Assembly (NCBI GenBank): GCA_016930175.1
Contig: JAFGHJ010000006.1
Location: 68,086-132,085 of the forward strand
Length of the DNA: 64,000 nucleotides
Direction: 5' to 3'
From: a candidate division WOR-3 bacterium
GTDB lineage: Bacteria > Hydrothermota > UBA3072
Part shown: positions 1-64,000 of the stretch, one piece after another
How positions within the stretch are numbered: the first letter of the stretch is position 1
How the letters are laid out: every line of letters starts with the position of its first letter
The notes under the pieces: generated by a model
What the model was told of the DNA's origin: nothing
Databases searched by the model: none
Seen by the model: only the letters and a program-made list of their open reading frames with translations
Translations under genes and position numbers: made by a program

Positions 1-600
1 TGTAAGCGGCACGACAGGGTCTCCGATGTTGGCTTCACGTGAGAGAATTGTTCCGGACACGGGCGAACGAATTATAGCGTCAAGAGCAGCCCCTCCGACT
101 TTAGCCTTTCCTTTTTCCATTAGATCCAAGCTCTGTTTTGCAAGATTGTACGTGGACTGCGTTTCCTGGAGTTCCTGCTGCATATTTTCGTATTCCTTAT
201 CCGATATCAATTCTTTTTCGAAAAGAGTTCGCTTTCTTTCGATATCTTTCTTCGCATTTTCTAACCTAATTTTTGCCACTTCTACTTCTTTTCTGACAGA
301 AGCAAGTTCAAAAGGAGTTGGAGTTGGACTTACTTCAAAAATAGGATCGCCCTTCTTCACCACATCTCCGATTTCAACAAACACTTTTTTTATTACTCCC
401 GAAAAGGCAGATTTCACACTCGTCTCATACTTAACCTCGATAGTGCCGAGCGCAACCGCCACATCCCTGATGTTCCCTTTTGTTACTTTTACAGCAGGAT
501 TTTGCTCAACATTCCCATTCCCGTTTCTAAAAGCAAACAAAAGAAAAACGACTGGCACAATAGACAAAGATACAATCATGAGCTTTTTCTTGCGAAACAT
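1..600 (-). CDS. Efflux/secretion periplasmic adaptor (HlyD/membrane-fusion protein family). Partial: the 3' end runs off the window.
   Basis: My own minus-strand translation from the ATG at 600-598 gives MFRKKKLMIVSLSIVPVVFLL, a signal/TM anchor, then a coiled-coil-rich region and a beta-barrel-like region typical of MFP/HlyD adaptors. There is no stop before position 1, so the ORF track does not list it. The listed + strand ORF 26..607 is low-complexity and likely spurious. Confidence 0.55.
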   Translation of the reverse strand, partial: MFRKKKLMIVSLSIVPVVFLLFAFRNGNGNVEQNPAVKVTKGNIRDVAVALGTIEVKYETSVKSAFSGVIKKVFVEIGDVVKKGDPIFEVSPTPTPFELASVRKEVEVAKIRLENAKKDIERKRTLFEKELISDKEYENMQQELQETQSTYNLAKQSLDLMEKGKAKVGGAALDAIIRSPVSGTILSREANIGDPVVPLT

Positions 601-699
601 TATTTAACCTCCTTTACAAATCTAAAAATTTTACCCAAATTCACCTCTTTTTCTGTTTGACGAAATCACAAACAAAAAAGTTTCAAGCAATCAACTTTT

Positions 700-950
700 T
701 GTATATACAAAACTATCACAAAAAAATTCAATATAAACCAAACCTCTTTTTTGCAAATTTACAAAACTAACTTTGTATTATTGAATTAATACAAAATTAT
801 TGTAATGAAATTTATGTTATTTGTCAAGAGCTTTTTTAAACTATGCCTCTGGCTTTTAGCTGTTATCCAAAAACAATGAGTGCTCTTTTTTGTATTAGAT
901 GGCTGTTAAAATATATTTTCGGTAGGCTGGGATTCTAATTTCTAACTGTT
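700..950. repeat. Copy A of a duplicated intergenic element. The core 821-948 is ~85% identical to 34680-34812.
   Basis: Direct comparison of the two regions. Shared blocks are TTGTCAAG..TTTTAAACTATGC..TGGCTTTTAGCTGTT..AAAAACAA..TTTTTGTATTA.ATGGCTGTTAAAATAT..TTTCGGT..GGGATTCTAA.TTCTAAC, plus an upstream TATATACAAA block. Confidence 0.5.
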
Positions 951-1120
951 TACTTTTTTTTACAATTTCACATTCCGGTTTATTGGCTCTTCGTCCGTGG
1001 CCTCAATATAATTTTATTATAAAGCTGAAAGCCAACAGCCGAAAGCGAATAGCTAAGTGCCAATATTTGATTTTTAAGGCTTTTTCGTGATAGTTTCTCT
1101 AGGGATAAAAATCAGATTTA

Positions 1121-2440
1121 TTAAATAGACGAAAGGATTCGGGCAAGCTCGTCCATCTCGTTCTTAGTTCTTTTTTCCGTTACGGAAACGAGAAGGTGTT
1201 TCCGCCACTCTTTTTTGAATTTGCCAAGGTTAATACCGGCAAGGTATCCTTTTTTAACTCCCTTTTTGATTGCTTTTTCCGCTCCTGCTGGAATTTCAAC
1301 AACAAACTCTCTAAAAAATTTTTGTTTATATGGAAGTTTAAGCCCCGCCTTTTGTAGTATTTCTGCAAGATAATGAGCTTTCTGAGTTGTTTTGTTCGCT
1401 ATTTCTCTTATTCCTTCCCATCCATGAAGAGCAAGGTATATTGCGGAGGAAAGGGCACAAAGTTGCTGGTTCGTACAGATATTAGATGTCGCTTTTTCTC
1501 TTCTTATGTGTTGTTCACGGGTTTGAAGGACCATTACATAACCTTCCTTCCCTTTCTTGTCTACTGTTTTCCCGGCTATTCTTCCAGGCATACTTCTTAT
1601 ATGTTTTTTCATCGAGGTTAGTATCCCGAGATACGGCCCACCGAGGTTCATATGGACACCCAAACATTGTCCTTCTGCTGTTGCGATATCTACCCTGTAT
1701 TCCCCCGGTGTTTTTAGTATACCAAGAGATATCGGATCAAAATGCAAAACAACAATAACATCATGTTCTTGAGCTACTTTCACGAATTCTTCTACTTCCT
1801 CAAGATTCCCCAGGAAATTAGGATGTTGAATCGCTATGCAAGCAGCCCCCTCATCAATTTTACTAACCTGATCTGTATCCGTTATGCCATCTTTAAGAGA
1901 TAGAGTTTCAAATAAATAATTTTCCCCTAGATATGTTTTTATAACCTCGATGTAATAAGGATTGATTCCTTCTGAGACAACTACTTTGTTTCTATCGGAG
2001 TTTATTGCGAATGCCATAAATATAGCTTCCCCGAGAGCAGTTGCCCCATCATAAATAGAAGCGTTTGAAACTTCCATTCCGGTTAATTCGCAAATCATCG
2101 ATTGATATTCGTAGATCGCCTGGAGAGTCCCCTGAGAAACCTCCGGCTGATAAGGAGTGTAAGAAGTATAGAACTCAGGCATCCCGGTCAGATGCCCTAT
2201 AGCTGAAGGCACGTAGTGATCATAAACTCCGCCGCCGGCAAAAACTATTAAATCCTTGTTGAGTTTAGCCGTTTTAAGTGTTTCCTCTTTTATTGCCATT
2301 TCAGATAGAAAAGAAGGAAGATTTAGGGAGCTTTTTAAATGCATCTCTTCAGGAATTGCTGAAAGTAAATCGGCTATTCCCTTACCTATGGTTTTGAGCA
2401 TTTCTTTCTGCTGATTTTTATTTACTGGATTAAAATTCAC
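1121..2440 (-). CDS. gcvPA: Glycine dehydrogenase (decarboxylating) subunit 1, the N-terminal P-protein half
   Basis: 439 aa, which is the expected size and N-terminal region of GcvPA. It is co-oriented and translationally coupled with gcvH and gcvT. Confidence 0.8.
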   Translation of the reverse strand: MNFNPVNKNQQKEMLKTIGKGIADLLSAIPEEMHLKSSLNLPSFLSEMAIKEETLKTAKLNKDLIVFAGGGVYDHYVPSAIGHLTGMPEFYTSYTPYQPEVSQGTLQAIYEYQSMICELTGMEVSNASIYDGATALGEAIFMAFAINSDRNKVVVSEGINPYYIEVIKTYLGENYLFETLSLKDGITDTDQVSKIDEGAACIAIQHPNFLGNLEEVEEFVKVAQEHDVIVVLHFDPISLGILKTPGEYRVDIATAEGQCLGVHMNLGGPYLGILTSMKKHIRSMPGRIAGKTVDKKGKEGYVMVLQTREQHIRREKATSNICTNQQLCALSSAIYLALHGWEGIREIANKTTQKAHYLAEILQKAGLKLPYKQKFFREFVVEIPAGAEKAIKKGVKKGYLAGINLGKFKKEWRKHLLVSVTEKRTKNEMDELARILSSI

Positions 2441-2826
2441 TCTTCTTGAATTACTTTTTTATATTCGGAAGGCACAAGCAGGGTTTCTAATTCGGCTGGG
2501 TCAGAAACTTTTATTTTTACTATCCAACCAGTATCATAGGGGTCCTTATTTATTAATTCCGGCTTCTTTTCCAGCTCTTTGTTAACCTTAACAATTTTTC
2601 CGGAAACAGCTGCGTAAAGATCGGTTACCGTTTTTACGGCTTCAATTGTTGCAATAGAATCTCCCTGAACTACTTCTTGACCTACTTCCGGCAATTCTAT
2701 AAAAACAATATCCTGAAGTTCAGCTTGCGCAAAATCCGTTATCCCCTCGGTAATTTCACCGTTTTCTTTTCTTGCCCACTCGTGATCTTCGGTATACAAA
2801 AGATCTTTCGGTATTTTTATTTCCAT
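2437..2826 (-). CDS. gcvH: Glycine cleavage system H protein
   Basis: 129 aa with the lipoyl-lysine motif region (SIATIEAVKTVTDLYAAVSG). Overlaps the gcvPA start by 4 nt. Confidence 0.9.
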   Translation of the reverse strand: MEIKIPKDLLYTEDHEWARKENGEITEGITDFAQAELQDIVFIELPEVGQEVVQGDSIATIEAVKTVTDLYAAVSGKIVKVNKELEKKPELINKDPYDTGWIVKIKVSDPAELETLLVPSEYKKVIQEE

Positions 2827-2857
2827 CTCCCCTCCATTTTTATACTTGATTTAAAAT

Positions 2858-3985
2858 TCAGCCGCTTTGTTTCTTTTCTAAACTCGTCTTTTTAACTGTT
2901 CCATGTTTCCAGAACGGCAACTTAATGATTTCTCCCTCCGTAGCCGTATTTCTTATTTCGATCTCTACTTTTGTTCCCACTTTGTCATACGGCTTACTAA
3001 TATAGCCCAACGCAATGGAAGAGCCCATATTAGGAGAGTAATTCCCGCTTGTAATTATTCCTACCTCTTCTTGTTTTATCAATATTCTATTACCGTGTCT
3101 GGGAATTCTCTTACCCGGCACTAAAATCCCAACCAGTTTCCTTTTTACTCCCTCTTCTTTTTGTTTCAATAAAACGTCTTTCCCTATAAAATTTTTCTTA
3201 TCTAAAGAAACAACCCAGGATAGGTTCGCTTCCAGAGGAGTCGTTTCTGCTGTTATATCGTTACCGTAGAGGCAGTATCCCATTTCCAGCCTGAGTAAAT
3301 CCCTCGCACCTAAACCACAGGGAGAAATATCATATTGCTTCCCCTCTTTCATGATTCTATCCCATATTTTTTCAGCCTCACTGCTTTTACCGTAAACTTC
3401 AAATCCATCCTCGCCTGTATAACCTGTTCTTGAAAGTAAAACTGGTATGTCTAATATGTTTTCTTTTTTAGAATGATAAAATTTTAAATCTGAAGGGTCA
3501 TTTTTTACTATTCTCTTTATGATTTTTTCTGATAACGGTCCCTGTAAAGCGATTTGAAAATAATTTTCGCTGACGTTCTGAACTTCTACGCCACCGTTTT
3601 CATGCTTCTTGATCCAGTCGAAATCTTTTTTCTGGTTTGATGCATTTACCACTATCAAATATTTCTCCTCAAGCTTATAGATTAGAAGGTCATCTATTAT
3701 TCCTCCTCTTTCATTCAACATTACGGTATATTTTGCCTGAAAATCTTTGATTTTAGATATATCAAATGTTACGAGGCAGTTAATAAATTCTGTTGCATTG
3801 TCGCCAGAAACCTCGATTTCACCCATATGAGACACATCAAATAATCCCGCAGAATTCCGCACAGCTTTTGTCTCTTTAAATATGGATGAATATTGCATAG
3901 GCATTCTGTAATTAGCAAAGTCTACAATATTAGCATTTAACTCCACGTGTTTCTTGTATAGAGGTGTTTTGTTTTTTTCTTCCAT
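2858..3985 (-). CDS. gcvT: Aminomethyltransferase (glycine cleavage T protein)
   Basis: 375 aa with the GcvT-family fold. First gene of the gcvT-H-PA cluster. Confidence 0.85.
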   Translation of the reverse strand: MEEKNKTPLYKKHVELNANIVDFANYRMPMQYSSIFKETKAVRNSAGLFDVSHMGEIEVSGDNATEFINCLVTFDISKIKDFQAKYTVMLNERGGIIDDLLIYKLEEKYLIVVNASNQKKDFDWIKKHENGGVEVQNVSENYFQIALQGPLSEKIIKRIVKNDPSDLKFYHSKKENILDIPVLLSRTGYTGEDGFEVYGKSSEAEKIWDRIMKEGKQYDISPCGLGARDLLRLEMGYCLYGNDITAETTPLEANLSWVVSLDKKNFIGKDVLLKQKEEGVKRKLVGILVPGKRIPRHGNRILIKQEEVGIITSGNYSPNMGSSIALGYISKPYDKVGTKVEIEIRNTATEGEIIKLPFWKHGTVKKTSLEKKQSG

Positions 3986-4082
3986 TTTATGTTGGTTGAA
4001 TTTAGTATTACAAACAGATTAAATTTGTCAAGGCCTTTTGTTTAAAAAACCACCTTATTTTTGTAAGTTGCTCCCATCTGAA

Positions 4083-5246
4083 CTAATTTTTCTTTTCCCT
4101 TACCAAGGAAAAAAGCAAGATTGAAGCTATCCCCGCAAGACTTGCTCCATATGCGAAAGCCGCAAAAGATCCCAAATTTTGCCATATAAAACCAAAGATT
4201 ACGCTTGAAGGAAATGCGGCAATCCCGACGGCAAGATGGTAGAAGCCGAAAGCGGTACCCTGAAATTTCTTACTCACAAGGTCGCTCACAAACGCCTTCT
4301 CTACACCTTCCGTAAGACCAAAGTACACACCATAAAGGGCAAACAAACCCCATATATGAAATATCCGGGAAGAGAGTCCAAAACCGAGATATATAAGCGC
4401 GTAAACGATCCATCCACCAACTATCACTTTTCGTCTTCCGACCTTATCGGACCATTCTCCTCCGGGAATCGAAGTCGTCATCTTCACAAAATGAAGAACA
4501 ATCCAGAGAAGAGGTATAAGAGAAGTAGTGATACCGATATCTTTTGCTTTTAAAATGAGGAACGCATCCGATGAATTACCAAGAGCAAAAACGATAAGTA
4601 TGATTAGATATGCTTTAAAATTTCTTGAGAGTACAGAAAACTTAAAATCTACACTCTTTGCTTTTGCCTCGATTTTCTTTTCTCTCACAAAGAAAAATAC
4701 AATAAAGACAGTTATAATTCCGGGGAGTAGAGCCCAGGCAAACAAGCTTTTAAGATTCATTCCAATTTTCAGTAGGATTATAGCGCAAAGCGGACCTATT
4801 ATTGCCCCAGCATGATCCATCGCTCTATGTAAACTAAAAGCTTTTCCTTTTATATCTTCCGGAGTAGAAAGAGATATAAGAGCATCCCTGGGAGAAGTCC
4901 TTATACCTTTACCCAGACGATCTACGAACCTTATAGCCGCGACCTGCCACCAGTATCTACTTAAAGCGATTACAGGTCTTCCGAGTGCGGCCAGGGAATA
5001 GCCGATTAAAATAAGTATTTTCCTCTTCCTTATCTTATCCGAAAACCACCCGGAAAACAATTTAAGAAGACTGGCAGTTGATTCCGCGATACCTTCAATA
5101 ACACCTAAAGCTCCGGCACCGACTCCAAGAACAGAAGTAAGAAAAATAGGCAAGAGAGGATAAATCATTTCACTTGCCGCATCGTTAAGAAGGCTTACAA
5201 AACCCAGAGCTTTAACATTTCCGGGAACATCCTTAAACAATTTCAT
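4083..5246 (-). CDS. MFS-type transporter
   Basis: 387 aa, about 12 hydrophobic segments, glycine-rich loops typical of the major facilitator superfamily. Confidence 0.65.
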   Translation of the reverse strand: MKLFKDVPGNVKALGFVSLLNDAASEMIYPLLPIFLTSVLGVGAGALGVIEGIAESTASLLKLFSGWFSDKIRKRKILILIGYSLAALGRPVIALSRYWWQVAAIRFVDRLGKGIRTSPRDALISLSTPEDIKGKAFSLHRAMDHAGAIIGPLCAIILLKIGMNLKSLFAWALLPGIITVFIVFFFVREKKIEAKAKSVDFKFSVLSRNFKAYLIILIVFALGNSSDAFLILKAKDIGITTSLIPLLWIVLHFVKMTTSIPGGEWSDKVGRRKVIVGGWIVYALIYLGFGLSSRIFHIWGLFALYGVYFGLTEGVEKAFVSDLVSKKFQGTAFGFYHLAVGIAAFPSSVIFGFIWQNLGSFAAFAYGASLAGIASILLFSLVREKKN

Positions 5247-5426
5247 AAATTCTTTATCTCCAAAAAATACTTATATTTCATATTTAAAAAGTCAAGTGTT
5301 AAACTTATTTTTCTATATCGGAAATTATTCAAAATTTTGCATAAAAGCTCTTTAAGCCAAATAAGTCCTATAGCCTTATTATATTAATTTTTTAAAGAGA
5401 AAACAGGCAATGAAAAAAAAGCACAA

Positions 5427-5490
5427 ATGAATAAATTTTCATAAAAAATTGAATTTTCGTCTTGACAATTAAAAAATTTAAGGTATTATA
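5427..5490 (+). promoter_or_regulatory. Putative ArgR operator (tandem ARG boxes) overlapping a sigma70-like promoter of argGH
   Basis: aTGAATAAATTTTCAt at 5427-5442, a second TGAAT-containing half-site at 5449-5459, then TTGACA at 5462-5467, a 17-nt spacer and ATTATA at 5485-5490. An argR gene lies downstream in the same cluster. Confidence 0.45.
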
Positions 5491-5519
5491 AAACACTGTC
5501 GATTATTTAGGAGGGTAAA

Positions 5520-6740
5520 ATGAAAAAAGAAGTAAAAAAAGTGGTTCTCGCATACTCAGGAGGGCTGGACACAACTGTAATCCTACACTGGCTTAAGGAG
5601 AACTACAATTGTAAGGTAATTACGTTCACCGCGGATCTTGGTCAAGAAGACGAATTAGAAGGGCTTGAAGAAAAAGCTATTTCTTCGGGAGCAGATAAGG
5701 CTTATGTGGTGGACTTAAAAGAAGAATTTATCACGGATTACGTTTTCCCTGTCCTAAAAGCCGGAGCAATATATGAAGGAACTTATCTGTTGGGAACCTC
5801 TTTTGCACGTCCGATAGCGGCAAAAGAACAGGTCAAAATAGCAGAAAAAGAGGGAGCAGACGCGGTTGCCCATGGATGTACAGGGAAAGGCAACGACCAG
5901 GTGCGTTTCGAATTAACGTATAAGGCTTTAAATCCCAAACTAAAGATAATTGCTCCATGGAGAGAATGGAATTTAAAGTCCAGAGAAGACGAAATAGATT
6001 ATGCGAAGAAGCATGGACTAGCTACTACGATTACAAAGGAAAAAATTTACAGCAACGATACCAACCTATGGCATCGAAGTACAGAGGGAGGAATCCTGGA
6101 AGACCCGTGGAATGAATTCCCCAAAAATGCTTATGGGTTTACCAAATCGCCAGAGGATGCTCCCGACGAATCCGAAACCGTAGAAATAGAGTTTAAAAAA
6201 GGAATCCCGGTAGCGGTCAACGGGGATAAGTTATCTCCGGTAGATTTGCTTATAGAATTAAACAAATTAGGCAAGAAACACGGCGTCGGTATGGTTGACA
6301 TGGTCGAAAACCGTCTTGTGGGAATTAAATCCCGCGGCGTTTATGAAACTCCCGGGGGAACTATACTTTATGAGGCTCACAAACAATTAGAAAGCATAAT
6401 ACTTGACGCAAATACTCTCCATCATAAAATGGACGTTGCGAACCTATATTCACGTTTGGTCTACTACGGTTTGTGGTTTTCCGAATTAAAGGAAGCCTTG
6501 GATGCTTTTATAGATAAAACCCAGGAAAAAGTAAGCGGAGTTGTTCGGTTAAAGCTTTATAAGGGCAACGTAATTACTTTAGGTCGAAAGTCAAAGTTTT
6601 CTACGTACAGAGAGGACTTCGCCACATTCGGAGAAGATCAGATTTACAATCAGAAAGACGCAGAGGGATTCATTAATCTTTATGGCTTACAATTAACTAT
6701 ACGAGGGCTAAAGAAGCTCGAAGAAGAAGGGAAGCTTTAG
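5520..6740 (+). CDS. argG: Argininosuccinate synthase
   Basis: 406 aa. The N-terminus [10 protein letters not shown] is the PP-loop ATP pyrophosphatase motif. RBS GGAGGG upstream. Confidence 0.95.
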
Positions 6741-6746
6741 CGAAAA

Positions 6747-8141
6747 ATGGGAAAAGGAAAAATCTGGAAAGGCCGTTTTTCTAAAGAAACGGACGTGGAA
6801 ATGGAAAAATTCAGTCATTCAATAGAAACAGATAAACTTCTGTTCTCGGAAGACTTGGCTGTAAATAAAGCCTGGGCTCAAGGTCTAAATAAGATTGGCA
6901 TTCTATCAAACAAAGAAACGAAAGAAATTTTAAACGCTCTTGGAGTTATAAAGGAAGAGTTTTCGAGCGATAATTTTGCTATACAATCGGGCGATGAAGA
7001 CATTCACAGCGCAATAGAACGCAGACTGACAGAAATCACGGGAGTTATCGGAGAAAAAATACATACTGGACGGAGTCGCAATGATCAGGTAATGACAGAT
7101 TTACTTCTCTATTTGAAAAAGGCTCTTCTAGAGATTCTGGAACAAATTGCAGAACTAGAAAAAACCGTGGTCGACAAGGCAAAAGATAACTTCGATTTGA
7201 TAATGCCCGGCTATACGCATCTTCAGCAGGCTCAACCAATTCTTTTCTCCCATTACCTGCTCTCTCTTTTCTGGCTTATAGAACGAGACAAAGAATCTCT
7301 ATTGCTGGGTTTAAAGCATTGCGGTATTATGCCTTTAGGCTCAGCGGCTCTTGCCGGAACGGGGTTTCCTGTCGACCTAAAAACTCTTGCCCGAGACTTA
7401 GGTTTCAACGAGCTCAGCAATAACAGTTTGGATATAACAGCACACCGTGATATTCCGACATCTATTAGCTTTACTCTGACAACGATAATTTCACATTTGA
7501 GCCGCTATGCGTCAGATCTTATACTATGGTCAACCGATGAGTTCGGTTTCGTAGAAATAGACGATAAATATGCCACAGGCAGCAGCATTATGCCTCAGAA
7601 GAAAAATCCTGACAGTTTAGAGCTTATAAGAGGAAAAGCCGCTTCAGCCATAGGGCATCTCACAGCTCTTCTGTCTCTGTGTCAAGGTCTTCCGCATTCG
7701 TATAATCGGGATTTACAGGAAGACAAAAAACACATTTTCGAAATTGTTGGAATTACAAAAGGCTCTTTGGAGATATTCTCAGGTGTTTTAAAAACCCTAA
7801 AAGTAAATAAAGAAAGAATTACTCGAGCTCTTTCTTCAGCCCTTCTCGCCACTGAGATGGCAGACTATCTCACGGAAAAAGGAGTCCCCTTCAGAACTGC
7901 GCACACAACCACAGGAAACATTGTTAAGTGGGCAAAGAACAACAATACAGCTCTAAATGAAGTGCCCTTAAGCAAATTAAAGGATTTCTCATCATTGTTT
8001 GAAGAAGAAATTTATGATTACCTCAACTTTAAGAATGCTCTTTCTCGACGCAACTCAACCGGAGGAACAGGGGAGAAATCCGTGAAAGAGCAAATAAATA
8101 AAGCAAGCAAGATTATAAGAAATCCAAAGTCCAAACTTTAA
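6747..8141 (+). CDS. argH: Argininosuccinate lyase
   Basis: 464 aa of the fumarate-lyase family. The GSSIMPQKKNPD signature is present. Confidence 0.9.
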   Translation: MGKGKIWKGRFSKETDVEMEKFSHSIETDKLLFSEDLAVNKAWAQGLNKIGILSNKETKEILNALGVIKEEFSSDNFAIQSGDEDIHSAIERRLTEITGVIGEKIHTGRSRNDQVMTDLLLYLKKALLEILEQIAELEKTVVDKAKDNFDLIMPGYTHLQQAQPILFSHYLLSLFWLIERDKESLLLGLKHCGIMPLGSAALAGTGFPVDLKTLARDLGFNELSNNSLDITAHRDIPTSISFTLTTIISHLSRYASDLILWSTDEFGFVEIDDKYATGSSIMPQKKNPDSLELIRGKAASAIGHLTALLSLCQGLPHSYNRDLQEDKKHIFEIVGITKGSLEIFSGVLKTLKVNKERITRALSSALLATEMADYLTEKGVPFRTAHTTTGNIVKWAKNNNTALNEVPLSKLKDFSSLFEEEIYDYLNFKNALSRRNSTGGTGEKSVKEQINKASKIIRNPKSKL

Positions 8142-8159
8142 TTATGCGAGGATACAACA

Positions 8160-8606
8160 ATGTCTAAAAGTAAAAACAAGCGATTAGAAATAGTCAGAAG
8201 CATTTTAAACGAAAACAAAATACATTCACAGGTCGAATTAAAAGAGAGACTGAAAGAATGTAATGTAAAAATTTCCCAATCTACGCTTTCTCGAGACCTG
8301 AAGGAGCTTGGTTACATAAGAGCTCCAATAGGTGACGGAACTTACAGAATAATAAAAGTAGAGGGCGGAGAAGAAAGGCTCGACCTTCTTTTTAGATTGG
8401 GTCTTGTCGAGCTTTATCATGTAAATAACATCATTGTAATAAAAACCAAAACCGGCAATGCCCAAGCCGTCTGTACAGCCATAGATCATGCCAGAATAGA
8501 TGGAATTGCCGGTACTCTCGCCGGGGACGATACTATTTTTGCTCTAGCAACCAACAAAGCAGTCGCAAACAGGGTCGTTGCTGAACTTAAAAAATATATA
8601 GGATAA
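8160..8606 (+). CDS. argR: Arginine repressor
   Basis: 148 aa. N-terminal winged-helix (SQVELKERLKE..ISQSTLSRDLKELG) and a C-terminal oligomerisation domain. Follows argGH directly. Confidence 0.85.
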   Translation: MSKSKNKRLEIVRSILNENKIHSQVELKERLKECNVKISQSTLSRDLKELGYIRAPIGDGTYRIIKVEGGEERLDLLFRLGLVELYHVNNIIVIKTKTGNAQAVCTAIDHARIDGIAGTLAGDDTIFALATNKAVANRVVAELKKYIG

Positions 8607-8771
8607 GTAAGAATTTATTAAACCACGAAACACGCGAAATACACTAAAACCCACCACCCTTTTTTGAATTTGTATTAAAAAAACACACCAAACACCCACG
8701 CACCAACACATTAACTTTAGTTGTTTTTTTACTCGATCTTCTTACCTCCTGGACCCTTGATTCCTATTCTT

Positions 8772-9188
8772 TTACTTAAAAACAACCGCAACGCCTGTAG
8801 CGGTTTTATCGATTTTAACTTGTCTTGTTCTACTTACAACGTGATGTTTCCAGGGGCCCTTCCCGACAACATTATGATGGTTAGTCACGTACACCGTCGG
8901 ATCTATATCATATTCAACAAGCATAATCCCGTCAGCCCCAATTTCGCGGGCTTTCTTAATCATCAACGCATTCAATTCGACCCTTCTTGCGTCTTTCCCG
9001 AGATTCGCTTCGATTATCCCGATAACATGGTGAGGTCTTTTTATTTTATCCTGAGTCAACGCAATCTCAGCATCGGCAGCCTTGGGTCTTTCTATGTATG
9101 ATTCATCAATTTTTGTATATTTAACGTTAGAAGACGAACAACCATTTGACAGAAGAATAACCAAAAGAACCAAACTTAACCTTTTCAT
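8772..9188 (-). CDS. Lipoprotein, possibly of the YdgH/BhsA/McbA (DUF1471) stress-protein type
   Basis: Signal peptide with a lipobox (LLSNGC). The segment VIGIIEANLGKDARRVELNALMIKKAREIGADGIMLV resembles the DUF1471 repeat. Confidence 0.4.
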   Translation of the reverse strand: MKRLSLVLLVILLSNGCSSSNVKYTKIDESYIERPKAADAEIALTQDKIKRPHHVIGIIEANLGKDARRVELNALMIKKAREIGADGIMLVEYDIDPTVYVTNHHNVVGKGPWKHHVVSRTRQVKIDKTATGVAVVFK

Positions 9189-9225
9189 CTGGCCTCCTTT
9201 TTTATAAAAATCTAGCCCTACTCTA

Positions 9226-9576
9226 TCAAGCTTTAGCTTTGAAAACTACAGTGGTGAAGAGTTCTATTATAAAACCGTAGATGATACCCATTACCACAGT
9301 CATAATGAAAAGCATGTTAGGGGTAAATTGCCCGCCTGCCCCTAGCATACTGGAGAAACCCATAGGTATACTAAAAACAAGTCCCATAATTGGACCATGC
9401 AACCACCATTTTATTTTTAATGCGCTGATACCTATAGCAACCCCTATCAACATTCTTCCGGTTACGATTGAGATAGAAAGAACTAAAGGTAACTGTCCTT
9501 CCGACGATGAGAGAAACCAACAAATAACTCCACAGATTAGACCAAATATTGTAGCAATAGCAATTCTTTTCCCCAT
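9226..9576 (-). CDS. Small integral membrane protein
   Basis: 116 aa with 3-4 hydrophobic helices. No recognisable family. Confidence 0.4.
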   Translation of the reverse strand: MGKRIAIATIFGLICGVICWFLSSSEGQLPLVLSISIVTGRMLIGVAIGISALKIKWWLHGPIMGLVFSIPMGFSSMLGAGGQFTPNMLFIMTVVMGIIYGFIIELFTTVVFKAKA

Positions 9577-9785
9577 AATAAACCCTCCTTAATTTTACTC
9601 CATTATAAGGAACTGCCAATCTGATGTCAAGGTTAAAGATAAAAAAAACAGCCACTTTTTTGATTTTTAAGAGTCTTTGAGTGTTTCCCTTTTTTTAAAA
9701 AAGGAATTGCACATGCGGGATAAGTGATTATAATACAAAAAATTTTAGTTTTTTTCGTGTGTTTAGTGGTTTAAATTTTCTAAAG

Positions 9786-10496
9786 ATGCAGAATATAAAA
9801 ATAATTGTAGAATATGATGGGACAGATTTCTCAGGTTGGCAAGTCCAGCCCGGAAAGAGAACCGTTCAGGGCGAACTGGAGAAAGCTCTCAGGATAATCT
9901 TTAACAAAAAAATCAGAGTAACAGGTTCGGGCAGAACAGATACAGGGGTTCATGCACTGGGTCAGGTCGTATCTTTTGCTGCCCCAAAACAAATTCCTCC
10001 CGAAGAATTCAAAAATGCAATTAACGGGAATATACCTTATGATATTTTTGTAAAGGATTGCAAGAGGGTCCATGAAGATTTTAACGCAAGATTTTCTGCA
10101 AGCTCAAGAATATACCGCTACCAAATTGCTAAAGGAAAATCGGTGTTCAACAGAAGATATTTTTTTCAAATAGAGGGGGAACTTAATATAAACGATATGA
10201 AAAAAGCAAAAAAAGAGCTCATTGGAGAAAAGGATTTTTCCTATCTTGCAACGAAAGACAGAGGAATTTGTTATGTAAAAAGGATAAAAATTTCTGAGGA
10301 TAAAAACAATATTTTTATTGAGGTAGAAGCCAATCGTTTTCTTCGCAGAATGGTAAGAGGTATCGTTGGTCTTTTACTTTCAGTTGGTAAAGGCGACTTA
10401 AAGCCCTCCGATACAAAAAAAGTTCTTTCCGGCATGAAAAGAAGGCCGCCTGTCGCCCCTCCCCAGGGTCTTTTTCTTATAAAAGTCAAGTATTGA
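9786..10496 (+). CDS. truA: tRNA pseudouridine(38-40) synthase
   Basis: The TruA N-terminus IVEYDGTDFSGWQVQPG and the catalytic region GRTDTGVHA are present. I chose the internal Met (MQNIKII) as start; the listed ORF extends to 9759. Confidence 0.85.
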   Translation: MQNIKIIVEYDGTDFSGWQVQPGKRTVQGELEKALRIIFNKKIRVTGSGRTDTGVHALGQVVSFAAPKQIPPEEFKNAINGNIPYDIFVKDCKRVHEDFNARFSASSRIYRYQIAKGKSVFNRRYFFQIEGELNINDMKKAKKELIGEKDFSYLATKDRGICYVKRIKISEDKNNIFIEVEANRFLRRMVRGIVGLLLSVGKGDLKPSDTKKVLSGMKRRPPVAPPQGLFLIKVKY

Positions 10497-10633
10497 ATTT
10501 TATATACAACTTAAAAAAATCAGCCACTAAGCCACCAATACATAAAGAACTAGATATATTTTTATTTTTATAGAAAACCCCTTTACTTTTAGAAAAATAT
10601 AACTATTCTAATATATATAAATAGGGATTTTAA

Positions 10634-11617
10634 ATGACTATTCTTATTGTTGACGATTCAGAAGACCAGTTGTTAGTGCTTAAAGCAATTTTGAATGAAA
10701 AAGGGTATAAAAATATTCTCCTTGCCGATTCTGCGGATAAGGCATTTGAACTAATCGGTCTCAGGGACAAAAAAAGGAAAAAAGATATAGATCTTATCCT
10801 GATGGATATAATGATGCCGGATGTTGATGGCTTGGAAGCCTGTCTCAAAATAAAGAAAAACGAAGAGCTTAAAGATATACCAATAATAATGGTAACTGCG
10901 AAAAAGGAAGCCGATCATCTGCAGTCTGCCTTCCAAGCAGGTGCTGTTGACTACATAACAAAACCGATAAATGTTACAGAGCTTTTAGCCAGAGTCCATT
11001 CTGCTTTAAGACTGAAAATGGAAATAGACAGCAGGAAAGAAAGAGAACGAGAATTAACTGAAATGGCCGAGCAGTTAGACGCAGCAAACAAAAAATTGAC
11101 TCGAATGTCCTACCTGGATGGGTTAACCGATGTCCCCAACCGTCGTTATTTTGAGGAAGTTTTCGCAAGAGAATGGAAAAATGCAATAAGAGAAAATGGT
11201 TTTCTCTCGATCATAATGTTCGACATTGATTGCTTCAAAGCTTATAACGATACGTACGGACATCTTATTGGTGATGACTGTCTAAAAAAGATTGCCAAGA
11301 CTTTAAGCAGCGCTTTAAAAAGACCAAGAGATTTTCTCTGCCGCTATGGGGGAGAAGAATTTATTGCCGTACTTCCGGACACCGACGGAAAGGGTGCTTT
11401 TGAGGTCGCAAACAGATTCCTTAAGAAAACAAAAAACCTGAAAATTACTCACAAGACATCCCCTGTCAGCAAAAACGTTACGATAAGCATAGGAGTGGCA
11501 ACTATTAAACCCGACAGAAAAAAGAAATCAAACTTCTTAATAACCGAAGTTGATAAAGCTCTTTATGAGGCTAAACAATCCGGTAGGAACTGTATAAAAA
11601 TAGTTTGCGGAAGTTAA
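10634..11617 (+). CDS. Response regulator with a receiver domain fused to a GGDEF diguanylate cyclase
   Basis: N-terminal REC domain (ILIVDDSE..., MDIMMPDVDG with the phospho-acceptor Asp). C-terminal GGDEF domain with an intact RYGGEEF active site. Confidence 0.85.
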   Translation: MTILIVDDSEDQLLVLKAILNEKGYKNILLADSADKAFELIGLRDKKRKKDIDLILMDIMMPDVDGLEACLKIKKNEELKDIPIIMVTAKKEADHLQSAFQAGAVDYITKPINVTELLARVHSALRLKMEIDSRKERERELTEMAEQLDAANKKLTRMSYLDGLTDVPNRRYFEEVFAREWKNAIRENGFLSIIMFDIDCFKAYNDTYGHLIGDDCLKKIAKTLSSALKRPRDFLCRYGGEEFIAVLPDTDGKGAFEVANRFLKKTKNLKITHKTSPVSKNVTISIGVATIKPDRKKKSNFLITEVDKALYEAKQSGRNCIKIVCGS

Positions 11618-11631
11618 CAGGAGGGTAAAAA

Positions 11632-11949
11632 ATGCAGGAAAGAACAGGTGATGAGAAAATTAAAGTTAATGTTCCCAGTTATGCAATCCAACTAATCCCA
11701 AAATTCTTAAAAAGCAGAGAAAAGGATATAAAAGAAGTGGAAGATTCTCTTAAAAGAAAAGATTTTGAAACAATTGAGAGACTCGGTCACAGCATGAAAG
11801 GGGCCGGTTCTATGTATGGATTTGATGGCATTTCTGAGTTAGGAAAATTGATTGAATTATCTGCGAAAGACAAAAATACCGTAGATATCATGAACAGCTT
11901 ATCGGAACTCAAGGATTATTTAAGCAGAATAGAAATAGTAAACGAGTAA
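11632..11949 (+). CDS. Hpt (histidine phosphotransfer) domain protein
   Basis: 105 aa. The HSMKGAGSMYGF motif fits an Hpt helix bundle. It lies 15 nt downstream of the REC-GGDEF gene. Confidence 0.55.
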   Translation: MQERTGDEKIKVNVPSYAIQLIPKFLKSREKDIKEVEDSLKRKDFETIERLGHSMKGAGSMYGFDGISELGKLIELSAKDKNTVDIMNSLSELKDYLSRIEIVNE

Positions 11950-12012
11950 AATCCCCCTTTTAATATCACTTTCAATCTGGGTGCGTCAAAAATCGTCAAG
12001 ATTGTGTACTTT

Positions 12013-13305
12013 TCAGAAATCCGAGTAAGTAGTCTTATGCTGTTTACCTCCTGCTTTCGGTATTATATTCCCACCATCTGTAACAATAAAAATTCTCGCG
12101 CCCTTACCTTTTTTACTCATTGAGCGATTAACTGCTTCCCGTAAAGAATCAAACGGCTTTATAAACATGCCCTTAAGAATTTTATCTTCGATTTCCGAAA
12201 CCGCACATATCTCGGCTTTTTTTGATAATTCAGCAATTCTTGCGGCTTTGTGATAGCCCAAACGATAATCTTCTTTTGCTGCTTTTATTATTTTTTCAGG
12301 GTCAATTGATGAAGAAAGCAACTTATAGAAATTATCAGGCCCGATCCCATCATTACACGCTGCAACTAAAATAAGTATTCCCCCGTCTTTAAGCGCGAAT
12401 TTGCCATGCTCTATTGCTTTATGCGCCTGGTATAAGTTCTTATCCAGAGGTGGTTTTGCAACTGTTATTACAATATCTGCTTTCTCTTTCACAGAAACGA
12501 TAAAAATATCCCGGGAATATTCGCTTGCTTTAAGGAAAGACTCGTGTATGTCTCCGCAGAAAACGGAACAAATGTCTTTTTCGTCTCTTACTACTGCTTG
12601 AATTGAAAAGATTGGTATAGGTGGTATCCTCTTAAAGGCATCCAATAAATCAAGGTGAACCGGATTCCTTGCAAGACTAAGCGGTAAAGCATTATTTTTG
12701 AGAGCGAGTTTGTGATTTTGCTCTATTGTATCGTACCCTGCGAGCCCGGGAACGAAAGACTTTCTTCCTCCCGTAAATCCCGCAAAGTAATGAGGCTCCA
12801 CCGAGCCAATTGTAATAATAGCTCCCGCTTCAATAATTTCTTTATTTATCAACACGTCGGTTCCTTTCTCCGTTTTTCCGATATTGGCGAGGCTTTTATA
12901 GTCCCTTGCGTTATGAATTATAACGTTAGACTTGATTTCATTGTAGAGTTCCCCGAAGATTAATTTTATTTCTTTATTTTGTGGTTCTTTATGGGCACCT
13001 GTCGCTATTATATATCTCGCTTTTTCAAGATCCATTCTTTTTCCTAGTTCCTTTAAAATCTTGAGCGTAGGTGTGGGTCTTGTTGCATCGTTAATTATAA
13101 ATAAAAAATCACTGTTTTGCGTTAGCCATTTTTCAAAAGGGACACTACCGATTGGATTGTCCAGAGCTTTTTGAATTATCTCTTTTTTCCTTTTAGAAGA
13201 TGCCTTATTCGAGCAGACTAATTCGATGTTGATATCCCCGGGTAAGTCCAATTCGATTCTTCCCGAACCATAAGGTATCGCTATCTTCATTTTATTTTGG
13301 ATCAA
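12013..13305 (-). CDS. LarA-like protein (lactate racemase N-terminal domain family, DUF2088)
   Basis: 430 aa. The N-terminus MKIAIPYGSGRIELDLPGDINIELV resembles the LarA N-terminal region as I recall it. The size is typical for LarA homologues. Confidence 0.5.
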   Translation of the reverse strand: MIQNKMKIAIPYGSGRIELDLPGDINIELVCSNKASSKRKKEIIQKALDNPIGSVPFEKWLTQNSDFLFIINDATRPTPTLKILKELGKRMDLEKARYIIATGAHKEPQNKEIKLIFGELYNEIKSNVIIHNARDYKSLANIGKTEKGTDVLINKEIIEAGAIITIGSVEPHYFAGFTGGRKSFVPGLAGYDTIEQNHKLALKNNALPLSLARNPVHLDLLDAFKRIPPIPIFSIQAVVRDEKDICSVFCGDIHESFLKASEYSRDIFIVSVKEKADIVITVAKPPLDKNLYQAHKAIEHGKFALKDGGILILVAACNDGIGPDNFYKLLSSSIDPEKIIKAAKEDYRLGYHKAARIAELSKKAEICAVSEIEDKILKGMFIKPFDSLREAVNRSMSKKGKGARIFIVTDGGNIIPKAGGKQHKTTYSDF

Positions 13306-13312
13306 GTCTTTC

Positions 13313-14209
13313 CTAAAACTCTCCTGATTCTTGGTCTGGATCCGGATAGGATATTATTCCTTCTATCCTTTTTATTAAAGCGAAAACACTATCAGCAACT
13401 TGTTCGCTTAATCTTCTATTATAATCCATCGCACCTTTTCTTGCGTAGTATATATTCCCAAAATAATATCTTCGAAAAAGAAAAAAATATATTATATATG
13501 CATTTCCATACTCTTCCTTTAATAGTTTGTAAATAATAAAGTATATATTGGCACTATTAAGCAGAAGGGAATTGACACCTTCACCTACATTACCAGCATA
13601 CATCTGCCCTGTACCCGGAACAAAAGTAGATAGCCATTTTGCAGTTGTCGGCGATTTATATTTCATATTCTCTGCATAAGAAAGCACCGTATCTACCGTG
13701 CGAGCAAATACGGTATTCCCTCCTTCTTTAAAATATACTTGCAGAGCATCTCTTGCGGAACCCCACTCGTAACAATAAATATGAACAATTCCTAGAAACA
13801 GGGATGCCTTTCTTCTTATTTCAACTATGTCGCTGAAAGAGATAATCTTAAGAAGCATGAATTTCGCTTTATCATATCTGCCTTCGGCGATATAAGTTAC
13901 GGCGATATCTATCTTTCTTTCTTCTCTTATGCTATCACTAATAGCTGCTTGCGATGATGCTTCCATGGCTTGCAGCGATTCTTTTAGTTTGTGCTCTTCT
14001 CTGTAGGAAAGGCCGATTTTGTAATACGCATAACTTACTTCTTTTGTTGCTGCGTTAAAGTGAATATAACGCTTATATTCTATTATCGCCTCTTCGTAAA
14101 ATCCCAAATCGAAAAATCTATCGGCGAGGTCAAGAACCATGTCCTTTCCGCAAAGAGGAAAGGAAATAAGTGTTAAGAAATAAAGATAAATTCTACTTAA
14201 AGTTTTCAT
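13313..14209 (-). CDS. Signal-peptide TPR-like protein with a C-terminal PGxGQxY membrane-hairpin motif (DUF5683-like)
   Basis: 298 aa. N-terminal signal peptide, then TPR-like helical repeats. The C-terminal FVPGTGQMYAG ... YFGNIYYA motifs are shared with the 14193..15053 paralogue. Confidence 0.45.
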   Translation of the reverse strand: MKTLSRIYLYFLTLISFPLCGKDMVLDLADRFFDLGFYEEAIIEYKRYIHFNAATKEVSYAYYKIGLSYREEHKLKESLQAMEASSQAAISDSIREERKIDIAVTYIAEGRYDKAKFMLLKIISFSDIVEIRRKASLFLGIVHIYCYEWGSARDALQVYFKEGGNTVFARTVDTVLSYAENMKYKSPTTAKWLSTFVPGTGQMYAGNVGEGVNSLLLNSANIYFIIYKLLKEEYGNAYIIYFFLFRRYYFGNIYYARKGAMDYNRRLSEQVADSVFALIKRIEGIISYPDPDQESGEF

Positions 14210-15053
14210 CCAGATATTTTTTGACCGATATCTTAAACATCGCTTCTTGTTCTTCGTTATAAATGTCAGCAGCTACAACGGAACCATAAATATTGCCAAG
14301 ATAGAAAAGTCCGCCTAATACACCGAAAATCCATCCCTTAACCGAATGAAGACCATCTTCCTTAAAGCCCTCATACGCTTGCCAGGTGGTAATCCCGGTG
14401 GTCACAAATGAATGAAAACCATCCATAGGACGCTCACAGTAATATTTCCCGGAGCCGGGAATTACTGCAGAAAACATTCCTGAAAGGAATCTATTCTTTT
14501 TTGGAAGTTTCTCTCCCTTTCCCAACAGGAGAAAGATATCTCTTGAATTAGGCATTGTTTCATTCAATAAATCTCTTGCTTTAGCCCATTCCTGTCTTTG
14601 CATGTGATTAAGGGCCCTTAACTGATTGGCTCGAGGATCTTCTGTTAAATGGTCTAAAAAGTAAGACTCCAGTACCTTATTAGATACCATAAAGCTGTCC
14701 ATTAAAGCATAACAAACCCCTATTTCTAAATAAGCTTCCGTTAGAAGATAACTCTGATCGTATTGATTTATAATTTTTTTAAAGTAGTTTATTGAATATT
14801 TATAGCTTTCGCTAAAACGATAGCATAAAGCAATTTTAAGGAATATTGAATCTGCGTTACCTGGAAACGAATCTGTTGCAAAGAGAAAACGTTGATATTC
14901 TGCTGCAGCTTTAGTATATTGCTTTTCGTCGTACAAATAATCAGCAAACCTGCGAATGTTTTCAGGCCTAAAATACTCTATCTCTGAGTCTTTTCCTGCT
15001 AGAGAGAAAGCCACACAAATAATGAAAACAAATATCATCTTTAAGTATTTCAT
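14193..15053 (-). CDS. Paralogous signal-peptide TPR-like protein with a PGxGKYY membrane-hairpin motif
   Basis: 286 aa. Signal peptide MKYLKMIFVFIICVAFSLAG. C-terminal VIPGSGKYY ... YLGNIYGS parallels the neighbouring gene. The two genes overlap by 17 nt. Confidence 0.45.
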   Translation of the reverse strand: MKYLKMIFVFIICVAFSLAGKDSEIEYFRPENIRRFADYLYDEKQYTKAAAEYQRFLFATDSFPGNADSIFLKIALCYRFSESYKYSINYFKKIINQYDQSYLLTEAYLEIGVCYALMDSFMVSNKVLESYFLDHLTEDPRANQLRALNHMQRQEWAKARDLLNETMPNSRDIFLLLGKGEKLPKKNRFLSGMFSAVIPGSGKYYCERPMDGFHSFVTTGITTWQAYEGFKEDGLHSVKGWIFGVLGGLFYLGNIYGSVVAADIYNEEQEAMFKISVKKYLDENFK

Positions 15054-15535
15054 TTGTTAAGGATACAGTTGGTCCCTTTATGCGAACAAAGATTTTCAGG
15101 TAAAGAAAATTCACTTCTTGATTTTCCTATATAATAAGCCTCTACGGGATAATCTATTGCATATCCTGTTTTTGTATCGCGCGGGTAATACTTTCTTGAG
15201 GCTCCAAAACATCTCTGCAGCCTATCACTTGCCATAAGAAAGCCGTGAACAGCTCCATACTCCTGTATTGCCTTTGCCATAAAGCGGGAACAGGTAAGCG
15301 TGAAATTACATGAGGGCACATCTTGAGAGGAAAAATAAATCTGATAAAAACGGATAAGTCCCGAAAAAGCAAGTTTGATTTCAGAAGTTTCTTTGAAATC
15401 TAAGAGAGAAATAAAACGCTCCTCCTTTTCTTCCCTTATTATTGGGTTAGCCTCTTGAAGAAATTCTAGTTGATCTTTAACTTCACTTGAAGAGATTAAA
15501 TTTAAAGATAGAAAACAGAATACAATATTTACCAT
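15050..15535 (-). CDS. YidD-family protein (membrane protein insertion efficiency factor-like) with N- and C-terminal extensions
   Basis: The core LIRFYQIYFSSQDVPSCNFTLTCSRFMAKAIQEYGAVHGFLMASDRLQRCFG matches the YidD signature (IRxYQ..SP...C.F.P.CS.Y...A....G...G..L...R..RC). Confidence 0.5.
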   Translation of the reverse strand: MVNIVFCFLSLNLISSSEVKDQLEFLQEANPIIREEKEERFISLLDFKETSEIKLAFSGLIRFYQIYFSSQDVPSCNFTLTCSRFMAKAIQEYGAVHGFLMASDRLQRCFGASRKYYPRDTKTGYAIDYPVEAYYIGKSRSEFSLPENLCSHKGTNCILNK

Positions 15536-16032
15536 TCGATTTCCTCTATCTCTATACCCTGGGGAATTTTAAATTTTGCTACCTCCTCAGGAAAAGAATC
15601 ATTGAAAACTAGATTATTATAAGTGATTTTTTCTATAATGGTGTCTTTGTCTGCAAACAACATCGCGTTTATTTCTCGCGGAAAAGAAAACTCTCCATAA
15701 TCAATATGTTCTCGATAGGAAGCCCTTAAAAGGAGTTCCCCGGTTTCTTTCTTTAACTCAGAAGAAATAATTCTATTGGCAACATAAACTATTTTTAATT
15801 CCCCGATTGTTTTTGATAATATATATGGCGGCTCCCAGTATGTTGTTAAAGTATCTTTTTTTGTTTGGTGTTTTTTTAAAGCGTACCCTTGATCGCACAC
15901 CCCGAAATCCTCTTTCATAACATTCAGAAATGTTTCAAAAAACGAAAACGAAAAAGGATAAGTAGAAATAAATTTGAATGCAACGGAATCCTCGGGATAA
16001 TATATAATTACAGAGTTGCTATCAAAAGACAA
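15529..16032 (-). CDS. Hypothetical protein. First gene of a five-gene, overlap-coupled operon.
   Basis: 167 aa with no recognisable motif. Its stop overlaps the start of the YidD-like gene. Confidence 0.35.
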   Translation of the reverse strand: MSFDSNSVIIYYPEDSVAFKFISTYPFSFSFFETFLNVMKEDFGVCDQGYALKKHQTKKDTLTTYWEPPYILSKTIGELKIVYVANRIISSELKKETGELLLRASYREHIDYGEFSFPREINAMLFADKDTIIEKITYNNLVFNDSFPEEVAKFKIPQGIEIEEIEW

Positions 16033-16253
16033 CCACTGCTTTATTGGCTTTTGGATGGACGCAAGAACCTTATTGGGAAATCGGTAATAGAGAAAGCCTT
16101 CTATTATCTCCTCGTTATTTTTTTGCTTAAGGCTCCTTTTGAACTCTACTTGTGCGTTATTTATAACATATGCGTAAGAAGTCTCATGCGAGATTATGAA
16201 TACAAAAAATAAAAAAGCTGGGCTTGTTTTTCTTAAGGTATTTTTAATTTACC

Positions 16254-16829
16254 TTATCCTCCGGAACTGCTTCCACAGGAGGAACCGCTTTCGGAACTGC
16301 TTCCGCAGGAGGAACCATCGCTGCTTCCGCAGGAGGAGCCTTCGCTACTCCCACAGGAAGAGCCTTCCCCCCAGCAGCTACCATATCCGCAGTTTTCACT
16401 CATATAATTATCGCAACTCTCTTCATTGTAAGTTGTGCAACTTTCATTGCAACTCTCGTTCACTTCCATTGCAAGTAGTGCGCATCCGCCCATGGTTAGG
16501 GTAAATCCGCACCCAATACAACTATACATAGTTTGAATTCTTCTCACCCTCGATCGATAAGAATCAGCATAAGTTCTAACATATACAGGGGATCTGCCTG
16601 CAAAAGCTGCCGGATCAGGCGATGATGACTGCCAGATCATTGCGACACCAGTGCCTATTACAGTCATCCCTGCTCCAAACCAGCAAGCTTTATTTACGTC
16701 GTTATTGGCTGCTTTTTCAGCTTCACTCTTTGCCATGTACCGATCAAGTTCTTCGGCGGCCAGCAGCTGTGTAGGTAAAACAAGAAATAGTGTTAATGAG
16801 AGTATGACAAACACCTTTAAAAATTTCAT
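16254..16829 (-). CDS. Signal-peptide, Cys-rich membrane/secreted protein with a C-terminal (SSCGSS) tandem-repeat tail
   Basis: 191 aa. Signal peptide, two hydrophobic Cys-containing segments, then GSSCGSSEGSSCGSSDGSSCGSSSESGSSCGSSSGG. This tail is encoded by roughly 24-30-nt tandem DNA repeats at 16262-16390. Confidence 0.45.
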   Translation of the reverse strand: MKFLKVFVILSLTLFLVLPTQLLAAEELDRYMAKSEAEKAANNDVNKACWFGAGMTVIGTGVAMIWQSSSPDPAAFAGRSPVYVRTYADSYRSRVRRIQTMYSCIGCGFTLTMGGCALLAMEVNESCNESCTTYNEESCDNYMSENCGYGSCWGEGSSCGSSEGSSCGSSDGSSCGSSSESGSSCGSSSGG

Positions 16830-17047
16830 ATTTATGATTACCTTACTAGAATATTATAAAATTTTTTCAATAATTGTCAAGTACATAAATTTTGCTTGTA
16901 ATTATTATAAGTAAATGTCAAATTTTGCAGGAGAAACCTGAACTTTATTTATAATAAATGGTTTATATTCTTTTAATTAAAAGGAGAAAAAACCTGTGAC
17001 ATTTATGTCACCCTTGACAAAAGGAAAAAAAACCATATAATTAAGAA

Positions 17048-17127
17048 CGGACAAATTGAGATGTCTTTTTGTCTGAGTGTTTAATTTCTCCAGGCGGGAG
17101 CTTATTGCTCTCGCCATATTTTTTTAT
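17048..17127 (+). ncRNA. Candidate small RNA: a consensus sigma70 promoter followed by an intrinsic terminator, about 80 nt, with no ORF
   Basis: TTGACA at 17014-17019, a 16-nt spacer, TATAAT at 17036-17041. Terminator stem GGCGGGAGC/GCTCTCGCC at 17093-17115 followed by a T-run. Only a 7-codon ORF lies inside. A 16-bp palindrome GTGACATTTATGTCAC at 16996-17011 abuts the -35. Confidence 0.3.
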
Positions 17128-17137
17128 TAAGCCTGAT

Positions 17138-17653
17138 TCAATACTTGATTACTGATTCCACGCAATAATTCTTTAACTTTTCTCTCCCTCTAAGGTCAGT
17201 CAATTCTATGAGAAAAAGAAGCGAGCTTATCTTACCTCCAAATTTTTCTACCAAGTGAGCGCTTGCTAGTGCGGTGCCGCCAGTTGCGAGTAAATCGTCG
17301 ATTATAACAACCCTATCTCCTCCCCCAATAGCGTCTTTATGCAATTCTATTGTATTCTCACCGTATTCAAGAGTATAAGATTCGCTTACAATCTCGGCTG
17401 GAAGTTTACCGGGTTTCCGGATAATGTTCAAAGGCAACCCAAGATTATAGGCAATCGGGGAAGCAAAAATAAAGCCCCTGGATTCAACGCCCAGAATAAG
17501 ATCCACCTCTTTACCTCTCACCAGGTTAGTCATACAGTCAACGGCTTCTCTGAAAGCCTCCTTATTTTTCAGCAGAGTAGTAACATCTCTAAAAAGAATT
17601 CCTTTTTTTGGAAAATCCAGTATGTCTCTAATATGTTTTTTCAATTCTTCCAT
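17138..17653 (-). CDS. apt: Adenine phosphoribosyltransferase
   Basis: 171 aa. Contains the PRPP-binding motif VVIIDDLLATGGT. The N-terminus is typical of Apt. Confidence 0.9.
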   Translation of the reverse strand: MEELKKHIRDILDFPKKGILFRDVTTLLKNKEAFREAVDCMTNLVRGKEVDLILGVESRGFIFASPIAYNLGLPLNIIRKPGKLPAEIVSESYTLEYGENTIELHKDAIGGGDRVVIIDDLLATGGTALASAHLVEKFGGKISSLLFLIELTDLRGREKLKNYCVESVIKY

Positions 17654-17654
17654 A

Positions 17655-17927
17655 TTAAAACCTCACTTCGAATCCTTCAAATTCACCCTGATACTCTTCG
17701 TCTTTCACTTCTGCTCCCGTTACAGAGGAAAGAGAAGGACCTATTTTTACATTTTTAGTAAACTCTTCTAGTTGCCATTTCTCTCCTTCAGCCACAATCT
17801 CAACCTTCCCATCCGGAGTATTTCTCACCCATCCCGATATTCCTGATTCTCTTGCCTTTCTTACGGTAAAATATCTAAAACCGACTCCCTGAACAATCCC
17901 GCTTACCCATATATGTATTCTATGCAT
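17655..17927 (-). CDS. Acylphosphatase
   Basis: 90 aa. VSGIVQGVGFRYFT and GWVRNTPDGKVE are the acylphosphatase signatures. Confidence 0.8.
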   Translation of the reverse strand: MHRIHIWVSGIVQGVGFRYFTVRKARESGISGWVRNTPDGKVEIVAEGEKWQLEEFTKNVKIGPSLSSVTGAEVKDEEYQGEFEGFEVRF

Positions 17928-18095
17928 GTTTTTATGTATATATATTATATTTAGGATGTCAAGAGGGATTGTTTTCCAAGTTACAGTTTTTGCAGGCTTT
18001 TTGATACTTCTCCATCACAAAGCCTTGTATATCCGGTAATTTCATCTTGACTTTTATTGGCATCAGGCTATAATAAATTTAAGGAGAATGATAAT

Positions 18096-19160
18096 ATGGA
18101 TAAAGAACTAAAAAAGTTTTTCCGCGAGCTTGTAGAAGCTCCCAGCCCTTCGGGATTTGAGGAACCGGCTCAGGAAGTGTACAGAAAATTTGTAAGAAAA
18201 TACTCCGATGAAGTAAAAACGGATGTTCACGGCAATGTAATAGCTTTCCGTAAAGGTAAAGGAAAGTTAAAAATGATGGTCTCGGGGCACGCTGACGAGA
18301 TTGGATTCATGGTTAATTTTATCGATAGCGATGGTTTTATATACTTTCGCGCCATAGGAGGAGTTGACCCTTCTCTTTTACCCGGTCTCAAAGTCGATAT
18401 TTACACAAAGAAAGGAAAGATACGGGGAGTCATTGGAAGGAAAGCAATTCACATGATGGAAAAAGAAGAGAGAGAAAAGACTCCGCAGTTAAAGGATTTA
18501 TGGATAGATATCGGCGCCAAGGACAAGAAACAAGCAGAAACCCTCGTATCAATTGGAGACCCCATAACTTTCCAATTGGGTATGGAAGATCTGCAGAATG
18601 ATCTCGTTCTTACGAAAGCAACAGATAATAAAGCAGGGGTCTTTGCCTCGGGAGCGCTGCTAAAATATTTAGAGAAAGAGAAAACTGAAGCAAACCTCTT
18701 CTGCGTTTCTTCCGTTCAGGAGGAGCTGGGCCTTAGAGGAGCCCGTACAAGTGCCTTTGGAATTGCTCCTGACATTGGTTTGGCGTTTGACGTTACAACT
18801 GCCACAGACCATCCAACGACAGAGAAAAAGAAGTATGGAGATATTTCGCTAAATAAGGGGCCCGCGATTGCCAAGGGCGCAAACATTAATCCCGTTATTT
18901 TTGATATGTTGCTCAGTACGGCTAAGAAAAACAATATTGACTATCAAATCGAGGCGGCTCCGAGAGCAACAGGTACCGATGCTAATATCATACAACTTAC
19001 AAGGAGTGGTGTAGCTACTGGTTTAATCAGTTTCCCTAATCGTTATATGCATACTCCTATTGAGATTGTATCTCTAAAAGATATAGAAAAGGCTGTGAAG
19101 CTTGCCGGAGAGTTTATCAAAACTTTGAATGATAAAATAGACTTTACTCCGGGAATGTAA
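18096..19160 (+). CDS. M42-family (FrvX/CelM-like) glutamyl aminopeptidase / peptidase
   Basis: A 354-aa domain with the M42 metal-binding region (HADEIGF). The RBS AAGGAGA precedes the ATG at 18096; the listed ORF begins earlier at 18057. Confidence 0.75.
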   Translation: MDKELKKFFRELVEAPSPSGFEEPAQEVYRKFVRKYSDEVKTDVHGNVIAFRKGKGKLKMMVSGHADEIGFMVNFIDSDGFIYFRAIGGVDPSLLPGLKVDIYTKKGKIRGVIGRKAIHMMEKEEREKTPQLKDLWIDIGAKDKKQAETLVSIGDPITFQLGMEDLQNDLVLTKATDNKAGVFASGALLKYLEKEKTEANLFCVSSVQEELGLRGARTSAFGIAPDIGLAFDVTTATDHPTTEKKKYGDISLNKGPAIAKGANINPVIFDMLLSTAKKNNIDYQIEAAPRATGTDANIIQLTRSGVATGLISFPNRYMHTPIEIVSLKDIEKAVKLAGEFIKTLNDKIDFTPGM

Positions 19161-19164
19161 TCTT

Positions 19165-20130
19165 TTACTTTCTTATAACTACAAACACTATATAAAATAT
19201 GTACAAAAGAAGGAGCATTGCTCCTTCTTTTCTTGTTACTTTACTTTTTGTGTAAGCAAACAAAAGAAACACAACAGAGATTCCGATACCTGTTAAAAAA
19301 TCTTTGAACGCCAACAAAGGAAACTCAATCGGGCGAAGAACGGAAGTTAAGCCGAGCACAAAAAGAATGTTAAAAACATTACTTCCAACTACGTTACCTA
19401 TAGCGATATCCGCTTCTCCCTTTTTCATCGCGGAAAGAGAGGTTGCCGCTTCGGGAAGGGAGGTTCCAACAGCTATTACAGTAACACTTATTAAAAGCTC
19501 CGAGACACCCAATCTTCTTGCTATTATTGCCGCATTGCCCACAATAAGGTGCGCTCCAAAAAGAACGCCAACAATACCTACGATTGTTAAGGCAGAAGCT
19601 TTTAATATTTCTTTTTGCGAATGCTTTATTTTTTGTGTTTCCATGTTTAGGAAAAAAAGCTTTCTATCTCTTTTCGCCATCGAATAAAGATAATGAAGAT
19701 AAAGAGAAAAGAGAATAAGAAGGATCATTCCATCAAGCCTGGAAAGATACATCGTGCTCTTTCCATGCCAATCGTCACGAACCATAAAAAGAGTCAAAAT
19801 AAACACAAAAAGACAAAAAGGTGTCTCCTTCTTTATCGTTGACTCCGTAGCTTGAACTGACCAGACAAGCGCTCCGAGACCGATAACAAGGCCAATATTT
19901 GCTATGTTGCTGCCCAGGATATTACCAAAAGAAATCGAAGGATAAGACGAAATAGCCGCCTTAATTGAAACGGCTGCCTCGGGAGCGCTGGTCCCAAAAG
20001 CTGTAACAGAAAGGCCAATAAACAGAGACGAAAAACCAAAAATTTTTGCGAGCCCGACCGCTCCGTCGATCATATAATCTGCACCTTTTACAAGTAAGGC
20101 AATCCCGATAAGTAAGAGCAAATAAATCAT
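19165..20130 (-). CDS. Ca2+:cation antiporter (CaCA / YrbG family, Na+/Ca2+ exchanger)
   Basis: Two internally repeated alpha-repeat regions (GNAAIIARRLGVSELLISVTVIAVGTSLPE and GDAVGLAKIFGFSSLFIGLSVTAFGTSAPE). I take the start at MIYLLLL. Confidence 0.7.
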   Translation of the reverse strand: MIYLLLLIGIALLVKGADYMIDGAVGLAKIFGFSSLFIGLSVTAFGTSAPEAAVSIKAAISSYPSISFGNILGSNIANIGLVIGLGALVWSVQATESTIKKETPFCLFVFILTLFMVRDDWHGKSTMYLSRLDGMILLILFSLYLHYLYSMAKRDRKLFFLNMETQKIKHSQKEILKASALTIVGIVGVLFGAHLIVGNAAIIARRLGVSELLISVTVIAVGTSLPEAATSLSAMKKGEADIAIGNVVGSNVFNILFVLGLTSVLRPIEFPLLAFKDFLTGIGISVVFLLFAYTKSKVTRKEGAMLLLLYIFYIVFVVIRK

Positions 20131-20369
20131 TTGTTTGAAAATAAAAAACAAGCAGTTTTTGTCAATAGGAAAAAACCTCTGGCAGAAAAAGACGGCATGC
20201 ATAAAAACGTCCTGTCGCAGAATTGTCGAGAGAAAGAAAAACCCTCCCTTTCCTCAACAAAGACTTGACTTATATCAAATCTTTATTATAATTTTGCTGA
20301 TTTAGCGTAAAAAATAGATAAAAAGGCAAAACAAAGAAAGCTAAAACCTTTAAAGGAGGTGGTTTATTT

Positions 20370-20549
20370 TTGCCAGGAGTAACAATAAAAGAAGGAGAAT
20401 CTTTCGAAAAAGCTTTTAAACGATTTAAACGTTTGTGCGAGAAAGAAAAAATAAGAAGCGAAATAAAAAAACATCAGCATTACGAAAAACCTAGTGAAAA
20501 AAGACAAAGGAAACGCAAAGATGCTCAAAAAGGAAGAAGGAGCCGTTAA
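20370..20549 (+). CDS. rpsU: 30S ribosomal protein S21 with a TTG start. Not in the ORF track.
   Basis: My translation is (M)[58 protein letters not shown], a canonical S21. RBS AAAGGAGG sits 9 nt upstream of the TTG. The listed minus-strand ORF 20364..20555 is the spurious antisense. Confidence 0.85.
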
Positions 20550-20625
20550 CGCCAAACAATTTCCTGACGCTTTTTGATGTAAACCCTTTCAGTATCTCCT
20601 TAAAATCATTTTCAAATAAATTAAA

Positions 20626-21150
20626 ATGAATTTATTTGATTTAATATCTATTTTAGTTATCATCGGTTTTTGCCTATGGGGGACTATAAAAGGGTTTATT
20701 ATTGAGATTTCTGAGATAGGCGGGCTAATAATCTCTTTCATTCTTGCAATGTATCTCCCCTTAGGTTTAGAAATGGGAGTGGTTAAATATGTTGTGAGTT
20801 TTCTTGTTTACTTCTTTACAATCAGCATTTTTTTTTCTATCTTATCAAAAATCATTCATAAAACACCCCTTGCTTTTTTCGATAGAATACTTGGAGCCGT
20901 AGTAGGTACCATAAAAGGAATAATTGTAGTAATAATACTTTTTCTCATTATAAGTTTAGTCCCTGTTAACGAAACCCATAGCAATTTAAGCGATAGTTTC
21001 TTTTATAAAACGGCTATTAATGTAAAAAACCCTTTAAAAACCTTTTTAAAAGGAAGAATAAAAGGGCTCGACCACTATAAAGAAAAAATACCTCTTCCGC
21101 AAAAAGAAGAAAACGAAAGCGAACCTGAGGACAAGATTATTAAAATATAA
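20626..21150 (+). CDS. CvpA-family membrane protein (colicin V production protein-like)
   Basis: 174 aa with four hydrophobic helices. The N-terminus LFDLISILVIIGFCLWGTIKGFI is typical of CvpA. Confidence 0.55.
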   Translation: MNLFDLISILVIIGFCLWGTIKGFIIEISEIGGLIISFILAMYLPLGLEMGVVKYVVSFLVYFFTISIFFSILSKIIHKTPLAFFDRILGAVVGTIKGIIVVIILFLIISLVPVNETHSNLSDSFFYKTAINVKNPLKTFLKGRIKGLDHYKEKIPLPQKEENESEPEDKIIKI

Positions 21151-23267
21151 TGAAAAAACTTGCAAGCAGAATTGGATTAGATTTGCTGTTAGATAAAATT
21201 TCCGCTTATGCTGATTCGCAAGCCGGGAGAACAGCGGTTTTAAGTTTAAACCCGACTATTTCGAAAGAGCATAGACTCAGCGCCTTTAAAAATTTAGGGG
21301 AGATAAAACAGGTAATACGCCTGATTCCCAGTCTACAAATTTTAAAAAACGAGCGAGTTCCCGAAAAGGGCAAAATCTTATCGGGAGAAACACTCCTCTA
21401 TTACAAAAAGCTGTTAGATTTATCTAATGAGATTAAAAGCATGCTTATAGATAATGAAGCCCTGGAAGAACTGGAGAACCGCTTAGATCCTCTTGCCCCT
21501 CTCGTAAAAGAAATAACTAAATTTATAGACGAAAACGGCTCTGTCATCCCCACGTCTACTCCGGCATTAAAATCTTTCTACAGAGAAAAAGCTTCTGTTG
21601 AAAACCAAATAGAAAAAAGTCTCGACTACTTTTTACGAGAAAAGGGACACCTTCTTCAGGACAATATTATAACTACCCGATTGGGTAGAACTGTTATTCC
21701 GGTTAAATACGACAAAAAAGACCAAATACAAGGAATAATAGTTGATCTTTCCCGTACACAGAACACGGCTTTTATAGAACCTGGCGAAATAGTAACCCTC
21801 AATAACAGAATCTCAGAGCTAGAAAAAGACATAGGCGCAGAAAAGAAAAGAATTCTTAAATACCTAACCGATAAAGTTACAGAACGGTTTGATACTATCG
21901 AAAAAAACGCCAAAACTCTTACAGAAATAGACTCCCTTAAAGCCCGAACTCTTTACGCAGAAGAATTCAAATGCATTATACCGGATTTCCCCGAAAGCAG
22001 TACATTGAAACTGAAAGAATGCTACCATCCACTACTGCTGGGCGAACAGAAAAAAGTTGAACCCCTGGATTTAGAAATAGGAGAAAAAGAAAGAATTCTT
22101 CTTATCAGCGGGCCAAATGCCGGAGGGAAAACCGTTCTTCTTAAGAATGTCGGAATAAATATTTTATCCTCGCTTGCCGGTATTCCTATCCCGGCAAAAG
22201 AAGGCAGCGAAATCGGATCCTTTACAAATATCGCAGGAATAATTGAAGACGAGCAGTCTATGGAAGAAAGTCTATCCTCCTTTTCTTCATATATTGTTCG
22301 CCTTAAAGAAATACTCCGCAACGCTGACAACAATTGCCTGATTCTCCTCGACGAGCTCGGAGGCAATACTGACCCCGTCGAGGGCAGCGCTCTCTCAATC
22401 GCGCTTCTTAACGCTTTAAAAGATAACGGAAGTCTGGTTATTGCCACAACTCACCTTAGCCCCCTCAAATTTTATGTTGAAGAACAAGAAGGAATGATTA
22501 ACGGTTCGATGGAATACGAAAACGGACCAACATACCATCTGCAGATCGGGATTCCGGGAGGCTCAAGAGCTATAGCAACAGCTGAGAAATTCGGCTTACC
22601 CAAGAAGCTTATTTCCGACGCAAAGAGTTTTGTTGACTCAGAAATCTTCAAAGCGGAAACATTAATAGAGGAACTCTCACTAAGAAAAAGAAAATTGCGC
22701 GAACAGGAAAAAGAACTTTCCCGACTTAAAAGAGACTTTTCGAAAACAAAAGAAGAATACGACAAGAAACTGAAAAACGCACAAGAAGAAAAGAAAAAAA
22801 TCCTACACGAAGCAAAAGAAAAAGCCGAAAGCATGGTAATCGAGGCTCGAGCTCTGGTGGAAAGAACCATTAAAGAAATACAAGAATCTAAAGCATCAAA
22901 AGAATCGATAAAAAAATACAAAAAAACCTTCGCCTCTCTCCAGGCTAAAGAAAAGAAAATCAAAACCGAACCCATCAAGACCTCAGACAAATCGCTTGAT
23001 ATCAAATATCATGTTGATCTGGAGCTCCCGTTTGAAATTTCTGTCCGCGGCATGACAAAAGAGGAAGCATGGAAAGTAGCAGACAAATTTCTTGACAAAG
23101 CAGTCGTTGCGAATTATAATTCAGTAAGAATCGTCCATGGAAAAGGGAGCTGGATATTACGCAACATGCTACACAAAAAACTAAAAAAAGACAGGAGGGT
23201 AAAAAGCATAGATACGCCATCCCATTACGAAGGAGGAGAAGGAGTCACAGTCGCCTTTCTAAAATAA
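21150..23267 (+). CDS. mutS2: Endonuclease MutS2
   Basis: 705 aa. Walker A (GPNAGGKTV), the MutS ABC ATPase, a coiled-coil linker and a C-terminal Smr domain (VRIVHGKGS). Confidence 0.9.
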   Translation: MKKLASRIGLDLLLDKISAYADSQAGRTAVLSLNPTISKEHRLSAFKNLGEIKQVIRLIPSLQILKNERVPEKGKILSGETLLYYKKLLDLSNEIKSMLIDNEALEELENRLDPLAPLVKEITKFIDENGSVIPTSTPALKSFYREKASVENQIEKSLDYFLREKGHLLQDNIITTRLGRTVIPVKYDKKDQIQGIIVDLSRTQNTAFIEPGEIVTLNNRISELEKDIGAEKKRILKYLTDKVTERFDTIEKNAKTLTEIDSLKARTLYAEEFKCIIPDFPESSTLKLKECYHPLLLGEQKKVEPLDLEIGEKERILLISGPNAGGKTVLLKNVGINILSSLAGIPIPAKEGSEIGSFTNIAGIIEDEQSMEESLSSFSSYIVRLKEILRNADNNCLILLDELGGNTDPVEGSALSIALLNALKDNGSLVIATTHLSPLKFYVEEQEGMINGSMEYENGPTYHLQIGIPGGSRAIATAEKFGLPKKLISDAKSFVDSEIFKAETLIEELSLRKRKLREQEKELSRLKRDFSKTKEEYDKKLKNAQEEKKKILHEAKEKAESMVIEARALVERTIKEIQESKASKESIKKYKKTFASLQAKEKKIKTEPIKTSDKSLDIKYHVDLELPFEISVRGMTKEEAWKVADKFLDKAVVANYNSVRIVHGKGSWILRNMLHKKLKKDRRVKSIDTPSHYEGGEGVTVAFLK

Positions 23268-23268
23268 T

Positions 23269-23661
23269 ATGTTTTCCTTGTTTTTAATAATTTCCAAATC
23301 CACAAAAACCGCAATGCTGCTTACGACTCTTATCCCAGGCGGAGGACAATTTTACACGGAAAGATATTTTAAAGGCATAATCGTAGGCGGAGCACAATCT
23401 TATATTATTTATAGAGGCATACAGACACAACTAAGGCTAAACGATTTGGACAGAGAACTCAATTTATCGCCGATAGAAGAGGAAGAAAAACAAACGCTGC
23501 TTGACCAGAGAAGAGAAATCGCATGGTGGATGGCCCTGGTTTGGACAATAGGAATACTGGATGCCTACGTCGACGCTCAGCTCTACGGTTTCGAAAGCGA
23601 CCTTACAATCGACAAAACAGGCTCTCCAAAAGTAGAACTGTCCTTAAAAATACATTATTGA
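23269..23661 (+). CDS. DUF5683-like small membrane protein with the LIPGGGQFY motif
   Basis: 130 aa. The motif TLIPGGGQFYTERYFKG matches the PGxGQxY hairpin seen in the two TPR paralogues at 13-15 kb. Confidence 0.45.
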   Translation: MFSLFLIISKSTKTAMLLTTLIPGGGQFYTERYFKGIIVGGAQSYIIYRGIQTQLRLNDLDRELNLSPIEEEEKQTLLDQRREIAWWMALVWTIGILDAYVDAQLYGFESDLTIDKTGSPKVELSLKIHY

Positions 23662-23678
23662 TGTTTCACGTGAAACAT
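23661..23678. repeat. Perfect 18-bp palindrome ATGTTTCACGTGAAACAT containing the rsmG start codon. An identical copy lies at 24227-24244.
   Basis: Exact self-complementary sequence read directly from the window. The second copy is extended to 22 bp (cg...cg) immediately after the rsmG stop. Confidence 0.6.
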
Positions 23679-24224
23679 TTTCTAGAAGAAATCCTAAAAG
23701 AATTAAACATTTATCCAAACAACAAAACGACCGATAAGCTACTAATGTATCTCGAAGAACTCATGCGGTGGAACAAAAAAATAAATTTAATCTCAAGAAA
23801 ACTAAAAAAAGAAGAAGTTCTCAAAAAACTACTTGTCCCCTCCCTTCTGCCATACAAGATAATAAAAGAGGGAGAAAAAATTCTTGATTTCGGCGCGGGA
23901 GGAGGATTAGCGAGCATTCCTTTAAAAATTTTAAAGGAAAGGATCACTCTTCACCTCTTAGAATCAAAAAACAAGCCGGCTTCTTTCCTTGAGTACATTT
24001 CTTTTGCACTCGATCTAAATCTTAAAATTATAAAAGCTTTCGTACGCGAGGCAGGAGATATCGAAGAACGATACGACTGGGTGTTCGCTCGTGCCATAAA
24101 ACCCGAACAAATACCAAAGGGGTTAGCCCCCAAAGTTCTATATTACGGCAAATATGGCGGAGATATCTTTATTCTCAAGGACGAGCTAACCTTTAAAGGA
24201 GCCACGCTCTCGATTTTAACCTGA
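23661..24224 (+). CDS. rsmG: 16S rRNA (guanine527-N7)-methyltransferase
   Basis: 187 aa from MFHVKHF. The GidB-type SAM-binding motif ILDFGAGGGLASIPL is present. The start overlaps the upstream stop (TGATG). The listed ORF 23523.. is a spurious 5' extension. Confidence 0.8.
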   Translation: MFHVKHFLEEILKELNIYPNNKTTDKLLMYLEELMRWNKKINLISRKLKKEEVLKKLLVPSLLPYKIIKEGEKILDFGAGGGLASIPLKILKERITLHLLESKNKPASFLEYISFALDLNLKIIKAFVREAGDIEERYDWVFARAIKPEQIPKGLAPKVLYYGKYGGDIFILKDELTFKGATLSILT

Positions 24225-24391
24225 CGATGTTTCACGTGAAACATCGAAGACACAAAGCCCTGCCCAACCTATTGTTGTGTTTATAAAACAACAAATTTTT
24301 TTCTCTGTTTTCTCTGTTGTAAAAAATTTGGGGTAGTTGGCTGGGCTTCGAACTACAGCAAATCCTGTAATCTGCGTTTATATGCATCCTG

Positions 24392-25291
24392 CTATTTTCG
24401 TTTCTCGTATTCCCTTTCGGCCAACGCAATAGCGCCAAGAACGCCAGCGTTATCTCCCAGTTTTGGCAGAACCATATATTCCTCGATATTATTCGTAATT
24501 TCTGGTACCTTAATATAATTATTAACCAGAAATTTTACTCTTTTGTGAATGAGAGGCAGTAATTGTTTTTGTTTCATAACCCCGCCTCCCAGAATAATCT
24601 TCCGGGGAGACAAAGTGCAGATATAATTTATTACTGCTAAAGAAATATATTTTGCCTCAAGGTCCCAGGCGGGGTGATCTTTGTCTAGTTTTTCTCCCGG
24701 TCTACCCCAACGGTCTTTTATAGCAGAGCCTGATGCCAAACCTTCAAAGCAATTCTTGTGAAAAGGGCATATCCCTTCATAAGGATCAGCTTTTTTATCA
24801 TGTGGAATAAATATATGTCCCATTTCAGGATGAACTAGTCCGTGTAAAAATTCTCCATTTATTATTCCCCCTCCTCCAATACCCGTACCAATTGTAATAT
24901 AAATAAAATCCGATATGTCTTGCGCAGCACCCCACTTTTGTTCTCCGAGAGCAGCCGCGTTTACATCGGTATCAAAGCCTACCGGAACGTCAAAGGCTCC
25001 TTTTATTTTACCGTAAAAATTCGTGTTTTGCCATTTAATTTTCGGGGTAGATGTTATATATCCATAAGTAGGTGAACCTTTTTTTAAGTCAACAGGGCCA
25101 AAAGAGCCGATGCCTATAGCCAACATCTCCCCTCTTTTATTCTGTTTTTCAAAATATTCAATTAACTTATCTACGGTTTCGGTTGGAGTTGTAGTCTCAA
25201 AACGAAATTTGTCTATTAAATCCCCGCGGTTTGTGCCCACCCCACAGACAAATTTTGTACCACCAGCTTCTATTCCGCCAAATAGACTCAT
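24392..25291 (-). CDS. ROK-family glucokinase / sugar kinase
   Basis: 299 aa. The N-terminal GIEAGGTKFVCGVG ATP-binding motif and the ROK signature region (HxGHxxxxxxGxxCxCGxxGC-like: HPEMGHIF...CPFHKNCFEG) are both present. Confidence 0.8.
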   Translation of the reverse strand: MSLFGGIEAGGTKFVCGVGTNRGDLIDKFRFETTTPTETVDKLIEYFEKQNKRGEMLAIGIGSFGPVDLKKGSPTYGYITSTPKIKWQNTNFYGKIKGAFDVPVGFDTDVNAAALGEQKWGAAQDISDFIYITIGTGIGGGGIINGEFLHGLVHPEMGHIFIPHDKKADPYEGICPFHKNCFEGLASGSAIKDRWGRPGEKLDKDHPAWDLEAKYISLAVINYICTLSPRKIILGGGVMKQKQLLPLIHKRVKFLVNNYIKVPEITNNIEEYMVLPKLGDNAGVLGAIALAEREYEKRK

Positions 25292-25344
25292 CTACAACTC
25301 CTTTATTTTTTTTCTATAGAAAACTTTGAACGAAAAGAATCAAA

Positions 25345-26229
25345 TTATCTTGTTTTGTCAAAAACCAATTCTCTCTGCATATTTAATACTTGCCCAATCG
25401 GCTTTCCCGAAACGCTCATCTCCATTATCAAATCTTCATTAATTACTGCATATTCAATCTGGTGATCATTAAGAGAAACCCAAAAACTGCCCCAACAACA
25501 TGATCTGCCTTTCACGCTCAAAACATCCTTTTCCGATTCTACAGGATTTGAAAGAGATTTAAACTCTAACAAGGCGCACTCTTCTCCGTCTTTTTTAGCA
25601 ACACCACTCCATATCAATTTTAAATTCTTTGTTTTTAGAAGCGCGAAATTTTGCGCTTCCACTTCTTTTGTTTCTAAATCTTCAGAAAAATATGGTTTGT
25701 TGTACTCAATACTATCCACCGCAACATATGCCAACTCAAGCCAGGGAGCATCCCAGATGAGCGTTTTCATATAGGTCCTGTCTTCTTCAGGAAAATCTTC
25801 ATAAAACTCCTCTGTCAGTATCGTATCGGAAAGAGAATAAGTAAATCCCTCCATATAATCCAGAGGTTTACCGTCCGGAAATTCTCCCTCTGTATCTCTG
25901 GTCGAAAACATCCTAACATTATTCCATCTGCAAATAACCTCTTTTTCTTCTACCGAGCGAACAAAGCTTGCCTTTATCTGCATACTGCTTACAACGCCCC
26001 CCCCTAATTCCCGATTATACAATGTTGAAGTTACGTTATAATGTTGAGGAATACTCTCATCAAATTTAAGAGACCCCTGTCGCTCCAGACACTCATCTAA
26101 AGCCCTTGCTTCTTCGACCTCTACCACCTCTGCTTCCGGCTCCTTACGACAACACGAAAAACTACCGACAAAAAGAATCACCAATAATAAAATTTGAGCT
26201 ATTGAGAAAAAACTTTTTTTGTAGAACAT
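25345..26229 (-). CDS. Secreted hypothetical protein
   Basis: 294 aa with an N-terminal signal peptide (IAQILLLVILFVGSFSC). No recognisable domain. Confidence 0.35.
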   Translation of the reverse strand: MFYKKSFFSIAQILLLVILFVGSFSCCRKEPEAEVVEVEEARALDECLERQGSLKFDESIPQHYNVTSTLYNRELGGGVVSSMQIKASFVRSVEEKEVICRWNNVRMFSTRDTEGEFPDGKPLDYMEGFTYSLSDTILTEEFYEDFPEEDRTYMKTLIWDAPWLELAYVAVDSIEYNKPYFSEDLETKEVEAQNFALLKTKNLKLIWSGVAKKDGEECALLEFKSLSNPVESEKDVLSVKGRSCCWGSFWVSLNDHQIEYAVINEDLIMEMSVSGKPIGQVLNMQRELVFDKTR

Positions 26230-26651
26230 TTAACCCCCTTGCTTTAAACTTGTTTATTCCCTTTTCCCCTTGTTCCCGACAGGAGAAAAAGTTTTGTTAT
26301 ATTAAAACACATAATTTTAAAAACTATGCTCTCTAACTCTTTTTTATTTTAACAGAAAACAACCTTTCTGTCAAGCATGTTTTTGAAACAAAAAAAACAA
26401 AAGCCCCTTATTATACTAGAAAACATGCGGCATTTACAACAAAAAACAAAAACGCCTTAACGCCGCCTTAAAACTACATAAAGCCAATAACAGATTTAAG
26501 TCCTTGTATTACAGGAGGATAGCTCCTTACCTTTAGAATCGCTTGTTTTTTTAAGGTTAAGGGGCGATCTAAAAGCTTGACAATTATGGGTGTTAATTTA
26601 TATCTTATTAGGTGATATGTTATTTTATTGTTTGGTTTTGGAGGGTATATT

Positions 26652-27521
26652 ATGAAACTAAAAAATAACAGTAAGGCTGTGGAGCTTCTGCTTGAGTCCT
26701 ACGGAAAAGACAAAACTCCCTTTTTTACAGAGCTCACGCAAAAGTTCTCTTCGAGGAAGTATCCTTTCGAAGAGATCAATTTAATAAAACAAGTTCTTTT
26801 CCCTGCATACTGGAACTGTGGAATTATTGCCAGCGGAAAAAACATAAAAGGTCTCATTTTAAAAATTGAAGCTTTAGGGAAACAATTTAGCGAAGGAATC
26901 AGTCCTTACGTAGAAGATAAAAAGGAAGTAGAGCAAATAGTCAATAAGGTATTGGAAAATCTAGGTGAAGTAAGGGAAAAACTAAAGAAAGATGTCGAAG
27001 CAGCGTACATAGGAGACCCGGCTGCCAAGACCTATACCGAAATAATTCGCTCTTATCCGGGGTTCCTTGCTATAGAAATTCACAGAGTGTCTCACCTTCT
27101 GTATAAATTCGGTGCAAAAGGCTACTCCAGGGAAATTTCAGAAGTTATTCATTCGGAAACAGGAATAGACATTCATCCGGGAGCAAAAATAGGCAATTAT
27201 TTTTTTATAGACCACGGAACCGGAGTGGTAATAGGTGAAACATCCGTTATAGGAGATTGGGTGAGAATTTATCAGGATGTGACGCTCGGAGTTTTGCATT
27301 TCGAAAAAGAAAAGGAAGGAGACATAAGAAAAGATTATAAGAGACACCCAGATATTGGCGATCACGTCGTGATCGGAGCCGGTGCTAAAATACTGGGCCC
27401 TGTAAAAATCGGGAACCATGTCAATATCGGAGCCAACTCCTGGATTACCGAAGACATTCCCGACTACACATCCGTCTTTGTGGCTGAACATCCTCGTCTT
27501 GAAAAGAGGAAGAAAATATAA
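26652..27521 (+). CDS. cysE: Serine O-acetyltransferase
   Basis: Left-handed beta-helix hexapeptide repeats and the CysE N-terminal helical domain ([20 protein letters not shown]). RBS GGAGGG precedes the ATG at 26652. Confidence 0.85.
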
Positions 27522-27522
27522 A

Positions 27523-28443
27523 ATGGATATAGCAGCAAACAACATTTTGAATTTTATTGGAAATACGCCTGTCGTAAAACTTAACAAAATACCGGATAGA
27601 AATTACGCTGAAGTTTATTGCAAGCTAGAATTTTTCAATCCCCTCGGGTCCGTCAAAGACAGAATTGCGCTTTACATGATAGAAGACGCTGAAAGAAGAG
27701 GCAAGATTCATCCCGGAGACACTCTAATAGAACCGACAAGCGGAAACACGGGAATTGGTCTTGCTTATGTAACTGCCGTCAAAGGATATAAACTAATACT
27801 TGTTATGCCCGACACTATGAGTAAAGAGCGAATAAAAATATTAAAGGCTCTGGGAGCAGCAGTTGTTTTAACCGGCGGAGCTCTCGGGATGAAAGGAGCA
27901 GTAGAAAAAGCTGCGGATCTTTCAAAAACAAAAGGATACTTTTCTCCGGGGCAATTCACAAATCCCGTAAATCCGGAAGCACACAGAAAAACAACGGCGA
28001 AGGAAATTTTAAAACAAGTCCCGGAGATCGACGTTTTTGTCGCCGGGGTAGGAACGGGAGGAACAATAACCGGGGTTGGAGAAGTTCTAAAAAAGGAAAT
28101 TAAGAACAAAAAAATTCTTATTGTCGCAGTAGAACCGGAAGGCTCTCCTGTACTATCTGGAGGGCGATCAGGTCCGCACAAAATTCAAGGTATAGGTGCG
28201 GGTTTTATCCCTGAAGTTTTAAATATAGAAATAATCGATGAGATAATAAAGGTAAAAAACGAAGACGCGTTCCTGACTTCAAGAAGGCTTGCACGTGAAG
28301 AAGGAATCTTCGCCGGCGTATCCTCGGGGGCGGCTTTATGGGCTGCTTTAAAAATAGCACAAGAGCTACCTAAAGAAAAAAAAGTAGTCTCAATCTTACC
28401 CGATACAGGAGAGCGCTACCTCAGTACAGATTTGTTTTCTTAA
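27523..28443 (+). CDS. cysK: Cysteine synthase A (O-acetylserine sulfhydrylase)
   Basis: PLP-lysine motif region ([11 protein letters not shown]), the glycine-rich loop GTGGTITG, and NTGIGLA. Starts at MDIAANN, 2 nt after the cysE stop. Confidence 0.9.
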
Positions 28444-28622
28444 AGATCCTTCGGATCAGTTAAATAGAAAAATGGGAAAATGGTTAAATAGTAAAAAAAC
28501 TACAATATCTACATGTCCCACATTTAAAAATTTTTGGGGCACGGGATGGGTTGTAAAGAAACAAATTAAATTCTTGGGTATGGTGGGCTTTGTGCCTTAG
28601 TGCCTTCGTGGCAGATATAATT

Positions 28623-29048
28623 ATGGAAGAAATAGGAAAAGTTATCAAAACGAATAAAAACAGGGCAATAGTTTTAATAGAGCTTCCCCAGAGCTGTGAT
28701 TCCTGCGAGTTTGCCAAATTTTGCCGCATCGACAAAAACGGAAGAGAAATAGTTTGCAGAAATGAAAAAGGTGCAAAAGTAGGAGATATTGTTCAGATTG
28801 AGACAAGCAACAAAAATGTTTTCAAGGCAATGGTACTACATTTTCTTTTACCTCTTTTCTTTCTTACCGGCGGAGTACTGGCAGGGAAGAAACTCTGGCA
28901 AACAGATCTCAAAGGTTTTATGCTTGGTATGTTTCTAATGGTTATGTATTTTTCTCTATTTTTATTTATTGACAAAAAAATGTTAAAAAGCGGTCAACTC
29001 TTGCCTGAAATAGTAAAGATAACAGAAAAAAGAACTCCGTCAGCTTAG
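28623..29048 (+). CDS. RseC/MucC-family protein (SoxR-reducing system / sigma-E positive regulator-like)
   Basis: 141 aa. An N-terminal Cys cluster (CDSCEFAKFC) is followed by two TM helices, which is the RseC architecture. Confidence 0.45.
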   Translation: MEEIGKVIKTNKNRAIVLIELPQSCDSCEFAKFCRIDKNGREIVCRNEKGAKVGDIVQIETSNKNVFKAMVLHFLLPLFFLTGGVLAGKKLWQTDLKGFMLGMFLMVMYFSLFLFIDKKMLKSGQLLPEIVKITEKRTPSA

Positions 29049-29056
29049 TAAACTCT

Positions 29057-29746
29057 TTATTCTCGAAGTTCGACCACCTCCGCGCAATTCTTTAAAATAC
29101 GCGAAGATTCTATCAAATATTCTCTTTCATAAGGTGCCTTCCCGGAAAATTCGGAGGAAAGTGTTTTAGTGTTTCTGAAACCCTGAAGAACGTACTTTTT
29201 AACTTTTTTTATTTTTCGACATATCTTTTTAAGATCGTCCTTGTCTACAACGCCGGGTACCATTGTAGTTCTGAATTCATAATCTTTAGTCCCTTTTATC
29301 ACCTCAATACTTGCTTCAACTTTTTCAAACCCTGTGTTATTTCCAGTAGCAATGGGATATTTTTTCGGTGAAGATTTTATGTCCATTGATATGTAATCAA
29401 CAAAAGGAAGAATTCCTTTTAACCCATCCGGCAGCATCCCGTTGGTATCGATTTTTATATCAACTTTTACTTCCTCTTTGACCCGTTTAAGAAAATCCGT
29501 CAAACCTGGCCAAAGAAGTGGTTCGCCCCCCGTGAAAGATACTCCATCTATAAAACCTTTTCTCTTTTTTAATTCATCAATTATTTTGTTTTCCGGTATA
29601 TCGGGGATTTTTTCCAGGAGTTCCGGGAGAACAAGACCTAGATTGTAGCAAAAAGGACATCTCAAATTACATCCGCCGATGAAAACGACAGACGCAATTT
29701 TTCCGGGATACTCTATTATACTGGTTCCTAAAAAAGACTTGATCAC
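29057..29746 (-). CDS. nrdG: Anaerobic ribonucleoside-triphosphate reductase activating protein (radical SAM)
   Basis: GGCNLRCPFCYN is the CxxxCxxC radical-SAM motif. 229 aa, immediately downstream of nrdD. Confidence 0.85.
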   Translation of the reverse strand: MIKSFLGTSIIEYPGKIASVVFIGGCNLRCPFCYNLGLVLPELLEKIPDIPENKIIDELKKRKGFIDGVSFTGGEPLLWPGLTDFLKRVKEEVKVDIKIDTNGMLPDGLKGILPFVDYISMDIKSSPKKYPIATGNNTGFEKVEASIEVIKGTKDYEFRTTMVPGVVDKDDLKKICRKIKKVKKYVLQGFRNTKTLSSEFSGKAPYEREYLIESSRILKNCAEVVELRE

Positions 29747-29939
29747 CTACTTTATTCTTCTTCTGCTCTTAAATATCTTCTCTCTCTGAATTCTTCTCTT
29801 TTGCCTTCGTTCCAGTCTTGAACCGGCCTATAGTAACCAACAACACGGGAATAAACTTCTGCTTTTACAGCAAAAACTTTTTCTATATCTTCCGTTTTTT
29901 CTTCTCTTAAATTTTCTATCAATTTATCTCCTTGTTTTC

Positions 29940-32054
29940 CTATTTTGCCTTGTTTAAAAAAACTTTCAGTTCTTTTTTCTCCTCTTTCCCCTCCTCAATT
30001 TTTCTATAGGAACCTTCTCTCATTTTTTTCAGCGTAACTTTACCAAGCTCTACAACCTGCCCGAATTCTTCCAATTCTTCTTCGGTATGCGGATATGGAC
30101 AGTAAAAGTGTTCTCCCGAAATATAACCATGTACAGGACAGATTGAAAAAGTAGGAGTGAAGCTAAAATACGGTAAGGAAAATCTGTCGACAATTTTCTT
30201 GGTTAAATTTCTTACCGTTTTCCAATCTGCAATGGCTTCACCAAGGAAGATATGAACGACAGTGCCTCCTGTAAACAACACCTGCAGCGGATCCTGATGT
30301 TCGAGAACGATAAAAGCATCATCCACTTCATCGACAGGCGGATGTACGGAATTTGTGTAATAAGGATAGACCGAACCCTTTGTATAAATGTCTGGAAATT
30401 TTTCCTTATCCTGTCTGGCCAGACGGTACGACGCACTTTCCGCCGGAGAAGCTTCAAGATTGTAAAGATTCCCTGTCTCTTCCTGAAACTCAGAAATTTT
30501 TTCATTCATAAATTCAAGAACTTTTATTGCCCACGATCTTCCTTCATCTGTCATAAGCCCTGTTTTAAACATATTGACGCAAGCCTCATTCATCCCGATG
30601 AGGCCTATTGTAGAAAAATGATTTGCCCAGTAAGAGTCAGTCACCTCTTTTATCTCTCTTAAATAGTATCGCGTATAAGGGTACAATCCTTCTCTTGTGA
30701 AATCTTCTATAATTTTTCTCTTCAGTTCTAAAGATTCCTTCGCTGTCTCCATAACATTTGAAAGCCTATCAAAAAAATCTTCTTCATTACCTGAAAGATA
30801 GGCTATTCTCGGAATGTTTATGGTAACAACTCCTATACTGCCGGTAAGAGGATTCGACCCAAAAAGCCCTCCACCTCTTTTTCTTAACTCTCTCTTATCT
30901 AATCGGAGCCGACAGCACATACTCCTCGCATCCTCAGGATCCATGTCTGAAGAGACAAAATTACTAAAATAGGGGATTCCGTATTTACCAGTCATTTCCC
31001 ATATCGGCTTAAGTTCTTCGTTTTCCCAATCAAAATCTTTTGTTATATTATACGTAGGAATAGGGAAGGTAAAAATTCTGCCCTTCGCATCTCCTTCCAT
31101 CATCAATTCCGCAAATGCTTTATTTATTATATTCATCTCCGCCTGGAATTCTGCATACGTAGCGTCTTTTTCTCTTCCCCCTATTATAACTTTTCTGTCC
31201 CTGAAACTTTCCGGAATTTTTAAATCGAGAGTAATATTTGAAAAGGGGGTCTGGAATCCAACTCTTGTAGGAACATTTATATTGAATAAAAATTCCTGTA
31301 AAGCCTGTTTTGTACCTTTGTAATCCAATTCGTCGAACCTAATAAAAGGCGCCAGCAGTGTATCAAAATTCGAAAAAGCCTGTGCTCCCGCTGCTTCTCC
31401 TTGAAGCGTATATATAAAATTAACAATCTGTCCAAGCGCGCTTCTCAAATGTTTTGCGGGAGAGGATTCGACTTTACCGCTCATCCCTCTAAACCCCTCT
31501 TTTAAAAGGTCCATCAGATCCCAACCCACACAATAAGGTCCAAGAATTCCCAGGTCGTGAATATGAAAATCCCCGCTGCTGTGCGCTTCTCTGATTCTGG
31601 GACTATAAATCTTACCAAGCCAGTAGCGGGCAGTTACAGATGAAGAGACATAGAAGTTTAAACCCTGAAGAGAGAAATTCATGTTTGAATTTTCTTGAAC
31701 TCTCCAGTCTTCTTTTTTCAGATACTTCCCCATTATCCCTTCAACATCTCTAAAAACATCTTCAACTTTACGAGCTTCGTTTCTCTTCTCCCGGTAAAGG
31801 ATGTAAGCTCTAGCCACATCCGGCAATTTCCTTAACATCAGGGTTTCTTCTACATAGTTCTGAATTTCCTCAACTGTCGGGACATTTCCGTTCTTGAAGA
31901 AATTCATATAAAGTGAAGTCTCAACTTGATTAGTTATAGCATTGGCGTCCTCTTTTGCTCCTATCGCTTTTAGAGCTTTAGAAATAGCAACGCTGATCTT
32001 CTTTTTGTTATACGGAACAACTTTTCCAGACCTTTTCCTAATAAGCCATTCCAT
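29940..32054 (-). CDS. nrdD: Anaerobic ribonucleoside-triphosphate reductase (class III)
   Basis: 704 aa. N-terminal ATP-cone (VVPYNKKKISVAISKAL), a large catalytic barrel, and a C-terminal Cys-rich Zn site (ICPVHGY...YCPYPH). Paired with nrdG. Confidence 0.8.
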   Translation of the reverse strand: MEWLIRKRSGKVVPYNKKKISVAISKALKAIGAKEDANAITNQVETSLYMNFFKNGNVPTVEEIQNYVEETLMLRKLPDVARAYILYREKRNEARKVEDVFRDVEGIMGKYLKKEDWRVQENSNMNFSLQGLNFYVSSSVTARYWLGKIYSPRIREAHSSGDFHIHDLGILGPYCVGWDLMDLLKEGFRGMSGKVESSPAKHLRSALGQIVNFIYTLQGEAAGAQAFSNFDTLLAPFIRFDELDYKGTKQALQEFLFNINVPTRVGFQTPFSNITLDLKIPESFRDRKVIIGGREKDATYAEFQAEMNIINKAFAELMMEGDAKGRIFTFPIPTYNITKDFDWENEELKPIWEMTGKYGIPYFSNFVSSDMDPEDARSMCCRLRLDKRELRKRGGGLFGSNPLTGSIGVVTINIPRIAYLSGNEEDFFDRLSNVMETAKESLELKRKIIEDFTREGLYPYTRYYLREIKEVTDSYWANHFSTIGLIGMNEACVNMFKTGLMTDEGRSWAIKVLEFMNEKISEFQEETGNLYNLEASPAESASYRLARQDKEKFPDIYTKGSVYPYYTNSVHPPVDEVDDAFIVLEHQDPLQVLFTGGTVVHIFLGEAIADWKTVRNLTKKIVDRFSLPYFSFTPTFSICPVHGYISGEHFYCPYPHTEEELEEFGQVVELGKVTLKKMREGSYRKIEEGKEEKKELKVFLNKAK

Positions 32055-32344
32055 TAATTAAACCTCCTTTGCCACTAAAAGATAAACCATTATTTCACAA
32101 GAGATACCAAGTCTTCACTTTTTTCGAATACCGAAAAAACCCTATAATGTAAATCGTTAATATAAAAAGACTCATTTTCTGCATTTTGTATGTTTATTTT
32201 TATATTAAAAAATCATTCTCATAAGTCAAGGGGTTTTACAAGAATTTTTTTGAAAAAAACAAAAAATTTTCCTTTTCTATCGAAGAAAAATTTCATATGG
32301 TCAAAATTGCCTACCCCATTTCTTTTATTAACGCCGTCGGAGAA

Positions 32345-32626
32345 AATCAGAGGAGTTACTGTACAGGAAAGCGTCTCGGAGGTTGAGCGGGCACGGTCTC
32401 TCTTCTATCTTCTTTAAATCTTAAAAGTTCGGGTATGCCTTTAATAAAAAATGTCTCGGAGCCCGAGCGAGCATGGTCTTTTGACGAAGTCAAAAGGAGC
32501 GAGGTCGAGAGCAAGCAGCAGTTTCCTCGCAGGGGAAACTGACTGCGGTTTTTTAGAAAGGTATACCTGAACGACACCCGTTGGGGAAATTGACCACGTC
32601 TTTCTCGGACAGTAACCCCTCTGATC
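32345..32626. repeat. 282-bp GC-rich element bounded by 18-bp terminal inverted repeats, containing internal direct repeats. MITE-like or a structured RNA.
   Basis: Left arm aatCAGAGGAGTTACTGTac at 32345-32364. Right arm ggACAGTAACCCCTCTGat at 32607-32626, which is its reverse complement with one mismatch. Inside are two ~28-bp direct repeats GTCTCGGAG(N)GAGCG(G/A)GCA(C/T)GGTCT at about 32373 and 32452. The element is strikingly GC-rich within an AT-rich intergenic region. Confidence 0.4.
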
Positions 32627-32740
32627 TCACAAATATTCGTAAATGGCTTATTCCTCCATGAAATTCCTTATAAATGTTGCAATAACTAACTTTGGATGTG
32701 GTGATGCTAAAATTTTGGGGTTGCCAAATGGTCAAAAATC

Positions 32741-33361
32741 TTGACTTTCCTTTTTATCATGTTAATTTTAAGAAGTATGAAGCCTTTAAACAGATATGTA
32801 ATCATAAGAAAACTACTACATCTCTCGACCGCTCTCGTACCTCTCTGCTATGTTTTTATCCCAAGATACCCCATGGTTATAAGTCTTTGCTTAATGGGCC
32901 TTTTTTCTTTATTCGTCGATTTTCTGCGGCTTGAGATTAAGCCCATCAGCAGACTTTTTAATCATCTTTTCGGAAAACTGCTCTGGGAAAAAGAAAAAGA
33001 GACCCTAACAGCTGCGACTCATTACGCAGTCGCCGCTTTTCTCTCGGTATATTTTTTCGATAAATGGATAGCTATTGCCGTATTGCTGTTCCTTTCCCTT
33101 GGAGACACTGCTGCCCATATAATCGGTGTACGGTGGGGTAAGCGGCGCATCGATTCAGAAAAAACCGTAGAAGGAAGTCTGGCTTGCTTGGTGATATGTC
33201 TTAGCGTATCCGCTCTTTTGCCTCAAGTGGACTTGATTGTTTTATTTGTCGGCTCGGTAATTGCTTCTCTTGTTGAATTTTTTCCTTTCGGTATCGACGA
33301 TAATTTTGCTCTTCCTCTGATATCCGGAGCCGCAATGGAAATTATGGTTAAATTGCTCTGA
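32741..33361 (+). CDS. CTP-dependent polyprenol/diacylglycerol kinase-like membrane protein (CdsA / dolichol-kinase / phytol-kinase superfamily, DUF92-like)
   Basis: 206 aa and polytopic. The motif GDTAAHIIGVRWGKRRI...KTVEGSLA resembles the C-terminal signature of the CTP-transferase 1 family. Confidence 0.4.
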   Translation: MTFLFIMLILRSMKPLNRYVIIRKLLHLSTALVPLCYVFIPRYPMVISLCLMGLFSLFVDFLRLEIKPISRLFNHLFGKLLWEKEKETLTAATHYAVAAFLSVYFFDKWIAIAVLLFLSLGDTAAHIIGVRWGKRRIDSEKTVEGSLACLVICLSVSALLPQVDLIVLFVGSVIASLVEFFPFGIDDNFALPLISGAAMEIMVKLL

Positions 33362-33465
33362 TTCTTCAATATTGCCATAAATTTTTTCAACAAAAAAAGC
33401 CCACACGATAAGGGGAATGTGGGCTTTAATTTTGAGCCGTCCGTCAAAGTTGTAAGGGTATTCTA

Positions 33466-34581
33466 TTATCTATAGCTCAAAGATAAATTAAAATGATTTT
33501 CTTCCCGCAAAGAAGGGTCTATTTTTATTAAAGCACTACTTGCCGCCGAGAAATTTAGAGCGACTCTTCCAAAATCAAGACCTACTCCTCCGGTAAGGAA
33601 TATCTGATCCCAACTACCTGGATCAAAATCAGGGCCAATTTTTACCGGGGAAGGTTCGGCGTAAAAACCTGTGCTCAAAGATAGTAAATCGTTTAATTTG
33701 TATTGTCCCCCGAGATGTAATCTGATTATATTTCTATAATCCCAATAACCGTCAGAATAAGCCAATGTCCAATGCATATATTCCGCTGACGCATTAAGAT
33801 ATATTTTGTCTTGTAAACTTATTTCACTCCCAAACCCCACAATGAGAGGCAGACCTTCATCGGCCTCAATCGAAGATACCGTACCATTACTATTTCTTTT
33901 ATAAGCCTCTCCAAACCCTTTCTTAATAAGAAAACCGAAAGAAAAAATATCGCTTGCCCTGTATTGTAAACCCAGGCAGGGCTCAATACCATATTTATCT
34001 ATATGAGAAAAGTATCCATCATATTCTGTTCCATCAGCGACAATATATGTACTTGAGCGCTGCCAGAACAAACCCATATTCAACCCAACAGAAATTTTGT
34101 CATTTATTACTTTTCCCACCGCAGGATTTAGGAAATAAAATTTTTCAGACTCAACATATTCTCCCGAAACGGTTATTACTCCAGACGTGTCAATAGCTGC
34201 AAATGACATAGAATCCCTATTGGCAAATTTATAAGGAACAGATAAAAATATACTTACGAAGCAATCCCCTCCAAACGGAAGAGCAACACCCAGATAGTCA
34301 GGAAAAGCGTAATCTAATCGAGAAATATCTTCCGGCATAGGAACAGGAGACATCTCTCCTTTTGTCATCTTAAAACCAGAAAAAACATTCAGTTTCTCTA
34401 CACAAGAAAAAGCAGCGGGATTATACAATCCGCACTCGACATCATTATTCATACCTATAGGAGCCCCACCTACGCCAAGAGAATAACCGCCTACGTCATT
34501 CTGCTGATAGTAATAACCGGACACAAAAAGAAAAAACGACAAAAAAAACATCATATTACCTCCGCCTTTAGAGTTTGACAC
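33466..34581 (-). CDS. Outer-membrane beta-barrel protein (FadL/OmpP1-like?)
   Basis: 371 aa. Signal peptide, then alternating amphipathic beta-strand pattern rich in Y and G throughout. Confidence 0.4.
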   Translation of the reverse strand: MSNSKGGGNMMFFLSFFLFVSGYYYQQNDVGGYSLGVGGAPIGMNNDVECGLYNPAAFSCVEKLNVFSGFKMTKGEMSPVPMPEDISRLDYAFPDYLGVALPFGGDCFVSIFLSVPYKFANRDSMSFAAIDTSGVITVSGEYVESEKFYFLNPAVGKVINDKISVGLNMGLFWQRSSTYIVADGTEYDGYFSHIDKYGIEPCLGLQYRASDIFSFGFLIKKGFGEAYKRNSNGTVSSIEADEGLPLIVGFGSEISLQDKIYLNASAEYMHWTLAYSDGYWDYRNIIRLHLGGQYKLNDLLSLSTGFYAEPSPVKIGPDFDPGSWDQIFLTGGVGLDFGRVALNFSAASSALIKIDPSLREENHFNLSLSYR

Positions 34582-34624
34582 AAAAGTTTTTGCATTTATT
34601 CATCCCGCTAACCACCTTCTTTCC

Positions 34625-34812
34625 TTTTATATATACAAAGTACTTTGTTCTTTAAAGTATTATACAAAAATTTCTTAATTTGTCAAGGGGTATTTTAAAC
34701 TATGCTTTTGGCTTTTAGCTGTTGGCTAAAAACAAATAATCAGTTTTTTTGTATTATATGGCTGTTAAAATATTCTTTCGGTGGGTATAGGTTGGGATTC
34801 TAAATTCTAACG
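34625..34812. repeat. Copy B of the duplicated intergenic element (see 700-950)
   Basis: About 85% identical to 821-948 over the core. It sits upstream of a minus-strand TTGACA-16-TATAAT promoter that drives the OMP gene. Confidence 0.5.
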
Positions 34813-34825
34813 ACTAACTTCTTCT

Positions 34826-35440
34826 TTACAGTGCTGCATCACGGATTATTGGTTTTCCGTCAGAAATGCTTTTAACGTACCTGGAGTCAATAAAGTCAAC
34901 CCATTTTTTTCCCGCGAGATATCTTGCCAACGCCTCTTCGGGATTCTCCGAAAAAATAGACAAGAATTTAAGATAAGCAAAACCAAGAAGGAGGTTATCT
35001 TCAACCTCATATAAATTATAGCTTACTTCGCTTAACTTTTGTTCTTCTTCGGCTGTCAGCCCAACGGAACCTGAATATAGAAGAACTTCTCCAATATATG
35101 AAGCTGTACCAGCCATTACTTGAGTAAGCCCTTTAGCATTAACTTTACTTGTGGCACTCGGTATAAAATCGCTTTCAGCTTGAATCCAGCGAACAACCAC
35201 CGGCCACCTCATCCAGAAACGAATGGAATAATCATACGCTCTTTTGATTGTCTCGCTATCTCCTTTCACTCCGCTGGATCTGGCGTATAACAAAGCTTGA
35301 TGACGTAGCTCTTCGTATTCTTTATGCCACCTTATCTGTGAAGTTGGAGATATAAAAGGTATAGGGATTAAAAGGAACATAAAGATTATTACAGTTAATA
35401 TTGGACGATAATTCTTACTCTTTTTTACTTTAAAAATCAT
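34826..35440 (-). CDS. Soluble lytic transglycosylase-domain protein
   Basis: 204 aa with an N-terminal TM/signal segment. The SLT catalytic region IQAESDFIPSATSKVNAKGLTQVM carries the conserved E-S and GLMQ-like motifs. Confidence 0.5.
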   Translation of the reverse strand: MIFKVKKSKNYRPILTVIIFMFLLIPIPFISPTSQIRWHKEYEELRHQALLYARSSGVKGDSETIKRAYDYSIRFWMRWPVVVRWIQAESDFIPSATSKVNAKGLTQVMAGTASYIGEVLLYSGSVGLTAEEEQKLSEVSYNLYEVEDNLLLGFAYLKFLSIFSENPEEALARYLAGKKWVDFIDSRYVKSISDGKPIIRDAAL

Positions 35441-35511
35441 CCTAATATAATTTACTTAATTTTTCGAATTTCGCAACCCCAAAAAGCTATTTCTTGTATA
35501 CTCATACAAAA

Positions 35512-35552
35512 AAACACCGCAGTACTTTCAAATACTGCGGTGTTTACCTGAA
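35512..35552 (-). terminator. Rho-independent terminator downstream of the lipoprotein gene
   Basis: A 13-bp perfect stem AAACACCGCAGTA/TACTGCGGTGTTT with a TTTCAAA loop. On the minus strand it is followed by a run of seven T. Confidence 0.6.
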
Positions 35553-35614
35553 AACTTATAATTACTAAAAATCACAAGGAGGTAAAAATAATTTTTGTCT
35601 ACATATCCAAAAAC

Positions 35615-36202
35615 TTATTTAAACTCTTTTAACCCTTCCTCCTCGCCTTTTTTATACTCTCTTAAGCTTTCAATTTCTTCTTTTAATTCTTGAAAAGACT
35701 GAGAAGCTCGAAAACGAGTATATAAATTTTCATTCTCACCTGAATATAACTGCTTTAAAAGCTCTTCTCTGGCTTTACCAATAGGCAGTTCCATAAGAAC
35801 AAAAGCGCGATATCCGTTGCCTTCCTCTTTTACCTTGGTTTTATTTTCTCTTGAACCTACAAGGGTTTGATCTACGACATTTTTAGAAACTTGAGTAAAC
35901 TGAGTCAGAAGCTCTCCTTCTTCGACTCCCCCTACTTCTTCATCGAATTTCTTTATCAACGCCATAATATGAGATTCAAGATTCTCTGCTATATCAAGTC
36001 TTGCTCCCTGTTTGGCTTTATCTATTGCTAACTGTAAATCCTGCGAAGTAGCTGTGGCTTTCCCGTATATGTAATCTGGGCTTGTTTGGGGTGTCAGATA
36101 CCAATCCGGGATTTCAATTTCGCCTACTTTTGTCGTTCCTTTGGAAGCACAACCAAGAACTAATATGACTAAGACCAAACATCCTGAAATTAACTTCTTC
36201 AT
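35615..36202 (-). CDS. Lipoprotein (LPP20-like)
   Basis: 195 aa. Signal peptide plus lipobox (VLVLGCAS). Charged and helical, with no catalytic motifs. Confidence 0.4.
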   Translation of the reverse strand: MKKLISGCLVLVILVLGCASKGTTKVGEIEIPDWYLTPQTSPDYIYGKATATSQDLQLAIDKAKQGARLDIAENLESHIMALIKKFDEEVGGVEEGELLTQFTQVSKNVVDQTLVGSRENKTKVKEEGNGYRAFVLMELPIGKAREELLKQLYSGENENLYTRFRASQSFQELKEEIESLREYKKGEEEGLKEFK

Positions 36203-36330
36203 AATACCTCCTTTTTTGTTGTTTTTAGTATATTTAGTATAGAGAAAAAAACAAAAAAGTCAAGATATTAAATAAATCATTGACAAAATGCACTTTTTCT
36301 CTATTATAGCAAAAAAAAGGAGAAAAAATA

Positions 36331-36522
36331 ATGGGAAAAAAATGTTTTATTTGCGGTAAGACAACTACTTTTGGTAATAAAGTCAGTCATTCTAAACGTA
36401 AAACAAGAAAAAAACAGAAGCCAAACTTACATAATATAAAAGTAGAGGTCGATAATAAGATCAAGAAAGTATACGTTTGCTCAAAATGTTTAAAAACGAA
36501 TAAAGTTAAGAAAGTTGTTTAA
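36331..36522 (+). CDS. rpmB: 50S ribosomal protein L28
   Basis: 63 aa. MGKKCFICGK...GNKVSHS...PNL...VCSKCLK is the canonical L28 pattern with the Zn-ribbon Cys pairs. Confidence 0.9.
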   Translation: MGKKCFICGKTTTFGNKVSHSKRKTRKKQKPNLHNIKVEVDNKIKKVYVCSKCLKTNKVKKVV

Positions 36523-36526
36523 TAAC

Positions 36527-37606
36527 TTATTCTATTGTTATGGGCATCAAAAGATAAAATATTTCTTTATGTTCTCCTTCTATTGTAACAGGTTTATTTT
36601 TATCTTCAAAACTTAAGATCACTTTTTTAGATTTAATCTTTCTCAAGAAATCTATTAAATAATTTGAAGATAGAGCTATATTTATCTTTTTACCCTTATA
36701 CTTTCCCTCTAATTCTTCTTTACTCTCGCCGATTTCCGAAAAAACCTCCATATTTAAATTTTCACCTAAATCTAAATTTATAGTTTTTGGTCTATCGTTA
36801 GAAAACACAGAAACTCTTTTAAGAGAAGAAAGAAACTGTTCTCTATCTAACGTAAGGGTATTATCGTTTTTCTCCGATAAAACAGCTTTATAATTCGGGA
36901 AATCAACTTTTATTAAATTTGAAACAAGCGTAAACTGGTTTCCAAAGAAGTAAATCCTACTATCATCTACACCTATTCTCATTTTTTTTGCATTAAAAGT
37001 AGAAAGCTGTCTTAAAATTTTTGGAGGAACAACTACCTTAAACGGCTTTTCTCCAAGATTAACTTTAATATCCTTGTAACCAAGACTAAAGCTATCTGTT
37101 GCAACTAATTTTAAGTTTTTATCTTGATATTCCCATAACATACCACTCATTTTTCGTTTAGATGAATCTTCAGGTACTATAAAAACAAGTTTATCGATAA
37201 TTTCTTCCAACTCTTTGGTATCTACTTCATAAGTTTCCTCCTCTGTTATAACAGGTTCGGAAGGAAAATCTTCTTCTTCCATTAAAGGTAAATAAAAGTA
37301 ACCTTTTCCATATTCGATTTTAACTCTACTTTCTTCTCTACGAAAGACTGTTTCACCTTTTATTTCTCCCATTATCGAAAACAATGTTTTAGCCGGAACC
37401 ACAATTACACCTGTTTTTTCTGTTTTACATAGATTTGTATTGTATACCAGAGAAGTATCTAGATCAGTTGCAAAAATTTTTAATTTTTCTTTTTCTACTT
37501 TAATTTGTACATTAGATAATATCGGAAATGTTGTATGAATAGGTACAATTTGTACTATAGCTTTAAATTCTTTTACAAAGTCTTCAGCATTTATAGAAAA
37601 AAGCAT
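36527..37606 (-). CDS. dnaN: DNA polymerase III beta subunit (sliding clamp)
   Basis: 359 aa with a three-domain clamp pattern. It lies immediately downstream of dnaA. Confidence 0.8.
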   Translation of the reverse strand: MLFSINAEDFVKEFKAIVQIVPIHTTFPILSNVQIKVEKEKLKIFATDLDTSLVYNTNLCKTEKTGVIVVPAKTLFSIMGEIKGETVFRREESRVKIEYGKGYFYLPLMEEEDFPSEPVITEEETYEVDTKELEEIIDKLVFIVPEDSSKRKMSGMLWEYQDKNLKLVATDSFSLGYKDIKVNLGEKPFKVVVPPKILRQLSTFNAKKMRIGVDDSRIYFFGNQFTLVSNLIKVDFPNYKAVLSEKNDNTLTLDREQFLSSLKRVSVFSNDRPKTINLDLGENLNMEVFSEIGESKEELEGKYKGKKINIALSSNYLIDFLRKIKSKKVILSFEDKNKPVTIEGEHKEIFYLLMPITIE

Positions 37607-37772
37607 TATTCCTCCCTTTTTAACATTATATATAATTATATAATTATGTAGTAGTTATTGTATACATTGTGGATAAGTGGATAACTAAAAAGCTTCATTT
37701 ATTCTTTTATTCTCAGTTGAGAATTTTGCATTTTGTGTGTGGATAAATTGTTTATAAATCATTTCTATTAAA
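37607..37772. other. Probable oriC segment: three co-oriented DnaA boxes and an AT-rich tract in the dnaA-dnaN intergenic region
   Basis: TGTGGATAA (reverse complement of TTATCCACA) at 37668-37676, aGTGGATAA at 37676-37684 and TGTGGATAA at 37738-37746. An AT-rich TATATATAATTATATAATTATG tract at about 37628-37650 could serve as a DNA-unwinding element. Confidence 0.55.
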
Positions 37773-39116
37773 TCAATTTTCTGTTAGTTTACTCTTTATT
37801 GTCGCAATTTCACTTTTTGTCCTCTTGTTCTTCCTTATTAAATTCTCAATTTTGTTGAAAGAATGTAGAATAGTTGAATGGTCTCTCTTTCCGAAATTAC
37901 CTCCAATTTCTTTTAAGGAAAGATTTGTTAAGTTTCTTGCAAGATAAATAGCGACTTGCCGAGCTTGAGCAACACTTTTAGATCTTTTATCTCCTTTTAT
38001 TTCTTCTTCATCTATGTTGTAAAATTCAGAAACAGCTTTAATTATTCTCTCCAATGTAATTCTTTTTTCTTTTTCTTTAATAAAATCAATTAATATTCTT
38101 TTAGCTAATTCAACGCTTATGTCGGTCTTATATATGGAAGCATGAGCCAGTAACTTTATTAGGCAACCTTCTAATTCCCTTATATTGTTTTTAATATTTG
38201 AAGCTATATAGTTAACTACGCTATCATTAATTTGAATATTATCGCTCTGTATTTTAGAACGCAAGATCGCTAACCTCGTTTCAAAATCCGGAGGCTGAAG
38301 ATCTACCATTAATCCCCAATGGAATCGGGAGATAACCCTTTCTTCGAGACCCGAAATTTCCTTAGGGGGGCGGTCTGAAGTTATAACTATTTGTTTTTTT
38401 GCTTCGAAGAGGGCGTTAAACGTGTGGAAGAATTCTTCCTGTAATCTTTCTTTACCTGATAGAAAATGAATATCGTCGATTAAAAGTAAGTCTATTTCTC
38501 TATATTTCTGTTTAAATTTTACGGTCGAATATTCCTGAATGGACTTAATCATCTCATTAAGAAATTCTTCTGTCTGGGTATAAAGTATTCGCAAGTTAGG
38601 GTATTGATTGTAAACTTTATTACCTGTTGCCTGCAACAGATGTGTTTTCCCTAAACCAACGCCTCCGTATATAAAAAGGGGATTGTATTCTCTGCCCGGT
38701 GCGTTGGAAACCGCCATAGCCGCAGCATAAGCGAATTTATTGTTGTCGCCTACCACAAAATTGTCGAAAGTATATTTATCATGAAGTAAAGGTTTTTGTT
38801 CTTTTTTTTGTTCTTGTTCTTTTTCCTCTTGCTTGTATGTTTCTATATCTGTCTTTTTATTTACAAGGAAATGTATTTTATGAAATTTTCCTGTAACTTC
38901 TTTTATCGAAGAATTGAGTTCATTCATAAAATGTTCAATTATCCAGTGTTGAGTAAATGTATTTGGAATATTAAAATAGACATCTTCGCCGTTTATTTCT
39001 TCCAATTCCATATTCGCAAACCAGGCTTTAAAAGCGGACTCGTTAATTTCTTTCTGGAGTTTTTCTTTTATTTGTTTCCAGTCAAATTCGTTCTGTTTCA
39101 CCTTTTTTTTTCTCAT
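37773..39116 (-). CDS. dnaA: Chromosomal replication initiator protein
   Basis: 447 aa. AAA+ Walker A (GGVGLGKTHLL), Walker B (LLIDDIHF), and the C-terminal DnaA-box-binding HTH with the signature ...HSTILHSFNKIE. Confidence 0.95.
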   Translation of the reverse strand: MRKKKVKQNEFDWKQIKEKLQKEINESAFKAWFANMELEEINGEDVYFNIPNTFTQHWIIEHFMNELNSSIKEVTGKFHKIHFLVNKKTDIETYKQEEKEQEQKKEQKPLLHDKYTFDNFVVGDNNKFAYAAAMAVSNAPGREYNPLFIYGGVGLGKTHLLQATGNKVYNQYPNLRILYTQTEEFLNEMIKSIQEYSTVKFKQKYREIDLLLIDDIHFLSGKERLQEEFFHTFNALFEAKKQIVITSDRPPKEISGLEERVISRFHWGLMVDLQPPDFETRLAILRSKIQSDNIQINDSVVNYIASNIKNNIRELEGCLIKLLAHASIYKTDISVELAKRILIDFIKEKEKRITLERIIKAVSEFYNIDEEEIKGDKRSKSVAQARQVAIYLARNLTNLSLKEIGGNFGKRDHSTILHSFNKIENLIRKNKRTKSEIATIKSKLTEN

Positions 39117-39391
39117 AGTAATGTACGTTTTATTATTTATTAAAATTAATATTATGTCAAGAGGTGAGTTGAAAAAAAATAAAAAAAAATCAAAAGATAA
39201 TGAGGTAGAGTTAATCTTTGTTTGGCCACGTGCAAAAAGTTATACTCAAACGCTATAAATAAAGTGTTTACAAGTATTAAAGACGAATTTTACTCAAAGC
39301 AAAAACGGCTAAATTGGTATTCCTGCGATTTCTGTTTTTCTTTTGCGCTCTTTATCCTTGACAAGGAGCGTAAGTGAATTTATAATTTTAT

Positions 39392-41293
39392 ATGAATTTA
39401 CAAAAGGGACTTGCGGGTTTGCTTTTTGCTGGATATCTATTTTTGGTTTTTGTTCCTTTAAATATATCGATTTGGATTCCTGTAACGGTTCTTGCGATTC
39501 TATATTTTTTAATTATTGAGTGGGATGATATTTCATATTATTTTGCTCTCACAAGTATATCTTTTGCTGTGCAATTGGGCGGAGGGCTTTCATCTCCGCT
39601 TTTTGTTTCATACCTTCCTGTTCTTTTTTTACTTAAAAAAAGAGGCTTAAAGCTTAAATTCTGGTGGCTTATTTTACCTTTATTTTCCTTGTTTGCGAAA
39701 ATAACTTTTGTGCCCTACTTGATTTTTTATGGTGCGGTAGTTTTTTTATATGTTTTGCATCCAAAAGTACATGGGAAAAGAAATATTGTTACAGTCAAAT
39801 CGGCATATGATGGCGAAAAGATGGATATAAGGGAGGGACTTTCAGAGAAAAAAGAGTTACCTTCTACTATTTCAAATAAAATTTATGATTCTTTATCCGC
39901 AAGCGTGGATATAATAATTCGTATGTTTAACCCTTTCAGTGTTGTTTTATTGGTTGAAAAGGATCAGCCGTATGAATTCCAGGTCAGAATCGCAAGAAGC
40001 GGAGGGGAAATAGAGCCTTTGGTCGAGATAAACAAAGGTCCGCTCTCCTGGTTTTTAAAAAACGAGGGAGTTCTCGTAAATAATGATTTTAGTGATTCTT
40101 CGGTGAATTTGGGATATTATAAAAATGAAGCGAACATACAATGTTTCATGGCAAGTTCTATTAGGTTTAATGACGAGGTCGTTGGAATTATAGTGGTAGA
40201 CAGAACCGAAAAAAGACCATTCGACGAAAGAGATAAGGAGCTTTTATCAAGTGTTGTCAAAGGTTTATCGACTTTGTTTTCTCTTTATAAGCATATGAAT
40301 GTTTCAATGCTTGAAGCTTTTAGATTCCGTTCTCTTTTAAGTCTTACGGGGAAAGTGGCGGGAGAGATTAAATTAGAAGAGGTTAGAAAAAGTATTTTTG
40401 AAACAGTCAAAAACAGTTACAGGGATGTATGGACTATTTTTTTACTTAAAGAGGGGAACGAATATCATGTAACGGAAGAGGACGGGAGAAGATACTACCA
40501 GAGTTTGAGAAAAAGTATAATCGCTTTAGCTCTTGAAAAGAATATTTCTCTATGTAAGGCAGATCTTTCCAAAGAAACAAAAAGGCCTATTTTGTTTCCG
40601 GAAGAAAGAAATTTTGACGCAAAATCTTTATTGTTTTCTCCTTTCAGGGGTGACGTTAAGGGCGGGATATTACTTCTTTCTAAAAATATCGATTGGTTCG
40701 ATAGAAATAACGACCTGATGATTTTAAATATGATTACAGATATAGCAGCTTCTTCTGTAGAAAAAGCTGTTTTATATGATTATGAAAGGCAAAAAGCCAT
40801 AAGAGATGGGCTAACCGAAACCTACAATCACCGATTCTTTCAAGAGATGTTAGACAATAAAATTGCAGAGGCCCAGCGTAATAATGAGCCAATTTCTTTA
40901 CTGATGATTGATCTGGATAACTTTAAATTAATTAATGACCAGTTTGGGCATCAGAATGGAGATATGATTTTACGGGAGGTTGGGCGATTAATGAAAGAGA
41001 GAATAAGGGCTTCTGATATCCTTGCAAGATATGGGGGAGAGGAATTTTCTATAATATTACCCAAAACTGCAGCCTCGGAAGGATACAAGCTTGCAGAAAA
41101 TCTTCGCGATACAATAGAAAACAAAATATTTGTTTCTCCTGAAGATATTAAGTTTAGAATTACCATATCAATAGGGGTTTCTGAGCTTGGAAAACATGCA
41201 GATAATAAGCCGGACCTCATAGCGGCTGCTGATAGAGGTTTATATAATGCTAAAAAGGGGGGAAAAAATCGTACCGAGATAGCCGAATATTAA
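39392..41293 (+). CDS. Membrane-anchored GAF-like/GGDEF diguanylate cyclase
   Basis: 633 aa. About five N-terminal TM helices, a central sensor region, and a C-terminal GGDEF with an intact RYGGEEF. Confidence 0.8.
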   Translation: MNLQKGLAGLLFAGYLFLVFVPLNISIWIPVTVLAILYFLIIEWDDISYYFALTSISFAVQLGGGLSSPLFVSYLPVLFLLKKRGLKLKFWWLILPLFSLFAKITFVPYLIFYGAVVFLYVLHPKVHGKRNIVTVKSAYDGEKMDIREGLSEKKELPSTISNKIYDSLSASVDIIIRMFNPFSVVLLVEKDQPYEFQVRIARSGGEIEPLVEINKGPLSWFLKNEGVLVNNDFSDSSVNLGYYKNEANIQCFMASSIRFNDEVVGIIVVDRTEKRPFDERDKELLSSVVKGLSTLFSLYKHMNVSMLEAFRFRSLLSLTGKVAGEIKLEEVRKSIFETVKNSYRDVWTIFLLKEGNEYHVTEEDGRRYYQSLRKSIIALALEKNISLCKADLSKETKRPILFPEERNFDAKSLLFSPFRGDVKGGILLLSKNIDWFDRNNDLMILNMITDIAASSVEKAVLYDYERQKAIRDGLTETYNHRFFQEMLDNKIAEAQRNNEPISLLMIDLDNFKLINDQFGHQNGDMILREVGRLMKERIRASDILARYGGEEFSIILPKTAASEGYKLAENLRDTIENKIFVSPEDIKFRITISIGVSELGKHADNKPDLIAAADRGLYNAKKGGKNRTEIAEY

Positions 41294-41359
41294 ATTTTTT
41301 ATTCACAAGTATTTACGCCGAATTTTTTCGAGAATTCGGACCGTTGTTTAGGAATCTTA

Positions 41360-41465
41360 TTTTTTTTCTCTGTGTTCTCTTAAAAACATAAAATTGAAGG
41401 GGCGTGTGGTTGAGTTTTGTGTTCTCTGTGTCCTCTGTGGTAAAAAAGGGGAGGGGGGGTGGAAA
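41360..41465 (+). repeat. Member of the dispersed composite repeat family: CTCTGTG(N2-3)CTCTGTGG, then an A-run, then a G-rich tract
   Basis: The sequence is ttctctgtgttctct...ttgtgttctctgtgtcctctgtggtaaaaaaggggagggggggtgg. It is near-identical in architecture to the reverse complement of 50225-50300 and to 62590-62640. A TTGACT-17-TATATT promoter follows. Confidence 0.45.
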
Positions 41466-41510
41466 GAAGTCTTGACTTACTTTTTATTTTTGTTATATTT
41501 TACTTTGGTT

Positions 41511-44500
41511 ATGTTTACTTTTGGAGATCAATCCAATCTAATTGATAAAGCCCGAAGGGTTGCCTCGAAGGGAGATTATCTTAAAGCTGTTAAAATATTG
41601 CAGGGTGCTTTAAGAAATGACGAATCGGACCTTCCCCTTATTCTTGAGATGATGCATTTATACCATTCTATAGATAAATTAAATGAAGTGATTATCTGGG
41701 CGGAGAAAGGCGCTGGTCTTTCCGCTAAAGCGAAAAAGAAAGTTGTCGGAGAAGTAGAGGATTTGTTCTATGGCAGAGGTAAACCTGACCGCTTGGCGGA
41801 ATATCTTATGGAAAAATGGATCGAAAGGATGGACTTTGAAGGTGTTGCCGATCTTTTCAGGGATATGAGCGAAGAGAGTAAAGAAGCTTTTATCAAAAGA
41901 GAGGAACAGGTTGTTAAAAACATTCTTAATAATAAAACAGAATTTAGTGCGAGAGATTTTACTCATCTATATCTATACGCCATAATGAAAGAAGGAAGGG
42001 AAAGCAAAGAGGCGTTAAGGATATTTAAGATAATATTAGAAAAAAAACCAGACGAAATACATAATATCTCGCTGGAATTGAGAAGAGCAGAAAGAGAAAA
42101 ATACGGAGACGCTTACCTGAAATTAGGTTTAGGCGATTTGTTGCTTAAGGACAAACATTATAAAGAGGGTGTTTCTAAACTGCGTGAAGCTGTAAATACA
42201 AAACCAGAACTACAGGAAGAAGTAATTTCAATTTTATCTCCTTACGGGAAGAAATCGAAAGAAATAATTGATTATTTAAGTGAATTGTTGATTGAATCGG
42301 GGAAGGAGGAAAAAGCGCTGGATCTTTTGGAAGATTTTGAGGTAGATGATGCGATAAAAAAGTACCAGCAAATGGTAAAAAAGGATCCAGACAATCCGGC
42401 TATTCATAAACAATTAGCTGAAGCCTATATAAAAAAGGAAAGGATATCTGAAGGATTGAAGGAATTTCTCTCTGCCGTTTCAATTGAAGCTGACGAAGAG
42501 ATAGGCAGGAAAGTAAAGGAGCTTGAAGGAAAAATTCCTAAGGATGTTGATAATTTTCTTAACATGGCGAAAGTTTATAGTGCGCTTGAGTGGAAAGAAG
42601 AGACTGTTGCTCTTCTTGGCAAAGCATTTGAAAATTCTCCTTCTTCGTCAAATACAATCCTTGAAAATTTAAACCAGATGTTTGAAGGAAAGGAAGTGTC
42701 ATCAGAGGCTTTACTCTTAAAAGCGAGAATGCTTTCAAGAGAAGGGGAGACGGAAGCTGCGCTTCAAATTTACAAGGAATTGTCTTTAGATCCAGAGAAA
42801 ACGGAACAGATTAAAGAAGAGCTTCAAAAGTTTAAGCAAGAAAATCCGGTTAGCACAGAAGGAGAAATTGTTTCTTTAATGCTTCAAATACCGGACAGAC
42901 CTGAAGAAATTGCCGAAAAAGTTAATCTTATAATTTCAGAGCAGACTGATTATATACCTGTTATGCTTACTGAATTTGATAAAAGGGTAAAGGCAAAGCC
43001 GGAGTTCACCCAGCAATTCCTTAAATTTTACAAGAACCTGAATAGGCAGGATTTTCCTCCCTTTACTTATCCGTTTGCATTAGCTGAATTATACCGATTA
43101 TCAAATGAATTCGATAAGGCAGAGAGTAGTTACAAAGAAGCTATAGATGAAGACCCGGAAAGATTTAAATTTATTATAACCTATCTGCAGGGTTATCGAG
43201 ATGAACCCAGAATAAGAAAACTTATTTCTTCTTTATATTTTCATAAAGGAGAGTTTGAGAAAGGCTGCAGGGAAATAGAAAATGCTGCAAGGGAGTTTCC
43301 CGACTATGTAGGCGAGATAACAACTTTTCTAATAAACGAAGTAAAGAAAAGACAAAGTAACGAAGCTATCTCACGTGTACTTACAAAAATATTGATTCAA
43401 AATGATTATTACGAAGAAGCCATCAAGTGGGGATCGCAGGTTTTAGAAGCCTTAGAATTAGAGGAGCAGCCGGAGTTAATGCTTTCTCTGGCGAAAGCAA
43501 ATTCAAAAGTTGGCAATTTGTCGAACGCGGCGGGACTTATTAGAAGAGCCGTAGGATTGGATCATTCTCTTTCAGGAAAAGCAGTCGAAGTTCTTGAAGA
43601 AATAAGAACCGAGGGCAATGCTGAATATGAGACGCTTATGACTCTTTATAGGCTGTATAGAGAAGCAGGTAATGTTGATAAAGCAGTTCATTGTTTGGAA
43701 GAAGCGCTTGCTCAAAATCAGAGTATGGTTGAAATAATGAAAGAAGAAAGTGAGAAGCTGATTGATATTGCTCCAATTCATGCTGCTCTCAGGATTTTTT
43801 ACGGTAAAGTTAAACTTCTCCTGGGTGATTTATCTGGTATTGAAGAAATAGAAAAGGGGATTCGTTTTGACCCCAAATTGAAAAGCTCAGCGGTTGCAGC
43901 CTTGGAAAAATTTGAGGACCCCGATATTGAAAAAAGCATAGTTGTTTTAAGAGCTGGAATAGAGAAGGATTTAGGGCATGCGGAACAGGCTTTGGAGTAT
44001 TTTATCGAAGCTTATTGGTCTAATGAAGAAAAGCGAGACAAAATGGTGGAGGAAATAGGAGTTTTACTGCCTAAAGTAGAGTTGAAAAAAGAGTTAGTTG
44101 GTAATTTATTAAAAATTTATGCAAACGAAGAGCGCAATGCGCCTCTTATTGGTATAATAGAAGAATTTTTTGATGGTTCAGAGGAAAAAGGGAAATATTT
44201 ATTGCAAGAAATTGAGAATTTATTTCAAGAAACGTTCCCTTTGCCTATCCGTCTTGCACTTGCCAAGATTCAATATCAAGTTGGAGATAAGGAGAAGAGC
44301 AGGGTTGAAATGGAAGAATTGCTAAATGCCTTTCCGGAGGTTTCCGAAAAGCTAAAAGAGTTTATTGATCCTGACGATGAAGAGATGCTTCCTTTGCTTA
44401 TTAGAGTTAATCTCTCTCTTTCTGATTGGGATACTGCGATTCGATATATGAAGGAAGTAGACATAAAAGAACAGTTACCTTTTTATGAACAGTTACTTGA

Positions 44501-45068
44501 TAAATATTCGGACAACGAAGAAATTGTCAAGGAGGGAGCTTACCTTTATTTCGTTGCAGGAGATAAGGGAAAGGCCGGTTTTTATCTTGAAAAAGTTAAG
44601 AAACCAGGCGATAAAGAAAAAGTCCTCTTGTGGTTTCTCGGGAAAAATGTTAAAGTTAGTATAAAGGAAATAGAAGGGGTAAGGAGGCAGGTACTTCTGG
44701 ACAGACTTAAGATAACAGATATTCCTGAAGAACGAGTTCTTTTGTACATCAAATTAAAAGATTTAGAGAGCGCATTTGAAGAAATAGAAAAAGTAGGGAA
44801 CGAGAGAAGAGAATTTCTTTTGAGTATTTTAGAATCTGAGGTTGGGGATTATTGGGGGGCGTATCAGCGTCTTTCGCATTTAGAATCAAAGGAAGATTAC
44901 GTCGAAAAAAGAATGCTACTGGCTTTTTATGGAGGAAATACGGAGCTTGCATTGAGCCTCCTTTCGAAAGCAGAGATGAATCCTATGAAGAAGAAGTCGT
45001 ATGTGTCGGCCATGTTAAAAGAAGCAACAGAAAAATACAAAAGGATAAGACCTCTTATAAGGAGGTAA
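41511..45068 (+). CDS. Giant TPR-repeat protein. Start uncertain: the listed ORF begins at 41394 but overlaps the repeat element.
   Basis: About 1185-1224 aa, composed almost entirely of TPR-like helical repeats with charged linkers. No catalytic motif. Confidence 0.55.
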   Translation: MFTFGDQSNLIDKARRVASKGDYLKAVKILQGALRNDESDLPLILEMMHLYHSIDKLNEVIIWAEKGAGLSAKAKKKVVGEVEDLFYGRGKPDRLAEYLMEKWIERMDFEGVADLFRDMSEESKEAFIKREEQVVKNILNNKTEFSARDFTHLYLYAIMKEGRESKEALRIFKIILEKKPDEIHNISLELRRAEREKYGDAYLKLGLGDLLLKDKHYKEGVSKLREAVNTKPELQEEVISILSPYGKKSKEIIDYLSELLIESGKEEKALDLLEDFEVDDAIKKYQQMVKKDPDNPAIHKQLAEAYIKKERISEGLKEFLSAVSIEADEEIGRKVKELEGKIPKDVDNFLNMAKVYSALEWKEETVALLGKAFENSPSSSNTILENLNQMFEGKEVSSEALLLKARMLSREGETEAALQIYKELSLDPEKTEQIKEELQKFKQENPVSTEGEIVSLMLQIPDRPEEIAEKVNLIISEQTDYIPVMLTEFDKRVKAKPEFTQQFLKFYKNLNRQDFPPFTYPFALAELYRLSNEFDKAESSYKEAIDEDPERFKFIITYLQGYRDEPRIRKLISSLYFHKGEFEKGCREIENAAREFPDYVGEITTFLINEVKKRQSNEAISRVLTKILIQNDYYEEAIKWGSQVLEALELEEQPELMLSLAKANSKVGNLSNAAGLIRRAVGLDHSLSGKAVEVLEEIRTEGNAEYETLMTLYRLYREAGNVDKAVHCLEEALAQNQSMVEIMKEESEKLIDIAPIHAALRIFYGKVKLLLGDLSGIEEIEKGIRFDPKLKSSAVAALEKFEDPDIEKSIVVLRAGIEKDLGHAEQALEYFIEAYWSNEEKRDKMVEEIGVLLPKVELKKELVGNLLKIYANEERNAPLIGIIEEFFDGSEEKGKYLLQEIENLFQETFPLPIRLALAKIQYQVGDKEKSRVEMEELLNAFPEVSEKLKEFIDPDDEEMLPLLIRVNLSLSDWDTAIRYMKEVDIKEQLPFYEQLLDKYSDNEEIVKEGAYLYFVAGDKGKAGFYLEKVKKPGDKEKVLLWFLGKNVKVSIKEIEGVRRQVLLDRLKITDIPEERVLLYIKLKDLESAFEEIEKVGNERREFLLSILESEVGDYWGAYQRLSHLESKEDYVEKRMLLAFYGGNTELALSLLSKAEMNPMKKKSYVSAMLKEATEKYKRIRPLIRR

Positions 45069-45074
45069 TTTTTT

Positions 45075-46142
45075 ATGGAAGAAGGAAATAAAAAAAGGAA
45101 AGATAAAAATTCTAACAAGAAGAAAGAAGACAAGAAATCTGCTGATGAAATAATCAAGCGTAAAAATGAAACAATTGAGGTTTTACGAAATCTGGGCAAG
45201 GCTCAGCATAATGATCTATATGAGTTACGATCTTTGCTTAATGTTAAGTTAGGGGAAATTTCTTCAGTTCTTCAGAAATTTTCTAAGGATTTGGATATTA
45301 AGCTTGAAGAAGAATTCGTTTCTTTAAAGGATGTTGCCCAATCCGGGATTGATAATCTATCGGAGGAGGCTAAAAAGAGCCCTGAGAAATTGCTGGAAAA
45401 GACAGAAGAACTTAGGAAAACATTGGCTGAGGAAATAGAATCTTCAGCGGATGTTGTAAGTAACGGTTTATCTCATATTGGGGAAGTTTTTGAAAAACTT
45501 GAGGGGGCTTTTAAAGAAGAAATTAATGCCCTTAGAGAGACTTTACAAAAAGTTTTTGAAGAGATGTACATGCAATTCAAAGAGTCTTCAGAAGAGTTGA
45601 AAGGACTGTCTTCTTTGGTAGAAAAGTACGTGGAAGATTTTAAGGCAGAAAGGGAAAAATTTGATAAGAGAAGGAATAAAGAGGAAGCACGCAGAATTAA
45701 CGATATGGCCGTGAAAAACTTTTATGCGGGAAGGGTAGAAAGTGCAATTCGACAATTCAAAGAAGCGGTTCTTTTAGATGATTCCTCTCCGGAGATATTA
45801 ACAAATCTTGGAGTTGCACTTTCAAAGGACGGAAAACAAAAAGACGCCCGTAAGGTATTTGAGAAAGTTTTGGAAAAAAGGCCTGATATGATTGAAGCTC
45901 AGGTTGGGTTGGGGCTTATAATGTTTGAGAGAGGGAATATAGATGAAGCGATTGAGATTTTTAAAGATGCAAGCAAAAAAGATGAAGTAGAGGCATTTGC
46001 TTATGCAAATTTGGGATATGCTTATGAGCAAAAAGAATTGATAGATAAAGCTGTTTCAAACTGGGAGAAGGCGATTGAACTTGACCCAATGTTGAAAGAT
46101 GTAGAAGATAAGCTTAAATTATACAAAGATAAGGAGGCTTGA
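45075..46142 (+). CDS. Coiled-coil / TPR-repeat protein
   Basis: 355 aa. An N-terminal charged coiled-coil, then C-terminal canonical TPRs (AYANLGYAYEQKELIDKAVSNWEKAIELDP). Its start is 7 nt after the giant TPR gene. Confidence 0.55.
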   Translation: MEEGNKKRKDKNSNKKKEDKKSADEIIKRKNETIEVLRNLGKAQHNDLYELRSLLNVKLGEISSVLQKFSKDLDIKLEEEFVSLKDVAQSGIDNLSEEAKKSPEKLLEKTEELRKTLAEEIESSADVVSNGLSHIGEVFEKLEGAFKEEINALRETLQKVFEEMYMQFKESSEELKGLSSLVEKYVEDFKAEREKFDKRRNKEEARRINDMAVKNFYAGRVESAIRQFKEAVLLDDSSPEILTNLGVALSKDGKQKDARKVFEKVLEKRPDMIEAQVGLGLIMFERGNIDEAIEIFKDASKKDEVEAFAYANLGYAYEQKELIDKAVSNWEKAIELDPMLKDVEDKLKLYKDKEA

Positions 46143-46432
46143 TGGACCAGAATAAATCTCCTTTTGAAGAGATTTTTAAAAAAGAGGAAAGTCGTAAAAA
46201 AGAAGAAGAGAAAGAAAAAGGTATTTTAGATGCTCTGGATAACGAAGAGAAAAGTCTTTTCGAAGAACCTTCTAAAGCCGAAATTGGCCCCCTGGAACAC
46301 AACGACGAAAAAGAAGGTGGTTCTTCCAAGGAAAAACGTTATCGAAAACTTTTAGACGAACTTGTCGAAAAGAAGTATTTTGAAGAAGCTATAAATCTTA
46401 TTGGTGAAATGAAAGCGGAGTTTGGTCAATAA
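46139..46432 (+). CDS. Small acidic hypothetical protein
   Basis: 97 aa, rich in E and K. It overlaps the previous stop by ATGA. Coding status is uncertain. Confidence 0.3.
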   Translation: MMDQNKSPFEEIFKKEESRKKEEEKEKGILDALDNEEKSLFEEPSKAEIGPLEHNDEKEGGSSKEKRYRKLLDELVEKKYFEEAINLIGEMKAEFGQ

Positions 46433-46454
46433 AGAAAGAAAATACCAAGTATAA

Positions 46455-47180
46455 ATGTTGGAGCTTTCAGTAGACAAAAAAGTATTTATAGTCTCAGACA
46501 CTCATTTTCAGGATTGGTCGGATGAAGAAGAAGTTGAAACTTTTCTTTTGTTCCTTGAAAAAGTTATTAAAGAAGGGGATGAATTGTTTTTACTTGGAGA
46601 CATTTTTGATTTTTATTTTGAATATAAATCATATATTCCTAAGAGTTTTTTTAAAATATTTTTTGATTTGAAAAGAGCTGTTAAGGAAGGCGTTAATATT
46701 CATTACTGGATAGGCAATCATGATTTCTGGATAGGTGATTTTATAGGGGGACTCGGAATTGTTAAGCACCTTGGTCCTGAGGTCGTTAAGCTTGGAGGGA
46801 AAAGGATTTTAGTGCAGCATGGAGATGAAATAGATGGTAATTTTATGGTAAAGAAATTTTTATCCAACAGATTTTCAAGAGCACTCTTTTACTTAATTCA
46901 TCCTGAAGTGGGTATGCAAATGGCGAAAGCTGTTTCAAGGTTTTCTCAAGCGAATTCAAGAGGTTTGGAAGTTAGTGGAGAAGCCTTTGAAAAGTTTGCA
47001 AAAGAGAAATTTAGAGAAGGATTTGACGCAGTCATAATGGGTCATTTTCATAAGTCTTATTTGTACCAAGAAAATGGAAAAACACTTGCCATTTTTGGGG
47101 ACTGGAAGCGGTGTCGTTCTTACGGGGTAATTTCAAACGGCAACATATTTTTTAAGCTATTCAACCAATCTCCCAAATGA
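46455..47180 (+). CDS. LpxH-like calcineurin-type metallophosphoesterase (UDP-2,3-diacylglucosamine hydrolase family)
   Basis: Metallophosphatase motifs DTHF, GDIFD, GNHD, GHFH at LpxH-typical spacing. 241 aa. Confidence 0.5.
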   Translation: MLELSVDKKVFIVSDTHFQDWSDEEEVETFLLFLEKVIKEGDELFLLGDIFDFYFEYKSYIPKSFFKIFFDLKRAVKEGVNIHYWIGNHDFWIGDFIGGLGIVKHLGPEVVKLGGKRILVQHGDEIDGNFMVKKFLSNRFSRALFYLIHPEVGMQMAKAVSRFSQANSRGLEVSGEAFEKFAKEKFREGFDAVIMGHFHKSYLYQENGKTLAIFGDWKRCRSYGVISNGNIFFKLFNQSPK

Positions 47181-47839
47181 TAAAGTCCGTATTTAAAAGT
47201 AATCTGTAGTATTTCTTTTTTGTCTTTTTTGTTCATTGTTTTCCACACTTGAAATCTTCCTTTTTTAAGAGATTCTATCGATTCTTTTAAAGGCGTAAAA
47301 AAAAGAGACTCTTTGGATGCGCATTTTTTACATTTTGTACCGCCTCCTTCTATATCGAAATAATCTAATTCTTTTGATCCGCATGTTATGCATTTATCCA
47401 TTTGGGGTGGAATTCCCTGAAGTTTAAAAAGGGAGAAAAAAAAATAAATTAAGACTTCCTCCTTAAAACCTTTATCAAGGAAACCAAGAGATCTTTTTTC
47501 CAGACCAAAAAGACCATCCATTGGGGAGGGAATTTTCCTTCCTATCCAAATTAAGCTCCAGCCTATATTTAATCTATATAAATCTTTTTTTAATAATTGA
47601 TGCCCGTTTTTAATATTTGCTTCTTTTAGTGTTCCTAAACTCTTACCCGGTTTTATATAGTATACGAGCTGAGCCAGATTTAACGGTTCTATGTTGCCTG
47701 AAAATTGGGACTTTGTTCGCCTGGCTCCTTTTGCAACAAGAGAAAGACGCTGGGAATCTGAAGATAGAATGTGAATTATTTTGCTTGTGTTGCGAAAATC
47801 GTAGCTCTTGAGGATTATTGCATCCTTTCTTATTAACAT
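47120..47839 (-). CDS. recO: DNA repair protein RecO
   Basis: 239 aa. An N-terminal OB fold (DAIILKSYDFRNTSKII) and a C-terminal zinc finger (CITCGS...CKKCAS). Confidence 0.8.
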   Translation of the reverse strand: MLIRKDAIILKSYDFRNTSKIIHILSSDSQRLSLVAKGARRTKSQFSGNIEPLNLAQLVYYIKPGKSLGTLKEANIKNGHQLLKKDLYRLNIGWSLIWIGRKIPSPMDGLFGLEKRSLGFLDKGFKEEVLIYFFFSLFKLQGIPPQMDKCITCGSKELDYFDIEGGGTKCKKCASKESLFFTPLKESIESLKKGRFQVWKTMNKKDKKEILQITFKYGLYHLGDWLNSLKNMLPFEITP

Positions 47840-47846
47840 GTATCCC

Positions 47847-48866
47847 TTAGCATATGCGAGGAAGCTGATCTCCTACAAGGCGATCAACAATTCTTTCCCC
47901 TCCGACGATTGTTTCAAGAACGACTTTCCCCTTATTTTCTTTAGTGATTTCTCCTATTATGGAGGCTTCTTTTCCTAAGGCGTGTTTTTTCATCTTCGAA
48001 AGAATAAACGCGGCTTTGTCTTTATTTGTCACGGCTATAACTTTACCTTCGTTTGCGACATAGAGAGGATCGAGACCGAGAATTTCCGAGAAAGAGTATA
48101 CGTTTTCGTGAATTGGGAGTTTTCTTTCGTCGATTTTAATGCCGAACCCGGAAATTTCTGCAATTTCACATAAAACAGTTGCGACTCCGCCTCTTGTAGG
48201 GTCTCTCATGAATTTTATTCCACCTACGATTAGCATACTTTCTATTAATTCCCATAAAGGAGCGCAATCACTTTTTATATTTGTTTTAAAATTCTCCCTT
48301 TTGCTCATAACGGCTAAGCCGTGAGACCCGATTTCTCCATTTATAATAATTTTGTCTCCGGGTTTTATCTTTTTTTTGGAAAGGGTTAGCCCTTTTTGTA
48401 GAATGCCGACGCCTGAAGTATTTATAAATGCTTTATCGGCACTTCCTTTCTCTACGACTTTTGTGTCTCCAGTAACGATTTGTACCCTGGCGCTCCTGGC
48501 GGCCTTTGCCATAGAAGTTGTGATTTTATCCAGAATTTCCCAATCTAGACCTTCTTCTAAGATAAAAGAACACGAGATATAGAGGGGTTTTGCGCCCATT
48601 ACCGAGAGATCGTTCACTGTGCCGTTTACAGCTAAAGTTCCTATATCTCCGCCCGGGAAAAAGAGAGGATTTACGACGTAAGAATCCGTTGTGAAGCATA
48701 AGTTTTTTTCTCCTGTAGACTTTAATACGGCAGAATCGGTTAGTAGCCTTAGAATTGGATTGTCGAATTTATCGAGCATTAGTTCTTTTATCAGGGAACT
48801 CATCGCTATACCGCCGCTTCCGTGAGAGAGCAAAATTTTTCTATTTTTTATTTCTGTCTTTTTCAT
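47847..48866 (-). CDS. hypE: Hydrogenase maturation carbamoyl dehydratase
   Basis: 339 aa of the PurM-like fold. The C-terminus ends in the conserved ...PRIC motif. Confidence 0.9.
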   Translation of the reverse strand: MKKTEIKNRKILLSHGSGGIAMSSLIKELMLDKFDNPILRLLTDSAVLKSTGEKNLCFTTDSYVVNPLFFPGGDIGTLAVNGTVNDLSVMGAKPLYISCSFILEEGLDWEILDKITTSMAKAARSARVQIVTGDTKVVEKGSADKAFINTSGVGILQKGLTLSKKKIKPGDKIIINGEIGSHGLAVMSKRENFKTNIKSDCAPLWELIESMLIVGGIKFMRDPTRGGVATVLCEIAEISGFGIKIDERKLPIHENVYSFSEILGLDPLYVANEGKVIAVTNKDKAAFILSKMKKHALGKEASIIGEITKENKGKVVLETIVGGERIVDRLVGDQLPRIC

Positions 48867-49960
48867 TGTTTTTTAAATTTGTAATAAGCGGCACAGGTAC
48901 CTTCCGAGGAGACCATACAGGGACCGATGGGACTTTCCGGAGTGCAGATTTTTGAAAATAATGTGCATTCAAAAGGCTTTTTTGTGCCACACAGCACTTG
49001 TCCGCAGATACATTGTGGGTGGGTTTTTGTTTTTTCTACTTTTACATTTATTTTCTTCTCTGCATCGAATTCCGAGTAAGCCTTTTTTATGTATAAACCT
49101 GATTTTGGTAGAAGGCCAAGTCCTCTCCAGGGGGAATCTTTGATATCGAAAACTTTATTCATTAGAGAAAGGGCTTTTTTGTTACCTTCTCTGCGAACCA
49201 CTCTCTTATATTGATTTTCTACTTTGCTCTTATCTTTTTCTACGATTTGTCTAACAAGCATTTCGATTCCTTCTAAAAGGTCTATCGGCTCGAAGCCAAT
49301 TATAACGGAAGGAATGCCGTATTTATCTACTATTGGCTGGTAGGGAGTTTCTCCGATGATGGCACTTACATGCCCGGGACAGATAAACCCGTCTATTTTT
49401 ATCTCTCCGCTTTCCAACAGGCTCTGCATTGCAGGTGGAATTAGTTTGTGTCCGGAAAGAACAAAGAAATTTTTTAATTTTTCCTCATTTGCCCTCAGGA
49501 TTGTTGAGGCAACTAAAGGAGCGGTGGTCTCAAAACCGACGCCGAGAAAAACGACTTTTTTACCGGGATTTTTTCGCGCGATTTCGAGACTTTCAAGAGG
49601 GGAATAAACTATTTTTACTTTTGCCCCATTTGCCTTTTCTTTTTCCAAAGAGGAAGATGACCCCGGGACTTTAATCATATCTCCGAAAGTTGTTATTATT
49701 ACCTCGGGAAGGCGGCTGTAAGCGATAGCCGTATCTATATATTCATTTGGGGTTACGCATACCGGGCATCCCGGTCCCGAAAGATGTTCTATTTTGTCTG
49801 AAAGAAGGCTCATAATGCCTGAATGAAAAATTGAATGCGTGTGTGTTCCGCAAACTTCCATCAAAGAAATTTTTCCTTTATAGTCTTTTAAATAGTCATT
49901 TGTTTTATCGGCTATTTTTTTGGATAAGTTCTTATTCCTGTATTCGGTTATATATTTCAT
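48863..49960 (-). CDS. hypD: Hydrogenase maturation factor
   Basis: 365 aa. The CGxH (EVCGTHTHS) and GPGCPVC motifs are present. Confidence 0.9.
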   Translation of the reverse strand: MKYITEYRNKNLSKKIADKTNDYLKDYKGKISLMEVCGTHTHSIFHSGIMSLLSDKIEHLSGPGCPVCVTPNEYIDTAIAYSRLPEVIITTFGDMIKVPGSSSSLEKEKANGAKVKIVYSPLESLEIARKNPGKKVVFLGVGFETTAPLVASTILRANEEKLKNFFVLSGHKLIPPAMQSLLESGEIKIDGFICPGHVSAIIGETPYQPIVDKYGIPSVIIGFEPIDLLEGIEMLVRQIVEKDKSKVENQYKRVVRREGNKKALSLMNKVFDIKDSPWRGLGLLPKSGLYIKKAYSEFDAEKKINVKVEKTKTHPQCICGQVLCGTKKPFECTLFSKICTPESPIGPCMVSSEGTCAAYYKFKKQ

Positions 49961-50181
49961 TGTTTTTGTATTTCTGCGATTTCTTCCCAGACGGCAAGCG
50001 TCTTTTTTGCTTCTTCTTCGTTTAGTTTTTCTATGGCGAAACCGGCATGTATTATAAGATAGTCCCCTATCTCGACTTCCTTTAGAAGGTCCAAGCTTAT
50101 TTCTTTTTTTACTCCTGAAAGCTCGACTATGCCTTTACTTCCTTCTATTTTTACGAGCTTCATTGGTATCGCGAGACACAT
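49957..50181 (-). CDS. hypC: Hydrogenase maturation factor
   Basis: 74 aa. N-terminal MCLAIP (essential Cys2). Overlaps the hypD start. Confidence 0.85.
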   Translation of the reverse strand: MCLAIPMKLVKIEGSKGIVELSGVKKEISLDLLKEVEIGDYLIIHAGFAIEKLNEEEAKKTLAVWEEIAEIQKQ

Positions 50182-50224
50182 TGTTTTTTCCCTTTTGAAC
50201 TTAAGTTAACTTTTATTATTTGAA

Positions 50225-50540
50225 AATCAACCCACCCCACACCATTTTTTTGCCACAGAGCGCACAGAGGAAAAACAAACACACAGAGAAAAGAAAAAAA
50301 AGAAGTTGTGTTGTGTAAAGCCCACCACACAGCCCCAAATTAATCTCACACAGAGGACACTAAGTACACAAAGTTTTTCTTTGTTTTTTCTTGAGCCCTT
50401 GAAACCTCGAAACCTTAATTAAACAACAGAGGCAACAGAGAAAAAAGGAAATTGTATTATTTAAAATCCTGCACTCCCCACCTTATTAATCTTACACAGA
50501 GACACGGAGAACACGGAGCCGCCCCGCACAACAAAATTAA
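50225..50540 (-). repeat. Two minus-oriented members of the CTCTGTG / A-run / G-rich composite repeat family, at the trailer end of the CRISPR array
   Basis: On the + strand: cccaccccacaccatttttttgccacagagcgcacagaggaaaaacaaacacacagagaaaag at 50239-50300 and ctccccacc...cacagagacacggagaacacggag at 50487-50520. These are reverse complements of CTCTGTG..CTCTGTGG + A-run + GGGG..GGG, as seen at 41420 and 62590. Confidence 0.45.
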
Positions 50541-50772
50541 TATTATTATTAAAACCCTCAACTCATCCCAGAATCAGAAACAACAAATCACACGAATAAC
50601 ACGAATCAAAATTTTGTTTTTCCCTACTTTCCATGAAGTTTATAAGAGGGGGAAAAAACAGAGAACTTCGCCTCACCGTCATAAATTGTTCACGGATTTT
50701 TTATTGTTTTCTTTAACTCGAAACTATAAAAAAGGAACTCAAAACAAGATCTTTTTTGCTTTTTCTATACAA

Positions 50773-53504
50773 GATTCAATTCCTCATAGGTAGGATTGGA
50801 AGAGGATATGTAGAAGCTGACGCCGAGATCGCAGTCAAATTTCAATTCCTCATAGGTAGGATTGGAAGATATGGACTTTTATCGAACCAGACACGCTTGA
50901 TACGCATTTCAATTCCTCATAGGTAGGATTGGAAGTGTACGTTCCATGTAACAAGCGATAAGATATGATTTATTTCAATTCCTCATAGGTAGGATTGGAA
51001 GCGGGAAATAGAGCGTCATAATTTCTTCATAAACTTCATTTCAATTCCTCATAGGTAGGATTGGAAGATTCCCTACGCCACCTCCACCAATAAAATCTTT
51101 TAGATTTCAATTCCTCATAGGTAGGATTGGAAGCCGAACCCAAAAGAAAGAATCCTCTTGTTTTATATATTTCAATTCCTCATAGGTAGGATTGGAAGAC
51201 GGAATTAGATCTAATACGTTTGAAACAAAAATCATTTCAATTCCTCATAGGTAGGATTGGAAGTACCATTACCTAAAGTTATTGATTCTTTTATGTATGA
51301 ATTTCAATTCCTCATAGGTAGGATTGGAAGGAACCATCGGATTACCGTGTCCGGTTCCGGTCTTGTCTGATTTCAATTCCTCATAGGTAGGATTGGAAGT
51401 AAACAACCCCAAGAAGCCGCAGCCGAGCTTGCCCTGATTTCAATTCCTCATAGGTAGGATTGGAAGTTAAAGGATTGTCTCCCGCCACAACAGAATTACT
51501 CCATTTCAATTCCTCATAGGTAGGATTGGAAGTCAGGGTCGGTAGGGTCAAGGACAACCGCATAAACTCATTTCAATTCCTCATAGGTAGGATTGGAAGG
51601 TAAGGATCCATATCAAAACGCCAAAACTTATTAGGATTTCAATTCCTCATAGGTAGGATTGGAAGAAGACTTGATTCCGAACTTGCTATCATATTTATAT
51701 TTCAATTCCTCATAGGTAGGATTGGAAGATCAAATTTTTTCATTCTACCCCCTCGTCTTGGGATATTTCAATTCCTCATAGGTAGGATTGGAAGTTAGAC
51801 AAACTGGAGTCCCTATGAGCGTGTGTGAGATTTCAATTCCTCATAGGTAGGATTGGAAGTAATCATTCATATAGGAATGGTCGGAAGTAATAGAATTTCA
51901 ATTCCTCATAGGTAGGATTGGAAGCTTTTTTATTTTCTTGGCTACATTCATAAGCAATTTATTTCAATTCCTCATAGGTAGGATTGGAAGATAAAGTATA
52001 TCCGTACCCCAATCGGCACTACAAATATTTCAATTCCTCATAGGTAGGATTGGAAGAATTCCATGCACCGAGTTTACGCACCCAAAATGTATATTTCAAT
52101 TCCTCATAGGTAGGATTGGAAGGGAAGTTGTACTATATACCAGACACGCTTGATACGCATTTCAATTCCTCATAGGTAGGATTGGAAGCAATTCTCGCAA
52201 TCTTCGCAAGATGGTACTATCAAAATTTCAATTCCTCATAGGTAGGATTGGAAGGCTTTCATGCTTTCGCTATCCAACAGGGAAGCATCATTTCAATTCC
52301 TCATAGGTAGGATTGGAAGAAACTTATCCAAGCCGCTTTCGCCGCCGCTATTATCATTTCAATTCCTCATAGGTAGGATTGGAAGGGAACGATAGGAGAA
52401 CAAAATGAACCCGAATAATTGATTTCAATTCCTCATAGGTAGGATTGGAAGGCGGTGTAGTCCCTAAACTCTATTATTATGACAGATTTCAATTCCTCAT
52501 AGGTAGGATTGGAAGTATGTTTAATCCCGGTTTATATAATCCAAACAATAAGGATTTCAATTCCTCATAGGTAGGATTGGAAGGCGTAGACGATGTAGGT
52601 ATCTCCTTCAGTAGTAATGTATTTCAATTCCTCATAGGTAGGATTGGAAGCGTATGGATAACCCCATATTGTACCCGGAGCGTTGTTAGATTTCAATTCC
52701 TCATAGGTAGGATTGGAAGACGCTTATAATACAAACTCCACAAATATTTCTAAAATTTCAATTCCTCATAGGTAGGATTGGAAGATCGAAAAAGAACGGA
52801 AAACTTACAAAATGCGCGATTTCAATTCCTCATAGGTAGGATTGGAAGATAGTTCTGCGGGTCATATTCCGGTTGCTTACGATATTTCAATTCCTCATAG
52901 GTAGGATTGGAAGACAGTTAGGGGAATTCAAACACAGAAACGGAATATCATTTCAATTCCTCATAGGTAGGATTGGAAGGACTTAGCTCTCGCAACTTCT
53001 ATATGGCAATTCGAGCATTTCAATTCCTCATAGGTAGGATTGGAAGTGCCAAAGCAACGAATATGGCTGTTGAGGATGTTCATTTCAATTCCTCATAGGT
53101 AGGATTGGAAGAAGAGTCAGGTGTAAACCGACAAACTGTGTATCAAATTTCAATTCCTCATAGGTAGGATTGGAAGGCTGTTAGAGAATCAATACCGGTA
53201 TTTGCTTTTAGATTTCAATTCCTCATAGGTAGGATTGGAAGCAAACAGGTACACGAACAAGCCATACTGTTGCATCATTTCAATTCCTCATAGGTAGGAT
53301 TGGAAGGTACCACTTATCGCCTCTTTTCCGTATGCTTCCCATATTTCAATTCCTCATAGGTAGGATTGGAAGCAATAACACCTGTTTTTTTACGAGTGAT
53401 TCTTATTGCATTTCAATTCCTCATAGGTAGGATTGGAAGTGAAGAAGTCACAAACTCCCATTGTCCCTTGCTCCATTTCAATTCCTCATAGGTAGGATTG
53501 GAAG
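50773..53504 (-). CRISPR. CRISPR array with 42 repeats of 30 bp and 41 spacers of 33-39 bp. Consensus on the + strand is ATTTCAATTCCTCATAGGTAGGATTGGAAG.
   Basis: I counted the repeats directly, first at 50773 and last at 53475, with a period of about 66 bp. The first repeat is degenerate (GATTCAATTCC...), which marks the leader-distal end. That places the leader next to cas2, so transcription is on the minus strand: CTTCCAATCCTACCTATGAGGAATTGAAAT, ending in an ATTGAAAT-type handle typical of type I-B. Confidence 0.95.
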
Positions 53505-53667
53505 TCGTCGAGTATAGCTGTTTTAAGGGGTTCCTTTTTTGTCTTTTTATACAACTATACATAATAATATTGTAAGATTTTTTAAAGATTTTGTCAATAG
53601 TGAGTTTAGTGAGATTTTGTATGTTCGTCGGTTCTCTGATTTTTTTACGTTATTATAGGTCGACGAA
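53505..53667 (-). promoter_or_regulatory. CRISPR leader
   Basis: A 163-bp AT-rich non-coding segment between the cas2 stop and the first full-consensus repeat. The repeats adjacent to it are perfect, while the distal repeat is degenerate. Confidence 0.55.
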
Positions 53668-53931
53668 TTAAATAAATGAGGATATTTCACTTTTTTCTTT
53701 TCCCATTATTTCTTTATTCAAATATTTTGTGGTTCTCATCTTATAAAAAACAACCGAATCTTTATCTTTTTCTATAATTTCTTTCAAGTCAGCCTTTAAT
53801 TCTTCCAATTTAGCTTTTGTTATCTCTCCTTCAAATACCGAATTCTGTATCCAGTTAAGATATTTTCGGCAGGTTTTTAATACCTTTGCGACTCTGTCTT
53901 CTTCTATATCATACACGAGAATTAAATACAT
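53668..53931 (-). CDS. cas2: CRISPR-associated endoribonuclease Cas2
   Basis: MYLILVYDIEEDRVAKVLKTCRKYLNWIQNSVFEGEIT is the canonical Cas2 N-terminus. The start is at the internal Met; the listed ORF is extended to 54009 and would overlap cas1. Confidence 0.9.
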   Translation of the reverse strand: MYLILVYDIEEDRVAKVLKTCRKYLNWIQNSVFEGEITKAKLEELKADLKEIIEKDKDSVVFYKMRTTKYLNKEIMGKEKSEISSFI

Positions 53932-53938
53932 GGTTTCG

Positions 53939-54934
53939 TCACCATCTTGCCACCCACGGGCTATATTTTTTATCGCCAAGAAGGTGTTTTTCAATTTTAT
54001 ACGCTTCAAGACGTATTAATCTTCGGTATGAGACATTGCGTTTTAAATCGGGATGCTTTATGGTCTGTTCCATCCTATTGTCAAATTCCCTGAGATATGT
54101 TTCCCTTCCTTTATCGCTAAGGTAAGTTCCTTTCATCTTTGAATCAAAGTCGTCTTTGTTTATCATTTTCTTATTTATTAATGTGAATATTATTCTGTCT
54201 GCTATTATTGGTTTAAATATTTCCGCCAAATCCAGATTTAAAGAAAAGTTTCTGAAATTAGTAGAATGTAAAAATCCGATTCTCGGGTCGAGATGGGTTT
54301 TGTAAATTTCGCTTAAAGTCGCGATATAAATCAGAGAATTACCGAAACTTATTAAAGCATTAAGTCTATTTCTCGGCGGTTGTTTTGAACGCCTATCAAA
54401 GGAAAAATCTTCATTGTTCAGTATCGCGTCGAATGCCCCGTAATAAATATCACGACAGTTGCCTTCCATCCCCATAAGTTCCTGGATGTTGTTAACCTTA
54501 TAAATATTTTCTTTTATGTTTTCAATATTTTCAATCCTTTGTTTAAGATCAGAACCCCTGTTATTGTAATATCCGAGTACTTTCATAATATTTTCAATCG
54601 CGCCCTCGACAAATTTTCTCGCGATTTCAAGTCTTTTTTCTTTATCCTGATAAAAAGTCGCCTGCGCCAATATAGTGCATCCGGAATTGTTGTGTTCTCT
54701 CGGATAAAACGTTCCCGAATAATATCCGTAATAGTTGAAAAAGTGTAGTAAAATTCCCTGTTGAGAAATAAAATCGAGGAGTTTTTTATTGATGGAAATT
54801 TCTCCGAATATGAGTATCTCCTGTGTGTTTTCTACGGGGACATATTTCCTTTTGCCGTCTTCAGTTTCGAAATACAGGGTGTTTTGTCTTCTATGTAAAG
54901 TTCCGTTTGAAGTTACATATAAACTTTTCATCAA
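53939..54934 (-). CDS. cas1: CRISPR-associated integrase Cas1
   Basis: 331 aa. LYVTSNGTLHRRQNTLYFE at the N-terminus and a C-terminal alpha-helical catalytic domain, matching Cas1 of type I-B/I-A/III-associated loci. Confidence 0.95.
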   Translation of the reverse strand: MMKSLYVTSNGTLHRRQNTLYFETEDGKRKYVPVENTQEILIFGEISINKKLLDFISQQGILLHFFNYYGYYSGTFYPREHNNSGCTILAQATFYQDKEKRLEIARKFVEGAIENIMKVLGYYNNRGSDLKQRIENIENIKENIYKVNNIQELMGMEGNCRDIYYGAFDAILNNEDFSFDRRSKQPPRNRLNALISFGNSLIYIATLSEIYKTHLDPRIGFLHSTNFRNFSLNLDLAEIFKPIIADRIIFTLINKKMINKDDFDSKMKGTYLSDKGRETYLREFDNRMEQTIKHPDLKRNVSYRRLIRLEAYKIEKHLLGDKKYSPWVARW

Positions 54935-54940
54935 TTTCTC

Positions 54941-55453
54941 CTATGTGAAACAGAATTCAAAATATGCGCATTTTCTGCAAAATTTTGACCTTTTTAATTC
55001 CGGAGGAGTATCGAGTAAAATCAGTTCTTCGGTTTCGTTCACTAATTTTTTTATTTCTTCTTCTAATTCCGCATCGAGTTCTACGGTCTCTCTTTTTCTT
55101 TCTTTTGGCAAAAGCAATCTTCCTTTCGCTTCAAGCCCCATTTCTTTTAATCTGTAGAGATAATATGCTATCTGCATTATTGCCGCTTTTTTCCCGGCGG
55201 ATGATTTTTTGATTTCACATATCATCGGACTTCCTTCTGATTCTTCGATTAAATCGATTTTCATATTATCTATCGTTATAGATTTCTTTTGTCTCTTATA
55301 AGAAGTTTCATCTATGGTTCTTCCTATCGAAACATTTGAATAATCCTGTTCTGGATTTATACTTCTGCTCTGAAACCACGCTTTTCGTTTGCAAATGCAA
55401 TAGGCATTTATGAGGGAGGGGGTGATGTTGGATATCTGGTTATTCTGATGCAT
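54941..55453 (-). CDS. cas4: CRISPR-associated exonuclease Cas4
   Basis: 170 aa with the RecB-like nuclease core. The N-terminal Cys (YCICKRKAWF) and C-terminal CRKCAYFEFC form the Fe-S cluster pattern (DUF83). Confidence 0.85.
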   Translation of the reverse strand: MHQNNQISNITPSLINAYCICKRKAWFQSRSINPEQDYSNVSIGRTIDETSYKRQKKSITIDNMKIDLIEESEGSPMICEIKKSSAGKKAAIMQIAYYLYRLKEMGLEAKGRLLLPKERKRETVELDAELEEEIKKLVNETEELILLDTPPELKRSKFCRKCAYFEFCFT

Positions 55454-55570
55454 TTTTTTGAAATGGAAGGTTTTCTGATGCCCTATGGTTAGATAATCTT
55501 ATGGTCAAGAAACAGCCTTTCGGTGCGAAACTAGAATACATTTATAAGCTTTTCTGTGATATATATGTCT

Positions 55571-56263
55571 TCATGTTTGACTTATCTTTGAAAGTAAAGT
55601 AAAGTTTCTGTTTGCTGTTTCAATCTTGAAAGGTAGAAGATAGTACCGTTCTTTCCTTTTTGTTTTTGTTCGGTTATAAGTATTTACATTGTCAAAGCTG
55701 AGAGTTTCGTCAAAATCATCCATTATAGTAATCAATCCCGGGACAAGATTAGTAATTTTGTCATCAAGAAGTCTTGAATATTCTTTCCCTATATTTACAC
55801 TTTCTATAAATTTAATAAACTGAAAGAAGCATCCTTTCTTGCCGAAATAGTTTATCCGCGGAAACCACTGCTTCAAAAAATCTTTTGTTTTTTTGTTTTG
55901 AATCGTAACAGCGGTTTTCATATCCCCAGCAAGGTACACATATTCCCTGAATCCTACCGTGGGCTGAAAATTTATCTCTGGATGTTTTTTCTTTGTTTCT
56001 GAATGAGGCTCTTTTTGTATCTTCAAAAAACAGTTGTTCACTACTAATTTTTCTGGAAGAGAAAACCGTATATCTAAAGCTCTGATTAAGCTAAATTTAC
56101 CCATTGCTAATTGGAGTGAGTCATAAGTGATAATTGCATTTAGTAGCGCCATTTTTACCGCATACGGTGAAGGTGTGAGGAGGGTCTTGGCCCCAGAACT
56201 TGTGGCTTGACTCTGCTTCAGGGAGAAAAGAGTAGTTGGTCTAAAAACAGTTTCTAACCACAT
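55571..56263 (-). CDS. cas5: Cas5 (DevS/Cas5t-like) Cascade subunit
   Basis: 230 aa. The N-terminal FRPTTLFSLKQSQATSSGAKTLLTPSPYAVKMALLNA fits the Cas5 glycine-rich/RAMP N-terminal signature. It sits between cas7 and cas4. Confidence 0.6.
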   Translation of the reverse strand: MWLETVFRPTTLFSLKQSQATSSGAKTLLTPSPYAVKMALLNAIITYDSLQLAMGKFSLIRALDIRFSLPEKLVVNNCFLKIQKEPHSETKKKHPEINFQPTVGFREYVYLAGDMKTAVTIQNKKTKDFLKQWFPRINYFGKKGCFFQFIKFIESVNIGKEYSRLLDDKITNLVPGLITIMDDFDETLSFDNVNTYNRTKTKRKERYYLLPFKIETANRNFTLLSKISQT

Positions 56264-56276
56264 AAGTATACCTTCT

Positions 56277-57242
56277 TCATAACTTCAATGGTTCTGTGCT
56301 ATTTATAATAACTTGAAGTTTTTCAGCGAATTCTTTTGGGGAGAGAAAATTTTCAATGGTTATACTATCTTTTGCAATCTTATTAAGGTTTGCAGATATT
56401 TCTGTTATTTCCTCATTGTAGTTATCATTTAATGCGCTTATAGTTGGGGCAGGAATAGAATTCGACGAATAAGAAATCACTCCCTCAAAATTTACTATAT
56501 GGGGATTTTGTGTGTTTCTCATTGCTCCCGTAGGCTTTAGAAAAGTATAAAGAATGGATTTGAGCAATGCTTCATACCGTGATTGCCTTTCGTTATCATT
56601 AATGGCATAAGTTTTTGATATATCGTTGTATCCTATACGGCAGGTGTCAAAGTTAGAAACCAAAGCGTATATGCCCGAATTTGCAGGACGATGAAAAATA
56701 TTTTGTCCTATGTTTGCTCCTTCTTCTCCCTCACCAGTTTCTTTCCCTGCATTTGGGACAAGCTTAACATGGAAAAAATTCTCTGTTTTGCTTGCTTCTG
56801 GTAATGCAATAAGCCAACCAAACTCCGCTATAGATTTTCTGGGAAGATTTTTGTTGTTATTGGTTATAAGAATTCCTTCCATATCGTCAATAACACAGGT
56901 CTTTAATAAAAGTTCCATTACTTTCTCATCAGGATCTTCTTTTTTGAATGCTTTCGTAAATTTCTCGTCCCCGGTTATTCTGTTGGCATTGAAAACTTTA
57001 CAGGAATTGCAAAGTTTAAGTCTTGTTTCTTTGGCTACATTATATAGATGTTGTGCCTGAATGTGTTTTAACATATCTCCACTTACAGCATTCACTGTAA
57101 CTGGCTTTCCTTCTTTATCAATGATTGTCACCTGTCTGGTCAAAATTTGATTTCCTTCTCCCCCCTCATTATTAAGGGAATGCATATTAAGGGTAATTCT
57201 TCCGCTGATAGATAGAGAACTTATTCTTTTTTTATCTGCCAT
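56277..57242 (-). CDS. cas7: Cas7 (Cst2/DevR family) Cascade backbone subunit
   Basis: 321 aa. The N-terminus SGRITLNMHSLNNEGGEGN is the DevR/Cst2-type Cas7 signature. Confidence 0.75.
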   Translation of the reverse strand: MADKKRISSLSISGRITLNMHSLNNEGGEGNQILTRQVTIIDKEGKPVTVNAVSGDMLKHIQAQHLYNVAKETRLKLCNSCKVFNANRITGDEKFTKAFKKEDPDEKVMELLLKTCVIDDMEGILITNNNKNLPRKSIAEFGWLIALPEASKTENFFHVKLVPNAGKETGEGEEGANIGQNIFHRPANSGIYALVSNFDTCRIGYNDISKTYAINDNERQSRYEALLKSILYTFLKPTGAMRNTQNPHIVNFEGVISYSSNSIPAPTISALNDNYNEEITEISANLNKIAKDSITIENFLSPKEFAEKLQVIINSTEPLKL

Positions 57243-57261
57243 CTTAACCTCCTTTAGTGAG

Positions 57262-59043
57262 TTATTTGATTTTACTATTTTTTGTAATCTCTTCTTTTCT
57301 TTCTAAGGCATAGCCATAAGCAGTAAGAAGTTTTCCAACAACTGATGGACCATATTTATCTATAAGCTCGATAATATCCTTCATGTCTTCTGTCTTTACC
57401 GTTGCTCTGACTTTGCCAGAAGTGAAATCTTGAGGATGCTTTTCTACATACCTTGCTGTCTCAGCATTGTAAAGAGCAATAAATTCAGAGAGATATTCAA
57501 CGAGGTCTCTTTTGTATGGTGATTTTCTCTTCAAGTTTTGTGCTACTCCATAATGTACATCAAATCTTTTATCTCCTTTTACTTTTGCATACTGGGCGCC
57601 TATTGTTGAATTTCTTATTGCCTTTGCTATATTCTGAAATCCCTGTGATTCCAAAATAGGTTTGAACCTTTCTTCAGTCATAAAGACCTCCCTTAGGTTT
57701 TTAACTGTGAAAGTCTTAAGATACATTTTTCTTTTGTCTGTTTTTTTTCTATCTATGTCTTCTGTTAACAGAGAAGCATAATCAAAATTGAATTCAAAGA
57801 ACTCGTCCCAATTACCAGCGGAAAGAAATTGGCGGTAATGTTGCAACAACGAAGTAGTAGAGCTGTTTTCTTCTTTGATTTGTTTCATTATCTCTAAATG
57901 GTTGTTAAGAATTTTGATCCATTTTTTACCTTCTTCATAAGAACCTATTTCGATGAATTTCGGCAGTTTTAGATAACCAATATTAGCGATAGATTTATTT
58001 TGTCCCATGTTTTTTTGATAGGCGGTCTTGAACCCTTGAACAAGATTTTGAGGATTTAAACGTTTTGAAAATGATGGCCGCATATTTTGATATTCAGGTA
58101 AAAATTCGATTAGATTTTTTGTATAATAAAGAATTGCTATAATATCCATTTTAAATGGCTTATTCCCTACGACAAGAGGTTTGAAATTTTTATAGATAGT
58201 AGAAAGTCTCGTATACTCTATATTAAAAGGTTCAATAACGTAATATTTGGTATCCCAATCTTTATTACTTACTTTTATATCTTTTATTACCATACTATTA
58301 TAAATTCCTATTATCTTAAGGTATTCTTTAATCCAGAAAGAAGAAATATTACTTAGAGCAATAGAATTTGATTTAGGAAAATTCACCCCTTTTCCTTGAT
58401 GTGGATTGAATATTTGAAGAGCAGTAATTTTGTCAAAATTTAGATTATATTGTTTTGATAAATTTTTTAAATCTTCTTTCACATTTTCTTCATTATTCAA
58501 TGGCAAACTATAAAGAAGTAATATTTCTTTTAATATAAGATGGTACTGTTTTCTGTTCTTGTATACATTATTTAGAATTTTATGGTAACCTGTAATGTTC
58601 TTGGGATCACGAATTTTTGAGAAAATATCAAAATCGGGATGTGGTTTTTCAAGTTCCGCAAGCAATCTTGCTTGTTTGTTTTTATCTCTTTCTTTATGAT
58701 AAATTTCATCACGTCTTTTTTTGAATATATCTCTCTTTTCTTTTTCGTTTTCATAATAAATTATTTGTCCGGAGAGATCTCTATTTTTGTCCGTTTTTAT
58801 CTTTATATAAGGAAAAACAAAGTAATTAGTGTTTTTTACCATCTTTTCGGTTATATTAATGTTAGATGATACGCTATAATAAGCACCTTCATCCTTTATC
58901 TTTATATTTACGTTATCAATTTTGTTATTATCAAATATATGAGATAAGATTTTTGCTAAACCATAAGTTTCAAGTGTTTCTGAATAAGTCCCTGAATCTT
59001 TCGTAACAAAATATTTATTTTGATACATCTTTGTCCTCCGCAT
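57262..59043 (-). CDS. cas8: Large Cascade subunit Cas8 (Cas8b/Cmx8/DevT-like). Assigned by position and size only.
   Basis: 593 aa and AT-rich, sitting between cas3 and cas7, which is where the large subunit sits in Dev/Myxan-type I-B loci. I recognise no diagnostic motif by eye. Confidence 0.5.
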   Translation of the reverse strand: MRRTKMYQNKYFVTKDSGTYSETLETYGLAKILSHIFDNNKIDNVNIKIKDEGAYYSVSSNINITEKMVKNTNYFVFPYIKIKTDKNRDLSGQIIYYENEKEKRDIFKKRRDEIYHKERDKNKQARLLAELEKPHPDFDIFSKIRDPKNITGYHKILNNVYKNRKQYHLILKEILLLYSLPLNNEENVKEDLKNLSKQYNLNFDKITALQIFNPHQGKGVNFPKSNSIALSNISSFWIKEYLKIIGIYNSMVIKDIKVSNKDWDTKYYVIEPFNIEYTRLSTIYKNFKPLVVGNKPFKMDIIAILYYTKNLIEFLPEYQNMRPSFSKRLNPQNLVQGFKTAYQKNMGQNKSIANIGYLKLPKFIEIGSYEEGKKWIKILNNHLEIMKQIKEENSSTTSLLQHYRQFLSAGNWDEFFEFNFDYASLLTEDIDRKKTDKRKMYLKTFTVKNLREVFMTEERFKPILESQGFQNIAKAIRNSTIGAQYAKVKGDKRFDVHYGVAQNLKRKSPYKRDLVEYLSEFIALYNAETARYVEKHPQDFTSGKVRATVKTEDMKDIIELIDKYGPSVVGKLLTAYGYALERKEEITKNSKIK

Positions 59044-61456
59044 TTATAGATTGTTGGTCGCATAATCTTAATATTCTTACCAAAACAAAATATAAAAATG
59101 TTTCATCGGGCTTACCGAAGTTCACTGTATACTGGTTTAAATCTTCTTCATTATCCCATTTTCTAATCACCTCATTGTTTTTATCAAATTTGTAGAATGA
59201 AGATGCGTAATTTCTTATCATTTCTAAAACCAAATTAATCCCCTCTCTTTCAATCTGATAAGAATTGACCCAGTGAGAAGTCGCTGAATGGTGTTTTATT
59301 ATTGCAGAAGTAAGTGCCCTTGCTATAGTTTCGAATTCTTCATCGTCTTCCAAAATATCTTCCAAAATAGCAAAGGCTGCTATTGCTCCAATTCCTGCAT
59401 GTGGTGGTAGTTTTTTGGGCAATTTATCTTTGATAGAGTCAAAATCAGTATGTGCGAGTAGTTCTTCTCTGTTGTAATTTCCCTTTGCTTTCTGAAAATC
59501 GCCGGCAATTTTTTGCCATTTCTTGTTTAACTTCCCATAGTCGTGCATTATTAGCATAAATTTAATCATTTCGTCAATTGGGGTCGTGAAATTATGTTTA
59601 TGCCACAATTTAGAGAGAGGATAATGAATTTCATCTCTGAAATTGGTTTCATAAATCTTTATCATACTACTAATATGGTTTTCATAGGTTTCCTTTTTGT
59701 ATCCGAATAATTCTTTTTTCTCTGTTTCTTGAAGACTTGATTCTATAGTTTTGCTTTTCAAAAGAAAGTTCATCCCAATTTTACTGTTGTAATTAACGTA
59801 TTTAGGATTGAGGACAATCCTGGGATAAATCTTTATATCTTCTATAGAAATTTGACTCATTTTAAATCTAGCTATTTCGAAATCAGTAAAAATGTTGTTT
59901 TCTTCTATCAATGAAACAAAGGGCTCCACTTCTTCCTCGTCTACTAGTTCTTCAGTCCTTCTAAGTCTATTTATTAGGGTGTAAGGATTTATGGAAATAG
60001 CATCATAATTATACATAGGATAAAGGGGGCTTGTTTTTCTTAAGAAGATGACACTTGTGGAATTAATATCTCTTATCAAGTCTCGTCCAGTTCCTTTATC
60101 GCTTTCTTCCCAAGCTTTTTGTATGCGTCCAAAGTCAAAGCTTTTTGCATTTTCTATTTCTTTAATCTCTTTTTTGGTGAGAATTGTATTCACTATTCTT
60201 TCACCAGTGGCATAATTTATCGATTTCTCGTTTGCTAATTCTTTCATTGTGGCTATGCAGAGATTCTCTTCATATGGCAAATATGACTTATTTTTGTTTT
60301 CATTTTCTTGTACATTATAGACAAATATTCTTCCTTTTTCATTTTCAAATCTAGCACACCTCCCCGCTCTTTGTAAAAAGGAATTAATGGGAGAGATTTC
60401 TGTAAGCAACGTATCGCAGCTAATATCCAATCCTACTTCGATAACCTGAGTGGAAATAAGTATTGCTTCTCTGTCAAGGTTAGCTTTCTTCCCGAAGATA
60501 TTAAGGATTTTTTTCTCCTTGGCTGTTCGGTCTTTTTTCAAAAACCTCGAATGAATACAAATGAGTTCAAATTTACTTTTCTGCTCAAGTTCAAGATATA
60601 ATTTCTGTGCTTTCTCTACAGTATTACAAATAACTATAGTTTTCTTTTTATGCTCTTTTTGTATGTCAGTGGCCTCTAAATGCTTTTTTCTGACAACAAG
60701 TTCTTTTTCGTTTTTGAGTTGCGGTATAGAAATAAATTCATTTTCATCAAGAGTAACCGAATTACTCCCTAAAAATCTGTTGATTTCTCGAATAGTATTA
60801 TCGGAGATTGTAGCAGTCATAATACAAAAACGTGATAATTCTTTTAATTTTTTGAGAATATTCAAGGATGTTGTTAATGACCTTGTAGGGTCAAGAAGGT
60901 GAAATTCATCAAATATCAGATAGGAACCAATAATAGCACCTGCGTTTATATTGGCTTGTCTTTTTGACAAAGAATATGGAAAGCCAAGTATAGAACTTAA
61001 GGTTTGGTCAATAGTAGTGAAGATTATATCTGATTCAAAATATTTGTCGTTTGGCAATTCACCCGTTTGTAAAGAAACTCTTAATCCTGTTTCTTTAATT
61101 TTGCTATTACATGAGATCTCATTATAAAGACTGTTTGCCAATGTCCGAAGAGGCAAGGAGTAAATAATTTTTTTGGGAGAAGGGGTTCCCTCTTTATTAG
61201 CAAAAACAAAAGGAAGAATAGAAGCCCAAGTTTTCCCTGCGCCAGTTGGAGCTTTCAACAGAACGTTATTCATTTGTAAGTAGTTCTCAAATAATCTTTT
61301 CTGAAAATCGTATGGTTTAAAATTTGTAGTCTTTTCGAAGAAAGAAATATAACTATCTATATATTCCTGCATTAACAAATGGATTCCCACTAAAATTAAG
61401 AAATGACTTTTTCTCACCGTGGGAATTCCCCATAAACCTCCTTCTCTACTTACCAA
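59015..61456 (-). CDS. cas3: Cas3 helicase-nuclease with the helicase N-terminal and the HD domain C-terminal
   Basis: SF2 helicase motifs: motif I APTGAGKT, motif II LIFDEFH and motif VI QRAGRCAR, all in the first ~400 aa. HD nuclease motifs (LIMHDYGK, LLAHTD, PPHAGIGA, IIKHHSA) lie in the last ~200 aa. The exact start is uncertain because the RBS-associated ATG is out of frame. Confidence 0.85.
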   Translation of the reverse strand: MVSREGGLWGIPTVRKSHFLILVGIHLLMQEYIDSYISFFEKTTNFKPYDFQKRLFENYLQMNNVLLKAPTGAGKTWASILPFVFANKEGTPSPKKIIYSLPLRTLANSLYNEISCNSKIKETGLRVSLQTGELPNDKYFESDIIFTTIDQTLSSILGFPYSLSKRQANINAGAIIGSYLIFDEFHLLDPTRSLTTSLNILKKLKELSRFCIMTATISDNTIREINRFLGSNSVTLDENEFISIPQLKNEKELVVRKKHLEATDIQKEHKKKTIVICNTVEKAQKLYLELEQKSKFELICIHSRFLKKDRTAKEKKILNIFGKKANLDREAILISTQVIEVGLDISCDTLLTEISPINSFLQRAGRCARFENEKGRIFVYNVQENENKNKSYLPYEENLCIATMKELANEKSINYATGERIVNTILTKKEIKEIENAKSFDFGRIQKAWEESDKGTGRDLIRDINSTSVIFLRKTSPLYPMYNYDAISINPYTLINRLRRTEELVDEEEVEPFVSLIEENNIFTDFEIARFKMSQISIEDIKIYPRIVLNPKYVNYNSKIGMNFLLKSKTIESSLQETEKKELFGYKKETYENHISSMIKIYETNFRDEIHYPLSKLWHKHNFTTPIDEMIKFMLIMHDYGKLNKKWQKIAGDFQKAKGNYNREELLAHTDFDSIKDKLPKKLPPHAGIGAIAAFAILEDILEDDEEFETIARALTSAIIKHHSATSHWVNSYQIEREGINLVLEMIRNYASSFYKFDKNNEVIRKWDNEEDLNQYTVNFGKPDETFLYFVLVRILRLCDQQSINAEDKDVSK

Positions 61457-61480
61457 TCATTATTTGCAATTTCCGATTCA

Positions 61481-62263
61481 CTATTTACCATTAACTACCT
61501 CAAACATCCCAAACCCCTGGGGGTTTTTGGAGCCTATTCCCGCGTCCCAGGCGAGTTTTAGCATTTCCGGATGACTTTTGATTTTATATACTCCAAGCCA
61601 TCCTTTGATAACATATTTATCTTTATAATAAGTAATTTGTTCGCTCCTTTTACTCAATTTTTCGGGAATTATTTTAAGTTCGGAATCCGGCGGTTCATTT
61701 TTATATAATGCCCTGTACTTTCTTTTGATGTTTTCACCTACTAATTCGGGAAATTCTGATTCACGGGGGTGAAAATAATATGTTTTTTTCTTTCCGTTTC
61801 TGTCTTCTAAGGTTCTGTAAACGGTAACGGGCGAAATCATTTTTATAAGTATTTCTTCTTCAAAAACGGGAGTGATACTTATTTCGATGGAGTTTATATA
61901 TATCTGGTTTTCACCAAGCCTTATTTCCGGGTTTTTTAAAAGTTCAGTTGCATACGATTCGAGAAATTCGCTTTCGGGTGATGAAACCCATAGGTCGAAA
62001 TTATCTTTGAAGATTAAACTTTTGCTTTCGCTGTTGTAATTGCATTTTCCTTGAAGCCTCGAAAAAGTGAACATTTTAAAAGACCTTTTCCCATCTGTAT
62101 ATCCTTTATTGTGTAGAAAATCCGATAACTTATCTGAAATGTTGTTATATATGAAAGATTGAACGAGATAATTATAATTTACAGGAATTTTAAAAACACT
62201 ATTTAACGGCGAAAATTGTATCTTTATCCGCATATAACTATAGTAACTGTTTTTAATTGGCAT
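61481..62263 (-). CDS. cas6: Cas6 crRNA endoribonuclease
   Basis: 260 aa with a duplicated RRM/ferredoxin fold. The C-terminal glycine-rich loop GIGSKNPQGFGMFEV is the Cas6 signature. It is the first gene of the operon. Confidence 0.85.
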   Translation of the reverse strand: MPIKNSYYSYMRIKIQFSPLNSVFKIPVNYNYLVQSFIYNNISDKLSDFLHNKGYTDGKRSFKMFTFSRLQGKCNYNSESKSLIFKDNFDLWVSSPESEFLESYATELLKNPEIRLGENQIYINSIEISITPVFEEEILIKMISPVTVYRTLEDRNGKKKTYYFHPRESEFPELVGENIKRKYRALYKNEPPDSELKIIPEKLSKRSEQITYYKDKYVIKGWLGVYKIKSHPEMLKLAWDAGIGSKNPQGFGMFEVVNGK

Positions 62264-62299
62264 GTCAATACCAAAATTTTTTTAGTCTTTGGAATAATA

Positions 62300-62640
62300 C
62301 AGTGTTAATCAGTGGCTAATTTCTTGGGTATGGGGATGGAGAAACAAACAAAAAATCTCTGTGCGTTCTTGACAGGAGAGAAAAAAGACCACATAATATA
62401 AACGTACTTAGTTTTTTTGTAATACCCCCGAGCGGGAGCGTGTCGCTCCCGTTTGGTTTTTATTAACATCGTTAATAAAGAAGTTAGTAGTTGGTAGTTA
62501 GAAGTTAGAATAAAAAATCAGTGTGTATCAGTGTAAATCCGTGGCTAATTTAAGGGGATGGGGTTGGGTTTTAAACAACAAAAAAACTCTGTGTACTCTG
62601 CGTTTTTCGTTTCTTTCTCTGTGTTCTCTGTGGTTAAGTT
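62300..62640 (+). repeat. Plus-oriented members of the composite repeat family: G-rich tract, A-run, then CTCTGTG repeats. They lie upstream of cas6.
   Basis: gggtatggggatggag-aaacaaacaaaaaa-tctctgtgcg at 62318-62365. ggggatggggttggg-ttttaaacaacaaaaaaa-ctctgtgtactctgcg...ctctgtgttctctgtgg at 62552-62635. gtggctaattt occurs at both 62302 and 62541. Confidence 0.45.
62404..62461 (+). ncRNA. Candidate small RNA, about 58 nt, divergent from the cas operon
   Basis: TTGACA at 62369-62374, a 17-nt spacer, CATAAT at 62392-62397. A GC hairpin CGGGAGCG-TGT-CGCTCCCG at 62433-62451 is followed by TTTGGTTTTT. There is no ATG or ORF in the transcript. Confidence 0.3.
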
Positions 62641-62641
62641 T

Positions 62642-63124
62642 TTAATGTTGTAATAGCCTTATAGTAAAAAAGGATATCATTGCAAAAGATATAACGATCT
62701 TGAGAAAAGTTCCTCCGAAGAAGCCGATAACCGCACCGGTCCCAGACCTGAAAGCCTCTTTTATTTTCTTTCCAACTATTAGCTCTCCGAGTAAAGCGCC
62801 GGCAAGTGGCCCTATAATTAAACCCCAGGGAGCGAAAAAGACACCGATAACAGCGCCCACGAAAGCGCCGACAAATCCGAGTTTTGAGGCACCGAATTTC
62901 TTCGAACCTATGGAACTTGAAATATATTCTATTACGACAGAAATTACTGTCAATATCAGAAAGATAATAATAAGATTTCTGGAAATAATTGTAAATCCTG
63001 TGATCCATGCGTAGATGTAAATTCCGGCAAATACAAGAGGGGTACCGGGGAGCATCGGCAGTACACATCCGGCAAGACCGACTAACATAAGAAGATAACA
63101 GCCTATAAGGATAAGGGTATGCAT
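62642..63124 (-). CDS. DUF456-family small membrane protein
   Basis: 160 aa with four hydrophobic helices and glycine-zipper motifs (GAFVGAVIGVFFAPWGLIIGPLAGALLG). Confidence 0.45.
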   Translation of the reverse strand: MHTLILIGCYLLMLVGLAGCVLPMLPGTPLVFAGIYIYAWITGFTIISRNLIIIFLILTVISVVIEYISSSIGSKKFGASKLGFVGAFVGAVIGVFFAPWGLIIGPLAGALLGELIVGKKIKEAFRSGTGAVIGFFGGTFLKIVISFAMISFFTIRLLQH

Positions 63125-63133
63125 GAAATTTTT

Positions 63134-64000
63134 TTACCTGAAGAAAGAAGAAAGCGCCGCAGGGCCTCCTCTTCCTTTCATTTGTTTAAGTAGTTTCTGA
63201 GCCATCTTGAATTCTTTAAGCAAACGGTTGATATCTTGAACAGATGTACCGCTACCGCTAGCGATGCGTTTTCTTCTCGAACTATCTAATATCGAGGGAT
63301 TTTGTCGCTCCTTGGGCGTCATCGATTGTATGATAGCTTCGGTCCTTACCATCTGTTTTTCATCCATCATTTTCTTCAAACCCTTTCCGCCGGGAAACAT
63401 ATCGAGGAGCGCATCGAGAGGACCTATTCTTTTCAATTGTTTTATCTGCCCGAGAAAATCTTCCAGGTCGAGTTTTCCTTCTTGTATTTTTTTCTGGAAT
63501 TTTTCAACCTCTTCTTTCTCAACAGCCTTTTCTGCTTTTTCCTGGAGAGTTTTCAAATCTCCCATACCTAGAATTCTTGATGCCAGTCTTTCCGGATGCA
63601 AAACCTCAAGAGCGTCAACTTTTTCACCGATACCTATAAATTTTATTGGCTTTCCCGTAACCTTTCTCATGGAAAGAGCGGCACCGCCTCGCGCGTCTCC
63701 ATCCATTTTGGTGAGAATAATTCCGGTTATTCCCAGGGCGTTTTCGAATTCTTGAGCGATATTTACAGCATCCTGTCCCGTCATTGAGTCCGCGACCAGA
63801 AGAATCTCGGAAGGATTAACGGTTTCTTTTATCTGTTTAATCTGCTTGAGCATTTCTATATCGATGTGTAATCTGCCTGCGGTATCGAAAATAAGAGTGT
63901 CGTATCTCTTAAGCACGGAACGTGAAAGAGCCTGTTTGCAGAGCTTTACTTCGTTGTCGAGTCGCTCGGAAAAATAAGGAAGATTTTCTCTTTCTGCCAT
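63134..64000 (-). CDS. ffh: Signal recognition particle protein Ffh. Partial: the N-terminus lies outside the window.
   Basis: GTPase G-domain motifs (DTAGRLH, LTKMDGDARGG) and the Met-rich M domain (LKKMMDEKQM..., MKGRGG). The ORF runs to the window edge. Confidence 0.85.
   Translation of the reverse strand: MAERENLPYFSERLDNEVKLCKQALSRSVLKRYDTLIFDTAGRLHIDIEMLKQIKQIKETVNPSEILLVADSMTGQDAVNIAQEFENALGITGIILTKMDGDARGGAALSMRKVTGKPIKFIGIGEKVDALEVLHPERLASRILGMGDLKTLQEKAEKAVEKEEVEKFQKKIQEGKLDLEDFLGQIKQLKRIGPLDALLDMFPGGKGLKKMMDEKQMVRTEAIIQSMTPKERQNPSILDSSRRKRIASGSGTSVQDINRLLKEFKMAQKLLKQMKGRGGPAALSSFFR

Follow-up and report, generated by a model that had tools for sequence, protein, structure and literature searches.

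The window, a 64,000-nt stretch of genome from a candidate division WOR-3 bacterium, carries on its minus strand the genes cas6, cas3, cas8, cas7, cas5, cas4, cas1 and cas2, followed by a leader and a CRISPR array (Table 1). All eight Cas ORFs are intact, display conserved motifs and are recognised by profile searches, and the ORF list of the window has no additional ORF between cas6 and cas2. With the Cas3 signature gene and the cas5, cas7 and cas8 genes beside an array, the locus is of type I. Cas2 comprises 87 aa from the ATG at 53931, the mechanically defined ORF reaching a TTG at 54009; likewise, cas3 starts with the ATG at 61372, with an alternative TTG at 61456, and its 3' end overlaps the start of cas8 by 14 nt.

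The array consists of 42 copies of a 30-nt repeat between 50773 and 53504 (ATTTCAATTCCTCATAGGTAGGATTGGAAG on the plus strand, CTTCCAATCCTACCTATGAGGAATTGAAAT on the minus strand) and 41 spacers of 33–39 nt, most commonly 36 nt. All repeats but one are perfect (41/42), and no occurrence of such a 30-nt repeat is expected by chance. The remaining copy, with two mismatches, is the first on the plus strand and thus the leader-distal one, ending in ...GAATC instead of ...GAAAT. The minus-strand orientation follows from the ATTGAAAT at the 3' end of the repeat, the position of the leader, the 5' side of the PAM and related loci, in which strand and order agree. A repeat of 30 nt with a terminal ATTGAAAY was counted as an I-B trait, and such an end is usual in I-A as well as I-B; Rfam CRISPR-DR2 matches the repeat below threshold (30.7 bits versus 37). 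The promoter-like site in the leader is a consensus match only.

Table 1. Features of the CRISPR-Cas locus and its surroundings (positions in the window)
Feature	Coordinates	Strand	Evidence or remarks
dnaN	36527-37606		
dnaA	37773-39116		
hypC/D/E	47847-50181		adjoins the array
CRISPR array	50773..53504	-	42 repeats, 41 spacers
Degenerate terminal repeat	50773..50802	-	leader-distal; 2 mismatches
Leader	53505..53667	-	163 bp, cas2 to first repeat; promoter-like TTGACA-17-TACAAT at 53597-53569
cas2	53668..53931	-	PF09827 E 8e-25; PADLOC Cas2b covers 1-87/87 from ORF residue 27
cas1, I-B type	53939..54934	-	TIGR03641 468.6 bits (cut-off 304.1)
cas4, stand-alone, unfused	54941..55453	-	PF01930 E 8e-55; TIGR00372 98.5 bits (cut-off 65); PADLOC Cas4b
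cas5	55571..56263	-	PADLOC 'Cas5a, CAS-I-A' E 1.7e-69, full length
cas7 (DevR/Csa2 family)	56277..57242	-	PF01905 244 bits; TIGR01875 110 bits (cut-off 67.3)
cas8, large subunit	57262..59028	-	588 aa; ATG at 59028 preceded by GGAGG
Putative internal cas11	57262..57681	-	139 aa from M455 of cas8; GGGAGG Shine-Dalgarno motif at 57687-57692
cas3	59015..61372	-	785 aa; TIGR01587 187.5 bits, residues 65-408 (cut-off 102.45)
cas6, endoribonuclease	61481..62263	-	TIGR01877 154.6 bits; PF01881; PF21350; PADLOC Cas6b E 1.8e-79

The cumulative GC-skew minimum of the window lies at ~39 kb and its only perfect DnaA boxes at 37668-37746; together with dnaA and dnaN, these put the probable origin about 11.4-13 kb away from the array. 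The earlier note on this DNA was right about gene order, the size and polarity of the array, the place of the leader, the neighbours and the distance to the origin. The same note had taken AT-richness of the cas genes as a hint of horizontal acquisition. The compositional part holds: the cas operon has a G+C content of 32.9% versus 37.4% in the rest of the window, lower than any other 8.6-kb segment (their minimum is 33.5%). However, housekeeping genes are as AT-rich as the operon (dnaN, 28.7%; dnaA, 32.7%; recO, 33.8% G+C), and AT-richness is therefore weak evidence of such a transfer.

Two modules of different affinity

The adaptation module (Cas1, Cas2 and Cas4), Cas6 and the repeat are of I-B type, whereas the interference module (Cas8, Cas7, Cas5 and Cas3) is closest to type I-A. 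The best PADLOC profiles for Cas6, Cas4, Cas1 and Cas2 are all of 'b' type. Cas1 scores above the cut-off of the I-B model TIGR03641 and below that of the MYXAN model TIGR03983 (167.6 versus 358 bits), and the fused Cas4-Cas1 model NF049935 reaches 232.6 bits, under its cut-off of 560. Among NCBIfam and Pfam models, only generic ones match Cas6, with no subtype-specific NCBIfam model at E<=10.

In the interference module, the nearest solved relative of Cas7 is the I-A Cas7a of Pyrococcus furiosus (7r21_I, E 2.5e-7); the same sequence query did not retrieve the solved Cas7b of a Myxan system. On the I-A Csa2 equivalog TIGR02583, Cas7 scores 122.2 bits, below the cut-off of 212.6. Cas3 has a helicase (~60221-61351) followed by a C-terminal HD nuclease (~59183-59677). 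The closest solved structure to the helicase is the I-A Cas3' of P. furiosus (E 1.4e-25). The HD domain is marginal both on TIGR01596 (41.3 bits over residues 594-758, cut-off 43.45) and against solved structures (stand-alone Cas3 HD 3S4L, E 0.005; P. furiosus I-A Cas3-HD, E 0.04). Cas8 and Cas5 are each assigned by one PADLOC profile and by operon position, and Cas8 also by its predicted fold. Cas8 matches 'Cas8a, CAS-I-A' over its full length (E 1e-66) and no PADLOC 'Cas8b' profile. Neither protein has a Pfam match or an NCBIfam match even at E<=10, and sequence searches of both against solved structures gave no match. The homologues of Cas5 (413) are nearly all unnamed. The sequence identity of Cas8 to Cas8a is only 12%. 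In the predicted structure, its body most resembles Cas8a, and its C-terminal domain of 139 residues most resembles Csa5/Cas11a.

This C-terminal domain may also be produced separately. The Csa5/Cas11a fold and a conserved methionine preceded by GGGAGG suggest that Cas11 could be made by internal translation from M455 of cas8. GGAGG occurs just five times in the operon, and three of these motifs sit 5-7 nt before an ATG, namely those of cas8, cas7 and the internal M455. M455 is kept in 24 of 27 homologues; moreover, 13 of 14 related loci encode a methionine at the Cas11 boundary, and the loci outside the Bacteroidota also have motifs resembling a Shine-Dalgarno sequence. An analogous internal site in Thermotoga Cas8b1 was non-functional in E. 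coli (PMC13199841).

Spacer targets and activity

A search with the spacers, as suggested in the earlier note, gave matches in an IMG/VR viral contig and in metagenome contigs and none in a cultured-phage collection. Spacers sp40/sp21, sp27 and sp32 match UViG_3300031551_000003 at 29/37, 30/36 and 30/37 positions, respectively, and the target of sp32 in metagenome contigs reaches 35/37; these are the best matches in the two sources, and no spacer has a perfect one. Each of the three independent protospacers is flanked on the 5' side by CCA, which has a frequency of 0.016 in the viral contig. We therefore consider 5'-CCA a candidate PAM, albeit from a small sample. The matches connect a WOR-3 host with an uncultivated 44.5-kb virus (UViG_3300031551_000003) as well as with metagenome contigs related to it. 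Furthermore, another array with an identical repeat, from a different sample, has only an sp32-like spacer in common with the WOR-3 array, which suggests ongoing spacer acquisition in the population.

The lack of a perfect target might be expected of an inactive relic, its genes and array persisting without conferring immunity. This we regard as quite improbable: all eight ORFs are intact with their conserved motifs, every repeat but one of the 42 is identical, the sister array has almost entirely different spacers, and several spacers point to a single virus family, their PAM being consistent. Judged by these sequence features, the system apparently works at present.

Subtype assignment and proposed mechanism

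With high probability, the locus encodes a complete type I CRISPR-Cas immune system that targets DNA and is best filed as I-B in the broad current sense, as the earlier note had also placed it. That note had, however, regarded profile matches to another subtype, such as I-A, as evidence against I-B. Formally, this is what the 'Cas8a' and 'Cas5a' matches amount to; nevertheless, the locus stays within I-B as currently used. Cas8b is recognised not to be monophyletic, some variants being nearer to Cas8a (PMC13199841). The locus is ordinary except for its interference proteins, which are closer to the archaeal I-A machinery than to the Dev system of Myxococcus, and the variant is widespread but poorly annotated.

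The strongest competing view is that of a bacterial type I-A system, in which Cas3 would be a stable, autoinhibited part of Cascade, allosterically activated by R-loop formation. In its favour are the full-length 'CAS-I-A' matches of Cas8 and Cas5, the P. furiosus proteins as best solved relatives of Cas7 and the Cas3 helicase and, marginally, as relatives of the HD domain, and the likeness of the two parts of Cas8 to Cas8a and Csa5/Cas11a. The helicase-then-HD order of Cas3 mirrors the I-A split into Cas3' and Cas3'', and the cas3/cas8 overlap may indicate coupled expression. CCN-type PAMs are typical of I-A, which counts on the same side. Against this, there is no separate csa5/cas11 gene, cas3 is a single unsplit ORF whose fusion is conserved in relatives, Cas7 remains under the Csa2 cut-off, and Cas1, Cas2, Cas4, Cas6 and the repeat family are all of I-B type. 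Moreover, the 'I-A' labels of CasFinder-derived profile sets are also given to Myxan-like loci and are thus partly historical (PMC12567085), and current convention treats the Cas8a-like large subunit of such a locus as a Cas8b variant (PMC13199841). On balance, a true I-A system appears unlikely. Much less probable still is a Myxan/Dev-type system (MxI-B, Cas8b3), in which Cas8, Cas7 and Cas5 would correspond to DevT, DevR and DevS and might also act as regulators. The earlier note had likened the gene order to the Myxococcus dev locus, and MxI-B has indeed been described with this very order (PMC11237760). Cas7 is a DevR-family protein, but the Pfam family includes I-A Cas7 (Csa2) too and so is not Myxan-specific. 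Membership of the Myxan subtype is contradicted by the unfused Cas4 and Cas1, the failure of Cas1 on TIGR03983, the Cas7 query that retrieves I-A Cas7a and not Myxan Cas7b, and a CCA flank where an A would stand at -3. The Myxan large subunit (Cmx8/Csx13/DevT), DevS-type Cas5 and Cmx6-type Cas6 were likewise sought among NCBIfam models, and none of the three proteins has a subtype-specific match at E<=10. The Dev regulatory role is peculiar to Myxococcus, and nothing speaks for a similar one here.

The C-terminal HD nuclease of Cas3 could also recall type I-G, and the top NCBIfam model for this protein is indeed TIGR02621 (Cas3g), with a PADLOC Cas3g profile colinear over residues 35-671. The TIGR02621 score, however, is 192.7 bits against a cut-off of 400 and covers the helicase half only. 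Profile searches found no Csb1-, Csb2- or Csx17-like gene at the locus. Instead, Cas6 and Cas5 are each encoded separately, Cas7 is of DevR type, and Cas4 is not fused to Cas1, with a score well under the cut-off of NF049935. A relationship to I-G is thus effectively refuted by gene content and retains hardly any probability.

As a broad I-B system, the locus would operate as follows. The array would be transcribed on the minus strand from the leader adjoining cas2, and Cas6 would cleave every repeat to yield crRNAs with the presumable 8-nt 5' tag AUUGAAAU. Each crRNA would assemble Cas5, several Cas7, Cas8 and several Cas11 subunits, the last probably from the internal M455 start. This Cascade would recognise the putative 5'-CCA PAM and form an R-loop, and the target would be degraded by Cas3, a helicase with C-terminal HD nuclease. 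New spacers would be inserted at the leader end by Cas1, Cas2 and Cas4.

Related loci and known type I systems

The Cas8 family comprises 669 representative clusters, and the clade extends over WOR-3, Caldisericota, Ignavibacteria, Bacteroidota, Clostridia, Deinococcus and cyanobacteria. The complete order cas6-cas3-cas8-cas7-cas5-cas4-cas1-cas2 is also found in the Bacteroidota Runella, Spirosoma, Terrimonas, Flammeovirga and Emticicia, which have a common 30-nt repeat ...GGAATTGAAAT/C and the full-length Cas3 fusion. Ignavibacteria contigs begin at cas3 and are identical in order from there onward, and Clostridium thermosuccinogenes has the same genes, but with cas4-cas1-cas2 displaced upstream of cas6. 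The unannotated loci of these seven taxa resemble the WOR-3 locus in the helicase-then-HD Cas3, a Cas8 of 550-630 aa, the boundary methionine and the repeat family. Their Cas8 identity to the WOR-3 protein is 31-41%, and that of a Desulfurellaceae MAG 67%. More distant relatives, on plasmid P2 of Deinococcus gobiensis and plasmid pANACY.01 of Anabaena cylindrica, differ in their adaptation modules, which in Anabaena include Cas1d, and have 37-nt ...GGGGACTGAAAC repeats.

Conceivably, the clade could represent an intermediate in evolution from which I-A and I-B are both not far removed, in which Cas8a and Csa5/Cas11a are joined in one gene and re-separated by internal translation, and Cas3' and Cas3'' in one protein, but we consider this doubtful. 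If true, such systems could work in an I-A-like manner, Cas3 residing in Cascade under allosteric gating, and combine this with an I-B adaptation module. The main value of the locus lies in annotation and classification, the understanding of type I CRISPR-Cas being unchanged. Cas8 and Cas5 of the variant carry the label 'hypothetical' in public records, so that loci of this kind can be missed or given the wrong subtype. The WOR-3 locus is a concrete example of a Cas8a-like large subunit within the I-B framework, and it provides a candidate CCA PAM and a candidate internal Cas11 start, both of which any reconstitution or repurposing would require.

Compared with known systems, the locus shares with broad I-B (Cas8b1-Cas8b15; e.g. 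Thermotoga maritima and the I-B1 of Clostridium thermocellum) Cas6, Cas7, Cas5 and a single large-subunit gene, the TIGR03641 Cas1, separate genes for Cas4, Cas1 and Cas2, and the 30-nt repeat ending in ATTGAAAY. There is likewise no separate cas11 gene, with a probable internal Cas11 start. As in Cas8b1 I-B systems, pyrimidines occupy PAM positions -3 and -2, CCA falling within the YYD consensus (PMC13199841). In contrast to broad I-B, cas3 lies between cas6 and cas8 and not after cas5, the HD domain of Cas3 is C-terminal instead of N-terminal, and the large subunit fits only the PADLOC 'Cas8a' profile. The P. furiosus type I-A Cascade-Cas3 (PDB 7R2K, 7R21, 7TR6-7TRA) provides the nearest solved relatives of four components; the WOR-3 locus differs from it in having Cas8/Cas11 and Cas3'/Cas3'' each in one gene, a bacterial host, and adaptation genes, Cas6 and a repeat of I-B type. 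With MxI-B/dev of Myxococcus xanthus, the locus shares the sequence of cas6, cas3, cas8, cas7, cas5, adaptation genes and array (PMC11237760), and with both MxI-B and the 'Myxan' I-B Cascade of Synechocystis PCC 6714 (PDB 8IP0) a DevR-family Cas7. In the Synechocystis system, Cas11 is made from within cas8 (PMC11096372). Unlike the WOR-3 locus, Myxan systems have fused Cas4-Cas1 and a different Cas1 family, and their PAMs, AYG (PMC11096372) and WTB (PMC11237760; see also PMC13199841 for literature PAMs), have A or W at -3, whereas the WOR-3 flank, in a small sample of three protospacers, is CCA.

The cas genes and the CRISPR array

Eight minus-strand ORFs adjoin the array in the order cas6-cas3-cas8-cas7-cas5-cas4-cas1-cas2 and were identified by NCBIfam/Pfam and PADLOC profile searches. 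Family models recognize Cas6 (TIGR01877, 154.6 bits), Cas3 (helicase core TIGR01587, residues 65–408; HD domain TIGR01596, residues 594–758), Cas7 (PF01905, DevR/Csa2, 244 bits), Cas4 (PF01930), Cas1 (TIGR03641, 468.6 bits, cut-off 304.1) and Cas2 (PF09827). The 588–593-aa cas8 product and the 230-aa cas5 product match nothing in Pfam or NCBIfam; PADLOC names them ‘Cas8a, CAS-I-A’ (E 1.2e-66, nearly full length) and ‘Cas5a, CAS-I-A’ (E 1.7e-69, full length), respectively. A ‘hypothetical protein’ in a candidate division WOR-3 MAG has the same sequence as the large subunit (100% identity). PDB searches with Cas8, with Cas5 and with a profile of the Cas8 family returned nothing significant, and fold comparison alone was informative. 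Together with the 42-repeat array, the eight genes make up a complete type I system, as the earlier note had claimed.

On the minus strand at 61355–61445, a 26-codon ORF starts at an ATG (61433) behind a strong Shine-Dalgarno motif (GAAGGAGG). Its frame differs from that of cas3, and it stops just beyond the likely cas3 ATG (61372), which itself lacks a Shine-Dalgarno motif. This small ORF could be a coupling uORF or a quirk of annotation or assembly. The interval separating cas6 from the DUF456 gene, where a cas operon promoter would be expected, contains a strong G+C-rich 13-bp hairpin with a T-run after it (plus strand, 62428–62456).

No copy of the repeat is expected in shuffled sequence. 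The single degenerate copy lies at the low-coordinate end of the array, farthest from cas2, and the leader lies beside cas2, in agreement with the earlier reading. The 41 spacers are 33–39 nt long, most commonly 36 nt. In the 163-bp leader, which separates cas2 from the first repeat, there is a good match to the sigma-70 consensus (TTGACA-17-TACAAT). Minus-strand crRNAs of ~66 nt bearing a 5′ AUUGAAAU tag would be expected from the array. At gathering thresholds, Rfam gave no match across the whole 64-kb window, the repeat itself scoring below threshold against CRISPR-DR2. Neighbouring spacer pairs at 53082–53375 looked similar in Tandem Repeats Finder, an idea abandoned because BLAST among the spacers supported only the pair sp21/sp40 (spacers are numbered from the leader end). 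An A/C-rich non-coding stretch of 590 bp (50182–50772) separates hypC from the distal array end; in it, ACACAGAG-like motifs recur and an imperfect direct repeat is present (50295–50355 and 50441–50501, ~146 nt apart, 74% identical); neither an Rfam match nor recognizable decayed CRISPR repeats were found in it.

Features of the locus, its surroundings and its viral target
Feature	Position	Strand	Description
CRISPR array	50773-53504	minus	30-nt repeat x42: 41 perfect, 1 with 2 mismatches
hypC, hypD, hypE	47847-50181		
recO	47120-47839		
dnaA	37773-39116		
dnaN	36527-37606		
Protospacer of sp40	UViG_3300031551_000003		29/37 (sp21 22/36, same site)
Protospacer of sp27	UViG_3300031551_000003		30/36
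Protospacer of sp32	UViG_3300031551_000003		30/37

Spacer targets and a candidate PAM

In the spacer search proposed in the earlier note, the array had no match in 50,697 records of cultured phages, even at E<=1, and targets came from metagenomic sequence. Within the window, spacers gave only matches of chance length, and there is therefore no self-targeting there. The 20 nt common to sp21 and sp40 match one IMG/VR contig, UViG_3300031551_000003 (44.5 kb, 35% G+C), and the part of it examined first contains three protospacers within 3.5 kb of each other. A further 18.5 kb (bases 12687–31188) yielded no additional protospacers. The newest spacer, sp1, has no exact 26-nt match in IMG/VR.

CCA lies directly 5′ of all three protospacers on the crRNA-identical strand, a count that leaves out a weak sp26 match (24/35) and a match of sp27 elsewhere (28/36, 5′ end mismatched); the 3′ flanks have nothing in common. 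The frequency of CCA in the viral contig is 0.016, so the chance of the second and third flanks agreeing with the first is ~2.6e-4. These three sites support a putative 5′-CCA PAM, and the predicted minus-strand polarity of the array is independently confirmed by the same flanks. At the PAM-proximal end, the first 20 nt of sp21 (52123–52158) and sp40 (50869–50905) are identical, and the remainder of the two spacers is entirely different; past this point the matching virus sequence runs like sp40, not sp21. The pattern suggests two acquisitions at one PAM site, from mosaic relatives.

A metagenome scan with the sp32 core retrieved 14 stretches on 13 contigs, 12 of which carry the sp32 target at 30–35/37 with the same flank. 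The thirteenth, Ga0307422_1056147 (1–1310), is itself a CRISPR array of ~19 spacers whose 30-nt repeat is identical to that of the window; only one of its spacers, sp32-like and 36 rather than 37 nt long, is shared. Since divergent spacer sets on one repeat converge on one protospacer, the comparison argues for ongoing spacer acquisition in the population, although activity in this particular genome is not thereby proved. One repeat of the Ga0307422_1056147 array is a variant (…TATAAGGAATTGAAAC). In several metagenome contigs the sp32 target with its ACGCACCA flank is present twice, ~1.3 kb apart (L030, 4910–6191; L031, 5980–7352; L033, 501–1774), so the targeted viral segment appears to be duplicated.

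Relatives and genomic setting

At E<=1e-3 the Cas8 family profile retrieved 669 representative clusters (50% identity), of which 355 remain at E<=1e-30; among the matches listed, protein length is almost always 550–630 aa. Cas5 has 413 homologues, almost all unnamed. The full colinear cas6-to-cas2 order is found in Runella, Spirosoma, Terrimonas, Flammeovirga and Emticicia, and other Bacteroidota contigs keep it over whatever part they span. Ignavibacteriaceae contigs start at cas3 and are identical in order thereafter, and Clostridium thermosuccinogenes has the same cas genes with the adaptation genes moved upstream. Where the available sequence reaches that far, arrays follow cas2 on the same strand, and their 30-nt repeats belong to one family, ...AATCG.ACC....GGAATTGAAAT/C. 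Plasmids P2 of Deinococcus gobiensis and pANACY.01 of Anabaena cylindrica hold more distant relatives that keep cas3-cas8-cas7-cas5 but differ in the adaptation genes and have 37-nt repeats; RefSeq labels their Cas8 and Cas5 ‘hypothetical’. The window locus is typical of this variant, which is large, coherent and poorly annotated.

In C. thermosuccinogenes, a DUF6431 gene, a Mu-type transposase (rve, Mu-transpos_C) and a TniB-like ATPase directly follow cas5 (L001, 13791–16566), and cas4-cas1-cas2 lie upstream of cas6, behind another transposase. Since cas3 is present, the arrangement resembles the insertion of a mobile element more than a CRISPR-associated transposon. In two Ignavibacteriaceae loci, a PF05635 gene (23S rRNA intervening-sequence protein) separates cas4 from cas1 (L003, 7138–7521; L004, 6980–7402).

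The earlier note had placed the locus beside hydrogenase maturation genes and ~11 kb from the origin, and both points hold. Cumulative GC skew has its minimum near 39 kb, and the only two perfect DnaA boxes (TTATCCACA) of the window, with a third carrying a single mismatch, cluster at 37668–37746 in the dnaA-dnaN spacer; on these grounds, the array lies 11–13 kb from the probable replication origin. G+C content in the 36–40 kb region is 29–33%. The cas genes were also said to look more AT-rich than the flanking housekeeping genes, a hint of horizontal acquisition. Indeed, the G+C content of the cas operon is 32.9%, compared with 37.4% in the rest of the window, and is below that of every other 8.6-kb stretch (minimum 33.5%). 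The AT-richness is thus real, but it says little about acquisition, because dnaN (28.7%), dnaA (32.7%) and recO (33.8%) are comparably AT-rich; moreover, the flanks contain no integrase, transposase or tRNA gene.

Cas3, the putative internal Cas11 and the subtype

In Cas3 the helicase precedes the HD nuclease, an order opposite to that in most Cas3 proteins of I-B, I-C and I-E. PADLOC Cas3b profiles match it only from profile position ~190–220 onward, so that their N-terminal part has no counterpart here. By contrast, the Deinococcus homologue aligns over almost the entire length, including the HD motif, and alignments with Cas3 of all related loci cover approximately residues 10–775 of 785. 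That this Cas3 stays in Cascade as a resident subunit, the I-A arrangement, is rather unlikely.

At its 3′ end, cas3 runs 14 nt into the start of cas8. The Cas11-like domain of Cas8 begins at an internal methionine, M455, with GGGAGG 5 nt ahead. Only five GGAGG motifs occur in the 8.6-kb operon, and three of them lie 5–7 nt ahead of an ATG, namely those of cas8 (59028), cas7 and M455. M455 is kept in 24 of 27 homologues, and 13 of 14 related loci have a methionine at the domain boundary, accompanied by Shine-Dalgarno-like motifs in the Desulfurellaceae, Deinococcus, Clostridium and Ignavibacteria loci. In Bacteroidota, where Shine-Dalgarno motifs are little used, the sequence upstream is A/T-rich and not Shine-Dalgarno-like. 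Translation of a putative Cas11 from M455, as read from sequence and predicted fold, fits the internal translation established for I-B, I-C and I-D (10.1101/2020.04.18.045682; PMC11899642; PMC11096372).

The earlier note described the system as I-B-like and Dev/Myxan-arranged. The arrangement it named was correct, since the Myxococcus MxI-B/dev locus likewise has cas6 followed by cas3-cas8-cas7-cas5 and, after these, the adaptation genes (PMC11237760). Kinship of the proteins did not hold up, and a Myxan subtype was rejected, all testable protein features being against it: cas4 stands apart from cas1, whereas in MxI-B the two are fused and Cas1 forms its own branch; Cas1 passes the I-B model but fails the MYXAN one (167.6 bits, cut-off 358); and no subtype-specific NCBIfam model matches Cas8, Cas5 or Cas6 even at E<=10. 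Nor does CCA fit the PAM of Myxan-type Cas8b3, which has A at position -3 (AYG in Synechocystis, PMC11096372; WTB in Myxococcus, PMC11237760), whereas it fits the pyrimidine-pyrimidine rule of Cas8b1/2 (PMC13199841). I-G was rejected as well, the Cas3g model scoring 192.7 bits (cut-off 400) and Csb and Csx17 genes being absent.

Type I-A is the closer alternative. Besides the PADLOC names of Cas8 and Cas5, the nearest solved relatives are P. furiosus I-A Cas7a for Cas7 (E 2.5e-7), I-A Cas3′ of the same species for the Cas3 helicase (E 1.4e-25) and, as weak but first-ranked matches, stand-alone Cas3″ 3S4L (E 0.005) and P. furiosus I-A Cas3-HD (E 0.04) for the HD part, and by these comparisons the interference module is I-A-like. 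Solved structures include no member of this Cas8a-like I-B variant. However, ‘I-A’ profile labels must be read cautiously: Myxan-like loci of Leptospira also receive I-A names (cas8a1a3, cas5a2) from CasFinder-style sets (PMC12567085), and Cas8b is non-monophyletic, divided into Cas8b1–15, with some variants nearer Cas8a or Cas8c than other Cas8b (PMC13199841). The best PADLOC scores of Cas6, Cas4, Cas1 and Cas2 all fall on ‘b’ profiles and, in contrast to I-A as usually described, the locus has no separate csa5/cas11 gene and an unsplit cas3, for which reasons I-A proper was rejected and the I-B assignment retained in a broad sense. Overall, the earlier observations are confirmed in every particular, and their interpretation in completeness, order, polarity and neighbourhood. 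The locus is type I-B, broadly defined, with a Cas8a-like large subunit, a predicted embedded Csa5-like Cas11 and a helicase-then-HD Cas3, distinct from Myxan, I-A proper and I-G, and its I-A/I-B mosaic character is one that the literature already acknowledges in general terms.

What the first reader, a model, noticed from the sequence alone, without database searches (positions are those of the whole stretch)
50869..52158. Two spacers share an identical 20-nt end but differ completely over the rest
The spacer at 50869-50905 is atatggacttttatcgaACCAGACACGCTTGATACGC. The spacer at 52123-52158 is ggaagttgtactatatACCAGACACGCTTGATACGC. They share a 20-nt block at the same end, which is the leader-proximal end in the transcribed orientation and would be the PAM-proximal end. 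Overlapping protospacers from a single target would be offset, not co-terminal. Co-terminal identity with divergent remainders suggests PAM-anchored acquisition from two diverged variants of the same mobile element. This would be a record of a host-parasite arms race. A recombinant origin is the alternative.
Basis: seen in the sequence. Interest (0 to 1): 0.55.

Follow-up and report, generated by a model that had tools for sequence, protein, structure and literature searches.

The report
Two spacers from one phage site
Two memory units in a bacterial CRISPR array share 20 bases because each was cut at the same recognition motif from a different variant of one patchwork phage gene, which is an expected and ordinary outcome.

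Summary
Spacer 2 (50869-50905) and spacer 21 (52123-52158) of a 41-spacer array share ACCAGACACGCTTGATACGC at one end. The rest agrees at about chance level. The next-longest word shared by any spacer pair is 10 nt, and shuffled spacers reach 9-12 nt.

The array belongs to a type I-B-like cas operon and is read on the minus strand. The shared end is therefore leader-proximal. Five mapped protospacers all carry 5'-CCA or 5'-CCG at that end, so it is also PAM-proximal.

The 20-mer is absent from the host genome outside the array. It occurs in uncultivated phage contigs, next to TGG (CCA on the other strand). There it encodes the conserved C-terminal PDTLDT motif of a small, highly mosaic membrane protein, just before the next gene's ribosome-binding site.

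Three sampled phage alleles carry the identical 20-mer with unrelated sequence on both sides. That is the pattern the two spacers show. Spacer 2 shares 29 contiguous nt with one allele and spacer 21 shares 22 nt with another. No exact source was found for either.

CRISPR-driven escape (the "arms race") is not shown. The same scan noted a comparable double sampling in another genome. This is an ordinary case.

The parts
50773..53504 (-). CRISPR array: 42 repeats of 30 nt (minus-strand reading CTTCCAATCCTACCTATGAGGAATTGAAAT) and 41 spacers of 33-39 nt. The repeat at 50773 is degenerate and marks the trailer end.
50869..50905 (-). Spacer 2 (37 nt), second oldest. On the + strand it reads in frame as IWTFIE-PDTLDT. 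It shares 29 contiguous nt with phage locus L070 and 29 of 37 positions with L048 and L059.
52123..52158 (-). Spacer 21 (36 nt), mid-array. On the + strand it reads in frame as (G)KLYYI-PDTLDT. It shares 22 contiguous nt with phage locus L069. No exact protospacer was found.
50886..50905 (-). Shared 20-nt block in spacer 2. It is the PAM-proximal (5') end of the crRNA guide.
52139..52158 (-). Shared 20-nt block in spacer 21. It is the PAM-proximal (5') end of the crRNA guide.
50936..50971 (-). Spacer 3, next to spacer 2. It matches phage locus L059 at 33 of 36 positions with a 5'-CCG PAM, about 1.2 kb from the spacer-2 site.
51400..51436 (-). Spacer 10. It matches phage contig G001 near 40.4 kb with a 5'-CCA PAM.
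51729..51764 (-). Spacer 15. It matches another conserved gene junction (..SQDEGGE stop, GGGGGGAGAATGA) in several phage variants, with a 5'-CCA PAM.
52189..52224 (-). Spacer 22, next to spacer 21. It matches G001 at 34 of 36 positions (3017-3052) with a 5'-CCG PAM. That is about 3.5 kb from the spacer-2/21 site if the contig is closed through its 127-bp terminal repeat.
53505..53667 (-). Leader, with a promoter-like site on the minus strand at 53597-53569 (TTGACA, 17 nt, TACAAT; 11 of 12 matches).
53668..55453 (-). Adaptation genes: cas2 (53668-54009), cas1 (53939-54934; passes the type I-B Cas1 model TIGR03641 at 468.6 bits against a cut-off of 304.1) and cas4 (54941-55453).
55571..62263 (-). 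Interference genes. A 230-aa ORF sits in the cas5 position with no family hit. Then cas7/DevR (56277-57242). A 593-aa ORF sits in the cas8 position with no family hit. Then cas3 (59015-61456, helicase first and HD last) and cas6 (61481-62263).

Best explanation
The two spacers are independent acquisitions by a Cas4-Cas1-Cas2 adaptation module of a type I-B-like system. Both were taken at the same 5'-CCA PAM, but from two allelic variants of one phage gene. The PAM lies just past the 3' end of a small phage membrane-protein gene. That gene's last codons (PDTLDT-LGGE) and the following ribosome-binding site and start codon form a conserved island of about 35 nt. The gene body upstream and the next gene downstream are swapped freely between phages. 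PAM-side cutting fixes the first base of a spacer, so both spacers start at the same nucleotide and read through the same 20 conserved bases. They then run into unrelated allele-specific sequence. Shown here: array orientation, PAM side and motif, the phage origin of the block, and natural alleles with an identical block and unrelated flanks. Inferred: that each spacer came from an unsampled allele of this gene, and that spacer 2 was acquired before spacer 21.
For: (1) The 20-nt co-terminal identity is far above chance.
(2) The cas6-cas3-x-cas7-x-cas4-cas1-cas2 genes lie on the minus strand next to the array, and Cas1 passes the I-B model. A leader promoter lies on the minus strand. The degenerate repeat is at the far end. 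The block is therefore leader-proximal.
(3) Protospacers of spacers 2, 3, 10, 15 and 22 all have 5'-CCA or 5'-CCG at that end. CCN frequency in the phage is 0.039, so five of five has P of about 1e-7.
(4) In the host assembly the 20-mer is found only in the array. It occurs in phage contig IMGVR_UViG_3300031551_000003 at the end of an 84-aa ORF, followed by TGG.
(5) Homologues of that protein keep the PDTLD C-terminus, while the N-terminus and middle are mosaic.
(6) The exact 20-mer plus TGG occurs in L048/L059, L069 and L070. Identity among these is 100% in the block, 60-70% over the next 20 nt, and 13-40% (mostly 17-30%) in 10-nt bins on both sides.
(7) Spacer 2 extends the match into L070 to 29 nt, and spacer 21 extends it into L069 to 22 nt.
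(8) In the frame set by the block, spacer 21 reads KLYYI-PDTLDT. This resembles the RYYE-, RYYK- and KYYE-PDTLD and MSI- and SII-PDTLDT alleles. Spacer 2 reads TFIE-PDTLDT, like the TFVE and YFIE alleles.
(9) Other alleles use different synonymous codons for the same motif. The exact identity therefore reflects shared descent of the segment, not protein constraint alone.
(10) From the literature: Cas4 is reported to facilitate selection of PAM-compatible spacers in such systems (titles and abstracts of PMC5896167 and PMC6547450). CCN is the adaptation PAM of the Clostridioides difficile I-B system (PMC8406132).
Against: No sampled contig holds a full-length match to either spacer. The best are 30 of 37 for spacer 2 and 26 of 36 for spacer 21. 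Exact and back-translated searches for spacer 21's source found nothing. The protein-level resemblance of spacer 21's unique half rests on only five codons. The assembly of the array could not be checked against reads.
Confidence: 0.85

Rival explanations
1. Primed update. The old spacer-2 crRNA paired with its PAM, seed and first 20 nt on a recombinant phage. It could not complete the match, and this triggered primed adaptation, which re-sampled the same PAM site (spacer 21) together with nearby sites (spacer 22). This refines the main explanation rather than replacing it.
For: Spacer 2 is older than spacer 21 by array position. A 20-nt PAM-proximal match is the sort of degenerate target that primes type I systems (my own knowledge of the type I-E, I-F and I-B literature). 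PMC8406132 mentions primed adaptation in archaeal I-B systems. Spacer 22, inserted next after spacer 21, maps about 3.5 kb away in the same phage group, on the opposite strand. Spacers 2 and 3 are likewise neighbours in the array and lie about 1.2 kb apart in phage locus L059.
Against: There are only one or two neighbouring spacers, so no strand or distance statistics are possible. Eighteen spacers separate 2 from 21. Naive acquisition at a favoured PAM site explains the data equally well. Priming in this system is untested.
Confidence: 0.2
2. Both spacers came from one phage genome that carries two paralogous copies of the conserved junction.
For: Short junction motifs do recur within single phage genomes of this group. 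The spacer-15 motif is seen at three junctions in L056.
Against: Every phage locus examined has exactly one copy of the 20-mer at up to 5 mismatches. This includes the whole 44.5-kb contig G001.
Confidence: 0.05
3. Artefact or in-array recombination. One spacer would be a chimera produced by assembly or by recombination between array units.
For: The contig comes from a draft assembly of 48 contigs and the repeats are identical. Reads could not be inspected.
Against: The unique halves match no other spacer. In the host they have only scattered 2-mismatch matches, which I judge to be chance level. Each junction between unique and shared sequence lies within 36-37 nt and any read would span it. 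Natural phage alleles show the same block-plus-unrelated-flank structure. Both spacers read in frame with the phage gene.
Confidence: 0.04

Closest known systems
Type I-B CRISPR-Cas adaptation with a 5'-CCN PAM (Clostridioides difficile I-B; PMC8406132)
   Same: Cas4-Cas1-Cas2 module, a 5' CCN motif next to protospacers, spacers of about 36 nt, and a fixed PAM-side end with a PAM-distal end that varies by a few nt.
   Different: The gene order here is cas6-cas3-(cas8)-cas7-(cas5)-cas4-cas1-cas2, and Cas3 has its helicase first and HD last. The large subunit and Cas5 candidates hit no family model. Nothing here is tested experimentally.
Virus populations shuffled by recombination relative to CRISPR spacers (Andersson and Banfield 2008, as summarised in PMC2704941)
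   Same: Related viruses share only short identical blocks because of recombination. Hosts hold spacers against different variants of one viral locus.
   Different: Here a single array holds two spacers anchored at one PAM. The breakpoint is a gene-junction island (C-terminal motif plus ribosome-binding site). Evasion is not demonstrated.
Conserved junction sequences in modular (mosaic) phage genomes (modular theory of phage evolution; my own knowledge)
   Same: A short conserved island at a gene boundary is flanked by interchangeable, unrelated modules.
   Different: The island here is also under protein-level selection (PDTLD motif) and carries the next gene's ribosome-binding site. Its role in recombination is inferred only.
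Earlier scan note e1-2777163 (another genome): same invader site sampled twice
   Same: Two spacers of one array derive from the same site of a variable invader.
   Different: According to that note, the two copies there differ at scattered silent positions along the whole spacer. Here identity is a clean 20-nt block followed by unrelated sequence.

Membership tests
Type I-B CRISPR-Cas | Cas3 helicase-nuclease, the type I signature | tested here: met
   The 813-aa ORF at 59015-61456 hits Cas3 core (TIGR01587, 187.5 bits against a cut-off of 102), Cas3-like_C_2 and DEAD. The HD hit is just below its cut-off.
Type I-B CRISPR-Cas | Cas1 of the I-B subfamily | tested here: met
   TIGR03641 cas1_HMARI scores 468.6 bits against a cut-off of 304.1.
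Type I-B CRISPR-Cas | Cas8b large subunit | tested here: inconclusive
   The 593-aa ORF at 57262-59043 is in the expected position but hits no Cas8 model in Pfam or NCBIfam.
Type I-B CRISPR-Cas | Cas5, Cas6, Cas7 and Cas4 present | tested here: met
   Cas6, Cas7 (DevR/Csa2) and Cas4 pass their cut-offs. The 230-aa ORF in the Cas5 position has no hit, so the Cas5 part is unconfirmed.
Type I-B CRISPR-Cas | 5' PAM next to the leader-proximal spacer end | tested here: met
   Five of five mapped protospacers carry 5'-CCA or 5'-CCG.
Same-PAM sampling of a polymorphic protospacer | Both spacers start at the same PAM-adjacent base | tested here: met
   Both blocks abut the repeat on the leader side. 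In phage DNA the block abuts CCA.
Same-PAM sampling of a polymorphic protospacer | Natural target variants share the block and PAM but differ beyond it | tested here: met
   L048/L059, L069 and L070 show 100% identity in the block and about 13-40% in the flanks.
Same-PAM sampling of a polymorphic protospacer | Full-length source protospacer identified for each spacer | tested here: not met
   The best matches are 30 of 37 and 26 of 36. Exact-pattern scans of viral, metagenome and genome collections found none.
Primed adaptation | An older, partially matching spacer plus clustered, strand-biased new spacers | tested here: inconclusive
   The older spacer exists. Only spacer 22 (about 3.5 kb away, opposite strand) and the spacer 2/3 pair (about 1.2 kb apart) bear on clustering.

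The most novel reading that the evidence does not exclude
Spacer 21 is a primed 'update' of spacer 2. A recombinant phage kept the PAM, seed and 20 nt of the old target. The old crRNA could not destroy it but did prime adaptation, which re-captured the very same PAM site in its new sequence context. Conserved gene-junction islands in mosaic phages would then act as durable priming handles. They would let old spacers renew immunity against module-swapped relatives.
Probability: 0.2. Interest if true: 0.45.

Novelty: new member of a known kind. Interest (0 to 1): 0.25.

Why it matters
This is a clean natural example of two known processes working together. PAM-anchored spacer capture and modular phage recombination produce spacers that share an end and nothing else. 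It links the host to an uncultivated phage group that at least six of its 41 spacers target. It also gives the system's PAM (5'-CCN, here CCA and CCG) and its spacer orientation. It points to short conserved gene-junction islands as the parts of these phages that stay recognisable across variants. None of this would surprise a CRISPR specialist.

Tried and rejected
- Host origin of the block was rejected. The 20-mer, at up to 2 mismatches, occurs only at the two array positions in the 2.34-Mb assembly. In the host, outside the array, the unique halves have only scattered matches with 2 mismatches, which I judge to be chance level.
- Self-targeting and a resident prophage were rejected. The phage contig matches the host only at spacer 22. 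No spacer has a significant match elsewhere in the host.
- A second array was ruled out. The genome holds only this one.
- Exact source of spacer 21: a 21-mer across its junction was absent from viral contigs and genome contigs. The full spacer at up to 3 mismatches was absent from phage contig G001. A back-translated YYIPDTLDT pattern was absent from viral contigs.
- The 20-mer was absent from genome contigs. In metagenome contigs it was found only in the contig already known.
- Close relatives of the phage in IMG/VR: the 84-aa protein found only its own contig. The neighbouring 162-aa protein found relatives at 49% identity or less, which were too distant to help.
- Function of the phage protein: no PHROG match for three family members. 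The neighbour hits only a PHROG of unknown function.

Full report
**The observation**

The region holds a CRISPR array of 42 identical 30-nt repeats and 41 spacers at window 50773-53504. Only the repeat at 50773 is degenerate. Spacer 2 (50869-50905, 37 nt) and spacer 21 (52123-52158, 36 nt) both end on the + strand with ACCAGACACGCTTGATACGC. By my own count of the spacers printed, their remaining 16-17 nt agree at about 2 of 16 positions. In an all-against-all comparison on both strands, the next-longest shared word is 10 nt. In 200 shuffles of the spacer set the maximum was 9-12 nt.

**Orientation and PAM**

Downstream of the array on the minus strand lie cas2, cas1, cas4, a 230-aa ORF, cas7 (DevR/Csa2), a 593-aa ORF, cas3 and cas6.
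- Cas1 passes NCBI's type I-B model (TIGR03641, 468.6 bits against a cut-off of 304.1).
- The 163-nt gap between cas2 and the array holds a near-consensus promoter on the minus strand (TTGACA, 17 nt, TACAAT).
- The degenerate repeat is at the opposite end of the array.
- Read on the minus strand, the repeat ends in ATTGAAAT, which resembles the usual 8-nt crRNA handle (my own knowledge).

The array is therefore transcribed on the minus strand, spacer 41 is the newest, and the shared block is the leader-proximal end of both spacers.

I mapped spacers onto a phage contig and its relatives. Spacers 2, 10 and 15 have 5'-CCA at that end, and spacers 3 and 22 have 5'-CCG. CCN makes up 3.9% of trinucleotides in the phage, so five of five has a probability of about 1e-7. 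The shared end is the PAM-proximal end. CCN is also the adaptation PAM of the Clostridioides difficile I-B system (PMC8406132).

**Where the block comes from**

In the 2.34-Mb host assembly the 20-mer occurs only at the two array positions. There is no second array and no related prophage.

In IMG/VR the 20-mer occurs once, in a 44.5-kb contig with 127-bp terminal repeats (IMGVR_UViG_3300031551_000003). The metagenome scan returned the same contig. There it reads ...GAACCAGACACGCTTGATACGC TGG GGGGAGAATGA. This is the last codons (E-PDTLDT-LGGE-stop) of an 84-aa ORF with an N-terminal membrane helix. It overlaps the ribosome-binding site and start codon of the next gene. The array as a whole also hits this contig with spacers 10, 15 and 22.

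**The target is a mosaic gene with a conserved end**

Protein searches recovered about 30 variants of the small protein from metagenomes. The alignments show interchangeable N-terminal helices, a middle part that varies greatly in sequence and length, and a nearly invariant C-terminal PDTLD(T/S) motif.

At the DNA level, the exact 20-mer followed by TGG is present in three unrelated contexts:
- L048 and L059: ..STFVE|PDTLDT
- L069: ..KIMSI|PDTLDT
- L070: ..QYFIE|PDTLDT

Among these three, identity is 100% in the block and 60-70% over the next 20 nt (TGGGGGNGGAATGA). In 10-nt bins on both sides it is 13-40%, mostly 17-30%. This is the structure needed to yield two spacers that share their PAM-side 20 nt and nothing else.

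Other alleles encode the same motif with different synonymous codons, for example CCC GAT ACC CTT GAT TCG. The exact identity therefore reflects shared descent of this short segment, spread by recombination, rather than protein constraint alone.

**Fit of each spacer**

Spacer 2 shares 29 contiguous nt with L070 and 29 of 37 positions with L048 and L059. Spacer 21 shares 22 contiguous nt with L069. In the frame fixed by the block, spacer 2 reads IWTFIE-PDTLDT, close to the TFVE and YFIE alleles. Spacer 21 reads KLYYI-PDTLDT, close to the RYYE-, RYYK- and KYYE-PDTLD and MSI- and SII-PDTLDT alleles.

Neither exact source is in the collections I could search. Counting the two unsampled sources, at least five sequence contexts of this block exist.

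**Mechanism**

Shown:
- one PAM site;
- a conserved island next to it;
- allelic flanks in nature;
- two spacers anchored at that PAM.

Inferred:
- The Cas4-Cas1-Cas2 module cut each prespacer at the PAM side. Cas4 is reported to facilitate PAM-compatible spacer selection (titles and abstracts of PMC5896167 and PMC6547450). That Cas4 sets the exact cut position and the insertion orientation is my own knowledge.
- The other end was trimmed to 36 or 37 nt.
- The two acquisitions came from two different phage alleles, spacer 2 earlier than spacer 21.

With 16 consecutive PAM-distal mismatches, the spacer-2 crRNA would probably not clear the spacer-21 phage (my own knowledge of type I target requirements). 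The two spacers are therefore not redundant.

**Rival explanations**

Two paralogous sites in one phage is unlikely, because every phage locus examined, including the whole 44.5-kb contig, has a single copy.

A chimeric or misassembled spacer is unlikely for three reasons. The unique halves match nothing else. Both read in frame with the phage gene. Nature shows the same pattern independently.

Primed re-acquisition triggered by the partial match of spacer 2 is possible. Spacer 22, the next one inserted, maps about 3.5 kb away on the other strand in the same phage group. Spacers 2 and 3 likewise map about 1.2 kb apart. Two pairs give no statistics.

**Comparison with what is known**

The system works like, and largely qualifies as, a type I-B CRISPR-Cas locus with a CCN PAM. 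The large-subunit and Cas5 candidates hit no model, so those two membership points stay open.

The phenomenon is an instance of hosts holding spacers against recombinant variants of one viral locus. This was described for natural communities by Andersson and Banfield 2008 (summarised in PMC2704941). The same scan noted a comparable double sampling in another genome (e1-2777163).

The 'arms race' wording is not demonstrated. The divergence is PAM-distal and matches broad standing modular diversity of the gene across many samples, not a PAM or seed escape.

**Verdict**

The case is ordinary and of low to moderate interest.

Noticed in passing
L056:3425-3460, 3801-3836, 3938-3973; L048:1048-1083; L069:1000-1035; L060:3428-3463: Many genes of this phage group end in ..(Q/K)DEGGE or ..LGGE, with the sequence GACGAGGGGGGAGAATGA. 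This embeds the next gene's ribosome-binding site and an overlapping stop and start. The motif recurs at several junctions within one phage, and spacer 15 targets it. These islands may be preferred crossover points for module exchange.
   Followed up: partly
L048:333-587 (P0001) and relatives P0003-P0034: This is a family of small (54-167 aa) phage proteins, most with an N-terminal membrane helix. They have swapped N-termini, a hypervariable middle and a conserved PDTLD C-terminus. Three members tested have no PHROG match, and the function is unknown. In L060-L063 the gene directly follows an Mgm101p-type (PF06420) gene, a family I recall as Rad52-like recombination proteins.
   Followed up: partly
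window 50936-50971 and 52189-52224: Array neighbours target phage neighbours. Spacer 3 maps about 1.2 kb from the spacer-2 site in L059. Spacer 22 maps about 3.5 kb from the spacer-21 site in G001, across the terminal repeat. In both pairs the second spacer lies on the opposite strand. This is compatible with priming or with several acquisitions in one infection.
   Followed up: partly
window 59015-61456: Cas3 has its helicase domains at residues 46-412 and its HD hits at residues 594-758, so HD comes last. The best subtype-specific hit is the I-G Cas3 model, far below its cut-off (192.7 bits against 400).
   Followed up: no
window 55571-56263 and 57262-59043: The ORFs in the Cas5 and Cas8 positions (230 aa and 593 aa) hit no Pfam or NCBIfam Cas model. 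They may be divergent subunits.
   Followed up: no
window 50200-50770: The trailer-side flank of the array is a non-coding stretch rich in CACAGAG- and CACACC-like words.
   Followed up: no
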